Source: an uncultured PS1 clade bacterium | GTDB lineage: Bacteria; Pseudomonadota; Alphaproteobacteria; MED-G09 | Assembly: GCA_902533755.1 (NCBI GenBank) | Contig: CACANC010000001.1 | Span: forward strand, 3,668-67,667 | Length of the DNA stretch: 64,000 bases | Reading direction: 5' to 3' | Shown: positions 1-64,000 of the stretch, piece by piece | Numbering within the stretch: the first letter of the stretch is position 1 | Layout: the number at the start of each line of letters is the position of its first letter | The notes under the pieces: model-generated | What the model saw: the letters and a program-made list of their open reading frames with translations, nothing else | Told to the model about the DNA's origin: nothing | Databases searched by the model: none | Position numbers and translations under genes: made by a program

Positions 1-1
1 A

Positions 2-976
2 ATGCTTGGAATGCATGGAACCTATGAAGCTAATTTAGCGATGAATGAATGTGATCTTTTAATTAATATTGGCGCAAGGTTTGACGATAGGGTTACTGGA
101 AGATTAGATGCTTTTTCACCTAATTCAAAAAAGATACATATTGATATTGATCCTTCATCAATGAATAAGACTGTTCCAGTTGATGTTTCTATAGTTGGTG
201 ACTGCGCTCATGCAATAGAAGGTATTTTGTTAAAATGGAAATCAAAAGGCATAAGGGTAGATACTGATGCATGGATGAAACAAATAGAAAAATGGAGAAA
301 TAAAAAATCGCTGGATTATAAAAATTCTACTGAAGTGATAAAGCCGCAATTCGCAGTTGAAAGACTGTATGAGCTAACCAAAGATAATGACTCATATATA
401 ACTACTGAAGTAGGGCAACATCAAATGTGGGCTGCTCAATATTATAAATTTGATCAACCTAATAGGTGGATGACTTCGGGCGGTCTTGGGACAATGGGTT
501 ATGGTTTGCCTGCGGCAATTGGCGTGCAAGTAGCTCACCCAAGTAGTTTAGTTATTGATATTGCCGGCGAAGCATCGATATTAATGAATATTCAAGAGTT
601 ATCAACTGCTGTTCAACACAAGCTTCCTGTTAAGGTATTTATTTTAAATAATCAATACATGGGGATGGTAAGGCAATGGCAAGAATTACTGCATGGTGCG
701 AGATACTCTCATTCATATACAGACTCTTTACCTGATTTTGTTAAACTTGCTGAGGCTTATGGCTGCCTTGGTCTTAGAGCAATAAAACCTGATGAACTTG
801 ATCAAAAAATACAAGAAATGATTGATTATAAGGGTCCAGTTATTTTTGACTGTGTTGTTGACCAAGATGAGAATTGCTACCCTATGATTCCTTCTGGAGC
901 AGCGCATAATGAAATGCTTCTAGGGGAAAGTGATGATAACCCAGAGGTTTCTGATGAAGGAAAGGTATTAATTTAA
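2..976 (+). CDS. ilvB: Acetolactate synthase large subunit, C-terminal part (5' end outside window)
   Basis: ORF truncated at the window start. Thiamine-diphosphate-binding motif [14 protein letters not shown] and C-terminal ALS-like sequence. Directly followed by ilvN and ilvC. Confidence 0.9.
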
Positions 977-977
977 G

Positions 978-2535
<1,558 letters not shown>

Positions 2536-2589
2536 TTTCTCTTGAATAAATCAAAAATTTCATGCATTTATCTTTTTAAAGGTAATGAA

Positions 2590-2694
2590 ATGGAACAATT
2601 AGAAAATAATAATTTTTTTGAAAGCATCGATTCTTTCAACAATAATTCTTTGGTTGTTCTAGTTTTACTAGCATTACTCCTGATTTGCCTCTGA
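2590..2694 (+). CDS. Putative leader peptide, 34 aa, with nine Leu (seven within its last 14 residues); candidate leu attenuator
   Basis: Small ORF in the 219-bp ilvC-leuA spacer, translated by hand as MEQLENNNFFESIDSFNNNSLVVLVLLALLLICL*. Its stop codon lies inside the following hairpin. Confidence 0.5.
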   Translation: MEQLENNNFFESIDSFNNNSLVVLVLLALLLICL

Positions 2695-2721
2695 GGTTCA
2701 ATTTATTTTTGTTCTCAGAGG
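2688..2721 (+). promoter_or_regulatory. Stem-loop overlapping the leader-peptide stop codon; candidate attenuator element
   Basis: 8-bp perfect inverted repeat cctctgag...ctcagagg with a T-rich 18-nt loop. Lies between the leader ORF and the leuA ribosome-binding site (ggag). Confidence 0.4.
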
Positions 2722-2754
2722 TTAAAAACACATTCAATACAAATGGAGTAAGAA

Positions 2755-4302
2755 ATGAATAGTAAAGATAATTATATTAAAATTTTTGATACAACCTTAA
2801 GGGATGGTGAGCAGTCCCCTGGAGCTTCAATGTCTCTTGAGGAAAAAATACAAATCGCTGAAATTTTCGATGAAATGGGTGTAGACATTATTGAAGCCGG
2901 ATTTCCGATTGCATCAAATGGTGATTTTGAGTCAGTTAAAGAAGTCTCTAGATTAGTAAAAAATGTTCAAGTCTGTGGGCTATCTAGGGCAGGTCAAAAG
3001 GATATCGATAGAGCAGCCGAGGCATTAAAGTATGCAAAAAACCCTAGAATTCATACTTTTATTTCAACCAGCCCTGTTCACATGCAGTACAAATTACAAA
3101 TGAATGAGCAAGAAGTTCTTGATGCCATTAATTTCTCTGTATCAAGAGCAAGAAATTTAGTAGAAGATGTTCAATGGTCTGCTGAAGATGCCACAAGAAC
3201 AGATAGGGATTTTTTATTTAAATGTGTTGATATGGCTATATCATCCGGAGCTACCACAATTAATATTCCTGATACAGTAGGTTATACAACCCCAGATGAA
3301 TATTATGAAATAATTGACTCTTTAATAAAAAATATACCAGATTCAGATAAAGTTGTTTTCTCAACACATTGCCATAATGATTTAGGTTTAGCAGTTGCTA
3401 ATTCTTTATCTGGCGTCAGAGCGGGCGCAAGACAAATTGAGTGCACTATGAATGGAATTGGTGAGAGAGCTGGTAATGCTGCTCTTGAAGAAATTGTCAT
3501 GTCTATGAAAGTAAGAAATGATATATTAGATTATGACTCAGGAGTTGAGACAACACTTTTTACTCGTGCATCAAAACTTGTATCTTCAGTCACATCTTTT
3601 CCGGTTCAATTTAATAAGGCTATTGTAGGAAAAAATGCTTTTGCACATGAATCTGGGATTCATCAGGATGGAATGTTAAAGAATAATGAAACATATGAAA
3701 TCATGACTCCAGAAAGTATTGGTTTAAATGAATCCACTTTAGTGATGGGTAAGCATTCAGGAAGACATGCCTTTAAAGAAAAAGCTAAAGAACTTGGGTA
3801 TGTGTTAGCTGACAATCAATTAAATGATGCATTTTATAGGTTTAAGGATTTAGCTGATAAGAAAAAAGAAGTTTTTGATGATGATATTGTTGCGCTAATT
3901 GATGATGAATTTTCTAAAGGTTTAGATATTATAAAACTAATATCATTATCTATTTATGCTGGTACAGAAGGCCCACAATTTGCAGATCTTTCATTAGAGA
4001 TTGATGGAGAAGTAAAACAAAATAAATCTGAGGGTGATGGACCAGTTGATGCTTTATTTAATTCAATAAGGACTCTTATTCCACATACCGCTAGTTTACA
4101 GTTATATCAGGTCCATGCTGTCACAGAAGGAACTGATGCTCAAGCGGAAGTTAGTGTAAGATTGCACGAATCAGGTAAGACAGTTATAGGAAGAGGTGCA
4201 GATACTGATACTTTAGTAGCCTCTGCTCGGGCGTATATAAGTGCTTTAAATCGTCTTATGGTTAAAAGAGAGAAAAGTATTCCTGAGGAGATAGCTAATT
4301 AA
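2755..4302 (+). CDS. leuA: 2-isopropylmalate synthase
   Basis: 515 aa. N-terminal IFDTTLRDGEQSPG and HxH metal-site motifs (STHCHNDLGLAVAN). C-terminal LeuA dimerisation/regulatory domain. Confidence 0.92.
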   Translation: MNSKDNYIKIFDTTLRDGEQSPGASMSLEEKIQIAEIFDEMGVDIIEAGFPIASNGDFESVKEVSRLVKNVQVCGLSRAGQKDIDRAAEALKYAKNPRIHTFISTSPVHMQYKLQMNEQEVLDAINFSVSRARNLVEDVQWSAEDATRTDRDFLFKCVDMAISSGATTINIPDTVGYTTPDEYYEIIDSLIKNIPDSDKVVFSTHCHNDLGLAVANSLSGVRAGARQIECTMNGIGERAGNAALEEIVMSMKVRNDILDYDSGVETTLFTRASKLVSSVTSFPVQFNKAIVGKNAFAHESGIHQDGMLKNNETYEIMTPESIGLNESTLVMGKHSGRHAFKEKAKELGYVLADNQLNDAFYRFKDLADKKKEVFDDDIVALIDDEFSKGLDIIKLISLSIYAGTEGPQFADLSLEIDGEVKQNKSEGDGPVDALFNSIRTLIPHTASLQLYQVHAVTEGTDAQAEVSVRLHESGKTVIGRGADTDTLVASARAYISALNRLMVKREKSIPEEIAN

Positions 4303-4315
4303 TTAGGAGAATTTT

Positions 4316-5362
4316 TTGAAAAAATATTTGAATTTTCTTAGTTCTGATTTGGCTATAGATTTAGGTACAGTCAATACACTTATCCATCATCATGATAATG
4401 GAATAATTTTAAATGAACCGTCAATTTTGGCTGTGGATAAAGCAGATTTAAATATGGGTATAATTGCCATTGGGTCAAAAGCGAAAGAGATGCATGGCAG
4501 AACACCAGAAAACATTGAAACCATAAAACCAATGCGTGAAGGAATAATTGCTGATTATTTAGCTGCTGAAGAAATGCTAAAATATTTTATAAGCAAATCC
4601 TTATTAAATAAGAGCCTTTTTAGCCCTAGATTAATGATATGTGTTCCTGCAAGCTCTACTCCCGCTGAAAGAAAAGCTATTTTGGACTCTGGTTTAGCTA
4701 CTGGAGCTAGAAAAGTTTTTTTAATTGAAGAACCTATGGCTGCAGCTATAGGATCCGATCTCCCAGTTAATGAAGCAAAAGGCTCAATGATAATTGATAT
4801 AGGTGGGGGAACTACTGAAATTGCAATAATATCTCTTGGTGGAATAGTTTTTTCTAAGTCTATTAGAGTTGGTGGAAATGAATTTGATAAATCAATCATC
4901 TCTAATTTAAGAAGAAATGAAAATATCCAAATTGGTGAGATTACAGCAGAACAACTTAAAATACACATTGGTTCAGGGATTGTTCCCAAACATGGTGATG
5001 GAAGAAAGATGACAATAAAAGGTAAAGAGATAACAGAAGGAGTCCCAGTAGAGAAAGAAATTACTGAGAGACATATTTCCGAAAGCTTAGCCGAGGCATT
5101 ATTTGAAATTACAGAGACTATTAAGGAAGCATTTGAATCAGCTCCACCAGAATTAACTGGTGATATTTATGAGAATGGCATCCTTTTAACTGGTGGAGGT
5201 TCATTATTAGACAACATGGATGTAGTTATTGAGCGCGCAACAGGCCTGAAAGTAAAATATGCTGAAGAACCTTTATCAAGTGTAGCTTTAGGGTCAGGCA
5301 AAGTGATGAAAAATATAAAGACGATGAGAGATACATTAAGCACACCTTATGGCAGGCATTAA
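4316..5362 (+). CDS. mreB: Rod-shape-determining actin homolog MreB
   Basis: 348 aa. N-terminal DLAIDLGTVNTLI and actin-fold phosphate loops (IIDIGGGTTE). Confidence 0.9.
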   Translation: MKKYLNFLSSDLAIDLGTVNTLIHHHDNGIILNEPSILAVDKADLNMGIIAIGSKAKEMHGRTPENIETIKPMREGIIADYLAAEEMLKYFISKSLLNKSLFSPRLMICVPASSTPAERKAILDSGLATGARKVFLIEEPMAAAIGSDLPVNEAKGSMIIDIGGGTTEIAIISLGGIVFSKSIRVGGNEFDKSIISNLRRNENIQIGEITAEQLKIHIGSGIVPKHGDGRKMTIKGKEITEGVPVEKEITERHISESLAEALFEITETIKEAFESAPPELTGDIYENGILLTGGGSLLDNMDVVIERATGLKVKYAEEPLSSVALGSGKVMKNIKTMRDTLSTPYGRH

Positions 5363-5385
5363 AGGAATCAGTATAAAAATTAAAA

Positions 5386-7170
5386 ATGTATGAAAAAAAC
5401 AACGACATAAACCGTCGTGTATTTTTTGTTGGTGGAGGAATGATTATTCTTTCATCATTTCTTTTATCAAGGCTTTGGAAACTTCAAGTCAGTGAGCAAG
5501 ATAAATATTTACTATTATCTGATAAGAATCGCATAAGAATAACTCCATTATTTCCTAAAAGAGGCATCTTTTATGATCGAAATGGTAATGAATTAGCATT
5601 AAATTCTTCAAATTTTAAACTAACTTATTCCTCAGGGTCTGCTTTACCAGATCAAGTGCTTATAAAAAAAATTATGAATGAATTAAGTTTAGATAATGAT
5701 CAAATTGAGAAGATTAATAAGAGGATATTTAATAGAAAATTAAAAAAAATAGAAATAAAAGAAAATTTAACTATTGATGAAATATCTGCTTTAAATTTTT
5801 TAAATGATGATTTAGAGAGTTTTTTAATCGAAGATAACTCGAAAAGATCTTATATCAATTCGAAAAGCTTTTCTCATCTTATTGGATACACTGGCTTCAT
5901 AAATGATTCAAATTCAGAGAGTTTAAAAACTATTGGACTTTCTGGTTTAGAGTTAAAATTCGATCATATTTTATCAGGTCATTTAGGTTATGTGAAAACA
6001 GAAGTAAATTCTGAAGAAAAAAGCATACGTATTTTGGAGGAAAATAAAGCAATAAATGGTCAAGATGTAGTTTTAACAATTGATCAAGATCTTCAAAACG
6101 CCGTTCATAAAATAATGGGCAATAATGTTGGTGCAGCAACAGTAATGAATATCCAAAATGGCGAAATTTTGGCTATGTGTTCAACACCAAGTTTTGATAG
6201 CAATAAATTTATTGATGGCTTTAGTTACAATGAGTGGAATAAAATATCAGAAGATGAAAGAAAACCATTTTTGAACAAAGCTATTAATGGTGAATATCCT
6301 CCAGGCTCAACATTTAAAATCGTTACTGCTTTAGCTGGCCTAGAGGATGGGTTGCTTAACCCAGATGATAAGGTTTTTTGTAGCGGAAAAACAAAATATG
6401 GAAAAAGAAATTTTCATTGTTGGAAGGATAAGGGCCATGAAGAGGTCGATCTTAGAAAGGCAATAAAAGAATCTTGCGATGTCTATTTTTATGACCTTGC
6501 TAGAAGACTTGGTATTGAAAAGATTGCCAATATGGCTCTTCGATTAGGATTTGGTAGAAATTTCGATTTAATTAGCGACAAAGAGAGAAATGGGCTAGTA
6601 CCAACTAAAAATTGGATAGAAAATAATATTAATAATAATTGGAATTTAGGGGATACACTAGTTGCTGGTATCGGTCAGGGTTATATTTCTGCAACTCCTT
6701 TGCAATTAAATGTAATGATATCAATGATTGCAAACAAAGGGTTCTACATAGAACCTAAAATAATAAAATCACCAAATTTAAATAAAAAAAATAAAATAAG
6801 GCCTGCTGGATTTAATTTTTCTAACTTAGATTTGCTTAGAGATTTATTGGATATAGCTGTTAATGAAAAAGGCAGTAATGCTTATTCTAGCAGAATTGAA
6901 GCGGATAACTGGAGAATGGCTGGTAAGACTGGAACTTCACAAGTAAAAGAAATAACTGAAGAAGAAAGAAAAGAAGAAATAATTATTTCGAAAGTTTGGA
7001 ATGAAAGAGACCATGCTCTTTTTGTTGGTTATGCTCCAACAACACAACCAAAATATTCTGTTTCAATTGTTATCGAGCATGGAGGTTCAGGCAGCCAAAA
7101 AGCTGCGCCTCTAGGAAGGGATATTTTATTAGCATGTCAAAAAATTAAAACCCAGGGATCAAAAGCATAA
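5386..7170 (+). CDS. mrdA: Penicillin-binding protein 2 (elongasome transpeptidase)
   Basis: 594 aa. N-terminal TM segment, PBP dimerisation region, STFK active site (PPGSTFKIV) and KTG motif (GKTGTS). Confidence 0.88.
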   Translation: MYEKNNDINRRVFFVGGGMIILSSFLLSRLWKLQVSEQDKYLLLSDKNRIRITPLFPKRGIFYDRNGNELALNSSNFKLTYSSGSALPDQVLIKKIMNELSLDNDQIEKINKRIFNRKLKKIEIKENLTIDEISALNFLNDDLESFLIEDNSKRSYINSKSFSHLIGYTGFINDSNSESLKTIGLSGLELKFDHILSGHLGYVKTEVNSEEKSIRILEENKAINGQDVVLTIDQDLQNAVHKIMGNNVGAATVMNIQNGEILAMCSTPSFDSNKFIDGFSYNEWNKISEDERKPFLNKAINGEYPPGSTFKIVTALAGLEDGLLNPDDKVFCSGKTKYGKRNFHCWKDKGHEEVDLRKAIKESCDVYFYDLARRLGIEKIANMALRLGFGRNFDLISDKERNGLVPTKNWIENNINNNWNLGDTLVAGIGQGYISATPLQLNVMISMIANKGFYIEPKIIKSPNLNKKNKIRPAGFNFSNLDLLRDLLDIAVNEKGSNAYSSRIEADNWRMAGKTGTSQVKEITEEERKEEIIISKVWNERDHALFVGYAPTTQPKYSVSIVIEHGGSGSQKAAPLGRDILLACQKIKTQGSKA

Positions 7171-7172
7171 AA

Positions 7173-8315
7173 ATGTATAGAAAACAAAGAAAGAGCATTT
7201 TACATAAAAGAACTCTCTACTTTGATAAATTTAGAGGTATTAATTATGGCATACCACTTTGTTTACTTATGTTAGGTTCTACCGGATTATTGATGCTATT
7301 TTCCATTTCTGGTGGAGAATTTAATCAGACAGTAATGAATCATTTTCTTCGTTTAATAGTTGGATTCATATTTTTTATATTTTTTTCCTTTATTAGTTTT
7401 CGAATTCTGAGAGTTATTTCTTTTCCAATGTATTTTGTGATACTGGCTATGCTGGCTTGGCTATATGTATTTGAAACTTCAACAGTGTCTAGATGGATAA
7501 ATTTAGGCGGAACAAGTTTTCAGCCATCAGAGTTTTTAAAATTTATACTAATTTTAACATTAGCTTCCTATTATAGTTTTTTTGGAGAAAGCAAATCTAG
7601 GCAATTGAGATACAATGTATTACCAATAATACTAATTTTGGTTCCTTCTTTTTTAATTTTAAATCAACCTGATTTGGGGACAGCTGTTTTACTAATTCTA
7701 GCAGGGTTTTCAACTGTTTTCTTTTCTGGGCTTTATTTGAAATGGGTTGTATTGGGCTCATCATTTGTTTTTGTGACTATCCCGCTCATTATTGCTAGCT
7801 TAAAGCCTTACCAAATGAAAAGATTAGAAGTTTTTCTTGATCCTGATAAGGATCCTTTCGGATCAGGTTATCATATAATTCAATCAAAAATAGCAATTGG
7901 TTCTGGAGGTTTAATTGGAAAAGGTTTTATGTCAGGCACACAGAGTCAGCTTAATTTTCTTCCTGAAAAACATAATGATTTTATGTTAGCAGTGCTCCTT
8001 GAAGAAACAGGATTAGTAGGGGGAATATTTATTTTCTCAATTTTTTCCTACTTTATTATAATATCTATGCATACTTCAATCATAGCTAGAAGTCGATTTA
8101 GTTCAGTTGCATGTGGATCAATATCTGTGTTAATTTTTTTATATTTCTTTATTAATTGCGCGATGATAACTGGATTAATTCCAATAGTTGGTGTTCCAAT
8201 ACCTATGCTTTCATACGGTGGTTCAGCAATAATCTCTCTTTGTGCAGCGATGGGGTTTGTTCTTAATGCAAGAAGGCAAAGGGATATAAAGATTGAGAGT
8301 ATATTAGATGCATAG
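7173..8315 (+). CDS. rodA: Peptidoglycan glycosyltransferase RodA (SEDS family)
   Basis: 380 aa polytopic membrane protein with FtsW/RodA/SpoVE-like conserved C-terminal region. Immediately downstream of mrdA. Confidence 0.85.
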   Translation: MYRKQRKSILHKRTLYFDKFRGINYGIPLCLLMLGSTGLLMLFSISGGEFNQTVMNHFLRLIVGFIFFIFFSFISFRILRVISFPMYFVILAMLAWLYVFETSTVSRWINLGGTSFQPSEFLKFILILTLASYYSFFGESKSRQLRYNVLPIILILVPSFLILNQPDLGTAVLLILAGFSTVFFSGLYLKWVVLGSSFVFVTIPLIIASLKPYQMKRLEVFLDPDKDPFGSGYHIIQSKIAIGSGGLIGKGFMSGTQSQLNFLPEKHNDFMLAVLLEETGLVGGIFIFSIFSYFIIISMHTSIIARSRFSSVACGSISVLIFLYFFINCAMITGLIPIVGVPIPMLSYGGSAIISLCAAMGFVLNARRQRDIKIESILDA

Positions 8316-9135
8316 AATTCATCCAATTGATGAGATTATAGAAGAAAGATGTCCTAAATTGATGTCTAATAAGTTTTTGTGGTCGGTTATAAAGCCTACA
8401 ATTTTTAAAATATTTAAATATCAAACAGCAAAAAACATTACCGACGATATTTCTAATATATCTGGTTTTGAATGTTTTACTTATTTAACAAATCTGCTGA
8501 AATTTAATCTAGATATAAGAAATATTGAATTGGTACCAGAACATGGCCCAATCATATTAGCGGGAAATCATCCAACTGGTCTTACTGATGGAATAGTAAT
8601 GTTTGAAGTTATGAAAGATAGGCGCCCTGATTATACGCTTTATGCAAATGTTGACATGATTAAGTTATCTAGAGGTTTTGAAGATATTATTATTCCTGTC
8701 GATTGGAATGATGACAATAAAAACATTAGTAAAAGCAAAGAAATTCTGAAAAGAACGAAGGAGACTTTTACTGAAGGTAAGTGTTTATTGGTTTTTCCAT
8801 CATCTCGCCTTTCTAAAAGAAAAGGCTTCAAGTTGTTTGAAAGACCTTGGTTAAACACTATTGTTAAGTTGTCAAAGAAATATAATGCGCCAATTATACC
8901 TTTTCATATGGATGGACATAATTCACTTTTTTATTATTTTTTAGATATTTTTAATGAAGAATTAAAGAACATTAGTCTATTTAGCGAACTGGTAAATAAA
9001 GAGGAATTTAAGTATACAATTACTTTCGGTCGCCAAATTGATCCATTAGATATTAATGGCGATATTGATAAAGAAACCTCAAGAATCCAAAAGCATGTTG
9101 AATTTACACTTGGTAATCCACCCCTAATCCTATAG
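8308..9135 (+). CDS. Putative lysophospholipid/glycerolipid acyltransferase (LPLAT-like)
   Basis: 275 aa. Start overlaps the rodA stop by 8 nt. Contains AGNHPTGLTDG, resembling the acyltransferase HX4-5D catalytic block. No closer assignment possible by eye. Confidence 0.35.
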   Translation: MHRIHPIDEIIEERCPKLMSNKFLWSVIKPTIFKIFKYQTAKNITDDISNISGFECFTYLTNLLKFNLDIRNIELVPEHGPIILAGNHPTGLTDGIVMFEVMKDRRPDYTLYANVDMIKLSRGFEDIIIPVDWNDDNKNISKSKEILKRTKETFTEGKCLLVFPSSRLSKRKGFKLFERPWLNTIVKLSKKYNAPIIPFHMDGHNSLFYYFLDIFNEELKNISLFSELVNKEEFKYTITFGRQIDPLDINGDIDKETSRIQKHVEFTLGNPPLIL

Positions 9136-9155
9136 TTTATTTAGAAAGTTTTAAA

Positions 9156-10427
9156 ATGAATAAAAAAATAAAATCACCTGAAAATTATAATCTTTTAGAC
9201 CCCGATGTCATTGAAAGCCCCTATGAAGCCTATAAAGTTTATAGAGAAGAGGCCCCAGTTTATCATAGTAAAGATACGGGTTTTTATGTTGTCACTAAAT
9301 ATGATGATTTAAAAAGAGTATTAACGGATTACGATTACTTTTCACGTGATATAGCAGCCTATTGGGAAAAAGATTCAAAGCATAAAAAAAAGGGTTATTG
9401 GAAACACGGAGATAGTGTAGGAAGGGTTTTTCGAGAAAAGGGATGGCAGCAGATACCTTGTTTTGGTGCAGAGCCTCCATATCATACTAAATTTAGAAAG
9501 GCAGCAAACCCATCTTTTACTGCAAAAAGAGTAAAAAATATGGAACCATATATTGTGAATTTAATTAATGATTTAATTGATTCCTTTATAGATGATGGGG
9601 AGGTCGAGTTTGTTTCCCAATTTTGTATACCTTTACCAATGAATGTTATTCAAGATAGGTTAGGTTTTCCTAAAAAAGATCTTCCGAAACTTAAATCCTG
9701 GTCGCAAGATACTTCTGCAGGTTTAAGTCAAATGCTTAGCGAAGAAGAAGAAATATCTGTAGCTGAGAGGTTAGTAGAATTTCAACATTATATGGTTAAA
9801 ACATTTGAAGAAAAAAGATTAAATCCAAAAGATGATATAATTTCTGACCTTGTTAATTATATTGATGAAGATGGAAAGAAATTAGAAACTGAAGAACTTC
9901 TCTCAATTGTAAGTGACTTAAACATTGGTGGTAATGAGACAACTACTGATTCCTTAGGTAGTGGAATGTTGATGTTGATGCAACAAAGAGACAAGATGGA
10001 TGACCTTATCTCTGGAAAAGCAAAATATAAAAATTTCGTAGAGGAAATAATTAGACTAGAAACACCTGTGCAGAGTCTTTTTAGAAGAGTTAGAAAAGAT
10101 GTTTTGTTATCAGGGTTTGAAATACCAGAGGGTTCAATAATTGATATGCGTTTTGGATCAGCCAATAGAGATGAAGAACAATTTGAATGTCCTATGGATA
10201 TGATTTTGGATAGAAAAAACCCAGGTAAACATCTTGCGTATGGAACCTCTCATCATCATTGTATTGGCGCCCCTTTGGCAAGGCAAGAAATGAGATTAGC
10301 ATTTCAAATACTTCTAGAAAGACTAACTAATATCAATCTTGCTGAAAATAAAAATGACTTTCTTCATCGATCACATTTTGCTTTACGGGGTCTGAATAAA
10401 TTATATTTAACTTTTGAGAAAGCTTAG
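9156..10427 (+). CDS. Cytochrome P450 monooxygenase
   Basis: 423 aa. I-helix GGNETT, ExxR (ETPVQSLFRR) and heme-thiolate loop YGTSHHHCIGAPLA. Confidence 0.85.
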   Translation: MNKKIKSPENYNLLDPDVIESPYEAYKVYREEAPVYHSKDTGFYVVTKYDDLKRVLTDYDYFSRDIAAYWEKDSKHKKKGYWKHGDSVGRVFREKGWQQIPCFGAEPPYHTKFRKAANPSFTAKRVKNMEPYIVNLINDLIDSFIDDGEVEFVSQFCIPLPMNVIQDRLGFPKKDLPKLKSWSQDTSAGLSQMLSEEEEISVAERLVEFQHYMVKTFEEKRLNPKDDIISDLVNYIDEDGKKLETEELLSIVSDLNIGGNETTTDSLGSGMLMLMQQRDKMDDLISGKAKYKNFVEEIIRLETPVQSLFRRVRKDVLLSGFEIPEGSIIDMRFGSANRDEEQFECPMDMILDRKNPGKHLAYGTSHHHCIGAPLARQEMRLAFQILLERLTNINLAENKNDFLHRSHFALRGLNKLYLTFEKA

Positions 10428-10429
10428 AT

Positions 10430-11227
10430 ATGGCAGATAATTTTATTGGAAAAAATGCTCTTATTACAGGAGCTTCATCTGGGATAGGTAAAGATATAGC
10501 ATATATTATGGCTGAAAAGGGCATTAACCTGATCCTTTTAGCAAGGCGTGAAGATAACCTTATTAAGATAAAGGAAGATATACAGGATAAGTTTTCAATA
10601 AAAATAATGGTTATTGCAGCAGATTTAAGTCAGATACCTGAATATGAAAGAATTTATGATGAATGTAAAAGAAATGATCTTATGCCTGATTTTTTAGTCA
10701 ATAATGCAGGTTATGGAACTTTAGATAGCTTTCACAAGATTTCATATGAAGACCACATAAAGTTTATTAATGTTTTATCAACATCAGTTGTATCTTTAAC
10801 CCAGTTATTTATACAAAATATGATAAGTAATGGTTTTGGAAGAATTATTAATATTGCCTCACTTGCAGGATTTGCTCCAGCATCAAACTCTGGGGGTATG
10901 TATACTGCCGTTAAATCAATGGTAATTAAATTTTCAGAAGGCATTCATAAAGAATATAAAGATAATAATATTTATTGTTGTGCCGTTTGCCCAGGTTTTA
11001 CTCATACAGAATTTCACGATCAAATGGGCGAATTCAAAAGTTCTATACCGAGCTTTATGTGGATGAGCTCAAAAACCGTAGCCAAACAAGCTTTTGATGA
11101 GACAATGAAGGGTAAAGATTTATTTATTAACGGGGGAATAAATAAATTCCTAGCTTTTCTTATGTGGTTAACTCCAAAATGGTTAACAAATTTATATTAC
11201 AAACTAATTATGAGAAAGAGACCTTAA
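10430..11227 (+). CDS. Short-chain dehydrogenase/reductase (SDR)
   Basis: 265 aa. TGASSGIG cofactor motif, NNAG, and catalytic YxxxK (YTAVK). Start abuts the P450 stop, suggesting an operon. Confidence 0.8.
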   Translation: MADNFIGKNALITGASSGIGKDIAYIMAEKGINLILLARREDNLIKIKEDIQDKFSIKIMVIAADLSQIPEYERIYDECKRNDLMPDFLVNNAGYGTLDSFHKISYEDHIKFINVLSTSVVSLTQLFIQNMISNGFGRIINIASLAGFAPASNSGGMYTAVKSMVIKFSEGIHKEYKDNNIYCCAVCPGFTHTEFHDQMGEFKSSIPSFMWMSSKTVAKQAFDETMKGKDLFINGGINKFLAFLMWLTPKWLTNLYYKLIMRKRP

Positions 11228-11967
11228 AGGATTTTTGGAATAATTATTTTTCTTTCTTTTGGGTAATCTTCAAATTTTTCCTTGTACCATTTATGATGGC
11301 TTATAGCTCTTGGAAGTAAATTAAATATTGTCCAGAAAAAGAATACTAATCCAGATACGCTCCAAGTGAGAATAGCCCATCCAAGCCATTCTATAATTTC
11401 CCCCAAATAATTTGGGCTAGATACATATTTATACAATCCTTCTTGTGGAATTTTGTATCCATGCTCCGTATTTTTTGCTAATCGCATTAAGATATTGTCT
11501 GAATGAATATTAATGAAAGCACCTATAAGAAATATCAAAAAACCAATTATGAAGACTGGCTCTGTAAACCATGATATATCGTAATTAATATCAAGAAGAA
11601 AAAACCAATACCCGTGTAAGAAAGTGTTAACGGCATTGAATAAAAAGGCCATTAAGGCAACCAAAGCTGGCATTGTTCCATCTTTTTTTATTCTCATCGG
11701 CCATATAAAGCTTCTATTGAAATAATGTACTGACCATATAATCAAAAAGAAGATAAGAACAGGATTGCTAAATCCATCATAAAGAAAATAGTAGATCCAG
11801 AAAAGATATAATGCTGGGCTTTCCATTACTATCCAACCAAGTCTTTTGGGTATAGTTAATCCCCAGCCTGATCTTGAGTGTCTACCATAGGGAGCACTTA
11901 TTATAAGCAAAATGATAAAGGTAATAATACCAATAGTCATCCATATGTTTATCAGAATAGGGTACAT
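11224..11967 (-). CDS. Polytopic membrane protein, steroid 5-alpha-reductase / DUF1295 / ICMT-like family
   Basis: 247 aa with multiple TM helices. C-terminal block YKYVSSPNYLGEIIEWLGWA resembles the NADPH-binding region of 3-oxo-5α-steroid 4-dehydrogenase/DUF1295 proteins. Confidence 0.5.
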   Translation of the reverse strand: MYPILINIWMTIGIITFIILLIISAPYGRHSRSGWGLTIPKRLGWIVMESPALYLFWIYYFLYDGFSNPVLIFFLIIWSVHYFNRSFIWPMRIKKDGTMPALVALMAFLFNAVNTFLHGYWFFLLDINYDISWFTEPVFIIGFLIFLIGAFINIHSDNILMRLAKNTEHGYKIPQEGLYKYVSSPNYLGEIIEWLGWAILTWSVSGLVFFFWTIFNLLPRAISHHKWYKEKFEDYPKERKIIIPKIL

Positions 11968-12016
11968 AGCAATTTTAGGTTATCATAAAAAGTCTAAAGG
12001 TGATTCGTTAAATAAC

Positions 12017-12940
12017 ATGAAAAGAAAAATTTGGATAGATGGAGAATTTGTTGATTGGGATGATGCGTCAGTTCATATTCTTTCTCATTCCCATCAAAGG
12101 GGCTCATTGATTTTCGGTTTTATTCCTATTTTCGAAAATGAAAATGGAACATTTATTTTTAGGGTTGATAAACATATCGAGAGACTTCTCAAATCATGCC
12201 TTATGGCCGGAATTCCTATTGACTATATGGAGAATGAATTAATTAATGCAGTTTTTGATACGGTTAAAGAAAATCCCGGAAGTAAATTCATTAAAATCAG
12301 TGTTTATATTGCGTCCATAGAAATTGACGTAGTACCCCAGGATCCGTTTACCAAAGTTGCTATTGCTGCTTACGATCCTCAGAAGGATATTATCGAAAAG
12401 AATTCACAGCCATTTCATAGTTCCAAGCATTTAAGTGTGTGGATTGAGAAAGAGCGTCATCAGAGAAGACAAGATATCATTGAGCCGCAGATAAAAATAG
12501 CTGCCAATTATACTTCTCCAATGATGGCCAAGTGGGAAGCAAGAAAAAACGGATATGATGAAATCATCCTTACTGATAGTGAGGGCTATGTAACTGAGGC
12601 ACCAACATCGAATGTATTTATAGTTAATCGGGTTGGAGTCCTCAGGACGGCTCACGAGGACGAAGTTTTGCACGGCATTACCCGAATGAGCATTATCGAG
12701 ATAGCTGAAGACGAGGGCATAGAAATGGACATTGGACGCATCCCCCTTAGAGACCTCGAAGAGGCAAGGGAGGTTTTCATAACGTCATCTAGTCATCTTG
12801 TCTATCCAGTAAACAGTCTAGATGGAAAGCCTGTTGGAAATGGTGAAGCAGGAAAAACAACGATGATTCTGAAAAACCGATTTCTGAGAGTCACTGAAGG
12901 AAAAGACAATAAATTCAATAAATGGCTTTGCCCCGTATAG
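12017..12940 (+). CDS. Class IV (branched-chain / D-amino-acid) aminotransferase
   Basis: PLP fold-type IV features. Start placed at MKRKIWIDGEF (atg at 12017) rather than the ORF-track start at 11912, which would overlap the convergent upstream gene. Confidence 0.65.
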   Translation: MKRKIWIDGEFVDWDDASVHILSHSHQRGSLIFGFIPIFENENGTFIFRVDKHIERLLKSCLMAGIPIDYMENELINAVFDTVKENPGSKFIKISVYIASIEIDVVPQDPFTKVAIAAYDPQKDIIEKNSQPFHSSKHLSVWIEKERHQRRQDIIEPQIKIAANYTSPMMAKWEARKNGYDEIILTDSEGYVTEAPTSNVFIVNRVGVLRTAHEDEVLHGITRMSIIEIAEDEGIEMDIGRIPLRDLEEAREVFITSSSHLVYPVNSLDGKPVGNGEAGKTTMILKNRFLRVTEGKDNKFNKWLCPV

Positions 12941-12962
12941 GTTTATGAAACAATGAATAATT

Positions 12963-14333
12963 TCAAAATTGAGGAACCTTCTCTTTTCTGATCATAGTAT
13001 GAAGCCCTGATATTTTATTTAATCTTCTTGAAATAAGAGTTGCAAATATTGTCAAACCGACAATCATGCTGATCCACATTCCGCTTTCTCCCATGGGTTG
13101 GTTTATACCGTAATAAGTAAGATAGTAGCCAAAAGGTATAGCAAACACCCAATAGGCAATAATGATAAAAACCATTGTCATGAAAGTATCTTTATATCCT
13201 CTCAATGCCCCAAGACTTCCCATGCCAATACCATCGGGAATTTGGAAAATGGCAGCAAAAACAATTAAATGACTTGCAACGGAAAAAACCAGAACATCGG
13301 TTGTATAAAGTGATATAAGTTTGTCACCCATTGTGACTAGGAGTGTCATATTAAATAGGGCGCCAATTAAACATAGGTATACAGAAACCTTGGATGAGTA
13401 TCGTGCATCAATATATCTCTTTTCTCCCAGTAGATTACCGACCCTCGTTGATGCGGCAAGACCTATAGCCAGCGGTAACATAAATACAATGCTTGCAATG
13501 TTGAGTGCAACAGCATGACCCGAGACAACATTTTCTCCAAGCGGTGCTAGAATTATGGCAGCCCCTGAATACATGCTTAATTCAACAAATATTCCAAAAC
13601 CAATGGGGGTCCCAAGCTTGAAAACCTCCATGGAGGTTTTCAAAGATGGCCCATCAAATCTACTGAATAATTTATTTTTCTTATAGGATTTGGAAAATAA
13701 AACAATGCCAAGCATTGCAACAAACATTAGTGTTGAAACTATTGTTGTAGCATATCCACAACCAACACCTCCCATCTCTGGTAATCCGAAATATCCATAT
13801 ACAAATATTATATCCAGCGGGATATTTATTAATGCGCCCATGAAGACAACTATGAAAACTGGAATTGTAAGAGTTAAACCCTCGCTATATGAACTTAACA
13901 GTCTATACAATATATAGAAAAACATACCTATGGAAATTGCTTTGAGATAAGAAATAGATATTGAAGTAATTGTTTCATCAATAGGCAAAAAGATCAGTAA
14001 TTGGCTACCAAAATAGAAAATAATAACTAAAAGAAGGCCAAGTAAAACAGCCAACCAAAAGACTTCTCTTATTTTTTGACCTATTTCTAGATCTTTATTT
14101 GCACCATTAAGTTGCGCTACAATTGGAATGACAGAAAAAATTATCCCCGCCATAAACATGAAAATTGGATAAGTAAAGGAATTGGCTATTACAAGACCTG
14201 CGAGTTGGTCAGCTCCGGCTCTTCCAGCAACTATTGTATCCGTAGCTGACATAATCATAAATGATAATTGTGAACCAAGCATTGGAAAGCCAATACGAAA
14301 GAAATATTTGGATTCATTAAAGAATTTATTCAT
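12963..14333 (-). CDS. norM: MATE family multidrug/Na+ efflux transporter
   Basis: 456 aa, 12-TM profile, typical N-terminal MATE sequence (FRIGFPMLGSQLSFMIMSATDTIVAGR). Confidence 0.8.
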   Translation of the reverse strand: MNKFFNESKYFFRIGFPMLGSQLSFMIMSATDTIVAGRAGADQLAGLVIANSFTYPIFMFMAGIIFSVIPIVAQLNGANKDLEIGQKIREVFWLAVLLGLLLVIIFYFGSQLLIFLPIDETITSISISYLKAISIGMFFYILYRLLSSYSEGLTLTIPVFIVVFMGALINIPLDIIFVYGYFGLPEMGGVGCGYATTIVSTLMFVAMLGIVLFSKSYKKNKLFSRFDGPSLKTSMEVFKLGTPIGFGIFVELSMYSGAAIILAPLGENVVSGHAVALNIASIVFMLPLAIGLAASTRVGNLLGEKRYIDARYSSKVSVYLCLIGALFNMTLLVTMGDKLISLYTTDVLVFSVASHLIVFAAIFQIPDGIGMGSLGALRGYKDTFMTMVFIIIAYWVFAIPFGYYLTYYGINQPMGESGMWISMIVGLTIFATLISRRLNKISGLHTMIRKEKVPQF

Positions 14334-15162
14334 CTATGATATTTTTCCTAATAATTCTTGATGCTGTATCGATAATCGCAACCATTATAAGAATTAATAT
14401 TATGATAAATAGAGTTTGATCCCAGTATTGCGCCTTCATTCTCTCAGTTAGCTGTAAACCAATTCCTCCAGCACCAACAACACCAAGAATTACTGCTGAT
14501 CTTGTATTAGACTCAAAGAAATATAAGCTTTGCGAAATAAATATTGGAAAAATTTGCGGAATTAATCCGTAACGAATTACTGAAATCTTGCTGGCACCGG
14601 TTGATTGCATACCTTCAATTTGACGAGCATCAGCATTATCTGTTGCTTCTGAAAATAACTTTCCAAGTGTTCCTACATCAACTGTGAATATAGATAGTAA
14701 CCCAGCAAATGGTCCTAAACCGAATGCTCTTACATAAATAATTGCCCAGATTAATATATCAACTCCTCTAATAAAATCTAAAAAGCGTTTTATAAGAAAA
14801 CGTATTAAACCAAATTTGAAAATTTGACGCGAAGCAACAAAACTAATTGGTATACATACCAAAGTGGCTAAGAATGTACCTAAGAATGCCATACCAAGTG
14901 TTTGAGCTAGGCCAGTGAAGATAGAATTAAAATTCCAATTAAAAAAATCATTCCAGGTAAACATTGCAACTAAAATAGGTTTCATATTTGAAAGACCAGA
15001 AAGTATTTTTCCTAAGGAGAAATCAAAATAATATAAGCAAAATAGAAAATAGAAAATTACTAGTATGTAACCTGTAAAAACTATTGGTGAGCGTTTCCAT
15101 AAAGGGTAAAATGCTTTCGGACAGAGTGATATTATATCTTTTTCAGACACCCATCTCTCCAA
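14326..15162 (-). CDS. phnE: Phosphonate/phosphite-type ABC transporter permease
   Basis: 278 aa. PhnE/PtxC family permease with ABC TM domain. Overlaps the upstream paralog and the downstream MATE gene. Confidence 0.75.
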   Translation of the reverse strand: MERWVSEKDIISLCPKAFYPLWKRSPIVFTGYILVIFYFLFCLYYFDFSLGKILSGLSNMKPILVAMFTWNDFFNWNFNSIFTGLAQTLGMAFLGTFLATLVCIPISFVASRQIFKFGLIRFLIKRFLDFIRGVDILIWAIIYVRAFGLGPFAGLLSIFTVDVGTLGKLFSEATDNADARQIEGMQSTGASKISVIRYGLIPQIFPIFISQSLYFFESNTRSAVILGVVGAGGIGLQLTERMKAQYWDQTLFIIILILIMVAIIDTASRIIRKNIIDE

Positions 15163-16021
15163 TAATTTTTTGCCTAATTCTTCCTGATGAAATATCTATA
15201 GTTATAACGGTTAATATAATCAGAAGAATTATTGCGCTTACTTCTTCGTAATAATTGAAATTAATTACAAGATAAAGCTCTTGGCCGATTCCTCCAGCTC
15301 CAACAAATCCTATAACAGTTGACGCCCTTATGTTGATCTCAAATCTCAAAAGAGCATAAGATATTATATTCGGAAGAACTTTTGGGATTATTCCATAACG
15401 CATTTCAGAAACCCAATTACCTCCATGAGATCGAATAGCTTCGCATGTTTTCAAGTCTGCATTTTCATGAACTTCCGAAAATAACTTTCCTAATGCACCA
15501 GTTGTATGAATAGTTATTGCTATAATACCTGCTAGAGGACCGACACCTAGAGCCCAAACAAAAAGTATAGCAAATATAATTTCAGGAACCCCTCTGAGGA
15601 ATTCTAAGATTCTTTTTACGAGATGGTAGCTATAAATATTTGGAGTTATGTTTTTAGCTGACAAAAAACTTAAGATTAAAGCAAATATAAAACCCATTAA
15701 GGTCGCTAAAACCGCCATATTAAATGTTTCATAGAGAAGGGCGGCGTATTTTTTAAAATTAAAATACCAATATTGAATGGAGCCTTCAGTTTTTGAGTTT
15801 TCGAGAATTAGATTAATATCAAGATTAGGTAGTATTTTAACGATATAATCACTAAGTCTCGGAAAACCATCAATTATTTGAGATAAATTAAAGTCAATTA
15901 TTGAAGAACTCATAAAAAAAGATACAGCAAAAATAAGAATGATAAATATATTCCATAATCTTCTGCTTCTTAATTGCTCAGAATATATAGTTATATGCCT
16001 TTTAAGAAGAGAATCATTCAT
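15143..16021 (-). CDS. phnE: Phosphonate/phosphite-type ABC transporter permease (paralog)
   Basis: 292 aa. Homologous to the adjacent permease; EAIRSHG-containing conserved loop. Confidence 0.75.
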   Translation of the reverse strand: MNDSLLKRHITIYSEQLRSRRLWNIFIILIFAVSFFMSSSIIDFNLSQIIDGFPRLSDYIVKILPNLDINLILENSKTEGSIQYWYFNFKKYAALLYETFNMAVLATLMGFIFALILSFLSAKNITPNIYSYHLVKRILEFLRGVPEIIFAILFVWALGVGPLAGIIAITIHTTGALGKLFSEVHENADLKTCEAIRSHGGNWVSEMRYGIIPKVLPNIISYALLRFEINIRASTVIGFVGAGGIGQELYLVINFNYYEEVSAIILLIILTVITIDISSGRIRQKIIGEMGV

Positions 16022-16760
16022 TTTCTAAATCGTATAATTGTTCTGCTAATTCTTTAGTGAGAGAGGATGGATGGCCGTCAAAGACTATTTTTCCATCAGA
16101 TAAACCAATCAAACGATCACAATATTCTTTAGCTATTTCTAGGGAGTGAAGGTTACATATGACCATGATGCCATCTTGTTTATTAATCTTTTTTATGTCA
16201 TCCATAACAACCTTTGAGTTTTTTGGATCCAAAGAAGAAATAGGTTCATCTGCAAGTAAAATTGATGGATTCTGCATCATCGCTCTTGCGATAGCCACTC
16301 TCTGCTGTTGACCCCCAGAGAGCGTTCCAACTCTTTGCAGCGCTTTATCTGAAAGATCTAAATTATTTAAATATGTTAGCGCTTCAATTTTTTCTTTTTT
16401 ACTGTAAATCTTTAATAATTTCAGTAATTTAAAATTAATACCTAATGTTCCACTTAAGACATTTGTTAATACATCTAAGCGATCTATTAGATTGAATTGT
16501 TGAAAAATCATTGCACATTTCGACCGCCATTGTTTTAAGTTTTTACCTTTAAGAGAGGTAATTTCAATTCCATTATAAGCAATAGATCCGCTTGTCGGTT
16601 CGATTAATCGATTAATTAATCTCATGAGTGTAGATTTACCTGCACCTGACTTGCCTATAATACCTACCATTTCCCCATCTAATATTCTTATCGAAATATC
16701 ATTTATAGCTGTAGTTTCAGAAAATTTTTTAACTAGTGAATTAATCTCAAGAGAAGCCAT
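16014..16760 (-). CDS. phnC: Phosphonate-type ABC transporter ATP-binding protein
   Basis: 248 aa. Walker A GKSGAGKST, signature LSGGQQQRVAIARA, Walker B ILLADEP. PhnC-like N-terminal sequence. Confidence 0.8.
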   Translation of the reverse strand: MASLEINSLVKKFSETTAINDISIRILDGEMVGIIGKSGAGKSTLMRLINRLIEPTSGSIAYNGIEITSLKGKNLKQWRSKCAMIFQQFNLIDRLDVLTNVLSGTLGINFKLLKLLKIYSKKEKIEALTYLNNLDLSDKALQRVGTLSGGQQQRVAIARAMMQNPSILLADEPISSLDPKNSKVVMDDIKKINKQDGIMVICNLHSLEIAKEYCDRLIGLSDGKIVFDGHPSSLTKELAEQLYDLENE

Positions 16761-16845
16761 AATTATCCTAAAAAATCATTAAATTGTTTGTATTTAAATA
16801 TTTACCAAATAATATCCTATTTAATCTATAGGATTACTCAATTTT

Positions 16846-18336
16846 ATGAAAAGAAATTTATATAATATAATTTTATTAAATTTGATATCTTTTACTCCGA
16901 TAAAGGTTTTTGCAGGGATTGATGAAAGTATTAATAATTTTCTTGAGCCTGTTTCAAAAGTAGTCTCAAGTATAGTTTTTTATAGTTTACCTCTGGGCTC
17001 AACAAATGTTGAGTTGATTGTAATTTGGTTAATTTTAGGAGGACTTTTTTGTACATTTTACTTTAAATTTGTGAATTTTAGCGCTTTTAGGCATTCTATT
17101 GCCCTTGTTAGCGGTAAATACACAAGCAGTGATTCTTCTGGAGAGGTTTCGCATTTTAAGGCCCTTTCAACTGCATTATCTGGCACTGTAGGTTTAGGAA
17201 ATATTGGCGGTGTTGCAGTTGCAATATCTCTTGGAGGTCCTGGAGCAACATTTTGGATGATATTATCTGGTTTACTTGGGATGTCTCTTAAATTTTGTGA
17301 ATGTACGCTTGGAGTTAAATACAGAAACATAAATCCTGATGGGAGTGTATCTGGTGGTGCAATGTATTATCTTACAAAAGGCTTATCGGAAAAAGGGATG
17401 CCAATTTTAGGAAAATTTTTGGCTTACATGTTTGCTATTTTTTGTGTATTTGCCTCATTGGGCGGTGGAAATATGTTTCAGGTAAATCAATCTTTGGATT
17501 TGATTATCTATGTTTCTGGTGGCCAAGGTGGTTTTTTAGACCTTAATTCATGGGTTTATGGGGTAATTTTTGCATTTCTTTTAGGGGTAGTGATAATTGG
17601 AGGCATAAAAAGGATTGCTGCAGTGACATCAAAATTAGTCCCAAGCATGGCAATAATATATATTATTAGTGCGTTAGTTATATTAATTGTAAATATTGAT
17701 CAAATTCCAATTGCGCTTAAATCTATTTTTGTTGGCGCATTCTCTCCAGAAGGGGTTACAGGTGGATTTTTAGGTGTTTTGATATTGGGCTTTAGAAGGG
17801 CGGTATTCTCTAATGAAGCAGGTATAGGATCTGCACCAATTGCTCATTCAGCAGTTAAAACAAGTGAACCTGCGACAGAAGGTATTGTTTCCTTACTTGA
17901 ACCATTTATAGATACCGTTGTGATTTGCACCATCACAGCTCTTGTAATTATAACAACTGGCGTTTTTACTTCAGGCACTGGCATAGAAGGAGCAAGATTA
18001 ACATCTCAAGCGTTTGGATCAGTTCTACCTTGGTTCCCTTATGTATTAGCTATTGTTGCAATTCTTTTTGCGTTTTCAACAGCTATTTCTTGGTCATATT
18101 ATGGTGTAAAAGCAGTAACATTTATTTTTGGTGAAAAAAAATACATTGAACTCTTGTATAAATTAATTTTTTGTTCATTTGCAATAGTTGGAGCATCTTT
18201 GGACCTTACTAAGGTAATAGACCTATCTGACTCATCTTTATTTTTAATGGCTATACCTAATATTATTGGTGTCTATATTTTAGCCAGTATAGTTAAAAAA
18301 GAATTTTCAGATTATAAACAAAAATACATGAATTAA
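16846..18336 (+). CDS. Sodium:alanine (amino-acid) symporter, AGCS family
   Basis: 496 aa polytopic protein with AGCS family hallmarks (FKALSTALSGTVGLGNIGGVAVAI). Confidence 0.8.
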   Translation: MKRNLYNIILLNLISFTPIKVFAGIDESINNFLEPVSKVVSSIVFYSLPLGSTNVELIVIWLILGGLFCTFYFKFVNFSAFRHSIALVSGKYTSSDSSGEVSHFKALSTALSGTVGLGNIGGVAVAISLGGPGATFWMILSGLLGMSLKFCECTLGVKYRNINPDGSVSGGAMYYLTKGLSEKGMPILGKFLAYMFAIFCVFASLGGGNMFQVNQSLDLIIYVSGGQGGFLDLNSWVYGVIFAFLLGVVIIGGIKRIAAVTSKLVPSMAIIYIISALVILIVNIDQIPIALKSIFVGAFSPEGVTGGFLGVLILGFRRAVFSNEAGIGSAPIAHSAVKTSEPATEGIVSLLEPFIDTVVICTITALVIITTGVFTSGTGIEGARLTSQAFGSVLPWFPYVLAIVAILFAFSTAISWSYYGVKAVTFIFGEKKYIELLYKLIFCSFAIVGASLDLTKVIDLSDSSLFLMAIPNIIGVYILASIVKKEFSDYKQKYMN

Positions 18337-18971
18337 TGTCAAAGCAAAATAATACTCAAGAATTTCCTTCATATATTAATTCATTAAAGGGTTTTATGGA
18401 TCATGATGAAGGTAAATGTCTTAACAAATATGCAATTAAATCATCTGAGTACGGTCCTATTCTTGAAATAGGCTCTTACTGCGGAAAATCAACAATTTAT
18501 ATGGGTCTTGGAGTCAAAGGCAAGAATTGTTGCATTTATTCCATCGATCATCATATGGGATCAGAAGAAAATCAAGTTGGATGGGAATATCATGATTCTG
18601 ATCTTTTTGACGAAGAGACTGGAAAAATAAACTCTTTTCCTGAATTCATGCGTAATCTTCGTAAAGCTGATTTACTGGATACTGTGATACCAATAGTTTC
18701 AGACTCTTCATTGGTATCAAGAAATTGGAAAATACCTCTTTCAATGGTTTTTATAGATGGTGGCCATACAATGGAAACAGCTTTAAATGATTTCAATAAT
18801 TGGAAAGACAAAATTATTAAAGGAGGGATATTAGCAATCCATGATGTTTTTCCAAACCCTGATGATGGCGGTAGACCTCCATACGAAATTTACAAGAAAG
18901 CCTTATCAGAAGGAAATTTTAAAAAAGTTGAAGTTGTTAAATCAATGAGAATATTAGAAAAATTAAATTAG
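18336..18971 (+). CDS. Class I SAM-dependent methyltransferase (O-methyltransferase-like)
   Basis: 211 aa. Gly-rich SAM motif LEIGSYCGKST. ATG overlaps the AGCS stop (TAATG). Confidence 0.6.
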   Translation: MSKQNNTQEFPSYINSLKGFMDHDEGKCLNKYAIKSSEYGPILEIGSYCGKSTIYMGLGVKGKNCCIYSIDHHMGSEENQVGWEYHDSDLFDEETGKINSFPEFMRNLRKADLLDTVIPIVSDSSLVSRNWKIPLSMVFIDGGHTMETALNDFNNWKDKIIKGGILAIHDVFPNPDDGGRPPYEIYKKALSEGNFKKVEVVKSMRILEKLN

Positions 18972-20015
18972 ATTATCATCTAAAAAAATAGAAGAACCTT
19001 TTGAAAAATTATGAAGTGCATCGTAAGCTAAAATAACTGCAGCTGAGGTCCATCCAGGCTTTTCCATCGGCCAAAAAACTTTTTCAGTAACCTGCCTACC
19101 CATCCAATAAGCGCCATCACTATCAATGTAATCATTAATCCAAGACAATAATTCTTTAGCTTCATCTTTTTTTTGAATTTTAATTAAAGCAATAGCAAGT
19201 TCTGCTGTTTCAGCAATAGTAACCCATGGCTGATCCAAAACGCATAAACATCCTTTTTCATTTAGTACATATTTATTCCATTGAGAATTAATTCTTTCTT
19301 CCGCTTTTTTTCCAGCGATTGCTCCACAAAGAACAGGATAATACCAATCCATAGAGAATCTTTTTTTTGATTCCCATGTCTTATCAAAGCTCTCAGGTTT
19401 ATTTTTGATTGCATTTTCTAATTTTTCTAATGACTGAGTCCAATTAGGTCTTTCTTTATTTAATTGTGAGGCGCAATTAATTGCGCAAATGAGACTTTTG
19501 TATATTGAGCAACAACCAGTCAGAAGTGAATCATCTTTTGGTGCTTCAAGACTCTTTGCTGCCCATCTAATTGATCCATCCTTCATTTGATTTTCTATTA
19601 CAAAATTTATAGCTTTTTCTATCATCCCCCAATTATTAGTTAGGTTATCAACTGAATTGTTTATCAGAAAATCATGCCAGCAGGCTGTTGCAATATATGC
19701 CGCAAAATTTGTGTCTCTGAAAAATACTTTTGATTCTATATCTCTATTGATGAAAGTCCCTTTTTTTTCATCTATATCCAATGTGCTTCCAAGCTCTCCT
19801 AACCAAGAGCCATCATTTAATTGATTTTTTTTTAAATAAGAAAAACCTAAGTCAACTTCTTTTGAATATCCAAGAGCATTTAAAGCCATTACGCATTCAA
19901 GATGATTCCAAGCATCAAACACACCGTCTTCAGTCCAAGGTATGCAACCATCCTCTTTTTGCAATAAGATAATTCTTTTTATTGCCCCTTCTAAGTTTTT
20001 AGTTAATGAATTCAT
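18963..20015 (-). CDS. Prenyltransferase / squalene-oxidase-repeat (alpha/alpha-toroid) protein
   Basis: 350 aa with four Q-x-x-DG-(S/C)-W type repeats: QKEDGCIPW, QLNDGSW, QMKDGSIRW, DSDGAYW. These are characteristic of protein-prenyltransferase beta subunit and terpene-cyclase repeats. Confidence 0.5.
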   Translation of the reverse strand: MNSLTKNLEGAIKRIILLQKEDGCIPWTEDGVFDAWNHLECVMALNALGYSKEVDLGFSYLKKNQLNDGSWLGELGSTLDIDEKKGTFINRDIESKVFFRDTNFAAYIATACWHDFLINNSVDNLTNNWGMIEKAINFVIENQMKDGSIRWAAKSLEAPKDDSLLTGCCSIYKSLICAINCASQLNKERPNWTQSLEKLENAIKNKPESFDKTWESKKRFSMDWYYPVLCGAIAGKKAEERINSQWNKYVLNEKGCLCVLDQPWVTIAETAELAIALIKIQKKDEAKELLSWINDYIDSDGAYWMGRQVTEKVFWPMEKPGWTSAAVILAYDALHNFSKGSSIFLDDNLI

Positions 20016-20024
20016 TTGTTTTAA

Positions 20025-20738
20025 TTAATTATATTTTTTGAAGTAAAGAACTATAGATTTTCCCATTAATGGATCAAATAACTTTTCTAAGATACGAGTT
20101 AATAAAGGTCTTTTCATAATATCCCATTCAAGAAAGCTTTTATAAAAATTAACAAATGTATTATCTTCTCTCTTTACTCCAACAAAACATTTAAGCCACC
20201 AGTAAGGAGAATGTAATCCGTGTTTATGTTCTTTTCCTATGTAATTAAAACCATTTTCTAAAAATGCATTCTTTAATTCGGAGTATTTAAAAATTCTTAT
20301 ATGACCTCCAGGTTCATTGTGATAATCATCTGATAAAAGCCAACAAATTTTCTCTGGTAACCATCTTGGAACAGAAACGCCTATACTGGCCCCTGGTTTT
20401 GATATTCTATATATTTCATTAATAACATTCTCATAATCATATATATGTTCTAATACTTCCGAACATATTATGTGATCAAAAGTATTATCTTTAAACGGCA
20501 ATTGAAGTGCAGTTCCAGCCATTAAGCTAAATTTTCTATCACTTGATTCATTAATGTCAGGGTATTGTTGAAATCCTTGGTAAGTATGTTTCAATTCTTC
20601 TAATGAGAGATCTAAACCTATTACATGACATTTGCTATAATAATAAAGTTTATGTATGTGACGGCCTTTTCCGCAACCAAGGTCTAATATTTTTGAGCCA
20701 TCAACAATATTTAATTTATGAAGATCAATTGTTAGCAT
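20025..20738 (-). CDS. Class I SAM-dependent methyltransferase
   Basis: 237 aa. Motif I ILDLGCGKGRH and Methyltransf_11-like acidic post-I residue. Confidence 0.7.
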   Translation of the reverse strand: MLTIDLHKLNIVDGSKILDLGCGKGRHIHKLYYYSKCHVIGLDLSLEELKHTYQGFQQYPDINESSDRKFSLMAGTALQLPFKDNTFDHIICSEVLEHIYDYENVINEIYRISKPGASIGVSVPRWLPEKICWLLSDDYHNEPGGHIRIFKYSELKNAFLENGFNYIGKEHKHGLHSPYWWLKCFVGVKREDNTFVNFYKSFLEWDIMKRPLLTRILEKLFDPLMGKSIVLYFKKYN

Positions 20739-21990
20739 TAATTATAGCCTCTTTATAAACATCAACAAGCTCTCTTGCGGCTCTTTCCCATGTGAATTTA
20801 TCTAAAACTCTTTCTCTACCCATTTTTCCATATACTAATCTCTTTTCTTCATCATCAAGTAATTCTTTGATACCCTGATATAGAGAAAGGGGGTCCGAAT
20901 GATTTACAATTATTCCTGCATCGCCAACAACCTCAGGTAAAGACCCTCCATTAGTTGAAACTAAAGGTATTCCACAAGACATGGCTTCTCCTGCGGGAAA
21001 GCCAAAACCTTCATAAACGGAAGGTGAAACAGCTATTGTTGACTCTGCATAAAGTTGAGCAATTTCTTCACTTGTTAAATCGCTTACAAACTTTACTTTT
21101 TCTCTAATTCCTTTTTTGTCTAGCTCTTTTGATGTTGGGCCTTCTCTTAATTTTCCTATAACAACAAGTTGAAGTTCAGGAAAATCTTTTAATAGTAAAT
21201 CGTACGCACGAATTAAATATATTAATCCTTTCAAAGGAACATCAGCGCTTGCAGTGGTAATTAATTGATTGGGTTTCCTTTTGATTTTTTCGATAGGACA
21301 GAATGTAAGATGGTCAATTCCATGAAGAACCTTCCTTGTTTTGTTAATGTCAATTTTAAAATCTCTTGCTAGATCTTTTCTTGTATTTTCTGAAACTACA
21401 ATAATCGGGTCTAATTTTCTTGCGACCTTCATTTGCATATTTAAAAAGCTATACCATCTCCACTTTAGAATTTTTAATGATATTGTTTCAGCATGTTTTA
21501 TATCTATCTTTTTATCCATTGTAATAGGGTGATGAATCGTACCAACAACCGGTACACCCATTTTTTTTAGTTTTAAAAGACCATAAGCTAATGTTTGATT
21601 GTCATGGACAACATCAAAATTAGAGTAATTTAATTTTGCCCATTCTGCCATTCTTTCTCCAAATGTATATGGTTCAGAAAAACCACCAGTTAAGTGGCTA
21701 ACCCATTCGTGAAGGTCAATTTTATTTTTAAATAATCTTAAATTAAATGCTTTTATTGGATTGTCATAGGAATAGAGATCAAGTGAAGGAAGTTTAGTAA
21801 GTTTTACACCTTCATCCAAGATTGGGTAAGGTTGACCAGATACAACTTCTACTTTATGGCCAAGATCTCTCATTGCTTTTGTAACAAGCCTCATATAGAT
21901 ACCTTGTCCTCCAGTATAGGGGTGGCTTCTATAGCTGGGCATAAGTATGCTTAAAGGTCTATCATTCAGCCTATTTATCTTTTCATTCAT
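20725..21990 (-). CDS. Glycosyltransferase family 4 (GT-B, retaining)
   Basis: 421 aa. C-terminal EGFGFPAGEAMSCGIPLVSTNGGSLPEVV matches the GT4 EX7E region. Overlaps the downstream methyltransferase. Confidence 0.75.
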   Translation of the reverse strand: MNEKINRLNDRPLSILMPSYRSHPYTGGQGIYMRLVTKAMRDLGHKVEVVSGQPYPILDEGVKLTKLPSLDLYSYDNPIKAFNLRLFKNKIDLHEWVSHLTGGFSEPYTFGERMAEWAKLNYSNFDVVHDNQTLAYGLLKLKKMGVPVVGTIHHPITMDKKIDIKHAETISLKILKWRWYSFLNMQMKVARKLDPIIVVSENTRKDLARDFKIDINKTRKVLHGIDHLTFCPIEKIKRKPNQLITTASADVPLKGLIYLIRAYDLLLKDFPELQLVVIGKLREGPTSKELDKKGIREKVKFVSDLTSEEIAQLYAESTIAVSPSVYEGFGFPAGEAMSCGIPLVSTNGGSLPEVVGDAGIIVNHSDPLSLYQGIKELLDDEEKRLVYGKMGRERVLDKFTWERAARELVDVYKEAIINANN

Positions 21991-22119
21991 ATTTTATTTC
22001 TTTTATTCTTAAAATTCAGCAGTTCGAGGTTTTTAATTATTAAAATAATCCTTGTAAATAGATAGGTTTTTTCGCTAAAAGGCATAATAAAGAATCAATT
22101 TGTAGAGGTAAAATTATTA

Positions 22120-23724
<1,605 letters not shown>

Positions 23725-23727
23725 AAC

Positions 23728-24909
23728 CTACTTCTTCATACTAAGTTCTCTCATAGCGTTGTCAATACCGTCAAGCGTAAGCGGGAACATTCTTCCAGAT
23801 AAAATTTGATTTATGATTTGTGTTGATGGGGTAAATTCCCAATGTTTTTCTTCAACGGGATTTAACCAAATCACATTAGAATAAATATCACTTATCCTTT
23901 CTAACCACAAACCACCTGGTTCTTCATTCCAATGCTCTACACTACCACCTGAATAAGTGATTTCATATGGACTCATTGACGCATCACCAACAAAGATGAT
24001 TTTATAATCTGATGAATATTTATGAAGAATATCCCATGTATTTAATCTTTCTGCATGCCTTCTTCTGTTATCCTTCCAAACATACTCATATAGACAATTA
24101 TGGAAGTAGAAGTTTTCCATATTTTTAAATTCAGTTCTTGCAGCAGAAAATAGTTCCTCACATAATTTAACATGAGGATCCATAGATCCGCCAATATCAA
24201 AAAATAAAAGAACTTTTACTTTATTTCTTCTTTCTGGAACTAGAGATATATCGAGATATCCTTTATCCGCTGTATTTTTTATTGTTCCAGGTAGATCTAA
24301 GGTATCTGCAGCACCTTCTCTTGCAAATTTCCGTAAACGTCTTAGTGCAAGTTTAATGTTTCTAATTCCTATTTCTATATCATCATCAAGATTTTTAAAT
24401 TCTCTTTTATCCCAAACTTTGACCGCCTTGAAATTTCTATTATTTTTTTGTCCTATTCTAACGCCCTCAGGATTGTACCCTTCAGCACCATATGGAGAAG
24501 TTCCCGCTGTACCAATCCATTTAGATCCACCTTCATGTCTTTTTTCTTGCTCTTCTAAACGTTTTTTTAATTCTTCCATAAGCTTTTCCCATCCGCCCAT
24601 GGATTCGATTTGTTTTTTTTCTTCTTCAGTAAGGTATTTTTCATTAAGAAGCTGCAGCCATTCTTCTGGAATTTCTGCAGTCTCTAATTCTTCAATGTTC
24701 TCTAATCCCTTAAATACATTACCAAAGACTCTGTCAAATTTATCTAAGTTCTTTTCATCCTTAACCAAAGTAGATCTTGATAAATAATAAAAGTCTTCAA
24801 CCTTTCTTTGGGGAATATCGGCACTTAAGGCTTCAATAAGAGTTAGGTATTCTCTTAATGTGACTGGAATATTGGCTTGTTTGAGTTCTTGAAAAAAATT
24901 AATAAACAT
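23728..24909 (-). CDS. VWA-domain protein (CoxE/NorD-like partner of MoxR ATPase)
   Basis: 393 aa. C-terminal von Willebrand A-like region (LLFFDIGGSMD metal-ion-dependent adhesion site (MIDAS)-like motif). Adjacent to and co-oriented with the MoxR ATPase. Confidence 0.7.
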   Translation of the reverse strand: MFINFFQELKQANIPVTLREYLTLIEALSADIPQRKVEDFYYLSRSTLVKDEKNLDKFDRVFGNVFKGLENIEELETAEIPEEWLQLLNEKYLTEEEKKQIESMGGWEKLMEELKKRLEEQEKRHEGGSKWIGTAGTSPYGAEGYNPEGVRIGQKNNRNFKAVKVWDKREFKNLDDDIEIGIRNIKLALRRLRKFAREGAADTLDLPGTIKNTADKGYLDISLVPERRNKVKVLLFFDIGGSMDPHVKLCEELFSAARTEFKNMENFYFHNCLYEYVWKDNRRRHAERLNTWDILHKYSSDYKIIFVGDASMSPYEITYSGGSVEHWNEEPGGLWLERISDIYSNVIWLNPVEEKHWEFTPSTQIINQILSGRMFPLTLDGIDNAMRELSMKK

Positions 24910-24911
24910 CT

Positions 24912-25763
24912 TTAATTTTGGTTATCTTCTCTTCTAGCTAAGAAAGCCAATCTCTCGAATAAGTGAACATCTTGTTCATTTTTAAGAAGTGCACCATGTA
25001 AAGGTGGAATTATATTATTAGAGTTCTTTTCTCTTAACATTTCAGGGGTTATATCTTCATTCATAAGCAACTTTAGCCAATCTAACAACTCAGATGTAGA
25101 TGGTTTTTTCTTAAGACCAGGTATTTCCCTTAACTCATAAAAAACTTTCAAAGATTCAGAGACCAATTTTGATTTGATATCTGGATAATGAACATCAACA
25201 ATCTTTTGCATTGTATCATTATCAGGAAAACTTATGTAGTGAAAGAAGCATCTTCTTAGGAAAGCATCTGGTAATTCTTTTTCATTATTAGAAGTGATTA
25301 TAACAACAGGTCTTTTTTCAGCTGCGATTGTTTCCCCTGTTTCGTAAACATAGAATTCCATTCTATCTAATTCTTGAAGTAAATCATTAGGAAACTCGAT
25401 ATCAGCTTTATCAATTTCATCAATTAAAAGGATAGGGCGTTTCTCAGACTCAAAGGCTTCCCATAGTTTTCCTTTTTTTATGTAATTCTTAACATCTTTA
25501 ACTTTTTCATCTCCAAGTTGTGAATCCCTTAGCCTTGTTATAGCATCATACTCATACAGACCTTGTTGAGCTTTTGTTGTCGACTTTATATGCCATGTTA
25601 AAATTGGCATATCTAGAGCTCTTGCTATTTCTTCAGCAAGAACAGTTTTACCTGTTCCGGGCTCACCTTTTACAAGTAAAGGTCTCTCAAGACTTATTGA
25701 AGCATTTACTGCAATTCTTAAATCCTCAGTAGCAATGTAATCTTTAGTTCCCTCAAATTTCAT
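24912..25763 (-). CDS. MoxR-family AAA+ ATPase (CoxD/NorQ/CbbQ-like)
   Basis: 283 aa. Walker A GEPGTGKT, Walker B LLIDEIDKA, and the short MoxR architecture. Confidence 0.8.
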   Translation of the reverse strand: MKFEGTKDYIATEDLRIAVNASISLERPLLVKGEPGTGKTVLAEEIARALDMPILTWHIKSTTKAQQGLYEYDAITRLRDSQLGDEKVKDVKNYIKKGKLWEAFESEKRPILLIDEIDKADIEFPNDLLQELDRMEFYVYETGETIAAEKRPVVIITSNNEKELPDAFLRRCFFHYISFPDNDTMQKIVDVHYPDIKSKLVSESLKVFYELREIPGLKKKPSTSELLDWLKLLMNEDITPEMLREKNSNNIIPPLHGALLKNEQDVHLFERLAFLARREDNQN

Positions 25764-25904
25764 GATTCACCTATTTATAATTTTTAAAATATCACACAAC
25801 TTACTTACCAAAGTCATTAATTTCAACAAAGTTTATTTTTATTTATAAAACTATTGCGATTTTATTATTTATCATTTAAATACCGCGTTCAGATTGAGAA
25901 AAAA

Positions 25905-26321
25905 ATGGCTACTCGTTTACCAAAAAATTATTCACCTTCAGATAAAGAACCTTTTATGAATGCTAAACAAAAGGAGTTTTTTAGAAGGAAACTTAATGAT
26001 TGGCGTGATGAAATTATAAGTGAAACAAAAGAAACTTTGAATAATCTTCAATATGAATCTTCGAATTTTGCCGATCTTGCTGATAGAGCATCTTCTGAAA
26101 CTGACAGATCTCTTGAGTTAAGGTCTAGAGATAGGCAAAGAAAACTTATTGCAAAAATTGATGAAGCTTTGTCACGCATTGATGACGGTTCATATGGTTA
26201 CTGTGAAGAAACCGGAGAAGAAATAAGCTTAAAAAGATTAATTGCTAGACCTATTGCCACTTTATCTATAGATGCCCAAGAATCTCACGAGCGTAAAGAA
26301 AAAATATATAGAGATGATTAA
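25905..26321 (+). CDS. dksA: RNA-polymerase-binding transcription factor DksA
   Basis: Coiled-coil tip motif FADLADRAS (Asp-Asp tip). DksA-like C-terminus with an incomplete Zn finger. Start placed at MATRLPK. Confidence 0.75.
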   Translation: MATRLPKNYSPSDKEPFMNAKQKEFFRRKLNDWRDEIISETKETLNNLQYESSNFADLADRASSETDRSLELRSRDRQRKLIAKIDEALSRIDDGSYGYCEETGEEISLKRLIARPIATLSIDAQESHERKEKIYRDD

Positions 26322-26371
26322 TATTTAATTATCGATTCGTTTATTTTCCTCAATAATTTTCATCCAACTTA

Positions 26372-26452
26372 GATCATAACAAGAACAATATTAAAAAAAG
26401 TTATTTTTTTCAGTAACTTATTTTTATTGCAAAAAAGGAACAAAAGTAGTAC
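26372..26452 (+). promoter_or_regulatory. Two imperfect alphaproteobacterial-type LexA boxes (GATC-N7-GAAC, GAAC-N7-GTAC) upstream of recA
   Basis: The direct-repeat GAAC-N7-GAAC/GTTC-N7-GTTC consensus is known for alphaproteobacterial SOS boxes. Both sites here have one mismatch. Confidence 0.25.
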
Positions 26453-26490
26453 AAATAACTAGTTGACCAGTTAAGGAATGGAGTAGAAGA

Positions 26491-27591
26491 ATGAAGAAAT
26501 CATTGAAAGTTGTTGAAGACAAAAATATGGATAAATCAAAATCACTAGATGCAGCATTAAGTCAAATTGAAAAGCAATTTGGAAAGGGCTCAATTATGAA
26601 ATTAGGCTCTGATGGCGCTATTGCTGAAATTTCCTCAATACCAAGTGGTTCGCTCGGTTTAGATATTGGCTTAGGGATAGGAGGCTTTCCTAAAGGTAGG
26701 GTAATTGAAATTTATGGACCAGAAAGCTCTGGAAAAACAACCTTAGCACTCCATGCTTTGGCCGAAGCACAAAAGCAAGGTGGAGTTTGTGGATTTATTG
26801 ACGCAGAGCATGCGTTAGATCCTGTGTATGCAAGAAATTTAGGTGTTAATATTGAAGAACTATTAATCTCTCAGCCAGATCATGGAGAGCAGGCATTAGA
26901 GATAGCTGATACACTAGTGAGGTCGGCAGCTGTTGATGTCATTGTTATCGATTCAGTTGCGGCTTTGACACCAAAAGCAGAATTAGATGGAGATATGGGT
27001 GATAGTTTACCCGGTCTTCAAGCAAGATTAATGAGTCAAGCTTTAAGAAAGCTTACAGGATCAATATCAAAATCTAATTGTATGATAATTTTTATTAATC
27101 AAATTAGGATGAAGATTGGTGTTATGTTCGGGAGCCCTGAAACAACAACAGGCGGTAATGCATTGAAATTTTACTCATCAGTTAGAGTGGATATTAGAAG
27201 GATAGGTGCAATCAAAGAAAGAGAGCAGATAATAGGCAATCAAACAAGAGTTAAAATTGTTAAGAATAAAGTCGCACCACCTTTTAAAATAATTGAATTT
27301 GATATCATGTATGGAAAAGGAATTTCCAAAAAAGGTGAGATTATTGATTTAGGTGTTGAAGCAGGAATTGTTGAAAAATCTGGTACTTGGTATTCGTATG
27401 AAGGTGAGCGTATGGGGCAGGGTCGTGAAAATGCAAAAGTATTTCTTGAAGAAAACCCAGACATATCGAATCAAATTGAATTAGCAATACGTGAAAGTGC
27501 CGGACTTGTAAAAGATACAGAAAAAACATCTGATGTTTCTAATGTCTCTGAATCAGAGGAAAATGAAACAGAATCTGTAGCTTCAAAGTAA
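26491..27591 (+). CDS. recA: Recombinase RecA
   Basis: 366 aa. Walker [10 protein letters not shown] and canonical RecA core sequence. Confidence 0.95.
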
Positions 27592-27632
27592 ATTTACATA
27601 ATCATTGTGCCAATTCCTGAATTTCTGTTATT

Positions 27633-30209
27633 TTGGCAGCAATGAAAAGTACTGCTCACATAAGAAAAACATTTCTTAATTATTTTGAAAAAAATGATCA
27701 CAAAGTTGTTCATTCTAGCCCTCTAGTGCCAATCAATGATCCAACATTAATGTTTGTTAATGCAGGGATGGTGCCATTTAAGAATTATTTTGAAGGTAAA
27801 GAAGAACCTGATTTTTTCAAAGCTACAAGTTCTCAAAAATGTGTAAGAGCGGGCGGTAAGCATAATGATCTTGATAATGTAGGTCATACCACTAGACATT
27901 TAACTTTTTTTGAAATGTTAGGAAACTTTTCTTTTGGCGAATATTTTAAAGAAGAGGCAATAAAACTAGCCTGGGATTTATTAGTGAATGAGTTTGAAAT
28001 TCCATCTAATAGATTAATCCTAACTGTATTTAAAGAAGATACTGAGGCTGAAGAAATATGGAAAAAAGTCTCAGGATTTTCTGATAATAAAATTATTAAG
28101 ATTTCAACTGATGATAATTTTTGGTCAATGGGTGACGAAGGTCCTTGTGGGCCGTGTTCAGAAATCTTTTTTGACCATGGAGACTCTGTTGATGGTGGTC
28201 CCCCAGGTTCAAAAAAAGAAAATGGAGATAGATTTGTTGAAATATGGAATCTTGTTTTTATGCAGTATTTACAACTTTCAAATAAAAATAGAGAACCTCT
28301 ACCAAAGCCGTCAATTGATACTGGAATGGGCCTAGAGAGAATATCAACAGTTCTACAAGGTAAAACAAGTAATTTTGATACAGATCTATTCATTGCAATT
28401 ATAAATCACATTGAAGAAATAATTAAAGTTAATAAGACGGACGAAAATATTGCTAGTTTTAGAGTAATAGCGGATCATTTAAGATCTATAGCTTTTTTAA
28501 TTTCTGATGGAGTATTGCCTTCAAATGAAGGGAGAGGGTATGTTTTAAGAAGGATTATGCGAAGAGCTATGCGGCATTCATATTTGTTAAACATAAAGGA
28601 ACCTGTTCTCTATAATCTTATTCAGAAAATAGTCACACTAATGAGTGATGCTTATCCAGAATTATTACGAGCTGAAAAATTAATTGAGGTTACAGTATTT
28701 GAAGAGGAAGAAAGATTTATATCTACTTTATCTAAAGGGATAAAAATATTTAATGATGAATCAAAATTATTAAAGCCTGGAGATGTTTTTAGTGGATCAA
28801 CCGCATTTAAACTTTATGATACTTATGGTTTTCCGCTAGATCTAACTGAAGATTTAATCAGAGATAAAAATTTTAAACTTGATAAAGAAACCTTTGATTC
28901 AAAGATGAGAAAACAAAAAGAAGAAGCCAAAAAATCATGGCTTGGATCTGGAGAAAGTAAAACAGATGAAATATGGTTTGAAGTAGCGAACAAATGTGAA
29001 GCTACAGAATTTTTAGGTTATCAAAACAATAAATCAGCTGCTGAAATTTCTAAAATAATATACAAAAATAAAATATCTAATAAAATTAAGAATGGTGATG
29101 AGGCTATTTTAGTCTTTAATCAATCACCATTTTATGCAGAAAGTGGAGGACAAATGGGTGATGTCGGAGTTGCGAAGAATGATGGTTTTATTTTTAGAAT
29201 CTCTGACACACAAAAAAAAATAAATAATATTCATGCACATTATGGTGTAGTTGAAAAAGGATCTGTATCTGTAGGAGATACGGTTAATTTACAAATAGAA
29301 AATGATCATAGACGAATGATTATGTGTAATCACTCAGCCACCCATCTATTGCATGAAGCCCTTAGAAGAGTTTTGGGCGATCATGTAACGCAGAAGGGTT
29401 CTCAAGTATCGGCTGAAAAACTTCGATTTGATTTTAGTCATCAAAAATCTTTAGATTCCAATGAAATTACTAGGATTGAAGAAACTATAAATAATCTTAT
29501 AAAGGATGACTCAGAAGTAATGGTAGAAATTTTAACTTATGAAAAAGCTGTTGAGTCTGGGGCTTTAGCGTTATTTGGAGAAAAATATTCTAGTGAGGTT
29601 AGAGTGCTGACAATGGGACATGACTCATTTTCAAAAGAATTATGTGGTGGAACTCATGTAAAAAGTTTAGGTGAGATTGAAAATTTTAAAATAATATCTC
29701 AAAGTTCTGTTGCATCTGGCATTAGAAGAGTCGAAGCTGTAACAGGATTGATTGCTTTAAATTCTTTATCTTTAATTGATAAAATAAATGAAAAAGAGAG
29801 AGAACAAGAAGAAAAAAAACAAACTAAGACAAAAGAAAAAAGGATTTCAAAAGATATTCTTAATGGAAGGATTGAGGAATTTAATAAATCAAAATTTTTC
29901 TTTGATCAAATAAGTGGAGTAGATGCTAGAAACCTTAGACATCTAGTTGATGAATGCAAAAAAGACATAGGAACAGGCATTGTTTGTTTAATTTCAACTA
30001 ATGAAGGTAAATCGTCAATTGCCATTGGTGTTACTGATGATATTTTAGATGATTATGATGCAGTTGAACTAGTTAAAATTAGTTCTGAGATTATGGGCGG
30101 TAAAGGTGGCGGAGGTCGAAAAGATATGGCATTAGCCGGGGCTAAAGATACCTCAAAGTCTGATCTTGTATATGAACAATTAATAAAAAAACTTAAAGAA
30201 AATATTTAA
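27633..30209 (+). CDS. alaS: Alanine-tRNA ligase
   Basis: 858 aa. Class II aaRS N-terminal region (FTNAGM-like [11 protein letters not shown]), editing domain HxxxH/CxxxH (HSATHLLH ... CGGTH), and C-terminal DHHA1 domain. Confidence 0.93.
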
Positions 30210-31420
30210 GACATTTCAGATTGAAGGTTGGAGTCGATTTTATCAATAAAATCATGAGTATTTAACCATGATTGATTGGAGCCAACAAGTAAAGCCAGAT
30301 CTTTTGTCATAAATCCTTTTTCTACAGTTTTAATGCAAACTTTTTCAAGAAGATTAGAAAATGATTGTAATTCTTCACTGTCATCTAATTTCGCTCTATG
30401 AGCTAAACCCCTTGTCCAAGCAAAAATTGATGCAATTGAATTTGTAGAGGTTTCTTCACCTTTCTGATGTAAACGATAATGTCGAGTAACTGTTCCATGA
30501 GCAGCTTCGGCTTCTACAGTTTTACCATCTGGCGTCATAAGAGCGCTTGACATGAGGCCTAGTGAACCAAAGCCTTGCGCAACAGTATCAGACTGAACAT
30601 CACCATCATAATTTTTGCAAGCCCAAATAAACGCTCCAGACCATTTTAGAGCACATGCAACCATGTCATCAATAAGCCTATGTTCATATTCAATATTTAA
30701 TGCGTCCATTTTTTCTTTATATTCTTTTTCATATACTTCCTGAAAGAGATCTTTAAATCTACCATCATATTTCTTTAAAATTGTATTCTTTGTAGATAGA
30801 TAAACTGGCCATTTTCGATTTATGCCATAATTAAAGCAAGCTCTTGCAAAATCCTTAATAGATTTATCATGATTATACATTCCCATAGCAATACCACTTT
30901 CTTCAAAGTCATATACATCTTCTTCAATTTCTTGCGAACCATCTTCAGAGACCCATTTCATTGATAGTTTTCCTTTACCAGGAACTACAAAATCTGTAGC
31001 TCTATATTGATCACCAAAGGCATGTCTTCCAATTACAATTGGTTGTGTCCAACCTGGAACAAGTCTTGGAATATTAGAGCATATAATTGGCTCTCTAAAA
31101 ACTGTACCGCCAAGAATATTTCTTATAGTTCCGTTAGGAGATTTCCACATTTCTTTAAGATTGAATTCTTTTACTCTGTCTTCATCAGGAGTTATAGTAG
31201 CGCACTTTACTCCTACACCATGTTTTTGTATTGCTTCTGCAGCATCTATAGTAACTTGATCGTTTGTTTGATCTCGGTATTCAACACCTAAGTCATAATA
31301 ATGCAAATCGATATCTAAATATGGAAGAATAAGTTTCTTTTTAATAAGATCCCAAATAATTCTTGTCATCTCATCGCCGTCTAATTCAACAACCGGATTT
31401 TTTACTTTGATTTTAGTCAT
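30206..31420 (-). CDS. icd: NADP-dependent isocitrate dehydrogenase (eukaryote-like type, ~400 aa)
   Basis: 404 aa. MTKIKV...[16 protein letters not shown]-terminus is typical of IDH1/IDH2-like bacterial enzymes. Confidence 0.88.
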
Positions 31421-31511
31421 TTAATACCAATTTTATTCTCTCATGTATTGAATATCATATAGCGCATATATTTCAACAATATGTTAGGTATATATAAGGA
31501 TAAATGAATAA

Positions 31512-32327
31512 ATGCAAAAAATTGATAAAAATAATATAAAAATTATCTTAGTAGAGCCTCAACTTTCAGAAAATATAGGAACAGCAGCCCGTGCAATGCT
31601 TAATTTTGGATTAGAATCTTTATATATTGTTTCTCCCAAACAAAATCACTTATCATTAAAAGCAATTAGAGCATCCGCTGGAGCAAACACTGTCCTAGAA
31701 AATGCAACAATATATAATAGTGTTGAAGATGCTATCTCAAATACCTCTTATGTGTTTGCTTGCACTGTTAGAAAAAGAGATATGGTTAAACCATATTGTG
31801 GTCCATTAGAATTAAACAATTTATTCAATACTTTAAAAAGAAAAACTAATATTGGTATTATGTTTGGAAGAGAAAAATCAGGCTTAACAAATGAACAGGT
31901 CTCTTATGCCGATATGATTTTACAAATACCAACTAATCCAAAATTTTCATCATTAAATTTAGCCCAAGCCGTAGCAATTATAGCTTCAGAAATAAATAGA
32001 ATTGATAATAAATATGATGAAAGGAATTATTTTAAAAGTAATTCAGTTGCAGCTAAAAAAGAAGAGATTATAGGATTTTTCAATCATCTAGAGCGCGCGC
32101 TTGATGTATCTGGGTTCTTAAGGTCTGAAGAAAAAAAGGAAACCATGATGATAAATATAAGAAATATTTTTACAAGATCTAAGCTTAATAAACAGGATGT
32201 TCAAACATTAAGAGGAATTATAACATCTCTTTTAAGATGGCCAACAGGTCATAAAGATAGAAATATTATAAGAGAAACCAACAAAATTGCTGACGGGAAC
32301 AATAAAAACAAACAACAAAGAAATTGA
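31512..32327 (+). CDS. SpoU/TrmH-family RNA 2'-O-methyltransferase (TrmJ-like)
   Basis: 271 aa. SPOUT motifs (IILVEPQLSENIGTAARAM, IMFGREKSGLTNE). Confidence 0.7.
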   Translation: MQKIDKNNIKIILVEPQLSENIGTAARAMLNFGLESLYIVSPKQNHLSLKAIRASAGANTVLENATIYNSVEDAISNTSYVFACTVRKRDMVKPYCGPLELNNLFNTLKRKTNIGIMFGREKSGLTNEQVSYADMILQIPTNPKFSSLNLAQAVAIIASEINRIDNKYDERNYFKSNSVAAKKEEIIGFFNHLERALDVSGFLRSEEKKETMMINIRNIFTRSKLNKQDVQTLRGIITSLLRWPTGHKDRNIIRETNKIADGNNKNKQQRN

Positions 32328-32383
32328 CTTATTTGATTAAGAAATGTACTAAGCTCTGAAGCTTTTAAACAAGGTAAATATTA

Positions 32384-33004
32384 ATGACAAAAAGATTAAG
32401 GGCAAAATATAAAATTGATCGTAGAATGGGCGAAAACATTTGGGGAAGACCAAAAAGTCCTGTAAATATTCGTTCTTATGGCCCTGGCCAACATGGTCAA
32501 TTAAGAAAATCAAAGTTATCTGATTTTGGATTACAAATTCGAGCTAAACAAAAATTAAAAGGATATTATGCCAATATGAATGAGAGGCAATTTAAGAATA
32601 TCTTTAAAGAAGCTGTGAGAATAAAAGGAGATACATCTGAAAATATTATTGGCCTTTTAGAAAGTAGGCTAGATGCATTTATCTATAGGGCTAAATTTGT
32701 TCCTACTGTTTTTTCCGCAAGACAGTTTATTAACCATGGTCACATTAAGGTTAATGGTAAAAGAGTAAATATTCCATCCTACAAATTAAAAACTGGCGAT
32801 TTGGTTGAAATAAAAGATAAATCAAAAAGTCTTGATTTAGTTTTAAATGGTCAAGAATCTGCAGAAAGAGATGTGCCAGACTATATTGAGTGTGATCAAA
32901 AAAAGTTAACTGCAAAATTGACCAGAGTTCCTAAACTTGAAGAAGTACCATACCCCGTGCAAATGGAACCAAATTTAGTTGTTGAGTTTTATTCAAGAAA
33001 CTAA
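32384..33004 (+). CDS. rpsD: 30S ribosomal protein S4
   Basis: 206 aa. S4 domain [42 protein letters not shown]. Confidence 0.92.
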
Positions 33005-33324
33005 TTATTAATTATATCTTTAAGTTCTTCTTGGAGCTCACCAGCTTCGAACATTTCTTTGATAATATCGCAGCCCCCAATAAGCTCACCTTTATAATAT
33101 AATTGAGGTATAGTAGGCCAATCGGAAAATTCCTTTATGCCCTCTCTAATGTCTTCATCCTCTAGAACATTGGTAGAAGAAAAGGGTGCTTCAAGGTATG
33201 TCAAGATTTGAACAACAGTACTTGAAAATCCACATTGAGGAAATAGAGGAGTGCCTTTCATAAATAGATGAAGATCATCATTGTTAATCTTATTTTCTAT
33301 AGTTTCTTTTACTTTATTATCCAT
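33001..33324 (-). CDS. grxD: Monothiol glutaredoxin (Grx4 type)
   Basis: 107 aa with CGFS active site (PQCGFS). Confidence 0.9.
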
Positions 33325-33326
33325 AT

Positions 33327-33560
33327 CTATTCTTCATTCATTGTTTTAATTGATAGAGCATGGAGTTCACCACCCATTTTTCCATCTAAAGCATCATATA
33401 CCATTTTATGCTGTTTAATCCTAGATAAACCGTTAAATTTGCTTGATTTAATCTCTAATGAAAAATGATCGTCATCTCCCGCTAAATCAACAATATTAAT
33501 TGAAGCTTCAGGAAAAGATTTTTTTATAATTTCTTCTAATTTTTCTTTTTTAATTGCCAT
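33327..33560 (-). CDS. bolA: BolA-family protein
   Basis: 77 aa. BolA-like helix-turn-helix region (DGKMGGELHALSIKT). Adjacent to grxD, a known functional pair. Confidence 0.8.
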   Translation of the reverse strand: MAIKKEKLEEIIKKSFPEASINIVDLAGDDDHFSLEIKSSKFNGLSRIKQHKMVYDALDGKMGGELHALSIKTMNEE

Positions 33561-35749
33561 TATGATGCTTTTGATAAGTAATTATTAAACCAACTTTCAT
33601 ATATTTCCTTCAATTCAAGAATATTAATCTTTTTATTATTTATGATAATTTTATTCTTACAAGTTTGACCAATTTCTTCAAAAAAAACATTTTTTTTATT
33701 TAAAAGCAATCTAACATCTTCAATTTTATGTTTTTCAACAGCAACTGCATATCTTGCTTGATCTTCGCCAAATAAGTATGAATTAAGATTATCTTTTTCA
33801 ATATTAATATTAAAACCTATGAGATTCTTCATACTCATTTCAGTAAGCGCAATTAGTAATCCGCCATCAGAAATATCATGCGATGTATCAATAAATCTTT
33901 TATTTATTAATTCTTTTAAAGCTAAACCATTTTTTAGCTCTTCTTCAAGATTTACCTTTGGTGGCAAACCATTTTTATAATTCAGTAGTTCATTTGCGTA
34001 TATTGATTGAGTTAAATGTCCGGTTGTTTTTCCTATAATTAAAATGAAATCATCTTTTCTTTTAAGGTTTTGATCAGAGAAAATATCTAGATTTTCAACA
34101 ACTCCAACCCCACCAATCACTGGGGTAGGATTAATTCCTTTTCCATTAGTTTCATTATAAAGAGACACATTACCCGATACTACTGGGAAATTTAAAGTGT
34201 TACAGGCCTCAATCATTCCCTTAATAACTCCTGCAAATTGACCCATAATCTCTTTTTTCTCAGGATTACCAAAATTCATACAATCAGTTATTGCAATTGG
34301 AAGTGATCCTACGGAAATTAAATTCCTCCATGCTTCAGCTACAGCTTGTTTACCGCCCTCATATGGATCCGATGCGCAATATCTTGGAGTTGAGTCTGAT
34401 GTTACAGATAAACCTTTATTGGTTCCATGAACTCTAATGATAGCTGAATCACCTCCTGGTAAAAGTACAGTATCTGTCATAACCATATGATCATATTGTT
34501 CCCAAACCCATTTTCGACTACATAAATTTGGTGAAGAAATCATTTTTTTTAATATTGAAATGGGGCTCTCATTTATAAGTATATCTTCTTTTATATCTTC
34601 ATCATCAAAGATATTTATTTCGTATGGTCTTTTGTAGGAAGGCGCACCTTTTTCTAAAATATCCAATATGATATCAGCTTTTGTTTCTTTTTGATGATTG
34701 ATGATCAGTCTATTTGTATCTGTTAATTTTCCAATTACAGAAAAGTCTAACTCCCATTTTTCAAAAATTTCTTTGGCAATATTTTCTTTATCAGGCTCTA
34801 AAATCATAAGCATTCTTTCCTGACTTTCTGATAGCATTATTTCATAAGCTGACATTTTTTCTTCTCTACAAGGAACCTTATCTAAATCAAGTTCTATACC
34901 TAAATTACCTTTACCAGCCATCTCAACAGCAGATGATGTTAATCCCGCTGCACCCATATCTTGAATAGCAACAATTACATCCATTTTCATAAGCTCCATA
35001 CATGCTTCTAAAAGAAGTTTTTCTGAAAAAGGATCGCCTACCTGAACTGTTGGTCTCTTTTCTTCAGAGTTTTCATCAAATTCTGCTGAAGCCATTGTTG
35101 CTCCATGAATCCCGTCTCTACCTGTTTTTGATCCAACATAAACAACTGAATTACCAATTCCCGATGCCTTTGAATAAAAGATCTTATTTTTTTTAGCTAT
35201 TCCAACGCACATAGCGTTAACAAGTATATTGTCATTGTACGATGAATTAAATTCAACTTCACCACCAACTGTTGGAATTCCCATACAATTTCCATATCCA
35301 CCAATGCCCGAAACAACACCTGTTAGTAAATGTTTAGTTTTTTCATGAGAGGTTTCACCAAATCTAATTGAGTTTAAAAGCGCAACTGGCCTAGCCCCCA
35401 TCGTAAACACATCTCTAAGTATTCCTCCTACACCAGTTGCTGCACCTTGGTAAGGTTCAATAAAAGAAGGGTGATTATGGCTTTCCATTTTAAAAACGGC
35501 CGCATAACCATCACCAATATCAATTACTCCAGCATTCTCACCTGGTCCTTGGATAACGAATTCGTTTTTTGTAGGTAGTTGGCTTAACCAGTATTTTGAT
35601 GATTTATAAGAGCAATGCTCAGACCACATCGCAGAAAAAATACCGAGTTCTGTAATTGTAGGTTCTCTTCTCAATGATTTTAAAATAAAATCATATTCTT
35701 CTGAATTAATACCGTGTTCTTCGACAATTTCTTTCGTAATTTTAATCAC
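33560..35749 (-). CDS. purL: Phosphoribosylformylglycinamidine synthase subunit PurL
   Basis: 729 aa. Small PurL of the three-subunit PurLQS system, with AIRS-like domains. Followed by purQ and purS. Confidence 0.92.
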
Positions 35750-36435
35750 AATAAAAACTCCGATATAGATTTAAAAAGGTTTTCTCCATCTGTAAGTTTT
35801 GTAATTTCACATGTTGCTCTTTCAGGATGAGGCATCATACCTAAAACATTACCTTGCTCATTTGTTATACCAGCAATATTTTCAATTGAACCATTTGGAT
35901 TTGTTTCATTATTTACCTCTCCATTTTGATTACAATATTTAAAAGTTATTTGATTTGAGTCTTTAATTTTTTTTAATGTATCTTCATTAGCAAAAAAATT
36001 ACCTTCATTGTGAGCAATAGGTATATTGATTACTTCATTTTGCTTATATTTTTTAGAAAAATTTGTTTCATTATTCTCAACCTTTATTGAAACAGTCTTA
36101 CATAAAAAGGAAAGACAATCATTTTTAATGAGTGTTCCAGGTAGCAATCCCGATTCTGTAAGGATTTGAAAACCATTACATATTCCTAAAGTTGGTAATC
36201 CGTCTGTTGCTTTTTTAATGACATCATTCATAATTGGGCTATTTGCTGCGATAGAACCACATCTTAAATAATCTCCAAATGTAAATCCGCCTGGAATAAC
36301 TATTAAATCTGAATCTGGTATGGAGGTTTCTTTATGCCAGACCATTATTGGCTCTATATCTGTAAGTTTTTTAATAGATACAGCGATATCTCTATCGCAA
36401 TTTGATCCAGGAAAGACAATTATAGATGCCTTCAT
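35746..36435 (-). CDS. purQ: Phosphoribosylformylglycinamidine synthase glutaminase subunit PurQ
   Basis: 229 aa. Class I glutamine amidotransferase with catalytic Cys (GICNGFQ) and His (HPER). Confidence 0.9.
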
Positions 36436-36681
36436 TTATTTTTCTCTATCAAAAATAATTTCGTAATCTTCAATAATTAGATTAACTAATAATTTTTTAC
36501 ACATTTCATCGGCAATATTTATCGCTTGATCTTTATCTGCATCAATATCAATTTCGATAATTTTTCCTTGTCGAATTTCTGAGAACTTTTTGAAACCAAG
36601 TTGACTCAATGAATTTTCTATTGCTTTACCTTGAGGATCAAGAACTCCATTTTTAGGCATTATTTTTACATTTAATTTCAT
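36436..36681 (-). CDS. purS: Phosphoribosylformylglycinamidine synthase subunit PurS
   Basis: 81 aa. Position and size in purS-purQ-purL order. Confidence 0.85.
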   Translation of the reverse strand: MKLNVKIMPKNGVLDPQGKAIENSLSQLGFKKFSEIRQGKIIEIDIDADKDQAINIADEMCKKLLVNLIIEDYEIIFDREK

Positions 36682-36693
36682 AGCGTTAATTTA

Positions 36694-37410
36694 TTATTGA
36701 ATTTTTATTCCTAACCGAGTCGCTACTTCTTTGTAAGCATCAATTAATCCCCCAAGGTTTTTTCTGAATCTATCTTTATCTAGTTTTTCAGATGAGGATT
36801 TATCCCATAATCTACAAGAATCAGGACTGATTTCATCAGCCAAAATTACTTTTTTATCAATAATAAGACGACCAAATTCAATCTTAAAATCAACTAATTG
36901 AATATTTATAGAAGAAAAAAGTTGCAAAAGAAGCCTATTGATTATTAGGGCTTGGTCTTTAATATCGTTGATTTCGTCTTTTTCAGCGTATTCCAGAACA
37001 TCAATATGTTCCTCAGATACAATAGGGTCATCTAATTCATCGCTCTTAAGCGTAAACTCAATAAGGGGTTTTTTTAACTTTAATCCTTCTTGAATGCCCA
37101 GTCTTTTAGTTAGTGTTCCTGTTGCAATATTTCGAACAATAACTTCAACAGGAATTATATCTACTTTTTTTACAAGCTGCTCTCTATCATTCAATCGCTC
37201 TATAAAATGATTTTCTACTCCATTTTCACTTAAATATTTGAAAATAAACTCACTTATAAAATTATTAAGAATTCCTTTTTCATTAATAATTTCATGTTTC
37301 TTTTTATTAAATGCAGTAGCGTCATCCTTAAAGTATTGAATTATTTTATTATCATCATAAAAAAATAATGTCTTAGCCTTGCCTTCATAAATGAGTTCTT
37401 TTTTTGTCAT
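36694..37410 (-). CDS. purC: SAICAR synthetase
   Basis: 238 aa. N-terminal LIYEGKAKTLF is typical of PurC. Confidence 0.9.
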   Translation of the reverse strand: MTKKELIYEGKAKTLFFYDDNKIIQYFKDDATAFNKKKHEIINEKGILNNFISEFIFKYLSENGVENHFIERLNDREQLVKKVDIIPVEVIVRNIATGTLTKRLGIQEGLKLKKPLIEFTLKSDELDDPIVSEEHIDVLEYAEKDEINDIKDQALIINRLLLQLFSSINIQLVDFKIEFGRLIIDKKVILADEISPDSCRLWDKSSSEKLDKDRFRKNLGGLIDAYKEVATRLGIKIQ

Positions 37411-37425
37411 AGTATTAAAATTTAC

Positions 37426-38178
37426 TCATTTATATTTAATAGATTCTTTAGATAATTGTACCTTCAAATCATCAATAGCCTTAATTAGTGAATTATTGTC
37501 TAATGATGAAATTTCTATTTTTACTCCAAAATCATCTTTAGTATTATAAAATGGATAGCTACCAATACTAACATTTATGTTATTTTCGACTGTTTTTTCT
37601 AAAATTTTTGCTATTTCACCTTCTGGTGAATCAACCACTAATGTTGATTTATTAATTCTATCTTTTTTTTCTATTCCTTTAAGGGTTTCATCCAACATTG
37701 ATTTCATAACTTCTGGTATTCCTGCAAATACATAGACATTTTCAATATTAAACCCAGGAGCAGCAGAAATTTGATTTTTTATTAATTTAGCTCCTTTTGG
37801 AATTCTTGCCATTCGTTGACGTATATCATTAAATTCTGTTCCTAAATTATTATAATAATCCTCTAAAATTTTATAAGCTTCATTATTTACTTCTAATTTA
37901 ACATTAAATGCTTTTGCAATACTTTCTGCTGTTACATCATCATGAGTTGGTCCAATCCCTCCAGTGGTAAAAACATATTTGAATCTTTTTCTTAGTTCGT
38001 TTACTGCATTTATAATTTCTTCCTCGCTATCTGACACAGTTCTGCTTTCAGAAATTGAGATACCATGCTCATCCAATTTTGTTGCAATATAGTTGAAATT
38101 TTTATCTATAGTTCGACCCGATAATATTTCATTACCTATAATTAATACGGAAGCATTTTCATAAAATAAATTGTTCAT
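37426..38178 (-). CDS. CinA-like / MoaB-MogA-fold molybdopterin-binding domain protein
   Basis: 250 aa. VLIIGNEILSGRTIDKN ... TTGGIGPTHDD is the MoCF-biosynthesis-domain signature of CinA N-terminal domains. Confidence 0.7.
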   Translation of the reverse strand: MNNLFYENASVLIIGNEILSGRTIDKNFNYIATKLDEHGISISESRTVSDSEEEIINAVNELRKRFKYVFTTGGIGPTHDDVTAESIAKAFNVKLEVNNEAYKILEDYYNNLGTEFNDIRQRMARIPKGAKLIKNQISAAPGFNIENVYVFAGIPEVMKSMLDETLKGIEKKDRINKSTLVVDSPEGEIAKILEKTVENNINVSIGSYPFYNTKDDFGVKIEISSLDNNSLIKAIDDLKVQLSKESIKYK

Positions 38179-38258
38179 AACATCTTTTAACAGTTTCGTT
38201 TAAAGCGGACAACATACAGATACTAGATGTATACTAAATTTTAATATATAACTTTCCT

Positions 38259-39080
38259 ATGGATTATATTGAAGAAAAATATGCTTCTGGAAGAATTACT
38301 GGACAAATAAAAATTCACCAGAAAGAAGATTTTCAGGGAATGAGAAAAGTCGGAAAACTTGCTGCAGAATTATTAGATTTATTTGTAAAAAAAGTAGAAC
38401 CCGGCGTAACGACTGAAAGCCTTGATAAATTTGCTTTAGAATTTATTCTTGATAATAATGCAACGCCTGCTCCTTTAAATTATAGAGGATTTAAGAAATC
38501 AATTTGCACATCTGTTAACCATGTTGTTTGCCATGGAATACCTGGAGAAAAAATTCTTAATAATGGAGATGTTGTAAACATTGATGTCACACTTATTCTT
38601 GATGGATGGCATGGCGATACATCTAGGATGTATAGTGCAGGGGAACCATCAGTAAAATCCAAAAACCTAATTAATACTACCTATGAAAGTTTGATGTTAT
38701 CTCTTGATATGATTAAGCCAGGTTTATTGCTAGGAGATCTTGGAAACTTTATACAAAATTATGCAGAGGATAGAAACTTCTCAGTTGTTAGAGAATTTTG
38801 TGGTCATGGTATTGGAAGGGTTTTTCACGATGAGCCAAATATCCTTCATTATGGGGTAGAGGGCTCAGGTATAGAAATAAGAGAAGGTATGTTTTTTACT
38901 GTTGAACCAATGGTTAATGCAGGTAAGCCAGGCACAAAGATGCTGCCCGATGGATGGACTGCTGTCACTAGAGATCGTTCTTTATCAGCGCAATTTGAAC
39001 ATTCTATTGGCGTTACTAAAGATGGAATAGAAATTTTTACGAAATCGCTTAATAATACGGGCAATCCAATAGCGACATGA
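38259..39080 (+). CDS. map: Type I methionine aminopeptidase
   Basis: 273 aa. Pita-bread metal ligands in conserved context (DGWHGD, FCGHGIG, FTVEPM). Confidence 0.9.
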   Translation: MDYIEEKYASGRITGQIKIHQKEDFQGMRKVGKLAAELLDLFVKKVEPGVTTESLDKFALEFILDNNATPAPLNYRGFKKSICTSVNHVVCHGIPGEKILNNGDVVNIDVTLILDGWHGDTSRMYSAGEPSVKSKNLINTTYESLMLSLDMIKPGLLLGDLGNFIQNYAEDRNFSVVREFCGHGIGRVFHDEPNILHYGVEGSGIEIREGMFFTVEPMVNAGKPGTKMLPDGWTAVTRDRSLSAQFEHSIGVTKDGIEIFTKSLNNTGNPIAT

Positions 39081-39103
39081 AACTTAATAGAAAGTAATAA
39101 AAA

Positions 39104-40414
39104 ATGATCCCTAGATATTCTCGAAAACAAATGACTGACATTTGGGAAGAACAAAATAGATTTGAAATATGGGTAAAGATTGAAATTGCTGCCTTGGAAG
39201 CAATGGAACAAATAAATATAGTGCCTAAAGGAACATCCGTAAAAGTAGAAAAAAAAGCTAGCTTTGATATCGATAGAATAAATGAAATTGAAAAAGAAAT
39301 TAAACATGATGTCTTAGCATTTTTAACAAATTTATCTGAAAATGTTGGTCCAGATTCAAGATTTATTCATCAAGGGATGACATCTTCAGATGTCATAGAT
39401 ACTTGTTTAAATATTCAGTTAAAACAGGCAGGAAATATTCTTTTAACTGGCTTAGATGATTTGATTGTTTCTTTAAAGAAAAAGTCCATAGAAAATAAAA
39501 ATACAATTTGCATGGGTAGAAGTCATGGTATCCATGCTGAACCAACAACTTTTGGATTAAAAATGCTTCAAGCTTATGAGGAGTTCTGTCGAAATAAAAT
39601 TAGGCTTGAAAGTGCAATTGAAGAAATCAATACATGTGCAATCTCAGGCTCTGTTGGAACCTTTGCTAACATTGATCCTTTTGTTGAAGAATATGTTGCT
39701 AAAAAGTTGGGTTTAAATATTGAACCTATTTCTACTCAGGTGATTCCAAGGGATAGGCATGCTGCCTTCTTTTCTGCATTAGCAATTATAGCCAGTTCAA
39801 TTGAAAGATTGGCAACTGAAATTAGACACCTACAGCGCTCAGAGGTAATGGAGGTAGCTGAATATTTTTCAGAAAACCAGAAAGGATCTTCTTCTATGCC
39901 ACATAAAAGAAATCCTATACTCACAGAAAATTTAACTGGTTTAGCTAGAATAGTTAGGAGCTCGGTGATACCAGCTTTAGAAAATGTTTCTTTGTGGCAT
40001 GAAAGAGACATATCACATTCAAGCGTTGAAAGAATGATAGGGCCAGACGCTACTATTACTCTTGATTTTGCGCTTAATAGGCTGATTAATGTTATAGATG
40101 AGCTTGTTGTATACCCCGATCAAATGCTTAGAAACTTAAATCAATTTGGCGGTCTGGTCTTTTCTCAAAGACTATTATTAGTTTTAACTCAAAAAGAAGT
40201 AAGCAGAGAGGAGTCATATAAAGTTGTTCAAAAAAATGCAATGTTGGCATGGGAAAGTTATGGCAGTGAAGATCCATTAATGTTTGAAGAATTAGTAAAA
40301 AAAGATGAATTCATTACTTCCACTTTAACTAAGAAAGAGATAGAAGATATTTTTGATTTAAAATATCATATTAAAAATATTGATAATATCTTTAAAAGAG
40401 TTCTGGAGAAGTAA
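39104..40414 (+). CDS. purB: Adenylosuccinate lyase
   Basis: 436 aa. Fumarate-lyase signature (GSSSMPHKRNP). Confidence 0.92.
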   Translation: MIPRYSRKQMTDIWEEQNRFEIWVKIEIAALEAMEQINIVPKGTSVKVEKKASFDIDRINEIEKEIKHDVLAFLTNLSENVGPDSRFIHQGMTSSDVIDTCLNIQLKQAGNILLTGLDDLIVSLKKKSIENKNTICMGRSHGIHAEPTTFGLKMLQAYEEFCRNKIRLESAIEEINTCAISGSVGTFANIDPFVEEYVAKKLGLNIEPISTQVIPRDRHAAFFSALAIIASSIERLATEIRHLQRSEVMEVAEYFSENQKGSSSMPHKRNPILTENLTGLARIVRSSVIPALENVSLWHERDISHSSVERMIGPDATITLDFALNRLINVIDELVVYPDQMLRNLNQFGGLVFSQRLLLVLTQKEVSREESYKVVQKNAMLAWESYGSEDPLMFEELVKKDEFITSTLTKKEIEDIFDLKYHIKNIDNIFKRVLEK

Positions 40415-40416
40415 AT

Positions 40417-40504
40417 GCGGACATGGTGGAATTGGTAGACACATCAGACTTAAAATCTGAAGGAGATTATCTCCGTCCCGGTTCGAGTCCGGGTGTCCGC
40501 ACCA
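40417..40504 (+). tRNA. tRNA-Leu (anticodon UAA), class II with long variable arm
   Basis: Folded by hand. 7-bp acceptor stem gcggaca/tgtccgc, 3-bp D stem, anticodon stem tcaga/tctga with loop cuUAAaa, variable arm ggaga-ttat-ctcc, T arm cccgg-ttcgagt-ccggg, and encoded CCA. Confidence 0.85.
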
Positions 40505-40514
40505 TTAAAAATTA

Positions 40515-40727
40515 CTATTCTTTTAAATCATCTAAATAATCAATTGCATCAACTAGGTTATAAATAGTACCGCAATATGGACAAATAATTTGTTTATTTT
40601 TTCCCATTTCTAGAGAAACATGAGGATGGTCGTGTGGTTGTGAAGCCCCTATGCATATGAATTTGGTGAATGTAATTTGAATTTCCTTTTTTCCATCATC
40701 ATTAGCAATTTTAGGTAATTCGCTCAT
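40515..40727 (-). CDS. Small zinc-ribbon protein (zf-CHCC / NDUFS6-like)
   Basis: 70 aa. HDHPHV...CPYCG Cys/His cluster is typical of the short zinc-finger proteins of alphaproteobacteria. Confidence 0.5.
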   Translation of the reverse strand: MSELPKIANDDGKKEIQITFTKFICIGASQPHDHPHVSLEMGKNKQIICPYCGTIYNLVDAIDYLDDLKE

Positions 40728-40730
40728 TTT

Positions 40731-41510
40731 TTAACCTTTAGGTAAATTTAGATGCATTCCTGCATCAGAGATTAAGGTTTCTCCAGTTATATGTTCTGCG
40801 CCTTCAAGGCAAAAGAATACAGCGCTATCGGCAATATCATCTGGAGTACCAGCTTTATTTAATGGGGTTATGCTCTCTTGATCTTTTTTTATTCTGTCAA
40901 AAGTTTCTTTGCCAAACCTATTTTCAAACCAGCCTGTTCCAATGAATCCTGGACATACGGTGTTTACCCTTATTTCGGGTCCAAGAGCCTTTGCTAAAGA
41001 CAATGTCATTGTGTTAAGAGCTCCTTTAGAAGCAGCATAAGCAATAGAAGATCCTATGCCCGTTTTTCCAGCAATAGATGATATATTTACTACTGACCCA
41101 AATCCATTTTTTTTCATAATGGGTTCAACAGCCCTAATCATTTGATAGGGCCCAATAACATTAACCTTATAGATATTGATAAAATCTTCACCACTAAGTT
41201 TGTCTAATTTAGAATGATCAGCAAATTTTGTTGTTCCTGCATTGTTAACAAGAATATCTACCTTTCCAAAAGCATCTATAGTTTCTTGAACAAGTTTTTT
41301 ACAATCATCATCGCTTGAAACATCTGCTTGCACAATTATAGCTTTAACACCATTATTAATACATTCGTCTTTAATTTTTAAAGCCATATCTTTATTGTTT
41401 GAATAATTTATTACTAAATTAATATTTCTTTGAGATAATTTGATTGCAATTGAAGCACCCAATCCTTGAGATGAACCAGTAATTATAGCTACTTTTCTAT
41501 CTTCAGACAT
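40731..41510 (-). CDS. SDR-family oxidoreductase (3-oxoacyl-ACP-reductase-like)
   Basis: 259 aa. TGSSQGLG, NNAG and YAASK catalytic motif. Confidence 0.75.
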   Translation of the reverse strand: MSEDRKVAIITGSSQGLGASIAIKLSQRNINLVINYSNNKDMALKIKDECINNGVKAIIVQADVSSDDDCKKLVQETIDAFGKVDILVNNAGTTKFADHSKLDKLSGEDFINIYKVNVIGPYQMIRAVEPIMKKNGFGSVVNISSIAGKTGIGSSIAYAASKGALNTMTLSLAKALGPEIRVNTVCPGFIGTGWFENRFGKETFDRIKKDQESITPLNKAGTPDDIADSAVFFCLEGAEHITGETLISDAGMHLNLPKG

Positions 41511-41589
41511 ATTTTACTCTTCCATTTATTATTGCAATGTAGTTATAAGTTATAAATAAAGTAAATAAAGTTATTTTTAGAGGAATGTT

Positions 41590-42321
41590 ATGAAAAAACT
41601 TTATCAAGAAGATCTTTGGAATAAAATTTTAGAAGAAGCTGAATTATTTTCTAATGATAAAACTATGGAATATTATTTTAAGAGTAATATTTTAAATTTT
41701 AATAATTTATCTGACGCATTATCTTTATTAGTAAGTAAAAATTTAAAATCACAGGAAATTCTTAAAGAAAACATTGCTCATGATGTTGGAGTAGCTTTTA
41801 CAAGTAAAGATATTATTGATGCAATTGAGGAGGATATAAATGAAATTTATCATAAAGATCCTGCATGTAATTATCTTTTTCAGCCATTACTTTTTTATAA
41901 AGGTTTTCAAGCATTACAGGCATATAGAGTGGCTAATTATTGGATTGAAGAAAAATTAGGTTTTTCAATGTACATCCAATCAATTGTTTCAGAAAAATTT
42001 AATGTTGATATACACCCTAATGCTGAGATAGGTAAAGGCATTATGATTGATCATGCATCAGGAGTTGTTATAGGTGAAACTTCTAAAGTTGGAGATTATT
42101 GTTCTATATTCCATGGAGTAACTTTAGGTGGAGTCGGTGCAGAAAAAGGTCAAAGACATCCTCAAGTAGGAAAGAATGTTTTGTTATCGGCAAATTCCAC
42201 TATAGTTGGAAATATAAAAATAGGTGACAATACAAAAATCGGGGCAGGGTCAGTGGTATTGAATGATATTCCAAAAGATTGCACAGCTGTTGGCGTACCA
42301 GCAAAGGTTATAAATAACTAA
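41590..42321 (+). CDS. cysE: Serine O-acetyltransferase
   Basis: 243 aa. SATase N-terminal helical domain plus left-handed β-helix hexapeptide repeats (IHPNAEIGKGIMIDHASGVVIGE). Confidence 0.85.
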   Translation: MKKLYQEDLWNKILEEAELFSNDKTMEYYFKSNILNFNNLSDALSLLVSKNLKSQEILKENIAHDVGVAFTSKDIIDAIEEDINEIYHKDPACNYLFQPLLFYKGFQALQAYRVANYWIEEKLGFSMYIQSIVSEKFNVDIHPNAEIGKGIMIDHASGVVIGETSKVGDYCSIFHGVTLGGVGAEKGQRHPQVGKNVLLSANSTIVGNIKIGDNTKIGAGSVVLNDIPKDCTAVGVPAKVINN

Positions 42322-42331
42322 AGGCTTAATT

Positions 42332-42742
42332 ATGAATAATGATGAGATTCTAATAATTCAAAACTATTTAAGAGATATATTTGATAATGAAGATATATCG
42401 GTAAGAAAAGATCAAGATATACCACCAACCGCATCTATTTTTATTTCTTCAGAAGCTATTGGAAGTTTACAAAAAGATGATGACCCCGATGAAGAGGATA
42501 TTTCTTATTCATTAACCATTCCAATAGATCACTCAATTGCCGATAAAGAAAACTTAGAAACAAATATTCAGTCTTTATCTAAAAAAAAGAAAATTATTAT
42601 CTCTGATAGGGGATCAATTGAGGATTCTAAGGAGGTGTTAATATTAAATGAAAATGCTGAGGAAGAATTTATAGGTGTTGTTTTTAGAGATAATGACGCC
42701 TCATGTACATTTTCGATGTCAATTTTAGATTTTGATTTATAA
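42332..42742 (+). CDS. Acidic hypothetical protein, DUF3126-like with internal insertion
   Basis: 136 aa. N-terminal [20 protein letters not shown] and C-terminal [25 protein letters not shown] resemble the ~70-aa alphaproteobacterial DUF3126 family (recollection). An acidic insert lies between them. Confidence 0.4.
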
Positions 42743-43277
42743 TGCACTGATGCCCATTTTTAAACTTAACGATAAAGAGCCAATATTACCCGATGATGAG
42801 AGATATTGGATTGCTCCTGATGCTAACATTATTGGTGATGTAAAAATGGAAGTAAATTCAAGTGTTTGGTTTTCAGCTACTCTAAGGGGTGACTGTGAGG
42901 AAATACTTATCGGAGAAAATAGCAATGTTCAAGATGGTAGTGTTTTACATACTGACTATGGTTTTCCTTTAAAAATAGGAAAGAATGTAACAATTGGTCA
43001 TCAAGTTATGCTTCATGGTTGTAGCATTGGAGATAATTCACTTATTGGTATTGGAACAGTCATTTTAAATGGAGCAAAAATTGGAAAAAATTGCCTTATT
43101 GGATCTAAAACACTTATTCCTGAAAAAAAAGAAATTCCAGATAATTCAATGGTTGTTGGGGTACCAGGTAAAGTTATAAGAGCGATTGATAAAGATATGG
43201 AAGATTTTCTAATTGCCTCAGCAGATCATTATTGTGAGAATTGGAAAAATTATAAAGAAAATTTAAAATTATTGTGA
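42732..43277 (+). CDS. Gamma-class carbonic anhydrase family protein (left-handed beta-helix)
   Basis: 181 aa. [11 protein letters not shown] and hexapeptide repeats with metal-binding His residues. A start at MPIFK (42750) would remove the overlap with the upstream gene. Confidence 0.75.
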
Positions 43278-43288
43278 CAGGAGGAATT

Positions 43289-44065
43289 ATGGCTTACGAA
43301 TTTGCTATTATAGAAAAAAAAGAACATTTATGGATTATAACCCTTAATAGACCAGAAAGAATGAATGCTTTGCATTCACCTGCACATAAAGAACTAGATG
43401 AAATTTTTAATAATTTTCAAAAAGATAATGATGCTTGGGTTGCAATTATAACCGGATCTGGTGATCGAGCCTTTTCAGCAGGTAATGATTTAAAATATCA
43501 AGCTGAAGGCGGTAAAATGGAGATTGTCCCATCTGGATTTGCTGGTCTTACATCAAGATATAATCTTAACAAGCCAATAATTGCAGCAGTTAATGGAGTG
43601 GCTATGGGAGGAGGCTTTGAAATTGCATTAGCATGTGATCTGATTATAGCCTCTGATAATGCAACATTTGCTCTTCCTGAACCAAAAGTTGGCTTAGCCG
43701 CTCTTGCAGGAGGTATGCACCGACTTCCAAGACAGATAGGTTTAAAAAGGGCAATGGGAATGATGTTAACAGGTAGAACAGTAAAGGCTTCAGAAGGTAA
43801 AGATCTTGGTTTTGTAAATGATGTTGTATCTCAAGAAGAATTATTAATAAGGGCTCAGGAATGGGCTAATATGATTATGGAATGTTCACCAGTTTCTATC
43901 AGAACAACTAAAAATGTTGCTTTAGATGGCTTAAATTTTTCGTCAATTGAAGAAGCAATGAATCAAAAATATGATTCAGTTAAGTCATTATTTAATAGTG
44001 AAGATTTTGTGGAAGGCCCGCTTGCTTTTTCTCAAAAAAGAAAACCTGATTGGAAAGGAAAGTAA
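43289..44065 (+). CDS. Enoyl-CoA hydratase/isomerase (crotonase fold)
   Basis: Start at MAYEF, preceded by a strong ribosome-binding site (aggagg). LNRPERMNAL and oxyanion-hole motifs (FSAGNDL, GVAMGGGFEIALACD). Confidence 0.8.
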   Translation: MAYEFAIIEKKEHLWIITLNRPERMNALHSPAHKELDEIFNNFQKDNDAWVAIITGSGDRAFSAGNDLKYQAEGGKMEIVPSGFAGLTSRYNLNKPIIAAVNGVAMGGGFEIALACDLIIASDNATFALPEPKVGLAALAGGMHRLPRQIGLKRAMGMMLTGRTVKASEGKDLGFVNDVVSQEELLIRAQEWANMIMECSPVSIRTTKNVALDGLNFSSIEEAMNQKYDSVKSLFNSEDFVEGPLAFSQKRKPDWKGK

Positions 44066-44070
44066 CTTGA

Positions 44071-44685
44071 ATGGTTAAATTTGAGTTTTTTTTTGATTGC
44101 TCCTCTCCATGGACTTATTTAGCTTTTTCAAGAATTCATTTAATTTTAGATAAATACAATGTTAAGCCGATTTGGAAGCCAATATTAGTTGGAGGTGTTT
44201 TCAATGAAGTTAATAAAGATATATATACTCAAAGAGAAAACCCAAATCCAAGAAAATTTAAATATTCAAGAAAAGATATGCAAGATTGGGCTGAGTTATC
44301 GAAAATTAAGATAAAGTGGCCATCAATATTTCCTGTAAATGCCGTTAAAATGATGCGAATAGCTATTATTGCTGAAGAAGAAAATAAATTGGTAAAATTT
44401 GCAAGTCTCTGCTTTAAGTCTTATTGGGAAGATGATCTAGATGTTGGAAATAACGATATTTTAGAAATAATAGTAAAAAATTGTGGTATGGATCCTTCAA
44501 AAACTTTTCACTCACTGCAAAAAGAAACGGTTAAAAATAAACTTAGAAATAATACTGAAAATCTTATCGAAAGGGGTGGTTTTGGGTCGCCTACGATATT
44601 TATTAATGATAATGATATGTATTTTGGTAATGATAGAATTGAGCTTATTGATTATAAATTGAATAAATTAACAAAGAATTCTTAA
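44071..44685 (+). CDS. 2-hydroxychromene-2-carboxylate isomerase-family / DsbA-like thioredoxin-fold protein
   Basis: 204 aa. N-terminal FFFDCSSPWTYLAF is typical of the HCCA isomerase/DsbA-like family. Confidence 0.6.
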   Translation: MVKFEFFFDCSSPWTYLAFSRIHLILDKYNVKPIWKPILVGGVFNEVNKDIYTQRENPNPRKFKYSRKDMQDWAELSKIKIKWPSIFPVNAVKMMRIAIIAEEENKLVKFASLCFKSYWEDDLDVGNNDILEIIVKNCGMDPSKTFHSLQKETVKNKLRNNTENLIERGGFGSPTIFINDNDMYFGNDRIELIDYKLNKLTKNS

Positions 44686-44729
44686 TTTTTTTGTTGATAT
44701 AGAAAATTTATTATGAAAGATATGTATTC

Positions 44730-45104
44730 ATGAATGAAGATAATAAAGATATTAATGAAGAATTAGAGAATTCAGATAACTCAATGAATAATCAATCTGA
44801 TGACGAAATAACTAGTCAGCCTTCAGAGACAAAATCTGCAGATGATCAAATTGCTTTAAAAGTTTTTAAATATTTTAAAGAATTTATATTCTGTGTTGCT
44901 TTTCTTATTTTAGCTTATATGTCTTTTTGGGTCATTGTAGTTTTATCTATTTTATCTTTTATTGTGAAAGTAGTTGATTCTGGACAGCTTTCTGAATTAA
45001 ATGAGTTTTCTCGAAGATTATCTTTATATTTGAAGGAATGTCTTTTGTTTTCAACAGGTAATAACGATCAAAAACCATTTCCTTTTGAAAAATTTCCAGA
45101 TTAA
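44730..45104 (+). CDS. Hypothetical membrane-anchored protein (acidic N-terminus, one TM helix)
   Basis: 124 aa. No recognisable family. Confidence 0.35.
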   Translation: MNEDNKDINEELENSDNSMNNQSDDEITSQPSETKSADDQIALKVFKYFKEFIFCVAFLILAYMSFWVIVVLSILSFIVKVVDSGQLSELNEFSRRLSLYLKECLLFSTGNNDQKPFPFEKFPD

Positions 45105-45593
45105 CTATAACTTTGTTGGGTTTGGAAGACCTTTATATACTTCATCAGGATCAAAAAGTTTTTCTTCATCACTCATTATAAGTTCAATGTTTTCATTAAC
45201 CTTAGACTTCAAAGGAATTGATCGGTAAAAACATGATTTATATCCAACGTGACAACTAGCACCTGTTCCAGATACATCAACTGATATCCAAATAGAATCT
45301 TGGTCATCATCAATCCTCATTTCAACAATTTTTTGGGTTAAACCCGAAACAGAACCTTTATGCCAAATTTTTTTCTGTGAACGACTAAAATAATAAGCCT
45401 CACCATTTTCAATTGTTTTAGTTAATGCCTCAGCGTTCATATAGCCAACCATTAATAATTCACCAGTATTATTATCTGTGGTTATACAGGGCATTAAACC
45501 ATTTTCGTCAAATTTAGGGCTTAAAGAAAGACCTTCTTCAACCTCTTCGACTGATAATCTTTGTTTGAAATTTTTTTCGTAATTTTGTGACAA
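45105..45593 (-). CDS. hisI: Phosphoribosyl-AMP cyclohydrolase
   Basis: 162 aa. Metal-binding pattern (CHVGYKSCF) and conserved acidic motif (DDDQD). Confidence 0.8.
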   Translation of the reverse strand: MSQNYEKNFKQRLSVEEVEEGLSLSPKFDENGLMPCITTDNNTGELLMVGYMNAEALTKTIENGEAYYFSRSQKKIWHKGSVSGLTQKIVEMRIDDDQDSIWISVDVSGTGASCHVGYKSCFYRSIPLKSKVNENIELIMSDEEKLFDPDEVYKGLPNPTKL

Positions 45594-45595
45594 AA

Positions 45596-46210
45596 TTAAC
45601 CTTTTGCTTGCGTTAGACTCATAAATCTCTGTCTTAACTCACTATCTTCAGCAAATAATCCTGAAAACTTGGTAGTAACTGTTGATACATTAGGCTTACT
45701 AATACCTCTTGTTGTCATACATTGATGCTTCGCATCAATCATTATAGCTGTACCAAGTGGATTTAGAGCTTGGTCAATAGTTTCAAGAATTTGCATTGTC
45801 ATTGTCTCTTGAGTTTGAAGCCTCTTTGCAAAAATATCAATTACTCTTGCTAATTTTGAGATACCAACCACCTTATCTTTTGGTAAATAGGCTACATGTG
45901 CAACACCTAAAATTGGTACCATATGGTGTTCACAATGAGTTTCTATATTAATATCTCTTAGAAAGACAATATCGTCATAACCCTGAACATCCTCAAATGT
46001 TTTACTTAGAGTTGATAAAGGATCTTGATTATAGCCCGCAAAAAATTCTTCATAAGCTTTCACAACTCTTTTAGGGGTGTCTACCAAACCTTCGCGATAT
46101 GGGTTATCACCAGCCCATGATATAAGGGTTTTAACTGCATCCATAGCTTCTTCCCTCGTTGGTTTACCTTGATCTAAATCGACTTGATTTTTATCAACTT
46201 TCATATCCAT
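45596..46210 (-). CDS. folE: GTP cyclohydrolase I
   Basis: 204 aa. CEHHMVP zinc site and C-terminal signature. Confidence 0.9.
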   Translation of the reverse strand: MDMKVDKNQVDLDQGKPTREEAMDAVKTLISWAGDNPYREGLVDTPKRVVKAYEEFFAGYNQDPLSTLSKTFEDVQGYDDIVFLRDINIETHCEHHMVPILGVAHVAYLPKDKVVGISKLARVIDIFAKRLQTQETMTMQILETIDQALNPLGTAIMIDAKHQCMTTRGISKPNVSTVTTKFSGLFAEDSELRQRFMSLTQAKG

Positions 46211-46326
46211 GATAATCTCCTGACATAAAAGACAAAAATTGTGACTTTTACTTTGATTAATTTTCTAATATAGCAATGTATATGATATTAATATAAGAAA
46301 ATACAAGTATTTTATAGATTTTTGCT

Positions 46327-47694
46327 ATGGAAATTCGATTATATAACTCAAAAAGTAAGAAAAAAGAGATATTTCATCCTCTTGATGATGAAAATGTGAC
46401 TATGTATGTATGTGGCCCGACAGTTTATGGGTCACATCATATTGGCAATGCAAGACCAGCGGTAGTTTTTGATGTATTGGCAAAATTACTAAGAAATAAA
46501 TATAAAAATGTGACATATGCAAGAAACATAACTGATATTGATGATAAAATAATAAATGCTGCTTTAGAGCAAAATGTTGAAATATCTGAAATTACTAAGA
46601 AATCTACAAATCAATATCATTCAGATATGAAAATTTTGAATGTTGAAGAACCTAATAGGGAGCCTTATGCAACACAATTTATTTCTGAGATGATTTTATT
46701 TATTGAGGATCTAATAAAAAAAGATAATGCATACCTTTCTGAAGGACATGTGTTATTTAATATTGATTCTTATAAATCATATGGTGATTTATCTAGCAGA
46801 GATCCTAAAGATATGATTGCAGGCTCAAGAGTTGAAGTTCAAGATTACAAAAAAAATCCTTTAGATTTTGTTTTGTGGAAACCTTCTAATGAAAATGAGA
46901 TTGGCTGGAACAGTCCTTGGGGAAGAGGGCGACCAGGATGGCACCTAGAATGCTCAACTATGATTCTAGAGATATTTGGAAAAACTATAGATATTCATGG
47001 TGGAGGTGAAGATTTAAGGTTTCCTCATCATGAAAATGAGTGCGCGCAGTCATTTTGTAGAAATGATGGTAAGCAATTAGCAAATTTTTGGTTACATAAT
47101 GGAATGGTTCAAATGGCAGACTCCAAAATGTCTAAATCTCTTGGAAATATTATTTTAATTAAAGATTTAATTAACGATATGCCCGGAGAAGTAATAAGGT
47201 TATCTTTAATGAGTTCTCATTATAGACAGCCTTTAAAGTGGTCAGATGAATTAGTTAATCAATCAAAAAAAACATTAGATACTTTTTATTCATTCTTAGA
47301 ACAGTATGAGGATGTTGATATTATCGATGCTAAAATTAATGAAGAAATTCTTACTTCTTTATCTGATGACATTAATACACCAAAAGCAATATCAGTTCTG
47401 CATTCAATATTTAAAGATCTAAAAAAAGATTCTGACAATATTGAGTTAAGGAGCTCATTTATTAAATCTGCCAACTTTATGGGGCTTTTATTTTCAAAGC
47501 CAAGTAATTGGTTATTAAAAGAAGATAATAATGTTGATACAAAAGTAATTGATGGGCTAATTAAAGAAAGAAATCAAGCAAGGCAATCTAAAGATTTTTC
47601 AGCTGCGGATAAAATAAGAAATAAACTTTTAGATATGGGTGTAGTGCTTGAAGATAAGAATGATATTACTACTTGGAAGAAAAAAAATGATTAA
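46327..47694 (+). CDS. cysS: Cysteine-tRNA ligase
   Basis: 455 aa. HIGH (HIGNAR) and KMSKS motifs, plus Zn-binding Cys. Confidence 0.92.
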   Translation: MEIRLYNSKSKKKEIFHPLDDENVTMYVCGPTVYGSHHIGNARPAVVFDVLAKLLRNKYKNVTYARNITDIDDKIINAALEQNVEISEITKKSTNQYHSDMKILNVEEPNREPYATQFISEMILFIEDLIKKDNAYLSEGHVLFNIDSYKSYGDLSSRDPKDMIAGSRVEVQDYKKNPLDFVLWKPSNENEIGWNSPWGRGRPGWHLECSTMILEIFGKTIDIHGGGEDLRFPHHENECAQSFCRNDGKQLANFWLHNGMVQMADSKMSKSLGNIILIKDLINDMPGEVIRLSLMSSHYRQPLKWSDELVNQSKKTLDTFYSFLEQYEDVDIIDAKINEEILTSLSDDINTPKAISVLHSIFKDLKKDSDNIELRSSFIKSANFMGLLFSKPSNWLLKEDNNVDTKVIDGLIKERNQARQSKDFSAADKIRNKLLDMGVVLEDKNDITTWKKKND

Positions 47695-48109
47695 GGATTT
47701 ATACAATACAAATATTTTAAGGTTATCATCAGATATCCCTAGATTAGGAAAGCTTGATAAACCACATTCTTCCTCTACGGTAGTAAGTAAATTATGTGGT
47801 TCTAAAATTACCGTTTATTTAAATATGGAAGATAATATTGTAAATGATTTTACCCATGAAATTAAAGCTTGTTCTCTTGGTAAGGCAGCATCCTCAGTTA
47901 TGGCAAGAAATATAATAGGATCAGGTTCAAAAGAGCTCTTAGAAATAAAAAAAGAAATGTACAATATGCTAAAGGAAAATGGTGCCCCTCCATCTGGAAA
48001 ATGGGAAGATTTGAAATATTTTGAACCAGTTAAGGACTTTAAAGGAAGGCATGCATCTGTTTTATTGGTTTTCGATGCTGTTGAAAATTGTATAAATGAG
48101 TTAAAATAA
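47687..48109 (+). CDS. NifU/IscU-like Fe-S cluster scaffold-domain protein
   Basis: Start placed at MIKDLYN, overlapping the cysS 3' end. Conserved Cys contexts LCGS, KACSLGKAASS and ENC resemble the NifU N-terminal scaffold fold. Confidence 0.55.
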   Translation: MIKDLYNTNILRLSSDIPRLGKLDKPHSSSTVVSKLCGSKITVYLNMEDNIVNDFTHEIKACSLGKAASSVMARNIIGSGSKELLEIKKEMYNMLKENGAPPSGKWEDLKYFEPVKDFKGRHASVLLVFDAVENCINELK

Positions 48110-48349
48110 AAAAAGGGAGCTTTCATCAAGCTCCCTTTAGTTTGACTTAACCGCCCCCGATTAAACCATGATCTTCCGCTACCTTTCTTCAGTGCTCCTT
48201 CTTTTTCAAGACCAGCTTCCTGTTTCTGGCTGGTTTCTATCCAGATATTTCTATCTTTCTTTTCACCATGGATCTTATACCATTCGATCCTCACTGCGGC
48301 TTCTCACCCGCCCATCGGTCATTGGTCATTGCGACCGACAATTAGATTA
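48104..48349 (-). ncRNA. Candidate small RNA, copy A of a paralogous pair (~245 nt, unknown family)
   Basis: Minus-strand σ70-like promoter: -35 TTGATT (48379-48384), -10 TTTAAT (48356-48361), 17-bp spacer. Conserved core gtcggtcgcaatgaccaatg.... Ends in the hairpin gggagctt-gatg-aagctccc plus a U-tract. About 78% identical to copy B on the opposite strand. Confidence 0.5.
48112..48138. terminator. Bidirectional intrinsic terminator (GC hairpin; strong U-tract on the minus strand)
   Basis: Hairpin aaagggagc-tttcatcaa-gctcccttt. On the minus strand it is followed by UUUUUAUUUU. It also sits 3 nt after the NifU-like gene stop on the plus strand. Confidence 0.65.
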
Positions 48350-48383
48350 AAACATAATTATGGATCACAATCAATTATCAAAA

Positions 48384-48412
48384 GTCATTTAGTTGTGGAT
48401 AACTTCATTTTT
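48384..48412 (-). promoter_or_regulatory. Two perfect DnaA boxes (TTATCCACA), direct repeats 20 bp apart
   Basis: tgtggataa at 48384-48392 and 48404-48412 on the plus strand, so TTATCCACA on the minus strand. Located between the thrS stop and the copy-A promoter. Confidence 0.55.
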
Positions 48413-48432
48413 CTGTGGATAAAATAAATTGA

Positions 48433-50343
48433 TCAACTATCTGGTGCAGCAGTTTCTTTAAGAATCAAATCTATACTATCTTGTATGCTAAGTATTTCTT
48501 GTTTTTCTGAGCCAAGTTTTCTGATTGCGACAGTTCCATCATTCATCTCATTAACTCCAACAACAAAAATAAAAGGTATTTTATTTACCGAATGTTCTCG
48601 AACTTTATAATTAATTTTTTCGTTTCGAGAATCTAAAATAACCCTTATTCCTTTTTCTATAAATTTTTCTTCTATCTTATGAGCATATTTATCTGCTTTA
48701 GATGTTATAGTAGCAACCACCACTTGGATTGGAGCTAACCAAACAGGGAACCTTCCTTCATAATGCTCAATTAAAATACCTGTAAATCTCTCTAAACTTC
48801 CTAAAATAGCACGATGAAGCATAACGGGCGTATGTTTTTCATTATCTTCTCCAATATAATTTGCCCTCAATCTTCCTGGCATATTAAAATCAACCTGTAA
48901 TGTTCCACATTGCCATTTTCTACCAATAGCATCGTGAAGATAAAAATCTAACTTCGGTCCATAAAAAGCGCCATCTCCATTATTTATATCAAAGGGTATG
49001 CCTGTTGCTTTAGACGCATTCAAAAGTGCATTTTCAGCTTTATCCCAGATCTCATCTTTACCTACCCTTTGGTCTGGCCTATCAGCATACATTATTGAAA
49101 CCTCTTCAAAACCCAATTCACTATATACATCCTGAAGCAGTTTACAAAAACTTATAGTTTCACTCTCTATTTGATCTTCGGTGCAGAAAATATGCGCATC
49201 ATCTTGAACAAAATTCCTAACCCTCATTAAACCATGCAGTGCACCAGATGGCTCATTACGATGGCATGAACCAAATTCTGCCATTCTCAGTGGAAGATCT
49301 TTATAGCTTTTTATACCTTGATTATATATTTGAACATGGCCTGGGCAGTTCATAGGTTTAATCATCAATTCTCTATCATCAATAATTGTTTTATACATAT
49401 TATCTTTGTATTTATCCCAATGACCTGACTCAACCCATAAATCTTTATCTAAAATTTGCGGTGTTTTGATTTCTTTATATCCTTCTTTTGAAATTTTTCT
49501 TCGAATATAGTCTTCCAACTCTTTATAAATTGACCAACCATTTGCATGCCAAAAAACCATACCAGGTGCAATGTCTTGAAAGTGGAAAAGGTCTAACTCT
49601 TTTCCAATTTTTCTGTGATCTCTTTTCTCTGCTTCCTCAAGAAGAATAAGATGTTTTTTTAACTCTTTTTCAGATGCCCACGCGGTTCCATATACTCTTT
49701 GAAGCATTTTATTATCAGAGCTACCCCTCCAATATGCTCCAGCAATTTTTGTTAATTTAAAAGCTTTTAAGTGCCTAACTGATGTAACATGAGGGCCTCT
49801 ACACATATCAATATATTCATTATGATGATATAGGGCTATAATCTCATCATTGGGAATTTCATTAATTATTTCAACTTTATAAGGTTCATTTCTTTTCTCA
49901 AATGTATCAAGCGCCTTTTTTCTTGTTACAACTTCTCTAACAACACCATAATTTGTTTGAGCTAATTCTTTCATTCTTAACTCAATTTTTTCTAAATCAT
50001 TCTCACTTAATGACTCCTCAAGATCAATATCGTAATAGAAACCATTTTCTATAGTTGGTCCTATAGCCATTTTTGCTTTAGGATATAATTGTTTTAAAGC
50101 ATGGCCAAACAAATGGGCACATGAATGCCTAATTATCTCTATTCCATCTTCATCACTATTTGTGATTAAAACTACATCAGAATCTGCTTCAATTAGCTCT
50201 GATGCATCTACAATTTTTCCATTAAGCATACCAGCAACAGTTGCTTTAGCTAATCCCGATCCAATTGAAGATGCAAGTTCATCAAAATTAATTGGCTTAT
50301 CGAATTCTTTTACTGATCCATCTGGTAATTTTATTTTTGGCAT
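48433..50343 (-). CDS. thrS: Threonine-tRNA ligase
   Basis: 636 aa. TGS domain, class II aaRS core, Zn-binding editing motifs and anticodon-binding domain. Confidence 0.93.
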
Positions 50344-50345
50344 AA

Positions 50346-50591
50346 CTAATTATTTATCTTCTTTTTAATAGGAACTGGATCATATCCATAACCACCCCAA
50401 GGATTACATTTTATAATACGAATAAAGGATAATTTAAAACCATGAAAAAATCCATGTTTTGAAAAAGCTTCCATTGCATAAGATGAACATGAAGGCTCAA
50501 ATCTACAAGACTTACCTAAAAAAGGTGATATTAAATATTTGTACCCCCTGATTAATATAATACATATTTTACTTGCTATACCCATAACCAT
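50346..50591 (-). CDS. yidD: Membrane protein insertion efficiency factor YidD
   Basis: 81 aa. [28 protein letters not shown] is the canonical YidD sequence. Confidence 0.85.
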
Positions 50592-50624
50592 AAAATTAAT
50601 AAGTTATTTATATGCTATAAATTA

Positions 50625-50653
50625 ATTTGTTATTTTATCCACAGAAAAATTGA
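50625..50653 (+). promoter_or_regulatory. Two perfect DnaA boxes (TTATCCACA), direct repeats 20 bp apart
   Basis: ttatccaca at 50625-50633 and 50645-50653. Located 34-62 bp upstream of the yidD start and upstream of the copy-B promoter. Confidence 0.55.
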
Positions 50654-50708
50654 GTTATCCACAAAAAAATAATGCAGCTGAATTGACCAACACTATTTGC
50701 TATGTCTT

Positions 50709-50950
50709 AATAATTGTGACGGTCGTAATGACCAATGGCCGTTGGGCGGGTGATATGCCGCTGTGAGGGTCGGATGGTCTCCGATCCATGGTGAAAGTAA
50801 AGGTAGCAATATCTTGAGGATAGCCAGCCAAAAGACAGAAAGCTGGTCTGTAAAAGGAAGAAGCGCTGGATTAGGGTAGCGAGATATCAGTCTTAATCGG
50901 GGGCGATTAAGTCACACTAAAAGGGAGCTCGATGTGGGTTCCCTTTTTTT
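50709..50950 (+). ncRNA. Candidate small RNA, copy B of the paralogous pair (~240 nt, unknown family)
   Basis: -35 TTGACC (50673-50678), 17-bp spacer, -10 CTTAAT/TAATAAT. Conserved core gacggtcgtaatgaccaatgg.... Conserved internal stem ccagc...gctgg with a variable loop in both copies. Ends in a 10-bp hairpin plus U9. Confidence 0.5.
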
Positions 50951-50954
50951 TTAA
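50921..50954 (+). terminator. Intrinsic terminator (10-bp stem with two G·U pairs, followed by T9)
   Basis: aagggagctc-gatgt-gggttccctt then ttttttttt. Relative to copy A, a t→c change is paired with an a→g change in the stem, which is compensatory. Confidence 0.7.
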
Positions 50955-50956
50955 AA

Positions 50957-52171
50957 TTAACATTTTCCAATTATTCCATTTTCTTCTAATTTATTAATTT
51001 CTTCTGTTGAGTAACCCATTTCACTTAATATTTCTTTGTTATGTTCACCGAGTAGAGGTGCCGGTCCTTTTGGTCCTACATCACTATCATGGAATTTAAC
51101 CGGAGAAGCTAAAGAAAGGTATTTTTCTTCACATTCTGGGTCTTCAATTTCAACAAATGATCCTGCTTCAATAGCTTGTTTGTCATTTGCAACTTCGCTT
51201 AAATTTTGTACAGGCGCCCAAATTAGATCTTCTTTGTCTAATCTTTCACCCCATTCTTCAAGAGTTAATTGACTAAAAGCTTCATCCATAGCTTTTACAA
51301 AGTCTGTAGAGTTAGACCTTCTACCATGATGATTATTAAATCTCTCATCTTCCAACCATTCTTCTCTCCCGATAGCTCTTGCTACTTGAGGTAAATCCCA
51401 ATCACCTCCTGCTCTTGGACTAAGGCATATCCATCTATCATCTTTGGTTTTAAAAAAATTAGCTATTGGATTTATTTGTTCATCTCTTTTTTTTGTTGAT
51501 GGAACTCTTCCAAACCTTAATTGAAGGGCCATATCTGAGCCTATGGAATAAATTCCTGTCCTTAAGAGAGAGCTCTCAACAACTTTACCTTTACCTGTTT
51601 TTTGTCTTTCATAAACTGCAGCTAATATTCCACTAACTGTTGATATTGAGGTGATATGATCTCCAACAGCAACTCTGATAGGTAAGGGCTCTTCACCTTT
51701 TCTCTGAGTTAAATGTGCCATTCCAGATCTTGACCAAAATGCAGCAATATCAAAACCAGGTCGATCTCTTTCTTCCCCGTCAAGACCGTAACCTGACAAA
51801 GAGCAATATATTAGCTTAGGATTAATTTCCAAAAGCGTTTCATGATCAAGTTTTGATTTTTCTAATGATGTAGGTCTAACATTTGTCAAAAAGATATCTG
51901 CATCTTTAATTAATTGTCTAACAATATCAGCACCTTTTTCATTGCTAGTATTTATTGTCATCCCTTTTTTACCTCTATTATCGAGACTAAAGATAGGGTT
52001 ACCTACGATTTCTAATTTTGATTTTGTTCCTTCAAAAAATGATCTCATTGGACAACCTGTCAATGGTTCAACTTTAATAACCTCTGCTCCCCAATCTCGA
52101 AGCATACCACCTGCTCCAGGAGCGGCTACATACGTTGACATCTCAATAACTCTTAATCCTTCTAACATCAT
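50957..52171 (-). CDS. Family III CoA-transferase (CaiB/BaiF family)
   Basis: 404 aa. N-terminal LEGLRVIEMSTYVAAPGAGGMLRDWGAEVIKVEP is typical of CoA-transferase family III. Confidence 0.8.
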   Translation of the reverse strand: MMLEGLRVIEMSTYVAAPGAGGMLRDWGAEVIKVEPLTGCPMRSFFEGTKSKLEIVGNPIFSLDNRGKKGMTINTSNEKGADIVRQLIKDADIFLTNVRPTSLEKSKLDHETLLEINPKLIYCSLSGYGLDGEERDRPGFDIAAFWSRSGMAHLTQRKGEEPLPIRVAVGDHITSISTVSGILAAVYERQKTGKGKVVESSLLRTGIYSIGSDMALQLRFGRVPSTKKRDEQINPIANFFKTKDDRWICLSPRAGGDWDLPQVARAIGREEWLEDERFNNHHGRRSNSTDFVKAMDEAFSQLTLEEWGERLDKEDLIWAPVQNLSEVANDKQAIEAGSFVEIEDPECEEKYLSLASPVKFHDSDVGPKGPAPLLGEHNKEILSEMGYSTEEINKLEENGIIGKC

Positions 52172-52233
52172 CTCTCCTCATCTTAACAAAAATAAATGAT
52201 TAAATATTTTGAACTATGCTATAGCATTATATT

Positions 52234-53025
52234 ATGGAAAATTCTTCTAATAAATTAATACCTGCTTCTACTGTCTTAGTTATTAGAGACGGTGTTGATG
52301 ATATAGAAGTCTTTATGGTTGTAAGGCATCACCAAATAGATTTTGCATCAGGTGCTTTAGTCTTTCCGGGTGGAAAAGTTGACGAAAGTGATCTTAATCC
52401 AGAATTAAGAAGATATGTATTTGCCGAAAAAGAAATTAGTGATCAAGAGTTAAGTTATAAAATTGCAGGAATAAGAGAGTGTTATGAAGAAGCAGATGTA
52501 TTATTTGCATACGAGCAAAATAAGAAAGAAATAATATCAAGTGAAAAATTGGAGAAATTAGCTCAGTGGCGAGATAAATTTAATAACAAAAAGGGATCAA
52601 TGTTTGATTTTGCTGTTAAAGAAAACATTAAATTTAATTTAGACAATTTAATTCCATTTGCACATTGGGTAACCCCAAAAATGATGCCAAAGAGGTTTGA
52701 TACTTATTTTTATCTTGCTGAAGCCCCAAGAGATCATATAGGCAAGCATGATGGAAAAGAGTCTATAGATTCAATTTGGATTTCTCCAAAACAGGCATTA
52801 GAAGACTGTATAGCTGAAAAACGAACTATAATTTTTCCGACAAGAATGAATTTAGAAAAATTATCAAAATTTAGAACTGTTAAAGAAGCCCTTGATGAAG
52901 TTAAAAAAGAAACAGTTATCACTGTTGAACCCAAGATAGAAAAGAATGAAGATGGAGTATTTTTAACAATACCTGAGAAGGCTGGATATGGTCTAATTAA
53001 AGAGCCTATAGAGAATTTAAAATAA
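52234..53025 (+). CDS. NUDIX hydrolase
   Basis: 263 aa. Nudix box (GGKVDE...REcYEEADV). Confidence 0.65.
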   Translation: MENSSNKLIPASTVLVIRDGVDDIEVFMVVRHHQIDFASGALVFPGGKVDESDLNPELRRYVFAEKEISDQELSYKIAGIRECYEEADVLFAYEQNKKEIISSEKLEKLAQWRDKFNNKKGSMFDFAVKENIKFNLDNLIPFAHWVTPKMMPKRFDTYFYLAEAPRDHIGKHDGKESIDSIWISPKQALEDCIAEKRTIIFPTRMNLEKLSKFRTVKEALDEVKKETVITVEPKIEKNEDGVFLTIPEKAGYGLIKEPIENLK

Positions 53026-53026
53026 A

Positions 53027-53794
53027 TTAAGAGTAAGTAAATTGTTCTTCTAAAATTTTTTCTTCTAGATTTGTTTCAGGATCAAAGAGCATAAACAATT
53101 CCGTTTTTCTATCCTCTGTTATTTTAACGCTTTCTATGTCTCTTATTTCAAGATTATCTGCAACTGCACTTACTGGTCTCTTATTTTTTTCTAATATTTC
53201 AATTTCAACTATTGAATCATGAGGCAGTAGTGCACCTTTCCATCGTCTTGGTCTAAATGCTGATATAGGAGTTAATGCTAATAAATTTGAAGTAATTGGA
53301 AGTATTGGTCCATGAGCAGATAAATTATAGGCTGTGCTCCCTGCAGGTGTTGCAAGTAAAATACCATCACATATTAATTCTTCTAATCTAATTTTATCAT
53401 CTATCTTAATTTTTATTTTTGCTGCTTGATATGTTTGTCTCAAAAGAGAAACCTCATTAATAGCTTTTGCTGATATTTCATCATGTTCAGTTATAACTGT
53501 CATTTGAAGAGGGTAAACTTTTGTTAAAGTGGCAGATTCAATTCTTTCTAACAGGTCGTCATCGTTATAATCGTTCATTAAGAAACCAACAGATCCTTTG
53601 TTAATACCAAAAATAGGCTTTGCCTCTTCAATATTATCATGAAGCGTTTTTAACATAAGTCCATCACCTCCAAGCGCAACAATTACATCAGCTTCAGAAG
53701 CAGAATAATCCTTGTATTTTTCTACTAGATTATCTTTTGCATCTTTTGCAGCCTTATTATCACTTGAAACAAAATGTATTTTTTTATCAGACAT
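53027..53794 (-). CDS. nadK: NAD+ kinase
   Basis: 255 aa. GGDGLML motif and NAD-kinase C-terminal β-sandwich sequence. Confidence 0.85.
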
Positions 53795-53879
53795 TTTTTT
53801 TAAATATCACTTCCTCTTGATAATTCATACCTAAATTACTAAAGTTTTATCTTTGGTTTTTATCTATTTAGGTGAATAA

Positions 53880-55046
53880 ATGAATTCAGACAACAGTAAG
53901 GTTGATTTAGTGAGTCAGGATGAGATGTATGATCCATCTATATCGGCTTCAAAATTATTAAATGGAAATAGAGTCTACCATTATGATTTATATGATCCTC
54001 CATTTTATATATTATCTAGATATGAAGATATTAGCTATGCTTTAAGAGAGCCTGATATCTTTATCGAAGGACATGGAAATGGACCTAATTTTATTGATTC
54101 TTCCAATGGTGTGCTCTCTGATGGAGAGCACCACACATTGATCAGAAGGATTGTGCAGCCGAATTTTTTAATGGGCTCAATTGCAAAATTAGAAGAAAGA
54201 TTGGAAAAGATTGCAGAAGAGCTTCTTGATGATGTGATAGAAAAAGATACCTGGGATATCCATGATAATTTATCATTCCCGCTACCAGTAATAATTATAT
54301 GTGAGATATTAGGTATTCCTATTGATGACATTCATAAATTTAAGCGTTGGGCAGATGCTACAGTAGAACAAATGTGTAGCGAGGAACCTCAAAAATTTGA
54401 AAAAGAATTAAGTCAAATGAGAGATTATTTATTAGACCTCATACTTAAAAAAAGAAAACAAGACGAAGATAGCACCCTTTTATCAAGGATTGCTCATTCA
54501 AAAATTGATTCAAGTTATTTATCAGATGATGAGGCTGTGAATTTGACTGTGCAAATATTTGTTGCAGGAAATGAGACAACAACCTCTTTAATTTCGAATT
54601 TAGTTTGGAGATTAATGACTATCGATAATTTGTGGGAAGATTTTGTAAATAACAAAATTGATATTAATAACGCTATAAACGAGAGTCTTCGTTATGATCC
54701 TCCTCTCTTAGGGTTATTTAAAACTACATCTAAAGAAGTGAATATTGAAGGAAATATCATACCGAAAAATTCGAAAGTAATGATGCATTATGGTGCGGCA
54801 AATAGAGATCCTGTGATTTTTAAAAATCCAAACACATTTGATTTAACTCGAGATGGGAGCAAAGTAATTTCTTTTAGTGTAGGAGTTCATATTTGTTTGG
54901 GAAGAGAGCTTGCGCGGTTAGAGACTAAGGTTACACTTAATGCATTAAAAAAGAGATTTCCTAATCTAAGATTAATTAATGAAGGAGAGAGAGTGGGCCC
55001 CTTTCTTTTTTGGGGTAGAAAAAAACTTCCTGTTTCTCACAAATAA
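53880..55046 (+). CDS. Cytochrome P450 monooxygenase
   Basis: 388 aa. AGNETT I-helix, ExxR (ESLRYDPP), heme loop FSVGVHICLGRELA. Confidence 0.85.
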   Translation: MNSDNSKVDLVSQDEMYDPSISASKLLNGNRVYHYDLYDPPFYILSRYEDISYALREPDIFIEGHGNGPNFIDSSNGVLSDGEHHTLIRRIVQPNFLMGSIAKLEERLEKIAEELLDDVIEKDTWDIHDNLSFPLPVIIICEILGIPIDDIHKFKRWADATVEQMCSEEPQKFEKELSQMRDYLLDLILKKRKQDEDSTLLSRIAHSKIDSSYLSDDEAVNLTVQIFVAGNETTTSLISNLVWRLMTIDNLWEDFVNNKIDINNAINESLRYDPPLLGLFKTTSKEVNIEGNIIPKNSKVMMHYGAANRDPVIFKNPNTFDLTRDGSKVISFSVGVHICLGRELARLETKVTLNALKKRFPNLRLINEGERVGPFLFWGRKKLPVSHK

Positions 55047-55049
55047 AAA

Positions 55050-56525
55050 ATGTTTTTAATTATTGATCAAGGCACCACATCCACAAAAGTAATGCTTTTT
55101 GATTTAAGCGGTAAAAAGGTTGATTCCAGTCAAAAATCTTTTGAGCAAATTTTTCCCAATAATGGTTGGGTCGAGCACAACCCTGAAGAGATTATCAAAA
55201 CTGTAATAAGTTGTTGTAATGAGGTGATAGAAAATAATTTTGATAAAAATATTTGTTCAATTGGTATCACCAATCAGAGAGAAACAATAGTTTTATGGGA
55301 TAAAATAACTGGTAAGTCTTTATACAATGCAATTGTATGGCAAGACAGAAGAACAGAAAGCTTATGCAAGGATTTAAAAGAAGAGGGCTATGAAGAATTA
55401 ATTATTAATAAAACAGGGTTATTATTAGACCCATATTTTTCATCAACAAAAATATCCTGGATTATAAATAATATTGATGGTGTTAAAGAGGCCATAAATG
55501 AAGATAAAGTATGTGCAGGAACTATAGACTCATGGATCATTTGGCATCTTACAAAAGGTAAGGTTTTTGCTACTGATATAACTAATGCAGCAAGAACAAA
55601 CCTTTTTAATATTAAAGATTTGAAATGGGATGATGATTTATTAAATCTTTTTCAAGTAAACGAATCGATCCTTCCAGAAGTGTTGGAATCTGATGCTTTT
55701 TATGGACAGTCAGAGGCGCTTATAAAGGAATTACCAATTTATGGTGTTATAGGAGATCAGCAGTCTGCTGCAATTGGACAAAAATGCTTTAATTTTGGAG
55801 ATATTAAGTCAACTTACGGAACAGGATGCTTTATATTATTAAATACAGGTAAAAAAATTGCATATTCAAAGAATGGCCTTTTATCTACTATAGCCTATAA
55901 AATTAATGGTGAAATAACTTATGCTTTAGAGGGTTCAATTTTTATGGCTGGTGCTATAATAGATTGGTTAAAGAATAATCTACAAGTATTTGATAATTAT
56001 AATGAATTGCAAGATATACTTAATAATAATTCTATCAATACCGAAATTGTAATGGTCCCTGCTTTTACTGGTTTAGGGGCACCGCACTGGAAACCAAATA
56101 GTCGAGCATCTATTTCAGGTTTAACACGAGATTCAAACAGAAATGATATAATAACTTCATCCGTTCAATCTATTTCTTTACAAACACACGATCTTATAAA
56201 AGCTATAAATGAGGATACTAGTAACTTATTTGAAGATCCAATTAGCAACATCAAAGTTGATGGAGGCTTGACCGAAAATGACTGGTTTATTCAGAATCTT
56301 TCAGATATTTGTGATATAAAAATAAGTAAATCAAATGAACAAGAAGCGACTGCTGTTGGTGCCGCTTCATTATCAGCGCTAGGCTCAAAAGAAATTAAAA
56401 ACTTGAGTGAATTTAATGTTAATATACATGAAAATATTGAATTTCAGCCAAAAATAGAAAAACAAACAAGAAAAGAAATAATAGATAATTGGAATTTGGC
56501 TATAAATAAAGCTGTCAGTCTCTAA
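55050..56525 (+). CDS. glpK: Glycerol kinase (FGGY family)
   Basis: 491 aa. IDQGTTSTK and FEQIFPNNGWVEHNPEEI closely match GlpK N-terminal signatures. Start 4 nt after the P450 stop. Confidence 0.8.
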   Translation: MFLIIDQGTTSTKVMLFDLSGKKVDSSQKSFEQIFPNNGWVEHNPEEIIKTVISCCNEVIENNFDKNICSIGITNQRETIVLWDKITGKSLYNAIVWQDRRTESLCKDLKEEGYEELIINKTGLLLDPYFSSTKISWIINNIDGVKEAINEDKVCAGTIDSWIIWHLTKGKVFATDITNAARTNLFNIKDLKWDDDLLNLFQVNESILPEVLESDAFYGQSEALIKELPIYGVIGDQQSAAIGQKCFNFGDIKSTYGTGCFILLNTGKKIAYSKNGLLSTIAYKINGEITYALEGSIFMAGAIIDWLKNNLQVFDNYNELQDILNNNSINTEIVMVPAFTGLGAPHWKPNSRASISGLTRDSNRNDIITSSVQSISLQTHDLIKAINEDTSNLFEDPISNIKVDGGLTENDWFIQNLSDICDIKISKSNEQEATAVGAASLSALGSKEIKNLSEFNVNIHENIEFQPKIEKQTRKEIIDNWNLAINKAVSL

Positions 56526-56572
56526 TTCTAATAATGCTGGTTTTATACTTACAAAGATTGTAATATTGGATC

Positions 56573-57328
56573 ATGAATAAAAAAATTAAAGAATCAGTTA
56601 GCGAAGAGGAATGGAATGCAAGGGTAGAGCTTGCAGCTTTATATAGGTTAGTTGCTTTATATGGTTGGGATGATCTTGTTTTTACTCATATCTCTGCGCG
56701 CGTTCCATCAGAACCTGAGCACTTCTTACTTAATCCATATGGTTTATTGTTCGATGAAATTTGTGCTTCTGATTTGGTTAAAATAGATCTTGAGGGAAAT
56801 AAGGTTTCTGAAACAAATTATAATGTTAATGCAGCTGGCTTTACAATTCATTCAGCAGTTCATTCTTCAGGTTCAAATAATCACGCTGTAATTCATACAC
56901 ATTCAAATGATGGAGTTGCTGTAGCAGCTCAAGAAGATGGTCTAATGCCAATAAGTCAGCACGCTATGGTTATTAGAAATGATTGCGCATATCATGACTA
57001 TGAAGGAATTGCTCTTAATTTAGATGAAAGAGAGAGATTAATTGACGATCTCGGTGATAAGCATTGCTTAATTTTAAAAAATCACGGTCTGTTAACAACC
57101 GGTGCTACTTGTGGAGATGCTTGGCTTCGTTTATTTTTTCTTGAAAGGGCATGCACCATGCAAATTAAAGCTTTAACAGGTGGTTTGAAACTCAATCAAG
57201 TTCCGACAGATGTTGTTGAGCTAGTTACCGAACAAGGTCAAATGGCATCCGATGATGGAATAGGCCAGCTTGCATGGCCTGGCCTTTTAAGAAAATTGGA
57301 TAAAATTGACCCCAGTTATAAGAATTAA
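56573..57328 (+). CDS. Class II aldolase/adducin-family protein
   Basis: 251 aa. His-rich Zn site (HTHSNDG...H) of the fuculose-phosphate-aldolase-like fold. Confidence 0.7.
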   Translation: MNKKIKESVSEEEWNARVELAALYRLVALYGWDDLVFTHISARVPSEPEHFLLNPYGLLFDEICASDLVKIDLEGNKVSETNYNVNAAGFTIHSAVHSSGSNNHAVIHTHSNDGVAVAAQEDGLMPISQHAMVIRNDCAYHDYEGIALNLDERERLIDDLGDKHCLILKNHGLLTTGATCGDAWLRLFFLERACTMQIKALTGGLKLNQVPTDVVELVTEQGQMASDDGIGQLAWPGLLRKLDKIDPSYKN

Positions 57329-57340
57329 AGAGGAGAAACA

Positions 57341-59653
57341 ATGAAATTTGCTGTAGGACAGCCTGTAACAAGGATTGAAGATACCCGTTTAATTACAGGA
57401 GAGGGTAATTATACGGATGATATCAAATTTAAAGATATGTGCCATGGTGTGTTTGTCAGATCACCTTATTCTCATGCAAAAATTTTAAATATTGATGTTG
57501 AAAGCGCTCGTAATATGCCAGGTGTAATTGATATCTTTACAAATAATACTTTCTCTGAAGCAGGTATAACTCATATGTCTGTTATTGATTTCCTTCAAAA
57601 TAAAGATGGCTCTCCTATGAATGCAAGTAAAAGACCTATACTAGCCTCAGATAGAGTAAGACATGTTGGGGATCCGGTTGTTTTTATTCTTGCTGAAACT
57701 GTTAATTTAGCTCTCGATGCTGCTGATAATGTAATAGTTGAATATGAAGAGTTACCGTGTAATTCAGATACCGCCAAAGCACTTAAAGATGAATCACCAA
57801 AACTTTTCGATGAATTTGAAACTAATTGTGCAGTTGACTGGGGTTTGGGTTCGGATGAAGGATGGAAAAAAGTTGAATCAAATGCGCATCATGTTTCTCA
57901 TGTTCATCTTATTAATAATAGAATTGTTGTTAACCCCATTGAACCAAGGTCTGCAGTATCAATCTTCAATAAAACCGATGGAAAATTTAAAATGCATGTT
58001 GAAAGCCAAGGTCCTCACGCCATGAGAGAAAGGCTTGCTAATACGCTTAATATTAAAGAAGAAGACATTCAAGTTATAACTAAAGATGTTGGCGGAGGAT
58101 TTGGTTTAAAGATGATGTGTTTTCCAGAATACATTGCTGTAATGCACGCTAGTAAAATTTTATCAAGACCTGTTAAATGGACCGCAACAAGATCAGAGTC
58201 TTTTTTAAGTGATGCACAGGGCAGAGACCATGTTACCGATGCATATTTAGCTATGGATAAAGAAGGAAAATTTCTTGGTGTAAAGGTTGAGACCACAGCT
58301 TCTGTTGGGGCTTATTTATCTCAATATGGCATTTTTATTCCTACTCTCGCAGCAGCTGGAATGCATGTAGGTGTATATAATATTCCTGTCATGGTTAATA
58401 ATGTTAAAGTTGTATATACAAACACTGTCCCTATTGATGCGTATAGAGGAGCAGGTAGACCAGAAGCAAGTTATGTTATTGAGAGATTAGTTGATCAAGC
58501 CGCCCGTGATATGTCACTGGGTCAAATAGAGATTAGAAAATTGAATTATGTCCAACCTTCTGATTTAGGTAATACTGAGGACCCCGTTATTCCTTTTGAT
58601 AGTTGTGATTTTGACAAAACAACCAACATGACTTTATTAAACTCATCTTTTGAGGATTTCGAAAAAAGACAGAAAAAATCTTTAGATGAAAATAAACTTC
58701 GCGGTATCGGTGTATCTTATTATGTTGAAAGAACTCAGGGAGAGGGGTCTGAAGATTCAAGAATAATTGTCTCAAGTGATGGCAAGGTAAATGTTTATAC
58801 GGGTACAATGGCAACAGGTCAAGGACATGAAACTGCATGGACACAGATTGTTGTTGAGAAATTAGGCGTTAACCCTGAAGATGTATCTATTCATTTTGGT
58901 GATAGTGAAGATCTGCCAAGCGGAGGTGGAACGGGCGGATCAAAATCATTGTATTTTGCTGCTGGCGCAATTAATGAGGCATCCGATGATGTTTTAAAAA
59001 AGGGAATTGAAATCGCTGCTGCAGAACTAGAGGCTTCTCTTGATGAAATAGAATATTCAACTGAATCTGGCCCTCTTTTTCAAGTACAAGGCACCAATAG
59101 AAATATTGATTTATTTACCGTAGCTAAAATTGCTGAAAACCAATCTAATACTCAAATGTTGGATGGAGCTAGTTCATATGAGCATAAAGACCCAACCTAT
59201 CCGAATGGTTGTCATATTTGTGAAGTGGAGGTAGATAAAGATACAGGAAATATAGAAATCATAAATTATCACGCCACAGATGATTTTGGAAAAATTATTA
59301 ATCCTCTTTTAGTTGCAGGCCAAGTTCATGGAGGTATTGTTCAGGGCTTAGGACAGGCAATGTGTGAGCATGCTATATATGAAGAGGAAACTGGGCAACT
59401 TTTAAACGGTTCATATATGGACTATCAAATGCCAAGAGCTGATGATTTTCCTGACTTTAATATTGATTTTAATGAAGAGGCAGAATGTACAACAAATTTA
59501 TTGGGAGCTAAAGGTTGTGGTGAAGCTGGAACTGTTGCCTCAACAACAGCTTATGTTAATGCAATCATAAACGCTTTAGAAGGTTTTGATACAAAGAAAC
59601 TTAATATGCCAATTACAGCGCAAAAAGTATGGGGGATTATAAATAATGCTTAA
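57341..59653 (+). CDS. Xanthine-dehydrogenase-family molybdopterin-binding large subunit (aldehyde oxidoreductase / CoxL-like)
   Basis: 770 aa. N-terminal QPVTRIEDTRLITGEGNYTDD and Mo-cofactor-binding region (GGGFG). No adjacent [2Fe-2S] or FAD subunit genes. Confidence 0.8.
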   Translation: MKFAVGQPVTRIEDTRLITGEGNYTDDIKFKDMCHGVFVRSPYSHAKILNIDVESARNMPGVIDIFTNNTFSEAGITHMSVIDFLQNKDGSPMNASKRPILASDRVRHVGDPVVFILAETVNLALDAADNVIVEYEELPCNSDTAKALKDESPKLFDEFETNCAVDWGLGSDEGWKKVESNAHHVSHVHLINNRIVVNPIEPRSAVSIFNKTDGKFKMHVESQGPHAMRERLANTLNIKEEDIQVITKDVGGGFGLKMMCFPEYIAVMHASKILSRPVKWTATRSESFLSDAQGRDHVTDAYLAMDKEGKFLGVKVETTASVGAYLSQYGIFIPTLAAAGMHVGVYNIPVMVNNVKVVYTNTVPIDAYRGAGRPEASYVIERLVDQAARDMSLGQIEIRKLNYVQPSDLGNTEDPVIPFDSCDFDKTTNMTLLNSSFEDFEKRQKKSLDENKLRGIGVSYYVERTQGEGSEDSRIIVSSDGKVNVYTGTMATGQGHETAWTQIVVEKLGVNPEDVSIHFGDSEDLPSGGGTGGSKSLYFAAGAINEASDDVLKKGIEIAAAELEASLDEIEYSTESGPLFQVQGTNRNIDLFTVAKIAENQSNTQMLDGASSYEHKDPTYPNGCHICEVEVDKDTGNIEIINYHATDDFGKIINPLLVAGQVHGGIVQGLGQAMCEHAIYEEETGQLLNGSYMDYQMPRADDFPDFNIDFNEEAECTTNLLGAKGCGEAGTVASTTAYVNAIINALEGFDTKKLNMPITAQKVWGIINNA

Positions 59654-60905
59654 AGAACTTCTTCGTCCAGATGTTTGGAGCCCAGAAATGGATCCTTATT
59701 CAATACCTATAGAAAAAATTGATATGGCAAATGCTGATATCTTTATGTACGGAGATGCAATTTTTCCATTATTTGAAAGATTAAGAAATGAAGACCCAGT
59801 TCATTATTGCGCTGAATCATGTGTTGAGGATGTTGGACCTTATTGGTCAATAACTAAATACAAGGATATAATGAGTGTTGATACTAACCATAAAGTTTTT
59901 TCATCAGAAGGAGCTATAACTATATTTGATCCTCAAGAAGATTTTACTACCCCAATGTTTATTGCAATGGATCCACCTAAACATGATATTCAAAGAAAAG
60001 CTGTTAACCCGGTTGTTGCTCCAAATAATCTTGCTAATATGGAAGATCTTATTAGAGAGAGAACCGCTGAGGTTTTAGATGGTCTTCCAAGAAATAAAGA
60101 ATTTAATTGGGTAGAGGACGTTTCTATTGAGTTAACAACAAGAATGTTAGCTACTTTATTTGATTTTCCTTTTGAAGACAGGATGAAACTCACAAGATGG
60201 TCTGATGTTTCTACTGCTAGGCCAGGTGATGGAATAGTTGAAACAGAAGAACAAAGAAAAGAAGAATTATTTGAGTGTCTTCAATATTTTACTAAATTAT
60301 GGAATGAAAGAGTTAATTCTGAGCCTAAAACTGACTTAATTTCTATGCTAGCGCATAATCCAAGTACGCGTGATATGGATCCTATGGAGTATTTAGGTAA
60401 TTTGATACTTTTAATTGTTGGGGGCAATGATACAACAAGAAACTCTATGACAGGTGGTATTTTGGTTTTAAATCAAAATCCTGATCAATATGATAAATTA
60501 AGAAAAGATCATTCTTTAATTAAAACTATGGTTCCTGAGATAATTAGATGGCAGACACCCCTTGCTTATATGAGGCGAACAGCCCTTGAAGATTATGAGT
60601 TGGGAGGAAAATTAATTAAAAAAGGTGACAAAGTTGTGATGTGGTATGTATCAGGAAACAGAGATGAGGATGTAATTGAAAATCCTGACAGCTTTATAAT
60701 TGATAGGGAAAGACCAAGAAACCATCTCTCATATGGTTTTGGAATTCACAGATGTGTTGGTAATAGATTAGCTGATATGCAGTTAGAAATTTTGTGGGAA
60801 GAAATAATGAAAAGATTTGAAAATATTGAAGTTGTTGGTGAACCAACTAGAATTAGATCAAGTTTTGTGAAAGGTTTTTCTCACCTTCCTGTTATTATTA
60901 GATAA
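59646..60905 (+). CDS. Cytochrome P450, CYP153-like (putative terminal alkane/alkyl hydroxylase)
   Basis: 419 aa. I-helix LLIVGGNDTTRNSM and heme loop FGFGIHRCVGNRLADMQLEILWEEI match my recollection of CYP153 signature motifs. Start overlaps the upstream gene by 8 nt. Confidence 0.75.
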   Translation: MLKELLRPDVWSPEMDPYSIPIEKIDMANADIFMYGDAIFPLFERLRNEDPVHYCAESCVEDVGPYWSITKYKDIMSVDTNHKVFSSEGAITIFDPQEDFTTPMFIAMDPPKHDIQRKAVNPVVAPNNLANMEDLIRERTAEVLDGLPRNKEFNWVEDVSIELTTRMLATLFDFPFEDRMKLTRWSDVSTARPGDGIVETEEQRKEELFECLQYFTKLWNERVNSEPKTDLISMLAHNPSTRDMDPMEYLGNLILLIVGGNDTTRNSMTGGILVLNQNPDQYDKLRKDHSLIKTMVPEIIRWQTPLAYMRRTALEDYELGGKLIKKGDKVVMWYVSGNRDEDVIENPDSFIIDRERPRNHLSYGFGIHRCVGNRLADMQLEILWEEIMKRFENIEVVGEPTRIRSSFVKGFSHLPVIIR

Positions 60906-60909
60906 TTTT

Positions 60910-61386
60910 ATGCTTGATAAAGCAAATAAAAACCTCAGAAGTATTTTTAGTAAGTTTGTTACTGGTGTAACAGCAGTTACTTTTAAAAGTTCCAATGGCT
61001 TAAATCTCGGTATCACAGTAAATTCATATACTTCATTATCTCTCGATCCACCTTTGATTTTATGGTGCCTAGATAAAAACTCTGATTTGTATGAAGAAAT
61101 AATTAACTTAGATGATTATATAATTAATTTTTTATCTGAAGAGCAAAGAGATTTAGCAAATTCTCTTGCACAAAAAAATGATCACATACTAAATGAGAAC
61201 CAATTTACTTCTATTGATAAGGGTTTGGTTATAAAGGACTCTATAGGTTGGTTATCTTGCTCGAAAAACCAAATAATTGATTCTGGTGACCACTCAATTT
61301 TGATAGCTGATGTCAATGAATCAGAAATAAGTGATGGTTACCCCCTTGTATTTTGGGGAAGTGGCTATAGATCTCTTGTAAGGTAA
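60910..61386 (+). CDS. Flavin reductase-like (HpaC-type split-barrel) protein
   Basis: 158 aa. FSKFVTGVTAVTF...LILWCL is typical of NAD(P)H-flavin reductase domains. Confidence 0.65.
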   Translation: MLDKANKNLRSIFSKFVTGVTAVTFKSSNGLNLGITVNSYTSLSLDPPLILWCLDKNSDLYEEIINLDDYIINFLSEEQRDLANSLAQKNDHILNENQFTSIDKGLVIKDSIGWLSCSKNQIIDSGDHSILIADVNESEISDGYPLVFWGSGYRSLVR

Positions 61387-61391
61387 ATCTA

Positions 61392-61850
61392 GTGTTGTTT
61401 TTACAATCTCATGTTAACAGAATAGTAAAAGTACCAAAAGAATATTTTTGGAAGCGATTAAGGGCCTTTGATAAGATTCAAACACTTTTACCTAGAACAA
61501 TTAAAGAGGTAAAAATTCCAGATAATTTTTCTAATTCTCCAGGTGATGTAAGGTATGTTTATCTTGAGAAAGTTTATCAAGGTGAAGTTATAGAAAGATT
61601 AGATGGAATTATAAAAGAAAAGTATATGTCTTATTCAGTTATTGATAAATCATGTCTACCAGTTGAAAATTATGTTTCTAATGTAAATATAAAACAAGCA
61701 AGTCAAAATTGTACTGAAGTTAATTGGTACGGTCATTTTAAAGCGGAAAAAAAGCATAAAGATGAAACAGTAAACATGTTTAAATTTAATTATAATCTTA
61801 TTTGTGACAACATGGAAAAACAATTTAATGAAGAGAAATCAGAAGTATAA
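61392..61850 (+). CDS. SRPBCC (Bet v1/START-like) ligand-binding protein, copy 1
   Basis: 152 aa. Paralogous (~45% identity) to the next ORF over the full length. Confidence 0.5.
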   Translation: MLFLQSHVNRIVKVPKEYFWKRLRAFDKIQTLLPRTIKEVKIPDNFSNSPGDVRYVYLEKVYQGEVIERLDGIIKEKYMSYSVIDKSCLPVENYVSNVNIKQASQNCTEVNWYGHFKAEKKHKDETVNMFKFNYNLICDNMEKQFNEEKSEV

Positions 61851-61859
61851 TTTAATAAT

Positions 61860-62321
61860 TTGGGTAGGGCTATATTTAAAGAAACAAAAGTAGAGAGGGT
61901 GGTCAATGTTCCTAAGAATTATTTTTGGGATAGGATTAGAGCATTTGGAGAAATTAAAACACTCTTACCTGAAAATCTTCTTGAGGTAAAACTTCCTGAG
62001 GATTTTTCTAACACTATTGGAGATTTAAGATCAGTTTATTTAGGCGATCCTTATCCAGGTGAGGTTATTGAAAGACTTGATGGTGTTGAAGAGGGATTGT
62101 CACTTACATACTCAATCATTGATGAATCATGTTTACCTGTTTCAAATTATGTAGCATGCGTAAACTTAAAAGATTTTTCATCAACCGAGACTGCTGTTTC
62201 ATGGTGTGGTCATTTTGTTGGTGATGGAAAGACAGAAGATGAAATCGCAGATTTATTGGAAGCTTTATACAACTTAATTCTCAATAATATTGAGGATCAA
62301 TATAAGAAATCTCAAAGTTAG
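61860..62321 (+). CDS. SRPBCC (Bet v1/START-like) ligand-binding protein, copy 2
   Basis: 153 aa. Tandem paralog of the previous ORF (shared VPKxYFWxRxRAF, GEVIERLDG, SCLPV motifs). Confidence 0.5.
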   Translation: MGRAIFKETKVERVVNVPKNYFWDRIRAFGEIKTLLPENLLEVKLPEDFSNTIGDLRSVYLGDPYPGEVIERLDGVEEGLSLTYSIIDESCLPVSNYVACVNLKDFSSTETAVSWCGHFVGDGKTEDEIADLLEALYNLILNNIEDQYKKSQS

Positions 62322-62326
62322 TTAAT

Positions 62327-63355
62327 ATGGCAATCGATAATTATGAATTTCAAAATATAAAATCTTTTTTAAAAAAAAATAATTTTATCTTATCTAATGA
62401 TTTACCAAGAAAAGTTGGCAATGGTCAGTCAAATCCAACTTATATATTGACAGATAATGAAAATAAAAAATTTATTTTACGAACTCAACCTAAAGGTGAT
62501 CTAGTGAGAGGCGCTCATAGGTTAGATCGTGAATTTCATGTTTTAAGAGGTCTTAGTAATCAGAAATTTAGCGTACCAAAACCAATATTAATTTGTGACG
62601 ATAAATCAACAATCGGTAGAGATTTTTATATAATGGACTTTATTGATGGAGATATTTACGAAGATCCTTTCCTTCCTGATAATAAGCCTAAAGAAAGAAA
62701 AAAAATTTACGAAAGCTTAGCAAATACTCTTGGCCAACTTCATAGTTATAATATTAATGAGTTAGATATACCCTTTAAAAAGAATAATGGCTTTATGATA
62801 AGAAATTTAAATATTTGGTATAACCAAATTTTTCATGATGGCTACCAAGATAAAGATATTTCAAAGATATATGATTTTATAATTAAAAATACTCCTGAAA
62901 ATAATAATTTATGCTTAATTCATGGAGATTATAAATTAGATAATTTAGTAATAGGCAGTAATTCAAAATGTTTGGCTGTTCTAGATTGGGAGTTATCTGC
63001 ATTTGGAGAACCTGAGGTTGATTTAAGTTTTCAAATGATCAATTGGTTAATTCCTAGGGGTGTTTTATATGGTATTGGATTAGAGTGGGAATCTTATCAT
63101 ATACCTTCTGCTGAAGATTTTCTTAATTCTTATGAGAAAACTTATGGAAAAATGGTTAATATAGAGCTCCTTAATATTTATTGTTTGTTCTCCTTAATAA
63201 AGCTCTACTGCATTCTCAAAGGTATAGAAAATAGAATAAAAGCTGGAAATGCTGCATCGGCAGAGGCTAGCGATAAAGTAAAAGATGCATTAGGTATTAA
63301 AGATGTGCTTATGTTGGCCTATCAAGATTATCCAAACAATATGATAGTTAGTTAA
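62327..63355 (+). CDS. Aminoglycoside-phosphotransferase-family (APH-like) small-molecule kinase
   Basis: 342 aa. Brenner motif LIHGDYKLDNLV and DWE catalytic Asp. Confidence 0.65.
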   Translation: MAIDNYEFQNIKSFLKKNNFILSNDLPRKVGNGQSNPTYILTDNENKKFILRTQPKGDLVRGAHRLDREFHVLRGLSNQKFSVPKPILICDDKSTIGRDFYIMDFIDGDIYEDPFLPDNKPKERKKIYESLANTLGQLHSYNINELDIPFKKNNGFMIRNLNIWYNQIFHDGYQDKDISKIYDFIIKNTPENNNLCLIHGDYKLDNLVIGSNSKCLAVLDWELSAFGEPEVDLSFQMINWLIPRGVLYGIGLEWESYHIPSAEDFLNSYEKTYGKMVNIELLNIYCLFSLIKLYCILKGIENRIKAGNAASAEASDKVKDALGIKDVLMLAYQDYPNNMIVS

Positions 63356-63365
63356 CCTTGATTAT

Positions 63366-64000
63366 TTAGCTAAAAGATAGTTCAGGAAAATCATTATCTA
63401 CAGACTCTCTTAAACGGTCATAATATACCCCAGCTCCACCAAAATATATTAGTACTCTGGAGTTTCTATTTTCGATATTTGCGCCCATCATCCATGAATT
63501 TACCTCGTCACCAACATTCATGAGTGTTTGTTCATGAACCTCTTTGACATGGGCTGACCATTCTCTCTCAGCTTCTAAAAGGGGATTACAGAGTTTGTAT
63601 CCTTCTTTTTCCATTTTATTGATACAATCAGATATCCATAAACAATTTTGTTCAATTGAAGTAGGAAGATTTGCAAAAGGAGCTTGCGGCCCAGTAATTG
63701 TAAATAAATTTGGAAAATCAGAAATGCATACGCCCATTATAGATTTTGACTCATTCTCCCATTTTTCTCTTATAGACTCACCGCTTTGACCAATAATATC
63801 GAATGCCTCAAGTGCACCTGTATAAGCTTGAAAACCTGTAGCTAAAATAATGATATCAAATTCATATTCATTTATATTTGTTTTAATACCATTTTCTGTA
63901 AAATGAGATATTGGCTCTCTATCTTTAATATCTACTAGATGAACATTATCTCTATTAAAGGCTTCATAAAATCCATGATCAAGTGGAGGTCTTTTAGCGA
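63366..64000 (-). CDS. Flavin-dependent (Baeyer-Villiger-type) monooxygenase, C-terminal part (N-terminus beyond window)
   Basis: ORF-track segment plus hand translation of 63738-64000 (...DIIILATGFQAYTGALEAFDIIGQSGESIREKWENESKSIMGVCISDFPNLFTITGPQAP...). Matches BVMO/FMO C-terminal ATGF and FPNLF regions. Confidence 0.7.
   Translation of the reverse strand, partial: AKRPPLDHGFYEAFNRDNVHLVDIKDREPISHFTENGIKTNINEYEFDIIILATGFQAYTGALEAFDIIGQSGESIREKWENESKSIMGVCISDFPNLFTITGPQAPFANLPTSIEQNCLWISDCINKMEKEGYKLCNPLLEAEREWSAHVKEVHEQTLMNVGDEVNSWMMGANIENRNSRVLIYFGGAGVYYDRLRESVDNDFPELSFS

Follow-up and report, generated by a model that had tools for sequence, protein, structure and literature searches.

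Introduction

DnaA, the replication initiator of bacteria, also acts as a transcription factor, and the 9-mer TTATCCACA is the consensus of its high-affinity box. A 64,000-nucleotide stretch of DNA from an uncultured PS1 clade alphaproteobacterium, hereafter the window, carries four such boxes in two tandem pairs around the genes thrS and yidD, which raises the question of what they control. The first-pass annotation of the window proposed either a DnaA-dependent control of small RNAs and/or yidD-thrS, or the relic of an origin-like sequence. As described below, comparison with related loci suggests that DnaA may control an RNA, which would be encoded next to each of the two pairs.

Perfect DnaA boxes in the window

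An exact-match search recovered four perfect TTATCCACA boxes in two same-orientation pairs, with exactly 20 bp from start to start, as had been claimed, although all four coordinates had been given 10 nt too low. The corrected positions are:

50635 to 50643, plus strand: DnaA box B1, distal box of copy B, an exact match to TTATCCACA followed by an invariant GAAAAAT
50655 to 50663, plus strand: DnaA box B2, promoter-proximal box of copy B, an exact match
48414 to 48422, minus strand: DnaA box A1, distal box of copy A, an exact match
48394 to 48402, minus strand: DnaA box A2, promoter-proximal box of copy A, an exact match

All four have the 9-mer of an R-type (high-affinity) box at 9/9 positions. 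Their placement relative to the genes had been described correctly, as B1 precedes the yidD ATG by 43 nt and A1 lies 10 nt beyond the thrS stop codon. Five perfect boxes occur in the window against 0.70 expected, a number reached by none of 100 dinucleotide shuffles, and boxes with one mismatch are about as frequent as chance predicts (21 against 21.7 expected). The fifth perfect box (4432-4440, minus strand) lies within an ORF at 4316-5362, labelled mreB-like from its sequence without a profile test, and looks like a chance occurrence.

An inverted duplication of a box-RNA unit

The statistical case against a chance origin of two mirrored pairs turned out to be flawed, because the pairs are paralogous parts of one inverted duplication of about 330 nt, whose arms (48108-48427 and 50630-50950) are each headed by one box pair. 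Both pairs thus stand for one evolutionary event and not for two, and the window holds four boxes because a unit was duplicated, not because there are two independent origin-like sites. Each arm comprises two boxes, a sigma-70-like promoter, a GC-rich structured RNA of about 230 nt and a terminator. Identity between the arms reaches 90% in the box segment and 76-78% in the RNA segments, but only about 45% in the promoter DNA of copies A and B. Read from this layout, the two-box element is copied twice together with a predicted structured RNA gene. The components of the region other than the boxes and promoters are:

48433 to 50343, minus strand: thrS (threonyl-tRNA synthetase; Pfam TGS, tRNA_SAD, tRNA-synt_2b and HGTP_anticodon), an inverted passenger gene between the units
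50346 to 50591, minus strand: yidD (Pfam YidD), divergent from RNA copy B; relatives use the second in-frame ATG as start
50720 to 50952, plus strand: structured ncRNA copy B (covariance-model score 266.7 bits, fold z-score -4.7)
50919 to 50947 and the T-run that follows, plus strand: intrinsic terminator of RNA copy B, from a terminator scan
48106 to 48337, minus strand: structured ncRNA copy A, a fast-evolving paralogue (covariance-model score 231.5 bits)
48138 to 48112, minus strand: terminator of RNA copy A

Most relatives carry one unit, in the order nifU> <RNA-boxes yidD> thrS>. By this comparison, the ancestral locus is read as having a single unit, with nifU and the RNA transcribed towards each other and yidD-thrS on the side of the boxes. 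The arrangement of the window would then be a derived one, where the unit has been duplicated in inverted orientation and its two copies enclose an inverted yidD-thrS.

A previously undescribed structured RNA

The RNA folds into a consensus of 59 pairs, with 98.1% of the cells paired and compensatory changes at 19 pairs, versus 35-50% paired in slid controls, and copy A retains 56 of the 59 consensus pairs. Many of the pairs are G-U, which identifies the strand leading away from the boxes as the transcribed one. Covariation, a predicted promoter, a strong terminator and the lack of a conserved long ORF are together what is generally seen in a structured ncRNA gene. A protein-coding reading of the region was considered and rejected, with no long ORF kept in all lineages and an antisense stop-free stretch that breaks in the L012 group. 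The loops AAUGACCAAU and UGGUC and a GGGG hairpin are invariant, and a kissing interaction between the P1 and P4 loops is predicted within the RNA.

No Rfam 15 family was found over the RNA at the gathering threshold, nor even at E<=10 for the two window copies and two divergent homologues, and a literature search for small RNAs controlled by DnaA boxes, or for RNAs of the PS1/OCS116 groups, returned nothing relevant. Judged from these comparisons, the RNA appears to be previously undescribed and is a candidate for a new RNA family, of which some genomes have two diverged paralogues.

Conservation of the box pair in relatives

Using the RNA sequence alone as a query, we retrieved 26 loci (10 species genomes and 16 metagenome contigs), and the RNA occurs only in the marine PS1/OCS116/"Rhodobiaceae" group of alphaproteobacteria. 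A perfect box pair, with boxes 20 or 21 bp apart, lies directly upstream of every RNA copy (26/26 loci), and the match to TTATCCACA is 9/9 in 80 of the 80 boxes of the 40 units in the clade loci. Among the 32 distinct units all 18 box positions are invariant and so is TTATCCACAGAAAAAT, and the conserved element is thus longer than 9 bp. Mean pairwise identity in the same units is 1.0 in the boxes, 0.59 upstream of them, 0.55 from box 2 to the -35, 0.51 from the -35 to the RNA and 0.78 in the RNA itself. The fast-evolving paralogue is no exception, as both boxes are perfect in all six distinct A-type sequences, copy A included.

Two checks proposed together with the original observation, whether the motif is common in the genome and whether relatives that keep the RNA have lost the boxes, did not refute it: 297 kb of clade DNA contain no perfect boxes besides the 40 pairs and the one in the mreB-like ORF, and none of the 26 loci has lost its pair. 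These data bear directly on the explanation that the boxes are functionless chance sequence, which hitch-hiked with the duplication. The four boxes of the window do reduce to one ancestral pair, so that the within-window statistics overstate the case; still, 18 of 18 positions are invariant in 32 distinct units where adjacent non-coding DNA is 50-59% identical, and 18 matching sites between two lineages would have a chance of about 4e-6 (a rough estimate, at an identity of about 0.5 per site). We regard this explanation as extremely improbable, and the conservation pattern as having effectively refuted it.

The history of the intergenic region was followed with outgroups. A ThrS protein query was useless in this respect, because it matched only relatives of at least 93% identity, and a divergent YidD query gave one informative outgroup (L043-45), where nifU directly adjoins yidD-thrS. 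This syntenic lineage has neither the RNA nor a perfect box, the whole intergenic region being missing. Two other YidD matches were set aside as unrelated rpmH-rnpA-yidD loci.

The promoter probably served by the boxes

The pairs lie close to several predicted promoter elements, on the RNA side and on the yidD side:

50683 to 50712, plus strand: predicted sigma-70-type promoter of RNA copy B (TTGACC, 17-18 nt, CTTAAT/TTAATA), with a predicted start at about 50719
48343 to 48381, minus strand: predicted promoter region of RNA copy A, weaker than that of copy B, with TTGATT (48374-48369) in the aligned place of the family -35
48381 to 48354, minus strand: alternative predicted promoter of copy A (TTGATA, 16 nt, AATTAT), from a promoter scan
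50615 to 50622, plus strand: conserved CTATAAAT, which reads ATTTATAG on the yidD strand; in every unit that adjoins yidD, it is separated from box 1 by the same 13 nt

On the RNA side, the -35 TTGAC is found family-wide; the predicted -10 of copy B is poor, and in relatives this element reads TAAAAT or TAGAAT. The distance from the end of box 2 to TTGAC is 19 nt in most units, including copy B, and 18 nt in L032. One group with a 21-bp box spacing has 28 nt instead, and the wider gap and spacing together displace box 1 by 10 bp, or one helical turn, relative to the promoter. As in DnaA-regulated promoters of the nrdAB, dnaA and gcrA type, the boxes are thus placed upstream at a conserved distance, the promoter itself being a predicted one.

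The divergent genes offer another target. The boxes could primarily control yidD-thrS, coupling the synthesis of ThrRS and YidD to replication, and their association with the RNA would then be incidental to a shared intergenic region. In the ancestral layout box 1 lies only 43-51 nt upstream of the yidD start, and a promoter scan finds TGGATA, 18 nt, TAAAAT, made from the boxes themselves and pointing to yidD. Moreover, CTATAAAT/ATTTATAG is probably part of a yidD-side promoter, and given its fixed distance of 13 nt the boxes would overlap or abut the predicted yidD -35 region. However, the boxes of copy A, from which CTATAAAT is absent, are perfect although they lie downstream of thrS with no gene there to drive, and the syntenic outgroup keeps yidD-thrS, fused to nifU, without any perfect box. 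The distance between boxes and yidD also varies by up to 8 nt, whereas that between boxes and RNA promoter is constant to 1 nt or differs by about one turn. A primary control of yidD-thrS is, on these grounds, a minor possibility, and an added effect on these genes is possible given the 43-51 nt that separate box 1 from yidD.

The evidence is better accommodated if the boxes serve an undescribed structured ncRNA gene as its upstream control element, with DnaA likely modulating its promoter, a reading that we hold to be probable. The boxes are invariant upstream of the RNA, they are kept in copy A, which lacks an adjoining yidD, and the outgroup without the RNA is also without boxes, all of which points to the RNA as their primary partner. 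The original proposal of a DnaA-dependent control thus gains comparative support for its RNA part, and for yidD-thrS an effect would be possible only.

A mechanism can be outlined from the order of the unit, in which two same-orientation boxes, two helical turns apart, are followed by 19 nt, a sigma-70-like promoter, a multi-helix RNA of about 230 nt and an intrinsic terminator. The high-affinity boxes, with centres near -60 and -80, would place two DnaA molecules on the same helical face. From this position DnaA would act on the polymerase at the RNA promoter, most likely by activating it from upstream. The synthesis of the RNA would thereby be tied to the level of DnaA and to the replication status. 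Where a unit lies beside yidD, the DnaA bound to it would also be immediately next to the yidD-thrS promoter, which it could control as well.

Origin-like, titration and regulatory-site readings

Chromosomal DnaA boxes also have roles unrelated to transcription. In Alphaproteobacteria, oriC contains several DnaA boxes and an AT-rich unwinding element, usually near hemE or dnaA. The datA, DARS and Bacillus subtilis clusters need 3-9 boxes in specific orientations, datA and DARS2 also requiring IHF; DARS sites have a head-to-head core, and datA uses boxes 2, 3 and 7 plus an IHF site. The pair might accordingly be conceived as a titration site, a datA/DARS-like element or the remnant of an origin. 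Two consensus boxes make a high-affinity sink for DnaA, the duplication in the window doubles the number of sites, and the titration of DnaA by high-affinity chromosomal boxes is backed by experiments in E. coli (PMC12371093).

Little at the locus fits such roles. There are exactly two head-to-tail boxes, not the three or more in a defined arrangement of datA or DARS sites, and no conserved third box lies within 1.5 kb of the pair in the clade loci. A Pfam search of 18 ORFs of the window, comprising the neighbours of the locus and ten more, found neither hemE nor dnaA. The GC skew of the window follows gene orientation without a switch at the locus, and no DnaA-trio-like 3-nt periodic repeats were seen by eye next to the boxes. 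Titration would also leave the fixed, helically phased distance between boxes and promoter unexplained. Against the suggestion of a relic of origin-like sequence stand the lack of conserved auxiliary boxes and the absence of the intergenic region from the syntenic sister lineage. Neither an origin relic nor a titration site is supported, and we consider a non-transcriptional DnaA site of any of these kinds quite improbable.

Phage modules and other possible readers

Perfect same-orientation TTATCCACA pairs 20 bp apart are not exclusive to this clade, as they occur in at least 120 viral stretches (IMG/VR contigs). Tandem boxes of one orientation with helically phased spacing are common in phage genomes and share the flank consensus AG-box-G, which gives the main reading some supporting context. 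In a sample of viral contigs, however, strong tandem boxes are mostly spaced by 21-24 bp and never by 20. The 20-bp spacing of the window is at the short edge of the two-turn class, a point that speaks against the main reading. Two unrelated phage contigs carry the identical module TTATCCACAGAAAAAT-N4-TTATCCACA, in one of them between a sigma/ArpU-like regulator gene, which it directly follows, and the HNH-terminase (late, packaging) genes downstream. These arrays resemble the clade element in their same-orientation perfect pairs 20 bp apart and in the module shared by two contigs, but they belong to unrelated phage genomes (GC 47-49%) without a homologue of the RNA, and many viral examples have further box-like sequences nearby. 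The 5′ block of the RNA gave three matches in viral contigs, which we take as chance since the covariance model confirmed none, and the module region of L052 had no match in the phage collection.

With such a module beside a transcription regulator and upstream of a late operon, it is conceivable that a protein other than DnaA reads the motif. The 20-bp direct repeat could be recognized by a clade-specific transcription factor, or by a protein that arrived with the RNA module. The invariant TTATCCACAGAAAAAT makes the element exceed the 9 bp of a DnaA box, and the recurrence of TTATCCACAGAAAAAT-N4-TTATCCACA in unrelated phage contigs, once at a typical late-promoter position, would agree with such a reader. 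Against it, 80 of 80 boxes match the universal DnaA consensus at 9/9 positions, and their flanks fit AG-box-G, the general context in which strong DnaA boxes like E. coli R4 are found. The genes around the module are housekeeping genes, with no candidate regulator accompanying it, and DnaA is, to our knowledge, universal, with a highly conserved recognition by its domain IV. We therefore see another reader as unlikely, and retain DnaA as the probable protein acting on the RNA promoter.

Significance and comparison with known systems

The genes known to be under transcriptional control by DnaA are modest in number and protein-coding, and we know of no description of its regulon beyond them. The unit could thus be the first case of a complex-folded ncRNA directly commanded by DnaA, and a replication-status signal in the abundant marine PS1/OCS116 alphaproteobacteria, a proposition that we advance as speculative and rather doubtful. 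If it were true, a riboregulator would be placed in the DnaA regulon, and the mRNAs of dnaA, nrd or cell-cycle genes might, for instance, be subject to feedback by the RNA, as might translation and membrane insertion linked to ThrRS and YidD. DnaA binding would in itself link replication status to an RNA-based output. The 41-bp element and the 230-nt RNA make a small testable system, in a group of widespread marine bacteria known here from single-cell and metagenome assemblies alone, and the RNA is a candidate new family independently of the boxes.

With datA, DARS1-2 and the Bacillus subtilis clusters the element shares consensus DnaA boxes at chromosomal sites outside oriC, but it differs from them in having exactly two head-to-tail boxes locked to a predicted promoter. 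Among ncRNAs, CcnA of Caulobacter is reportedly CtrA-driven and transcribed near the origin. It is described as a cell-cycle ncRNA tied to a master cell-cycle regulator (PMC8959179), and the RNA of the window would be a further alphaproteobacterial ncRNA with such a link. This RNA matches no Rfam family, its locus is not an origin and its putative regulator is DnaA.

In Caulobacter crescentus, DnaA is a cell-cycle transcription factor acting through boxes in the promoters of gcrA, ftsZ, podJ and others (PMC8203912). Both cases would involve an alphaproteobacterial DnaA at promoter boxes, its role here being a proposed one. The DnaA targets named in that review, those of Caulobacter included, are protein-coding, and the terms "sRNA" and "non-coding" have 0 occurrences in it (PMC8203912), whereas the target here would be an ncRNA. 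In the nrdAB operon of E. coli, DnaA on high-affinity upstream boxes activates transcription by stabilising RNA polymerase (review PMC8203912), and consensus-type boxes upstream of a sigma-70 promoter, outside oriC, are common to both systems. However, nrdAB is an enzyme operon, and the target of the putative DnaA binding described here is a structured ncRNA; a third, ATP-DnaA-specific box overlapping the promoter is not evident in our unit, whose boxes are two perfect 9-mers exactly 20-21 bp apart.

An inverted duplication with two pairs of DnaA boxes

The thrS-yidD genes of the window are flanked by an inverted repeat of about 330 nt, whose arms (48108-48427 and 50630-50950) share one order: two DnaA boxes (the promoter-distal box 1 and the promoter-proximal box 2), about 19 nt of weakly conserved DNA, promoter-like hexamers, a GC-rich segment and a terminator. 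The predicted promoter of each arm comprises a TTGAyy -35-like element, a 16-18-nt spacer and a -10-like hexamer; the GC-rich segment of about 230 nt shows 45-52% GC in a genome of 32% GC, and a strong predicted intrinsic terminator ends each arm. Identity between the arms reaches 90% in the 41-nt box segment and 76-78% in the RNA segments, and roughly 45% in the DNA from box 2 to the RNA.

DnaA boxes of the two units
48394-48402 and 48414-48422, minus strand: copy A boxes, exact TTATCCACA match, same orientation, 20 bp start-to-start
50635-50643 and 50655-50663, plus strand: copy B boxes, exact TTATCCACA match, same orientation, 20 bp start-to-start

An exact-match search thus confirmed the four perfect boxes in two same-orientation pairs of 20-bp spacing, described in the first-pass annotation with coordinates that were all 10 nt too low. 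The same annotation had taken two pairs in mirrored positions as non-random; they are paralogous arms of one repeat, and therefore a single evolutionary event. The 64-kb window holds five perfect TTATCCACA occurrences against 0.70 expected, and five were found in none of 100 dinucleotide-preserving shuffles, statistics that should be read as one pair kept twice. One-mismatch boxes stay at chance level (21 vs 21.7 expected), and a scan for near-perfect tandem pairs found none beyond these two.

The fifth perfect box, at 4432-4440 (-), lies within a mreB-like ORF (4316-5362, named from the sequence without a profile search), has as sole nearby partner a 2-mismatch site 23 bp off, and looks like a chance occurrence. 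Copy A also carries a 2-mismatch box, TGATCCATA, at 48359-48367 (-), between the predicted -35 and -10, which is not conserved among the other A-type sequences. In the 3′ end of cysS, CTGCGGATAAAATAA (47603-47617) matches the flank of copy A box 1 at 14 of 15 positions, a likeness that chance can account for when 5 kb of AT-rich DNA are compared with themselves; it contains a 1-mismatch box, TTATCCGCA, present only in the window and in one relative (L042) among the loci covering this end of cysS.

With respect to most relatives, yidD-thrS is inverted in the window, between two diverged inverted RNA units (48106-50952). Copy B is about 90% identical to its single-copy orthologues and copy A about 77%, which makes the latter a fast-evolving paralogue; 56 of the 59 consensus pairs still form in it, and where it differs from copy B it does so mainly in unpaired columns. 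A palindromic duplication of the RNA, boxes, yidD and thrS, followed by the loss of one yidD-thrS, would explain this layout. The two-copy loci retrieved all have the same orientation and give no hint of ongoing flipping.

A structured RNA downstream of the boxes

The GC-rich segment following the boxes encodes a structured RNA, whose two copies are both more stably folded than shuffled controls (z = -4.7 and -3.0). A consensus structure, derived first from 12 homologues and later from 31, of which 27 are distinct, comprises 59 pairs in 11 helices, with 98.1% of cells paired and 19 pairs changed on both sides; slid controls, where the 3′ partner was moved by 1-3 columns, reached only 35-50%. 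The many G-U pairs indicate that the transcribed strand is the one leading away from the boxes. No long ORF is conserved in this region across homologues, and none of the Rfam 15 families matched the RNA, even at E<=10 and with divergent homologues included. A covariance-model search found exactly two copies in the window.

RNA copies matched by the covariance model
50720-50952, plus strand: RNA copy B
48106-48337, minus strand: RNA copy A

Two loops of copy B, AAUGACCAA in P1 (50726-50735) and xUGGUCx in P4 (50773-50781), are invariant in all homologues (columns 7-16 and 54-62 of alignment A3). They are complementary (GACCA/UGGUC), although copy A retains just 4 bp of this match, and may form a tertiary contact between kissing loops. 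Another possibility is that UGGU, in a loop of roughly 7 nt next to thrS, mimics the anticodon loop of tRNA-Thr(GGU). A 12-codon ORF, MTN-x-RWAG-[DE]-x-P-x-stop, at 50729-50767 (+) and its copy A equivalent, is intact in 27/27 distinct RNAs, with no evident Shine-Dalgarno sequence ahead of it; it is probably incidental, given that conservation is at the nucleotide level and the ORF overlaps helices P1-P4. The sole Rfam match in the window is an 85-nt tRNA with a long variable arm (40417-40501, +), presumably tRNA-Leu(UAA) from its anticodon loop CUUAAAA.

Conservation of the box pair

A genome scan with the RNA hairpin pattern only yielded 10 true homologous loci, from single-cell genomes and MAGs labelled as PS1 clade, OCS116 cluster, Rhodobiaceae, Alphaproteobacteria or Pseudomonadota; a metagenome scan with another RNA block added 16, and a YidD look-up ten near-identical contigs. 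A perfect TTATCCACA pair lies directly upstream of every RNA copy in these loci, spaced by 20 bp except in one subgroup, where the spacing is 21 bp, and their contigs hold no further perfect boxes. The specific role proposed at first reading therefore withstood both the idea of a motif common in these genomes, as the 81 perfect boxes in 297 kb of clade DNA consist of 40 pairs and the single box of the mreB-like ORF, and that of its loss from RNA-bearing relatives.

Mean pairwise identity by segment across 32 distinct aligned units
Boxes: 1.0
Spacer between the boxes, with invariant GAAAAAT: 0.78
The 60 nt preceding box 1: 0.59
Box 2 to -35: 0.55
-35 to RNA: 0.51
RNA: 0.78

The genomic partner of the boxes

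Most relatives show the single-unit order cysS> nifU> <RNA (boxes) yidD> thrS> <CoA-transferase. The derived order, nifU> <RNA-A (boxes) <thrS <yidD (boxes) RNA-B> <CoA-transferase, occurs in the window and in six relatives (L002, L003, L025, L037, L041 and L042). Three observations indicate that the boxes are part of the RNA gene. First, copy A lies downstream of thrS, where the RNA is the only gene to drive, and neither of its boxes carries a mismatch in any of the six distinct A-type sequences. Second, most units keep 19 nt between box 2 and the -35 TTGAC (L032 has 18 nt), and only the subgroup with 21-bp box spacing has 28 nt, which displaces its box 1 by 10 bp, or one turn of the helix; the yidD start codon lies 43 to 51 nt from box 1, depending on the unit. 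Third, an outgroup labelled “Hyphomicrobiales bacterium” (L043-45), with the same synteny and a ThrS 71% identical, lacks both the RNA (covariance model, filters off) and any perfect box.

In this outgroup the nifU stop abuts or overlaps the yidD start (L043 3546-4255), and cysS-nifU-yidD-thrS form one same-strand array. The boxes have therefore been gained or lost together with the RNA gene and are not ancestral to yidD-thrS, and the module appears to have been either inserted into this operon or lost from it; in the module-bearing clade, yidD-thrS would need a new promoter. At the 5′ end of the yidD ORF there are two in-frame ATGs (50583-50591, MVMG...); the second corresponds to the start in most relatives, and the true start is probably 50585.

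An invariant block, CTATAAAT (ATTTATAG on the yidD strand; 50615-50622), lies 13 nt from box 1 in all yidD-adjoining units (L011, L012, L014, L023, L030 and others); copy A lacks it. Read on the RNA strand, the block has the form of an extended -10 (TGCTATAAAT) directed towards the boxes; on the yidD strand it falls in the yidD promoter region, which block and box pair must overlap in these units. The first-pass annotation had linked the boxes to the small RNAs and/or yidD-thrS: the link to the RNA is favored by copy A, the distances and the outgroup, and co-regulation of yidD-thrS is plausible as a secondary effect. Copy A directly follows thrS in the same orientation and, on our reading, with no terminator between them, so read-through from thrS may reach it too.

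What reads the box pair

An origin relic, as first suggested, or a titration site finds no support: the boxes number just two, in head-to-tail arrangement, with no conserved auxiliary box, hemE and dnaA are absent among the 18 window ORFs put through Pfam, GC skew tracks gene orientation with no switch at the locus, and the site is missing in the syntenic sister lineage.

A protein other than DnaA could conceivably read the pair, as the invariant element is longer than the box, extending to TTATCCACAGAAAAAT, and two unrelated phage contigs carry an identical module, TTATCCACAGAAAAAT-N4-TTATCCACA.

Phage contigs with the module TTATCCACAGAAAAAT-N4-TTATCCACA (GC of the contigs 47-49%)
L052: 5540-5569
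L053: 6801-6829 (sequence same as L054)

The L052 module equals window copy A at 30/30 nt, and lies between a sigma/ArpU-like regulator gene and HNH-terminase genes, followed by three GATGAAACA repeats. Against such a reader, 80/80 boxes match the universal DnaA consensus perfectly, and their flanks fit the AG-box-G context of 124 distinct viral tandem pairs and of E. coli R4. Perfect same-orientation boxes are very common in IMG/VR contigs (L055-L262), with the flank consensus AG-TTATCCACA-G among the matches listed. There, the spacings of tandem GTTATCCACAG boxes form groups at 11-13, 21-24 and 31-35 bp, in phase with the helix, and at least 120 viral stretches carry plain same-orientation pairs with a spacing of exactly 20 bp. 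Tandem boxes in helical phase are thus a widespread arrangement, and the 20-21 bp spacing lies at the short edge of the two-turn class in these viral matches.

Comparison with known DnaA-regulated promoters

From a predicted start near 50719, the copy B boxes lie at about -84 to -76 and -64 to -56, and about one turn farther upstream in the 21-bp subgroup. Such a geometry is typical of upstream (class I-like) activators acting from one helix face. The closest documented case is E. coli nrdAB, where DnaA on high-affinity upstream boxes stabilises RNA polymerase and high ATP-DnaA represses (PMC8203912). On the basis of this geometry and of nrdAB, we propose that two DnaA molecules would occupy the pair and influence the RNA promoter, with activation as the most likely effect, so that RNA output would track DnaA abundance and replication status.

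A review of DnaA as a transcription factor mentions no non-coding RNA target (PMC8203912), and our targeted literature searches for such targets found none. The significance would rise considerably if DnaA binding and a role of the RNA in replication or cell-cycle control were demonstrated. The kind of cis-element, a promoter-associated DnaA-box pair outside oriC, is already known; the new part is its putative target, a multi-helix RNA of no known class that is confined to a marine group of alphaproteobacteria.

Follow-up and report, generated by a model that had tools for sequence, protein, structure and literature searches.

Our analysis suggests that a 9.5-kb run of co-oriented genes, from a marine bacterium that is both abundant and streamlined, is a three-part composite, a reading to which we give a probability of about 0.6. 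The first piece would be an accessory cytochrome P450 inserted between the NAD kinase and glycerol kinase (glpK) genes in the closest subclade only; the second, an inherited block of glpK, aldolase and molybdenum (Mo) hydroxylase genes that is probably older than the P450s and serves glycerol or small-aldehyde metabolism; and the third, an island specific to the OCS116 clade, comprising CYP153A, a flavin reductase, SRPBCC proteins, a kinase and a type I Baeyer-Villiger monooxygenase (BVMO), that would oxidise hydrophobic aliphatic or alicyclic compounds. The host belongs to OCS116 and not to the Pelagibacterales. The nine plus-strand open reading frames occupy positions 53880-63355 (9,476 nt) of the window, the whole 64,000-nt stretch of DNA that was analysed. 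They, their junctions and the convergent BVMO gene were all found where the initial annotation had placed them, and its family names for the nine genes were borne out by Pfam and NCBIfam searches. The features are:

22120..22440, +, [2Fe-2S] ferredoxin, 106 aa, outside the locus (Pfam Fer2, 6.9e-14)
22437..23507, -, thioredoxin-reductase-like flavoprotein, 356 aa (Pfam Pyr_redox_3, Pyr_redox_2)
52234-53025, +, Nudix-like gene (Pfam)
53027-53794, -, NAD kinase (Pfam)
53880..55046, +, accessory cytochrome P450, 388 aa (Pfam p450, 1.3e-31)
55050..56525, +, glycerol kinase GlpK, 491 aa (TIGR01311, NF000756)
56573..57328, +, class II aldolase/adducin-family protein, PRK07044 subfamily, 251 aa (Aldolase_II, NF005451)
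57341..59653, +, Mo hydroxylase large subunit, form-II CoxL-like, 770 aa (Ald_Xan_dh_C, MoCoBD_1, MoCoBD_2)
59646..60905 (or from 59689), +, CYP153A-subfamily cytochrome P450, 419 aa (PDB matches, motifs)
60910..61386, +, small NAD(P)H:flavin reductase, HpaC/StyB/FerA type, 158 aa (Flavin_Reduct)
61392..61850, +, SRPBCC/Bet v1-fold protein 1, 152 aa, GTG start (Polyketide_cyc2)
61860..62321, +, SRPBCC/Bet v1-fold protein 2, 153 aa, TTG start (Polyketide_cyc2, AF2/Foldseek)
62327..63355, +, APH-fold small-molecule kinase, ACAD10/ACAD11/LvaA type, 342 aa (Pfam APH, PDB)
63366..64000, -, type I BVMO, C-terminal 210 aa (orthologue identity)

The two P450s of the run differ in how far they can be classified. 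The second, previously described as CYP153-like, is a true CYP153A: it is 67% identical to PDB entry 7ANT (6.8e-183), matches CYP153A7 (3RWL) at 2.9e-177, and carries the motifs GGNDTTRN and GFGIHRC (LLIVGGNDTTRN and HLSYGFGIHRCVGN). The first, whose heme loop (FSVGVHICLG) is intact and whose I-helix reads AGNETT, is closest in the PDB to CYP107-type enzymes (5OFQ, 3.7e-48; EryF; Vdh) but could be assigned to no CYP family, every NCBIfam match being far under its cut-off. In our comparison set of 95 related loci, which includes 15 OCS116 loci and 73 CYP153 loci from outside the clade, it is confined to loci L001-3 and L007-9; L004-6, L010-13 and L089-90 lack it. It is an accessory gene, missing from compared subclades in which CYP153 is 77-81% identical.

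The glpK-aldolase-Mo block has a different distribution. GlpK exceeds the NCBIfam cut-offs of TIGR01311 (607 bits against 590) and NF000756 (603 against 498), its top PDB matches are all glycerol kinases (4E1J, 2.6e-143), and it carries the motifs NQRET, WQDRR, DPYF and GDQQ, which form the glycerol site in E. coli GlpK. The aldolase-family protein (Aldolase_II, 4.6e-45; NF005451, 371 bits against a cut-off of 207) has an intact metal triad (HxH at residues 108-110, NHG at 170-172), and its closest PDB entry, 3OCR (5e-74), is of unknown function. The Mo subunit reaches no NCBIfam equivalog, the best being the glyceraldehyde dehydrogenase alpha subunit (582 bits against 790); it matches 7DQX (5.7e-111), 8UEM and 4ZOH in the PDB, has the catalytic GAKGCGEAG at residues 721-729 and, unlike the form-I CO-dehydrogenase loop, AYRGAGR at residue 367. 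Its description as an orphan held up: no CoxS/CoxM-like iron-sulfur or FAD subunit was found among the annotated open reading frames of the window (about two-thirds of those outside the locus were read from their first residues only) or within 8-10 kb on either side of the locus in relatives.

In Parvibaculum, the locus carries Nudix, NAD kinase, (MoaA), FGGY kinase, FAD-linked oxidase, class II aldolase and Mo subunit, and the orthologues of GlpK (same position), the aldolase and the Mo subunit are 44-47%, 63-65% and 51-53% identical, respectively, the last likewise having no partner subunits within 8 kb. Nudix and NAD kinase orthologues (51% and 58% identical in locus L087) keep the same relative position; this pair is a conserved anchor beside the block in both OCS116 and Parvibaculum. 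Parvibaculum has no P450 there and none of the island genes, such as flavin reductase, kinase and BVMO; the nine genes are not one evolutionary unit, and this speaks against a single pathway.

The module of which the BVMO is the centre is conserved in each OCS116 locus that we compared and is larger than the window could reveal. The BVMO gene, convergent with that of the kinase, runs off the window; the fragment is 93-97% identical to orthologues in L007-L009, of which the 535-aa L008 protein matches PAMO and CHMO at 4e-131 and carries GAGFAG, GGTWAWNRYPG and the type I fingerprint FNGPCFHSSRWP. Collinearity with L007 and L009, at 92-93% DNA identity, holds to the very last base of the window, and in relatives that are 92% identical the island goes on with two short-chain dehydrogenases (SDRs), an HSL-type esterase (GESAG), an iron-type alcohol dehydrogenase (Fe-ADH), a third SDR and a Rieske oxygenase. 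All OCS116 loci with a long enough flank keep the BVMO, the three SDRs, the esterase and the Fe-ADH. Depending on the subclade, the BVMO gene precedes or follows the SRPBCC-kinase pair and the Rieske gene is on either strand, and L001-3, L008 and L010-12 carry an inserted TonB-dependent receptor gene. That these modules are rearranged between subclades, yet never dispersed, argues for selection on their co-location.

The SRPBCC proteins are tandem paralogues, 50% identical to each other, whose Polyketide_cyc2 matches lie below the gathering score (1.4e-5, 25.9 bits against 27.4, for protein 1; 2.3e-5 for protein 2). An AF2 model of protein 2, of low confidence (pLDDT 54, pTM 0.53), has a beta-alpha-beta6-alpha topology, and all 50 PDB matches listed by Foldseek are of the Bet v1/START fold (TM 0.66-0.78), among them PYL receptors, YPO0625 and XoxI. 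The kinase (Pfam APH, 8.1e-33) best matches the ACAD11 kinase domain (8V3V, 2.7e-47) and 3DXP (2.2e-45) in the PDB. It carries HGDYKLDN together with a DWE motif and a beta3 arginine (FILRTQP), which match features described for the ACAD10/11 kinase family (PMC13596139), and its distant homologues adjoin acyl-CoA dehydrogenases. The island itself contains neither an acyl-CoA synthetase nor an LvaC-like acyl-CoA dehydrogenase.

The spacing of the genes, which had been taken as a sign of one or two operons, is not above the genome background. The first P450 ends with a TAA at 55046 and the glpK ATG follows at 55050; direct reading of the junctions also confirmed that the Mo subunit and CYP153 genes overlap by 8 nt (ATGCTTAA), but an in-frame ATG at 59689 (residue 15), which would leave a 35-nt gap, is also a possible CYP153 start because PDB alignments begin at residue 16. 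Coding density is about 95%, and the median same-strand gap is 5 nt in the region versus 7 nt in the rest of the window (Mann-Whitney p=0.96); short gaps and overlaps are thus the norm in this genome and no argument for operons. Another co-oriented run, of ten unrelated genes, lies at the start of the window. It is conceivable, though in our view unlikely, that the genes form no functional unit at all and are independent neighbours held together by OCS116-wide synteny in a streamlined genome. Their spacing and co-orientation resemble the rest of the window, including that ten-gene run, promoter and terminator scans gave nothing above shuffled controls, and the locus has no regulator gene. Moreover, the co-conservation of the neighbourhood within OCS116 extends equally well to the housekeeping genes thrS, Nudix and NAD kinase and is, on its own, general synteny and weak evidence; co-conservation does not hold in the outgroup, where none of the 73 CYP153 loci has the window's neighbour genes linked to CYP153. 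On the other side, about 17 kb hold three or four oxygenases and four dehydrogenases, together with an esterase, proteins that bind ligands and, in some relatives, a receptor of the outer membrane. This gene set fits the steps known from characterised pathways for alkanes, cycloalkanes and ketones, and its concentration here, like the reordering without dispersal described above, speaks for a functional island.

The initial annotation read the gene set as stepwise oxidation of a hydrophobic or alkyl-glycerol-type substrate. In a model of this kind, all nine genes would form one pathway for an ether lipid such as an alkyl-glycerol, or for a comparable compound. A P450 would hydroxylate the ether-linked carbon, releasing glycerol for GlpK and the aldolase and a fatty aldehyde for the Mo enzyme, with the kinase and SRPBCC proteins handling the lipid. 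O-dealkylation is ordinary P450 chemistry, and in every OCS116 locus the genes for GlpK, the aldolase, the Mo subunit and CYP153 are neighbours, the 8-nt overlap recurring in L001; this abutment in the window's subclade could mean a real coupling of the block to the island. However, CYP153 enzymes are terminal hydroxylases and are not known to cleave ethers. In subclades with 77-78% identical CYP153 the Mo-CYP153 gap is 63-66 nt, and in L010-12 a luciferase-like monooxygenase gene lies between the two, just upstream of CYP153. The kinase brought weak and unexpected support, since a 2026 preprint reports that prokaryotic members of the ACAD10/11 family phosphorylate 1-O-alkylglycerol and 1-acylglycerol (PMC13596139), but two peer-reviewed papers give 4-hydroxyacyl-CoA as the substrate of LvaA and the ACAD10/11 kinases (PMC12440821, PMC11342911), alkylglycerol phosphorylation is a salvage rather than a catabolic step, and in other subclades the kinase accompanies the SDR-esterase genes and not glpK. 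Together with the Parvibaculum block at the same anchor and the ordinary spacing, this makes the single pathway improbable. Still less probable is that the flavin reductase replaces ferredoxin and its reductase as an unconventional partner of CYP153, with the Mo subunit perhaps also feeding it electrons from aldehyde oxidation. The reductase (Flavin_Reduct, 2.3e-25; NCBIfam FerA, StyB and HsaB matches all below cut-offs) directly follows CYP153 in 15 of 15 OCS116 loci, after 4 nt in the window, and in 0 of 73 outgroup loci; no genes for electron-transfer subunits of the Mo enzyme lie close by, and the island encodes no dedicated ferredoxin or ferredoxin reductase, whereas a ferredoxin gene immediately adjoins CYP153 in 10 of the 73. 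Yet PF01613 reductases are known partners of two-component flavin monooxygenases; the window contains none, but the luciferase-like enzyme of L010-12 is of this type. The reductase is also much less conserved than CYP153 (47-57% versus 77-87%), the closest outgroup CYP153 genes (Parvibaculaceae) likewise lack adjacent partners, and the window ferredoxin is 49-60% identical to the ferredoxins that 14 of the 73 outgroup loci encode. This ferredoxin may supply electrons to all three P450s of the window, and the flavoprotein encoded convergently beside it is a candidate ferredoxin-NADP reductase.

An island of the composite kind that we favour resembles the characterised P450, alcohol dehydrogenase, CHMO and lactonase cascade of Acidovorax CHX100 (PMC7056670, PMC8085927), and a BVMO and Fe-ADH route for acetone and cyclohexanol has been proposed in SAR11 (PMC9300024); a recent Gulf of Mexico metatranscriptome study that reported cyp153 expression from Pseudomonadales only (PMC13488336) counts against it. 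So do the missing genes for a regulator, dedicated redox partners, an acyl-CoA synthetase and an LvaC-like dehydrogenase, and the lack in the window of a monooxygenase to pair with the flavin reductase. For this island we infer, from the functions of the families, each step and its place in the sequence, as well as the substrates, the redox partners and the co-transcription. In some relatives, the TonB-dependent receptor may import the ligand, which the two SRPBCC proteins would bind or shuttle. CYP153A, drawing electrons from the ferredoxin-reductase pair whose genes lie 37 kb upstream, would hydroxylate an alkane, alkyl chain or cycloalkane, and the flavin reductase would most likely work not with the P450 but with a two-component flavin monooxygenase. 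The SDRs and Fe-ADH encoded just past the window end could turn the alcohols into aldehydes or ketones, and the BVMO could turn ketones into esters or lactones, which the esterase would open to alcohols and acids, or to hydroxy acids. Finally, the kinase may phosphorylate an intermediate that carries a hydroxyl group, with 4-hydroxyacyl-CoA the likeliest, and so allow it to enter beta-oxidation.

The nine plus-strand open reading frames lie where the initial annotation had placed them, between positions 53880 and 63355 (9,476 nt), and Pfam and NCBIfam reproduce all of the family names it had used. Its two junctions fared differently. Read directly, the TAA of the first P450 gene ends at 55046 and glpK starts at 55050, so that this abutting boundary stands. 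The sequence common to the molybdenum-hydroxylase (Mo) subunit and CYP153 genes is likewise present (ATGCTTAA), but their 8-nt overlap hinges on the start codon chosen for CYP153, which has a second in-frame ATG at 59689 and whose alignments to solved CYP153 structures start at residue 16. The proposal that overlapping or abutting boundaries point to one or two operons is not borne out, since spacing and orientation are the same in the rest of the window: the median same-strand gap is 5 nt in the region and 7 nt elsewhere (Mann-Whitney p = 0.96), coding sequence makes up about 95% of the window, and its first ten genes form a co-oriented run of equal length without evident shared function. Because tight spacing is genome-wide, the overlaps are a property of the genome and no argument for an operon. 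Scans for consensus promoters (51 promoter-like sites, 57 expected from shuffled sequence) and terminators (6 terminator-like sites, 5.4 expected) gave counts close to expectation and are thus uninformative on operon structure. For annotation practice, this means that co-orientation and stop/start overlaps in a streamlined genome define neither an operon nor a pathway.

The host, which had been viewed within a Pelagibacterales frame, belongs to the OCS116 clade, and not to Pelagibacterales, according to its closest genomes and the identity of its CYP153. The closest genome records are single-cell genomes of OCS116 cluster bacteria and MAGs that bear the labels Rhodobiaceae or Alphaproteobacteria. 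They align collinearly with the window to its last base (91-93% DNA identity) and encode a CYP153 that is 96-98% identical to that of the window. The GC content is about 32%. Outside the clade, CYP153 and the Mo subunit both have their closest kin in Parvibaculum/Parvibaculaceae. This kinship fits the SILVA placement of OCS116 in Parvibaculales; in the NCBI taxonomy the clade is incertae sedis.

To see which genes travel together, we scored the window proteins against 15 OCS116-clade loci and 73 CYP153 loci of other bacteria. In the OCS116 loci (CYP153 77-98% identical), the genes for glycerol kinase (glpK), the class II aldolase-family protein, the Mo subunit, CYP153 and the flavin reductase occur without exception, and in this order. 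A Baeyer-Villiger monooxygenase (BVMO) gene occurs in every one of them (fragmented in locus L004), genes for two SDRs, an esterase, an iron-type alcohol dehydrogenase (Fe-ADH) and a third SDR in all those whose contig is long enough, and the housekeeping neighbours thrS, CoA-transferase, Nudix and NAD kinase are equally well kept. Outside OCS116, none of the window neighbours accompanies CYP153 (63-72% identical; Parvibaculaceae, Caulobacteraceae and Pseudomonadales). Anchoring the comparison on the Mo subunit instead leads to Parvibaculum (51-53% identity), where the order is Nudix, NAD kinase, (CutA, MoaA), FGGY kinase, FAD-linked oxidase, aldolase, Mo subunit, then a TetR regulator and unrelated genes. 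CYP153, the flavin reductase, the SRPBCC proteins, the kinase and the BVMO are all missing there. The two anchorings together indicate that glpK, the aldolase-family gene and the Mo subunit gene were inherited as a block, which sits at a conserved chromosomal anchor. Downstream of it, the genes centred on the P450 are an OCS116-specific addition, and the first P450 is a further one, confined to the window's own subclade. The nine genes are therefore not conserved as one unit, the block being found in Parvibaculum without P450s and the CYP153 elsewhere without these neighbours.

The downstream genes, from CYP153 through the BVMO and beyond, which we refer to as the island, vary in arrangement within the clade. 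In the window and in two relatives (L007 and L009) the order is CYP153, reductase, SRPBCC, SRPBCC, kinase, BVMO on the minus strand, and SDR onward. In L008 a TonB-dependent receptor gene is inserted between the two SRPBCC genes (12242-14527), and L001-3 have the receptor (~11800-14050), one SRPBCC gene and no kinase. The same receptor is present in L010-12 (~11840-14090) and is absent from the window; it is 745-761 aa long and 76-82% identical across loci, and suggests import of a bulky or hydrophobic substrate. In L004-6 and L013 the BVMO directly follows the reductase, then come a Rieske oxygenase gene, SRPBCC and the kinase, which runs straight into the SDR-esterase genes, while in L089-90 the Rieske gene is inverted. 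The modules of the island are thus reshuffled and never separated, which is the best argument that it is a functional unit.

The second P450 of the run, called CYP153-like in the initial annotation, is a true CYP153A. Membership in the family is set at a minimum of 40% identity to named members and in a subfamily at a minimum of 55%, and the protein is 67% identical to PDB 7ANT over 399 aligned residues (E 6.8e-183) and matches CYP153A7 of Sphingopyxis (PDB 3RWL) with an E value of 2.9e-177. CYP153-specific primer sites were reportedly placed by van Beilen and colleagues in 2006 at the I-helix GGNDTT(RN) and the heme loop FGFGIHRC. Both motifs are found here, the I-helix GGNDTTRN as LLIVGGNDTTRNSMTGG and the heme loop as HLSYGFGIHRCVGN (GFGIHRCVGN), with a single conservative F-to-Y change. 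An exact-sequence look-up of this CYP153 returned no record, and a homologue search returned at least 8,000 proteins, single 90%-identity clusters of which hold 350-570 sequences; marine metagenomes abound in the window CYP153 and its relatives. Family and subfamily-level sequence are shared with three-component class I CYP153 alkane hydroxylase systems (CYP153A7, 7ANT), a family typified by hydroxylation at the ends of medium-chain alkanes or alkyl chains. Unlike in these, no ferredoxin, ferredoxin reductase or AraC- or TetR-type regulator adjoins the window CYP153, which is instead preceded by a Mo-hydroxylase subunit and followed by a small flavin reductase. No ferredoxin or reductase gene lies within 10 kb on either side of CYP153 in any OCS116 locus. 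The closest CYP153s of Parvibaculaceae also have no adjoining redox partners, so adjacency of the partners is typical and not obligatory. The window features that bear on electron supply and on the other P450s are the following.

Window features outside the nine-gene run
22120-23507, convergent genes overlapping by 4 nt: [2Fe-2S] ferredoxin and thioredoxin-reductase-like flavoprotein
9156-10427: third P450, 423 aa, no family assigned

The ferredoxin and flavoprotein genes lie 37 kb upstream of CYP153 and are the only candidates of their kind in the set of window ORFs examined; that set includes three P450 genes. Ferredoxins with 49-60% identity to this one occur in 14 of the 73 non-OCS116 CYP153 loci, directly beside CYP153 in 10 of them, which makes the window protein a reasonable candidate for the electron donor of CYP153. 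The first P450 is intact and has its best matches among CYP107-type enzymes (~1e-47); comparison with NCBIfam and PDB gives it no CYP family assignment. An ORF at 50957-52171 (404 aa) considered as the third P450 was rejected, being a family III CoA-transferase. The third P450 gene is abutted by an SDR gene (10430-11227), which is overlapped by a convergent gene (11224-11967) for a membrane protein of the 3-oxo-5-alpha-steroid 4-dehydrogenase family (Pfam Steroid_dh, 2e-51). Judging by these families, the three genes would make up a second small cluster for lipid-type oxidation (9156-11967), which closes a run of housekeeping genes.

The flavin reductase is the invariable downstream neighbour of CYP153 in OCS116 and is conserved at 47-57% between loci, compared with 77-87% for CYP153. 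Reductases of the PF01613 family normally serve two-component flavin monooxygenases. A candidate oxygenase of this kind, a luciferase-like monooxygenase of 413 aa, occurs at this locus in a single OCS116 subclade, L010-12, its gene (L011, 8733-9974) separating that of the Mo subunit from CYP153. Three Caulobacteraceae loci (L054, L077 and L082) have an orthologue with 59-60% identity, 1-2 kb away from CYP153. The L011 protein found no match by tblastn over the whole window, and no HpaB-type oxygenase is present among the annotated window ORFs. On the basis of the usual role of the family and of the candidate in L010-12, we read the flavin reductase as a probable remnant or partner of a two-component flavin monooxygenase rather than a P450 reductase. 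LadA was considered for the luciferase-like gene of L010-12 and rejected, its best PDB match being an uncharacterised luciferase-like protein (6.5e-26).

The two SRPBCC proteins are tandem paralogues, 50% identical, which match Polyketide_cyc2 over nearly the full profile length with E values of ~1e-5, under the gathering score. An AF2 model of the second, built from a two-sequence alignment, of low confidence (pLDDT 54) and used for fold class only, has helix-grip topology (beta-alpha-beta6-alpha), and Foldseek matched it only to Bet v1/START-fold proteins (TM 0.66-0.78). Both small proteins are thus classed as SRPBCC/Bet v1-like and putatively ligand-binding. Identity as CoxG is unsupported, Pfam reporting Polyketide_cyc2 alone.

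Within the inherited block, GlpK passes TIGR01311 narrowly (607.0, cut-off 590.35), its top PDB matches are glycerol kinases throughout and the glycerol-site motifs NQRET, WQDRR, DPYF and GDQQ are present. Between OCS116 subclades it is 52-67% identical (window 55050-56525 compared with L004, L013 and L089), and its neighbours are better kept across the same subclades (aldolase 77-94%, Mo subunit 71-83%, CYP153 77-87%); either faster evolution or replacement of glpK would account for this. The aldolase-family protein belongs to the uncharacterised PRK07044 subfamily, with its His triad intact and a protein of unknown function as its best structural match. The Mo subunit has the Pfam domains Ald_Xan_dh_C, MoCoBD_1 and MoCoBD_2 and the catalytic Glu in GAKGCGEAG (721-729), and reaches no NCBIfam equivalog cut-off. 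Its active-site loop, AYRGAGR, marks it as form-II CoxL-like. Form I CoxL has an AYxCSFR loop with the Cu-binding Cys and cox S and M genes alongside; aerobic CO dehydrogenase was rejected on account of the loop, a TIGR02416 score of 430 bits against 991 and the lack of CoxS or CoxM nearby. Like form-II CoxL-like enzymes of the xanthine-dehydrogenase family, such as 6-hydroxypseudooxynicotine dehydrogenase (7DQX) and the glyceraldehyde oxidoreductase of Sulfurisphaera (4ZOH), it is a large subunit of three domains with the AYRGAGR loop and a catalytic Glu. In holoenzymes of this family a [2Fe-2S] small subunit and an FAD medium subunit, or fused domains, carry the electrons away. Unlike these, the window Mo subunit has no nearby small or medium subunit genes, [2Fe-2S] small and FAD medium subunit genes being absent both from the annotated window ORFs and from the flanks of OCS116 and Parvibaculum relatives, and in every case it comes together with an FGGY kinase and a class II aldolase-family protein. 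In Parvibaculum (L087, L088, L091 and L092, ~2900-7900) the gene between FGGY kinase and aldolase encodes an FAD-linked oxidase of the GlcD/D-lactate-dehydrogenase type (FAD_binding_4 and FAD-oxidase_C); it is absent in OCS116, as is the divergent MoaA gene upstream of the block. From these assignments, the Parvibaculum genes would make a tidy chain of kinase, aldolase, aldehyde oxidation and 2-hydroxyacid oxidation.

At the other end of the region, the minus-strand ORF between 63366 and the end of the window covers the C-terminal 210 residues of the BVMO, whose 93-97% identical orthologues have 535 aa. Type I BVMOs are recognised by FxGxxxHxxxW(P/D), an N-terminal GxGxxG and GGTWxxNRYPG; in the L008 orthologue (93% identical to the window fragment), these motifs, which fall beyond the window edge, read FNGPCFHSSRWP at 157, GAGFAG at 13 and GGTWAWNRYPG. 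Residues 3-528 of the orthologue match phenylacetone monooxygenase (4.1e-131) and Thermocrispum CHMO (4.9e-128), and we assign the convergent gene, by motif and homology, as a type I BVMO. An AlmA-type long-chain alkane monooxygenase was rejected, the strong matches being with the PAMO/CHMO/STMO group. Past base 64000, collinear relatives carry the rest of the BVMO, two SDRs, an esterase of the hormone-sensitive-lipase family (GESAG-type), an iron-type ADH, a third SDR and a Rieske oxygenase alpha subunit. Cyclohexanol (chn-type) pathways have genes for an alcohol dehydrogenase, a BVMO, a lactone hydrolase and an omega-hydroxyacid dehydrogenase side by side. The corresponding set of BVMO, two SDRs, esterase, Fe-ADH and third SDR is contiguous in L007, whose DNA is 92% identical to and collinear with the window, and only the C-terminus of the BVMO falls inside the window. 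In L004 (11843-14806; GCA_045565375.1, 1.44-Mb contig) the BVMO and Rieske genes are split into short ORFs and the flavin reductase is truncated; these genes are intact in L005 and L006, whose CYP153 is identical to that of L004, and the breaks are probably assembly frameshifts rather than pseudogenes. Eight unrelated CYP153 loci, L026, L033, L036, L047 and L048 (Pseudomonadales/Gammaproteobacteria MAGs) and L037, L080 and L083, carry a gene for a flavin-monooxygenase/BVMO-like protein that is distantly related to the OCS116 BVMO (25-37% identity), ~0.5-4 kb from CYP153 in seven and ~7 kb in L083. A loose association of CYP153 with BVMOs may thus recur outside OCS116.

The chemistry that we propose for the island would consist of P450, alcohol dehydrogenase, BVMO and esterase steps acting on aliphatic or alicyclic compounds. 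This enzyme set matches known chemistry, and every component can be placed in a known family. The cycloalkane route of Acidovorax sp. CHX100 proceeds through a class I P450, an alcohol dehydrogenase (CDH), a CHMO and a lactonase (PMC7056670, PMC8085927). The island resembles this chn-type route in enzyme types and their logical order (P450, SDR-type ADH, type I BVMO, alpha/beta-hydrolase, further ADH), but lacks the usual aldehyde dehydrogenase, no ALDH-family gene having been seen in the loci examined, and it has in addition the SRPBCC proteins, an ACAD10-type kinase, a Rieske alpha subunit and, in some relatives, the TonB receptor. The CHX100/chn-type route is also one of solvent degraders, whereas the island belongs to a streamlined oligotroph of the open ocean. 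Pairs of a BVMO and an esterase act in the subterminal oxidation of alkanes and in that of methyl ketones, as with the acetone monooxygenase of Gordonia TY-5. A precedent in a marine oligotroph is SAR11, where a BVMO (SAR11_0845) and an Fe-ADH have been proposed for the use of acetone and cyclohexanol (PMC9300024). The logic of BVMO, esterase and ADH is common to these systems and the island; here the BVMO lies inside a larger, CYP153-bearing island.

The kinase has its best solved relatives in the ACAD11 kinase domain (2.7e-47) and 3DXP (2.2e-45). Kinases of the ACAD10/ACAD11/LvaA type are marked by an APH fold, a beta3 Arg, an HxDxK loop and a DWE metal motif (PMC13596139); in the window protein the Arg is in FILRTQP, HxDxK reads HGDYKLDN at 199 and DWE is in LDWELS (219-224). 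A 344-aa gene downstream of the Mo subunit in Parvibaculum, considered as a kinase homologue, is not homologous. LvaA and ACAD10/11 have a published role as kinases of 4-hydroxyacyl-CoA, which lead 4-hydroxy acids into beta-oxidation (PMC12440821, PMC11342911), and in the island the kinase would similarly make 4-hydroxy acids from gamma-lactone opening fit for beta-oxidation. Fold, family and motifs are shared with LvaA/LvaC of the Pseudomonas putida levulinate operon and with the ACAD10/ACAD11 kinase domains, but unlike in these, neither an acyl-CoA dehydrogenase nor a histidine phosphatase adjoins the window kinase; bacterial homologues 33-37% identical to it do have such neighbours. In this family the kinase is paired with or fused to the dehydrogenase, which eliminates the phosphate. 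No acyl-CoA dehydrogenase gene is present in any OCS116 locus, and two of the three distant homologues examined have one adjoining.

The substrate of the ACAD10/11 family is itself contested between 4-hydroxyacyl-CoA and 1-O-alkylglycerol, and the latter could in principle rescue the reading of the initial annotation, in which all nine genes form a single oxidation pathway for a hydrophobic or alkyl-glycerol-type substrate. The whole run would then serve bacterial 1-O-alkylglycerol catabolism, with a P450 in place of the animal alkylglycerol monooxygenase: hydroxylation beside the ether bond would yield glycerol for GlpK and a fatty aldehyde for the Mo enzyme, capture of the lipid would fall to the ACAD10-type kinase and the SRPBCC proteins, and CYP153, BVMO and esterase would process the alkyl chain. 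The window kinase does belong to the ACAD10 family, for which a 2026 preprint reports phosphorylation of 1-O-alkylglycerols and 1-acylglycerols by the ACAD10 kinase domain and several prokaryotic homologues (PMC13596139), and with GlpK adjoining an aldehyde-oxidase-like enzyme such a route is conceivable on paper. A single pathway of this kind is at odds with the comparative data, however: the glpK-aldolase-Mo block exists in Parvibaculum without P450s, and in other subclades the kinase goes with the SDR-esterase genes and not with glpK. Phosphorylation of alkylglycerols is, moreover, a salvage step, and to our knowledge no CYP153 cleaves ethers. We therefore consider the ether-lipid route very unlikely, and prefer the composite of an accessory P450, an inherited block and an OCS116-specific CYP153/BVMO island.

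The chemistry proposed for this island is textbook for degraders of hydrocarbons and ketones and would not be mechanistically surprising. The novelty lies in the combination and in the host. A CYP153A that has no adjoining redox partners shares its island with a BVMO-esterase-ADH set, SRPBCC proteins and an ACAD10-type kinase, and this arrangement is kept across an abundant, streamlined open-ocean clade. We found no description of the locus in the literature on OCS116 or Parvibaculales with CYP153, alkanes or hydrocarbons, and OCS116 is not listed among hydrocarbon consumers in the literature searched. Parvibaculum-like CYP153 reads were noted in marine metagenomes, with nothing further on the locus (Nie et al., 2014), and in Gulf of Mexico metatranscriptomes cyp153 transcripts came from Pseudomonadales only (PMC13488336). 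In the same study the alphaproteobacterial MAG with the highest 'fmo' expression is 'Rhizobiales AG-430-B22 sp003212795' (PMC13488336), a name that traces to an OCS116 single-cell genome (NCBI taxid 2162588).

Surveys credit the short-term marine hydrocarbon cycle mainly to Gammaproteobacteria and carriers of alkB (PMC13488336, PMC11409719). Members of OCS116 are widespread in the surface ocean and have small genomes of low GC content; if the island works as proposed, the clade would be an overlooked consumer of aliphatic and alicyclic hydrocarbons and ketones, with cyanobacterial alkanes, phytol-derived ketones and volatile organic compounds as candidate substrates. For enzymology, genes for a P450, a BVMO, an esterase and an ACAD10-type kinase are available together in one compact locus, which also provides a natural test of the substrate of a bacterial ACAD10-like kinase. 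The finding is ecologically relevant and directly testable, and a role of OCS116 as a consumer, if true, would bear on the short-term marine hydrocarbon cycle.
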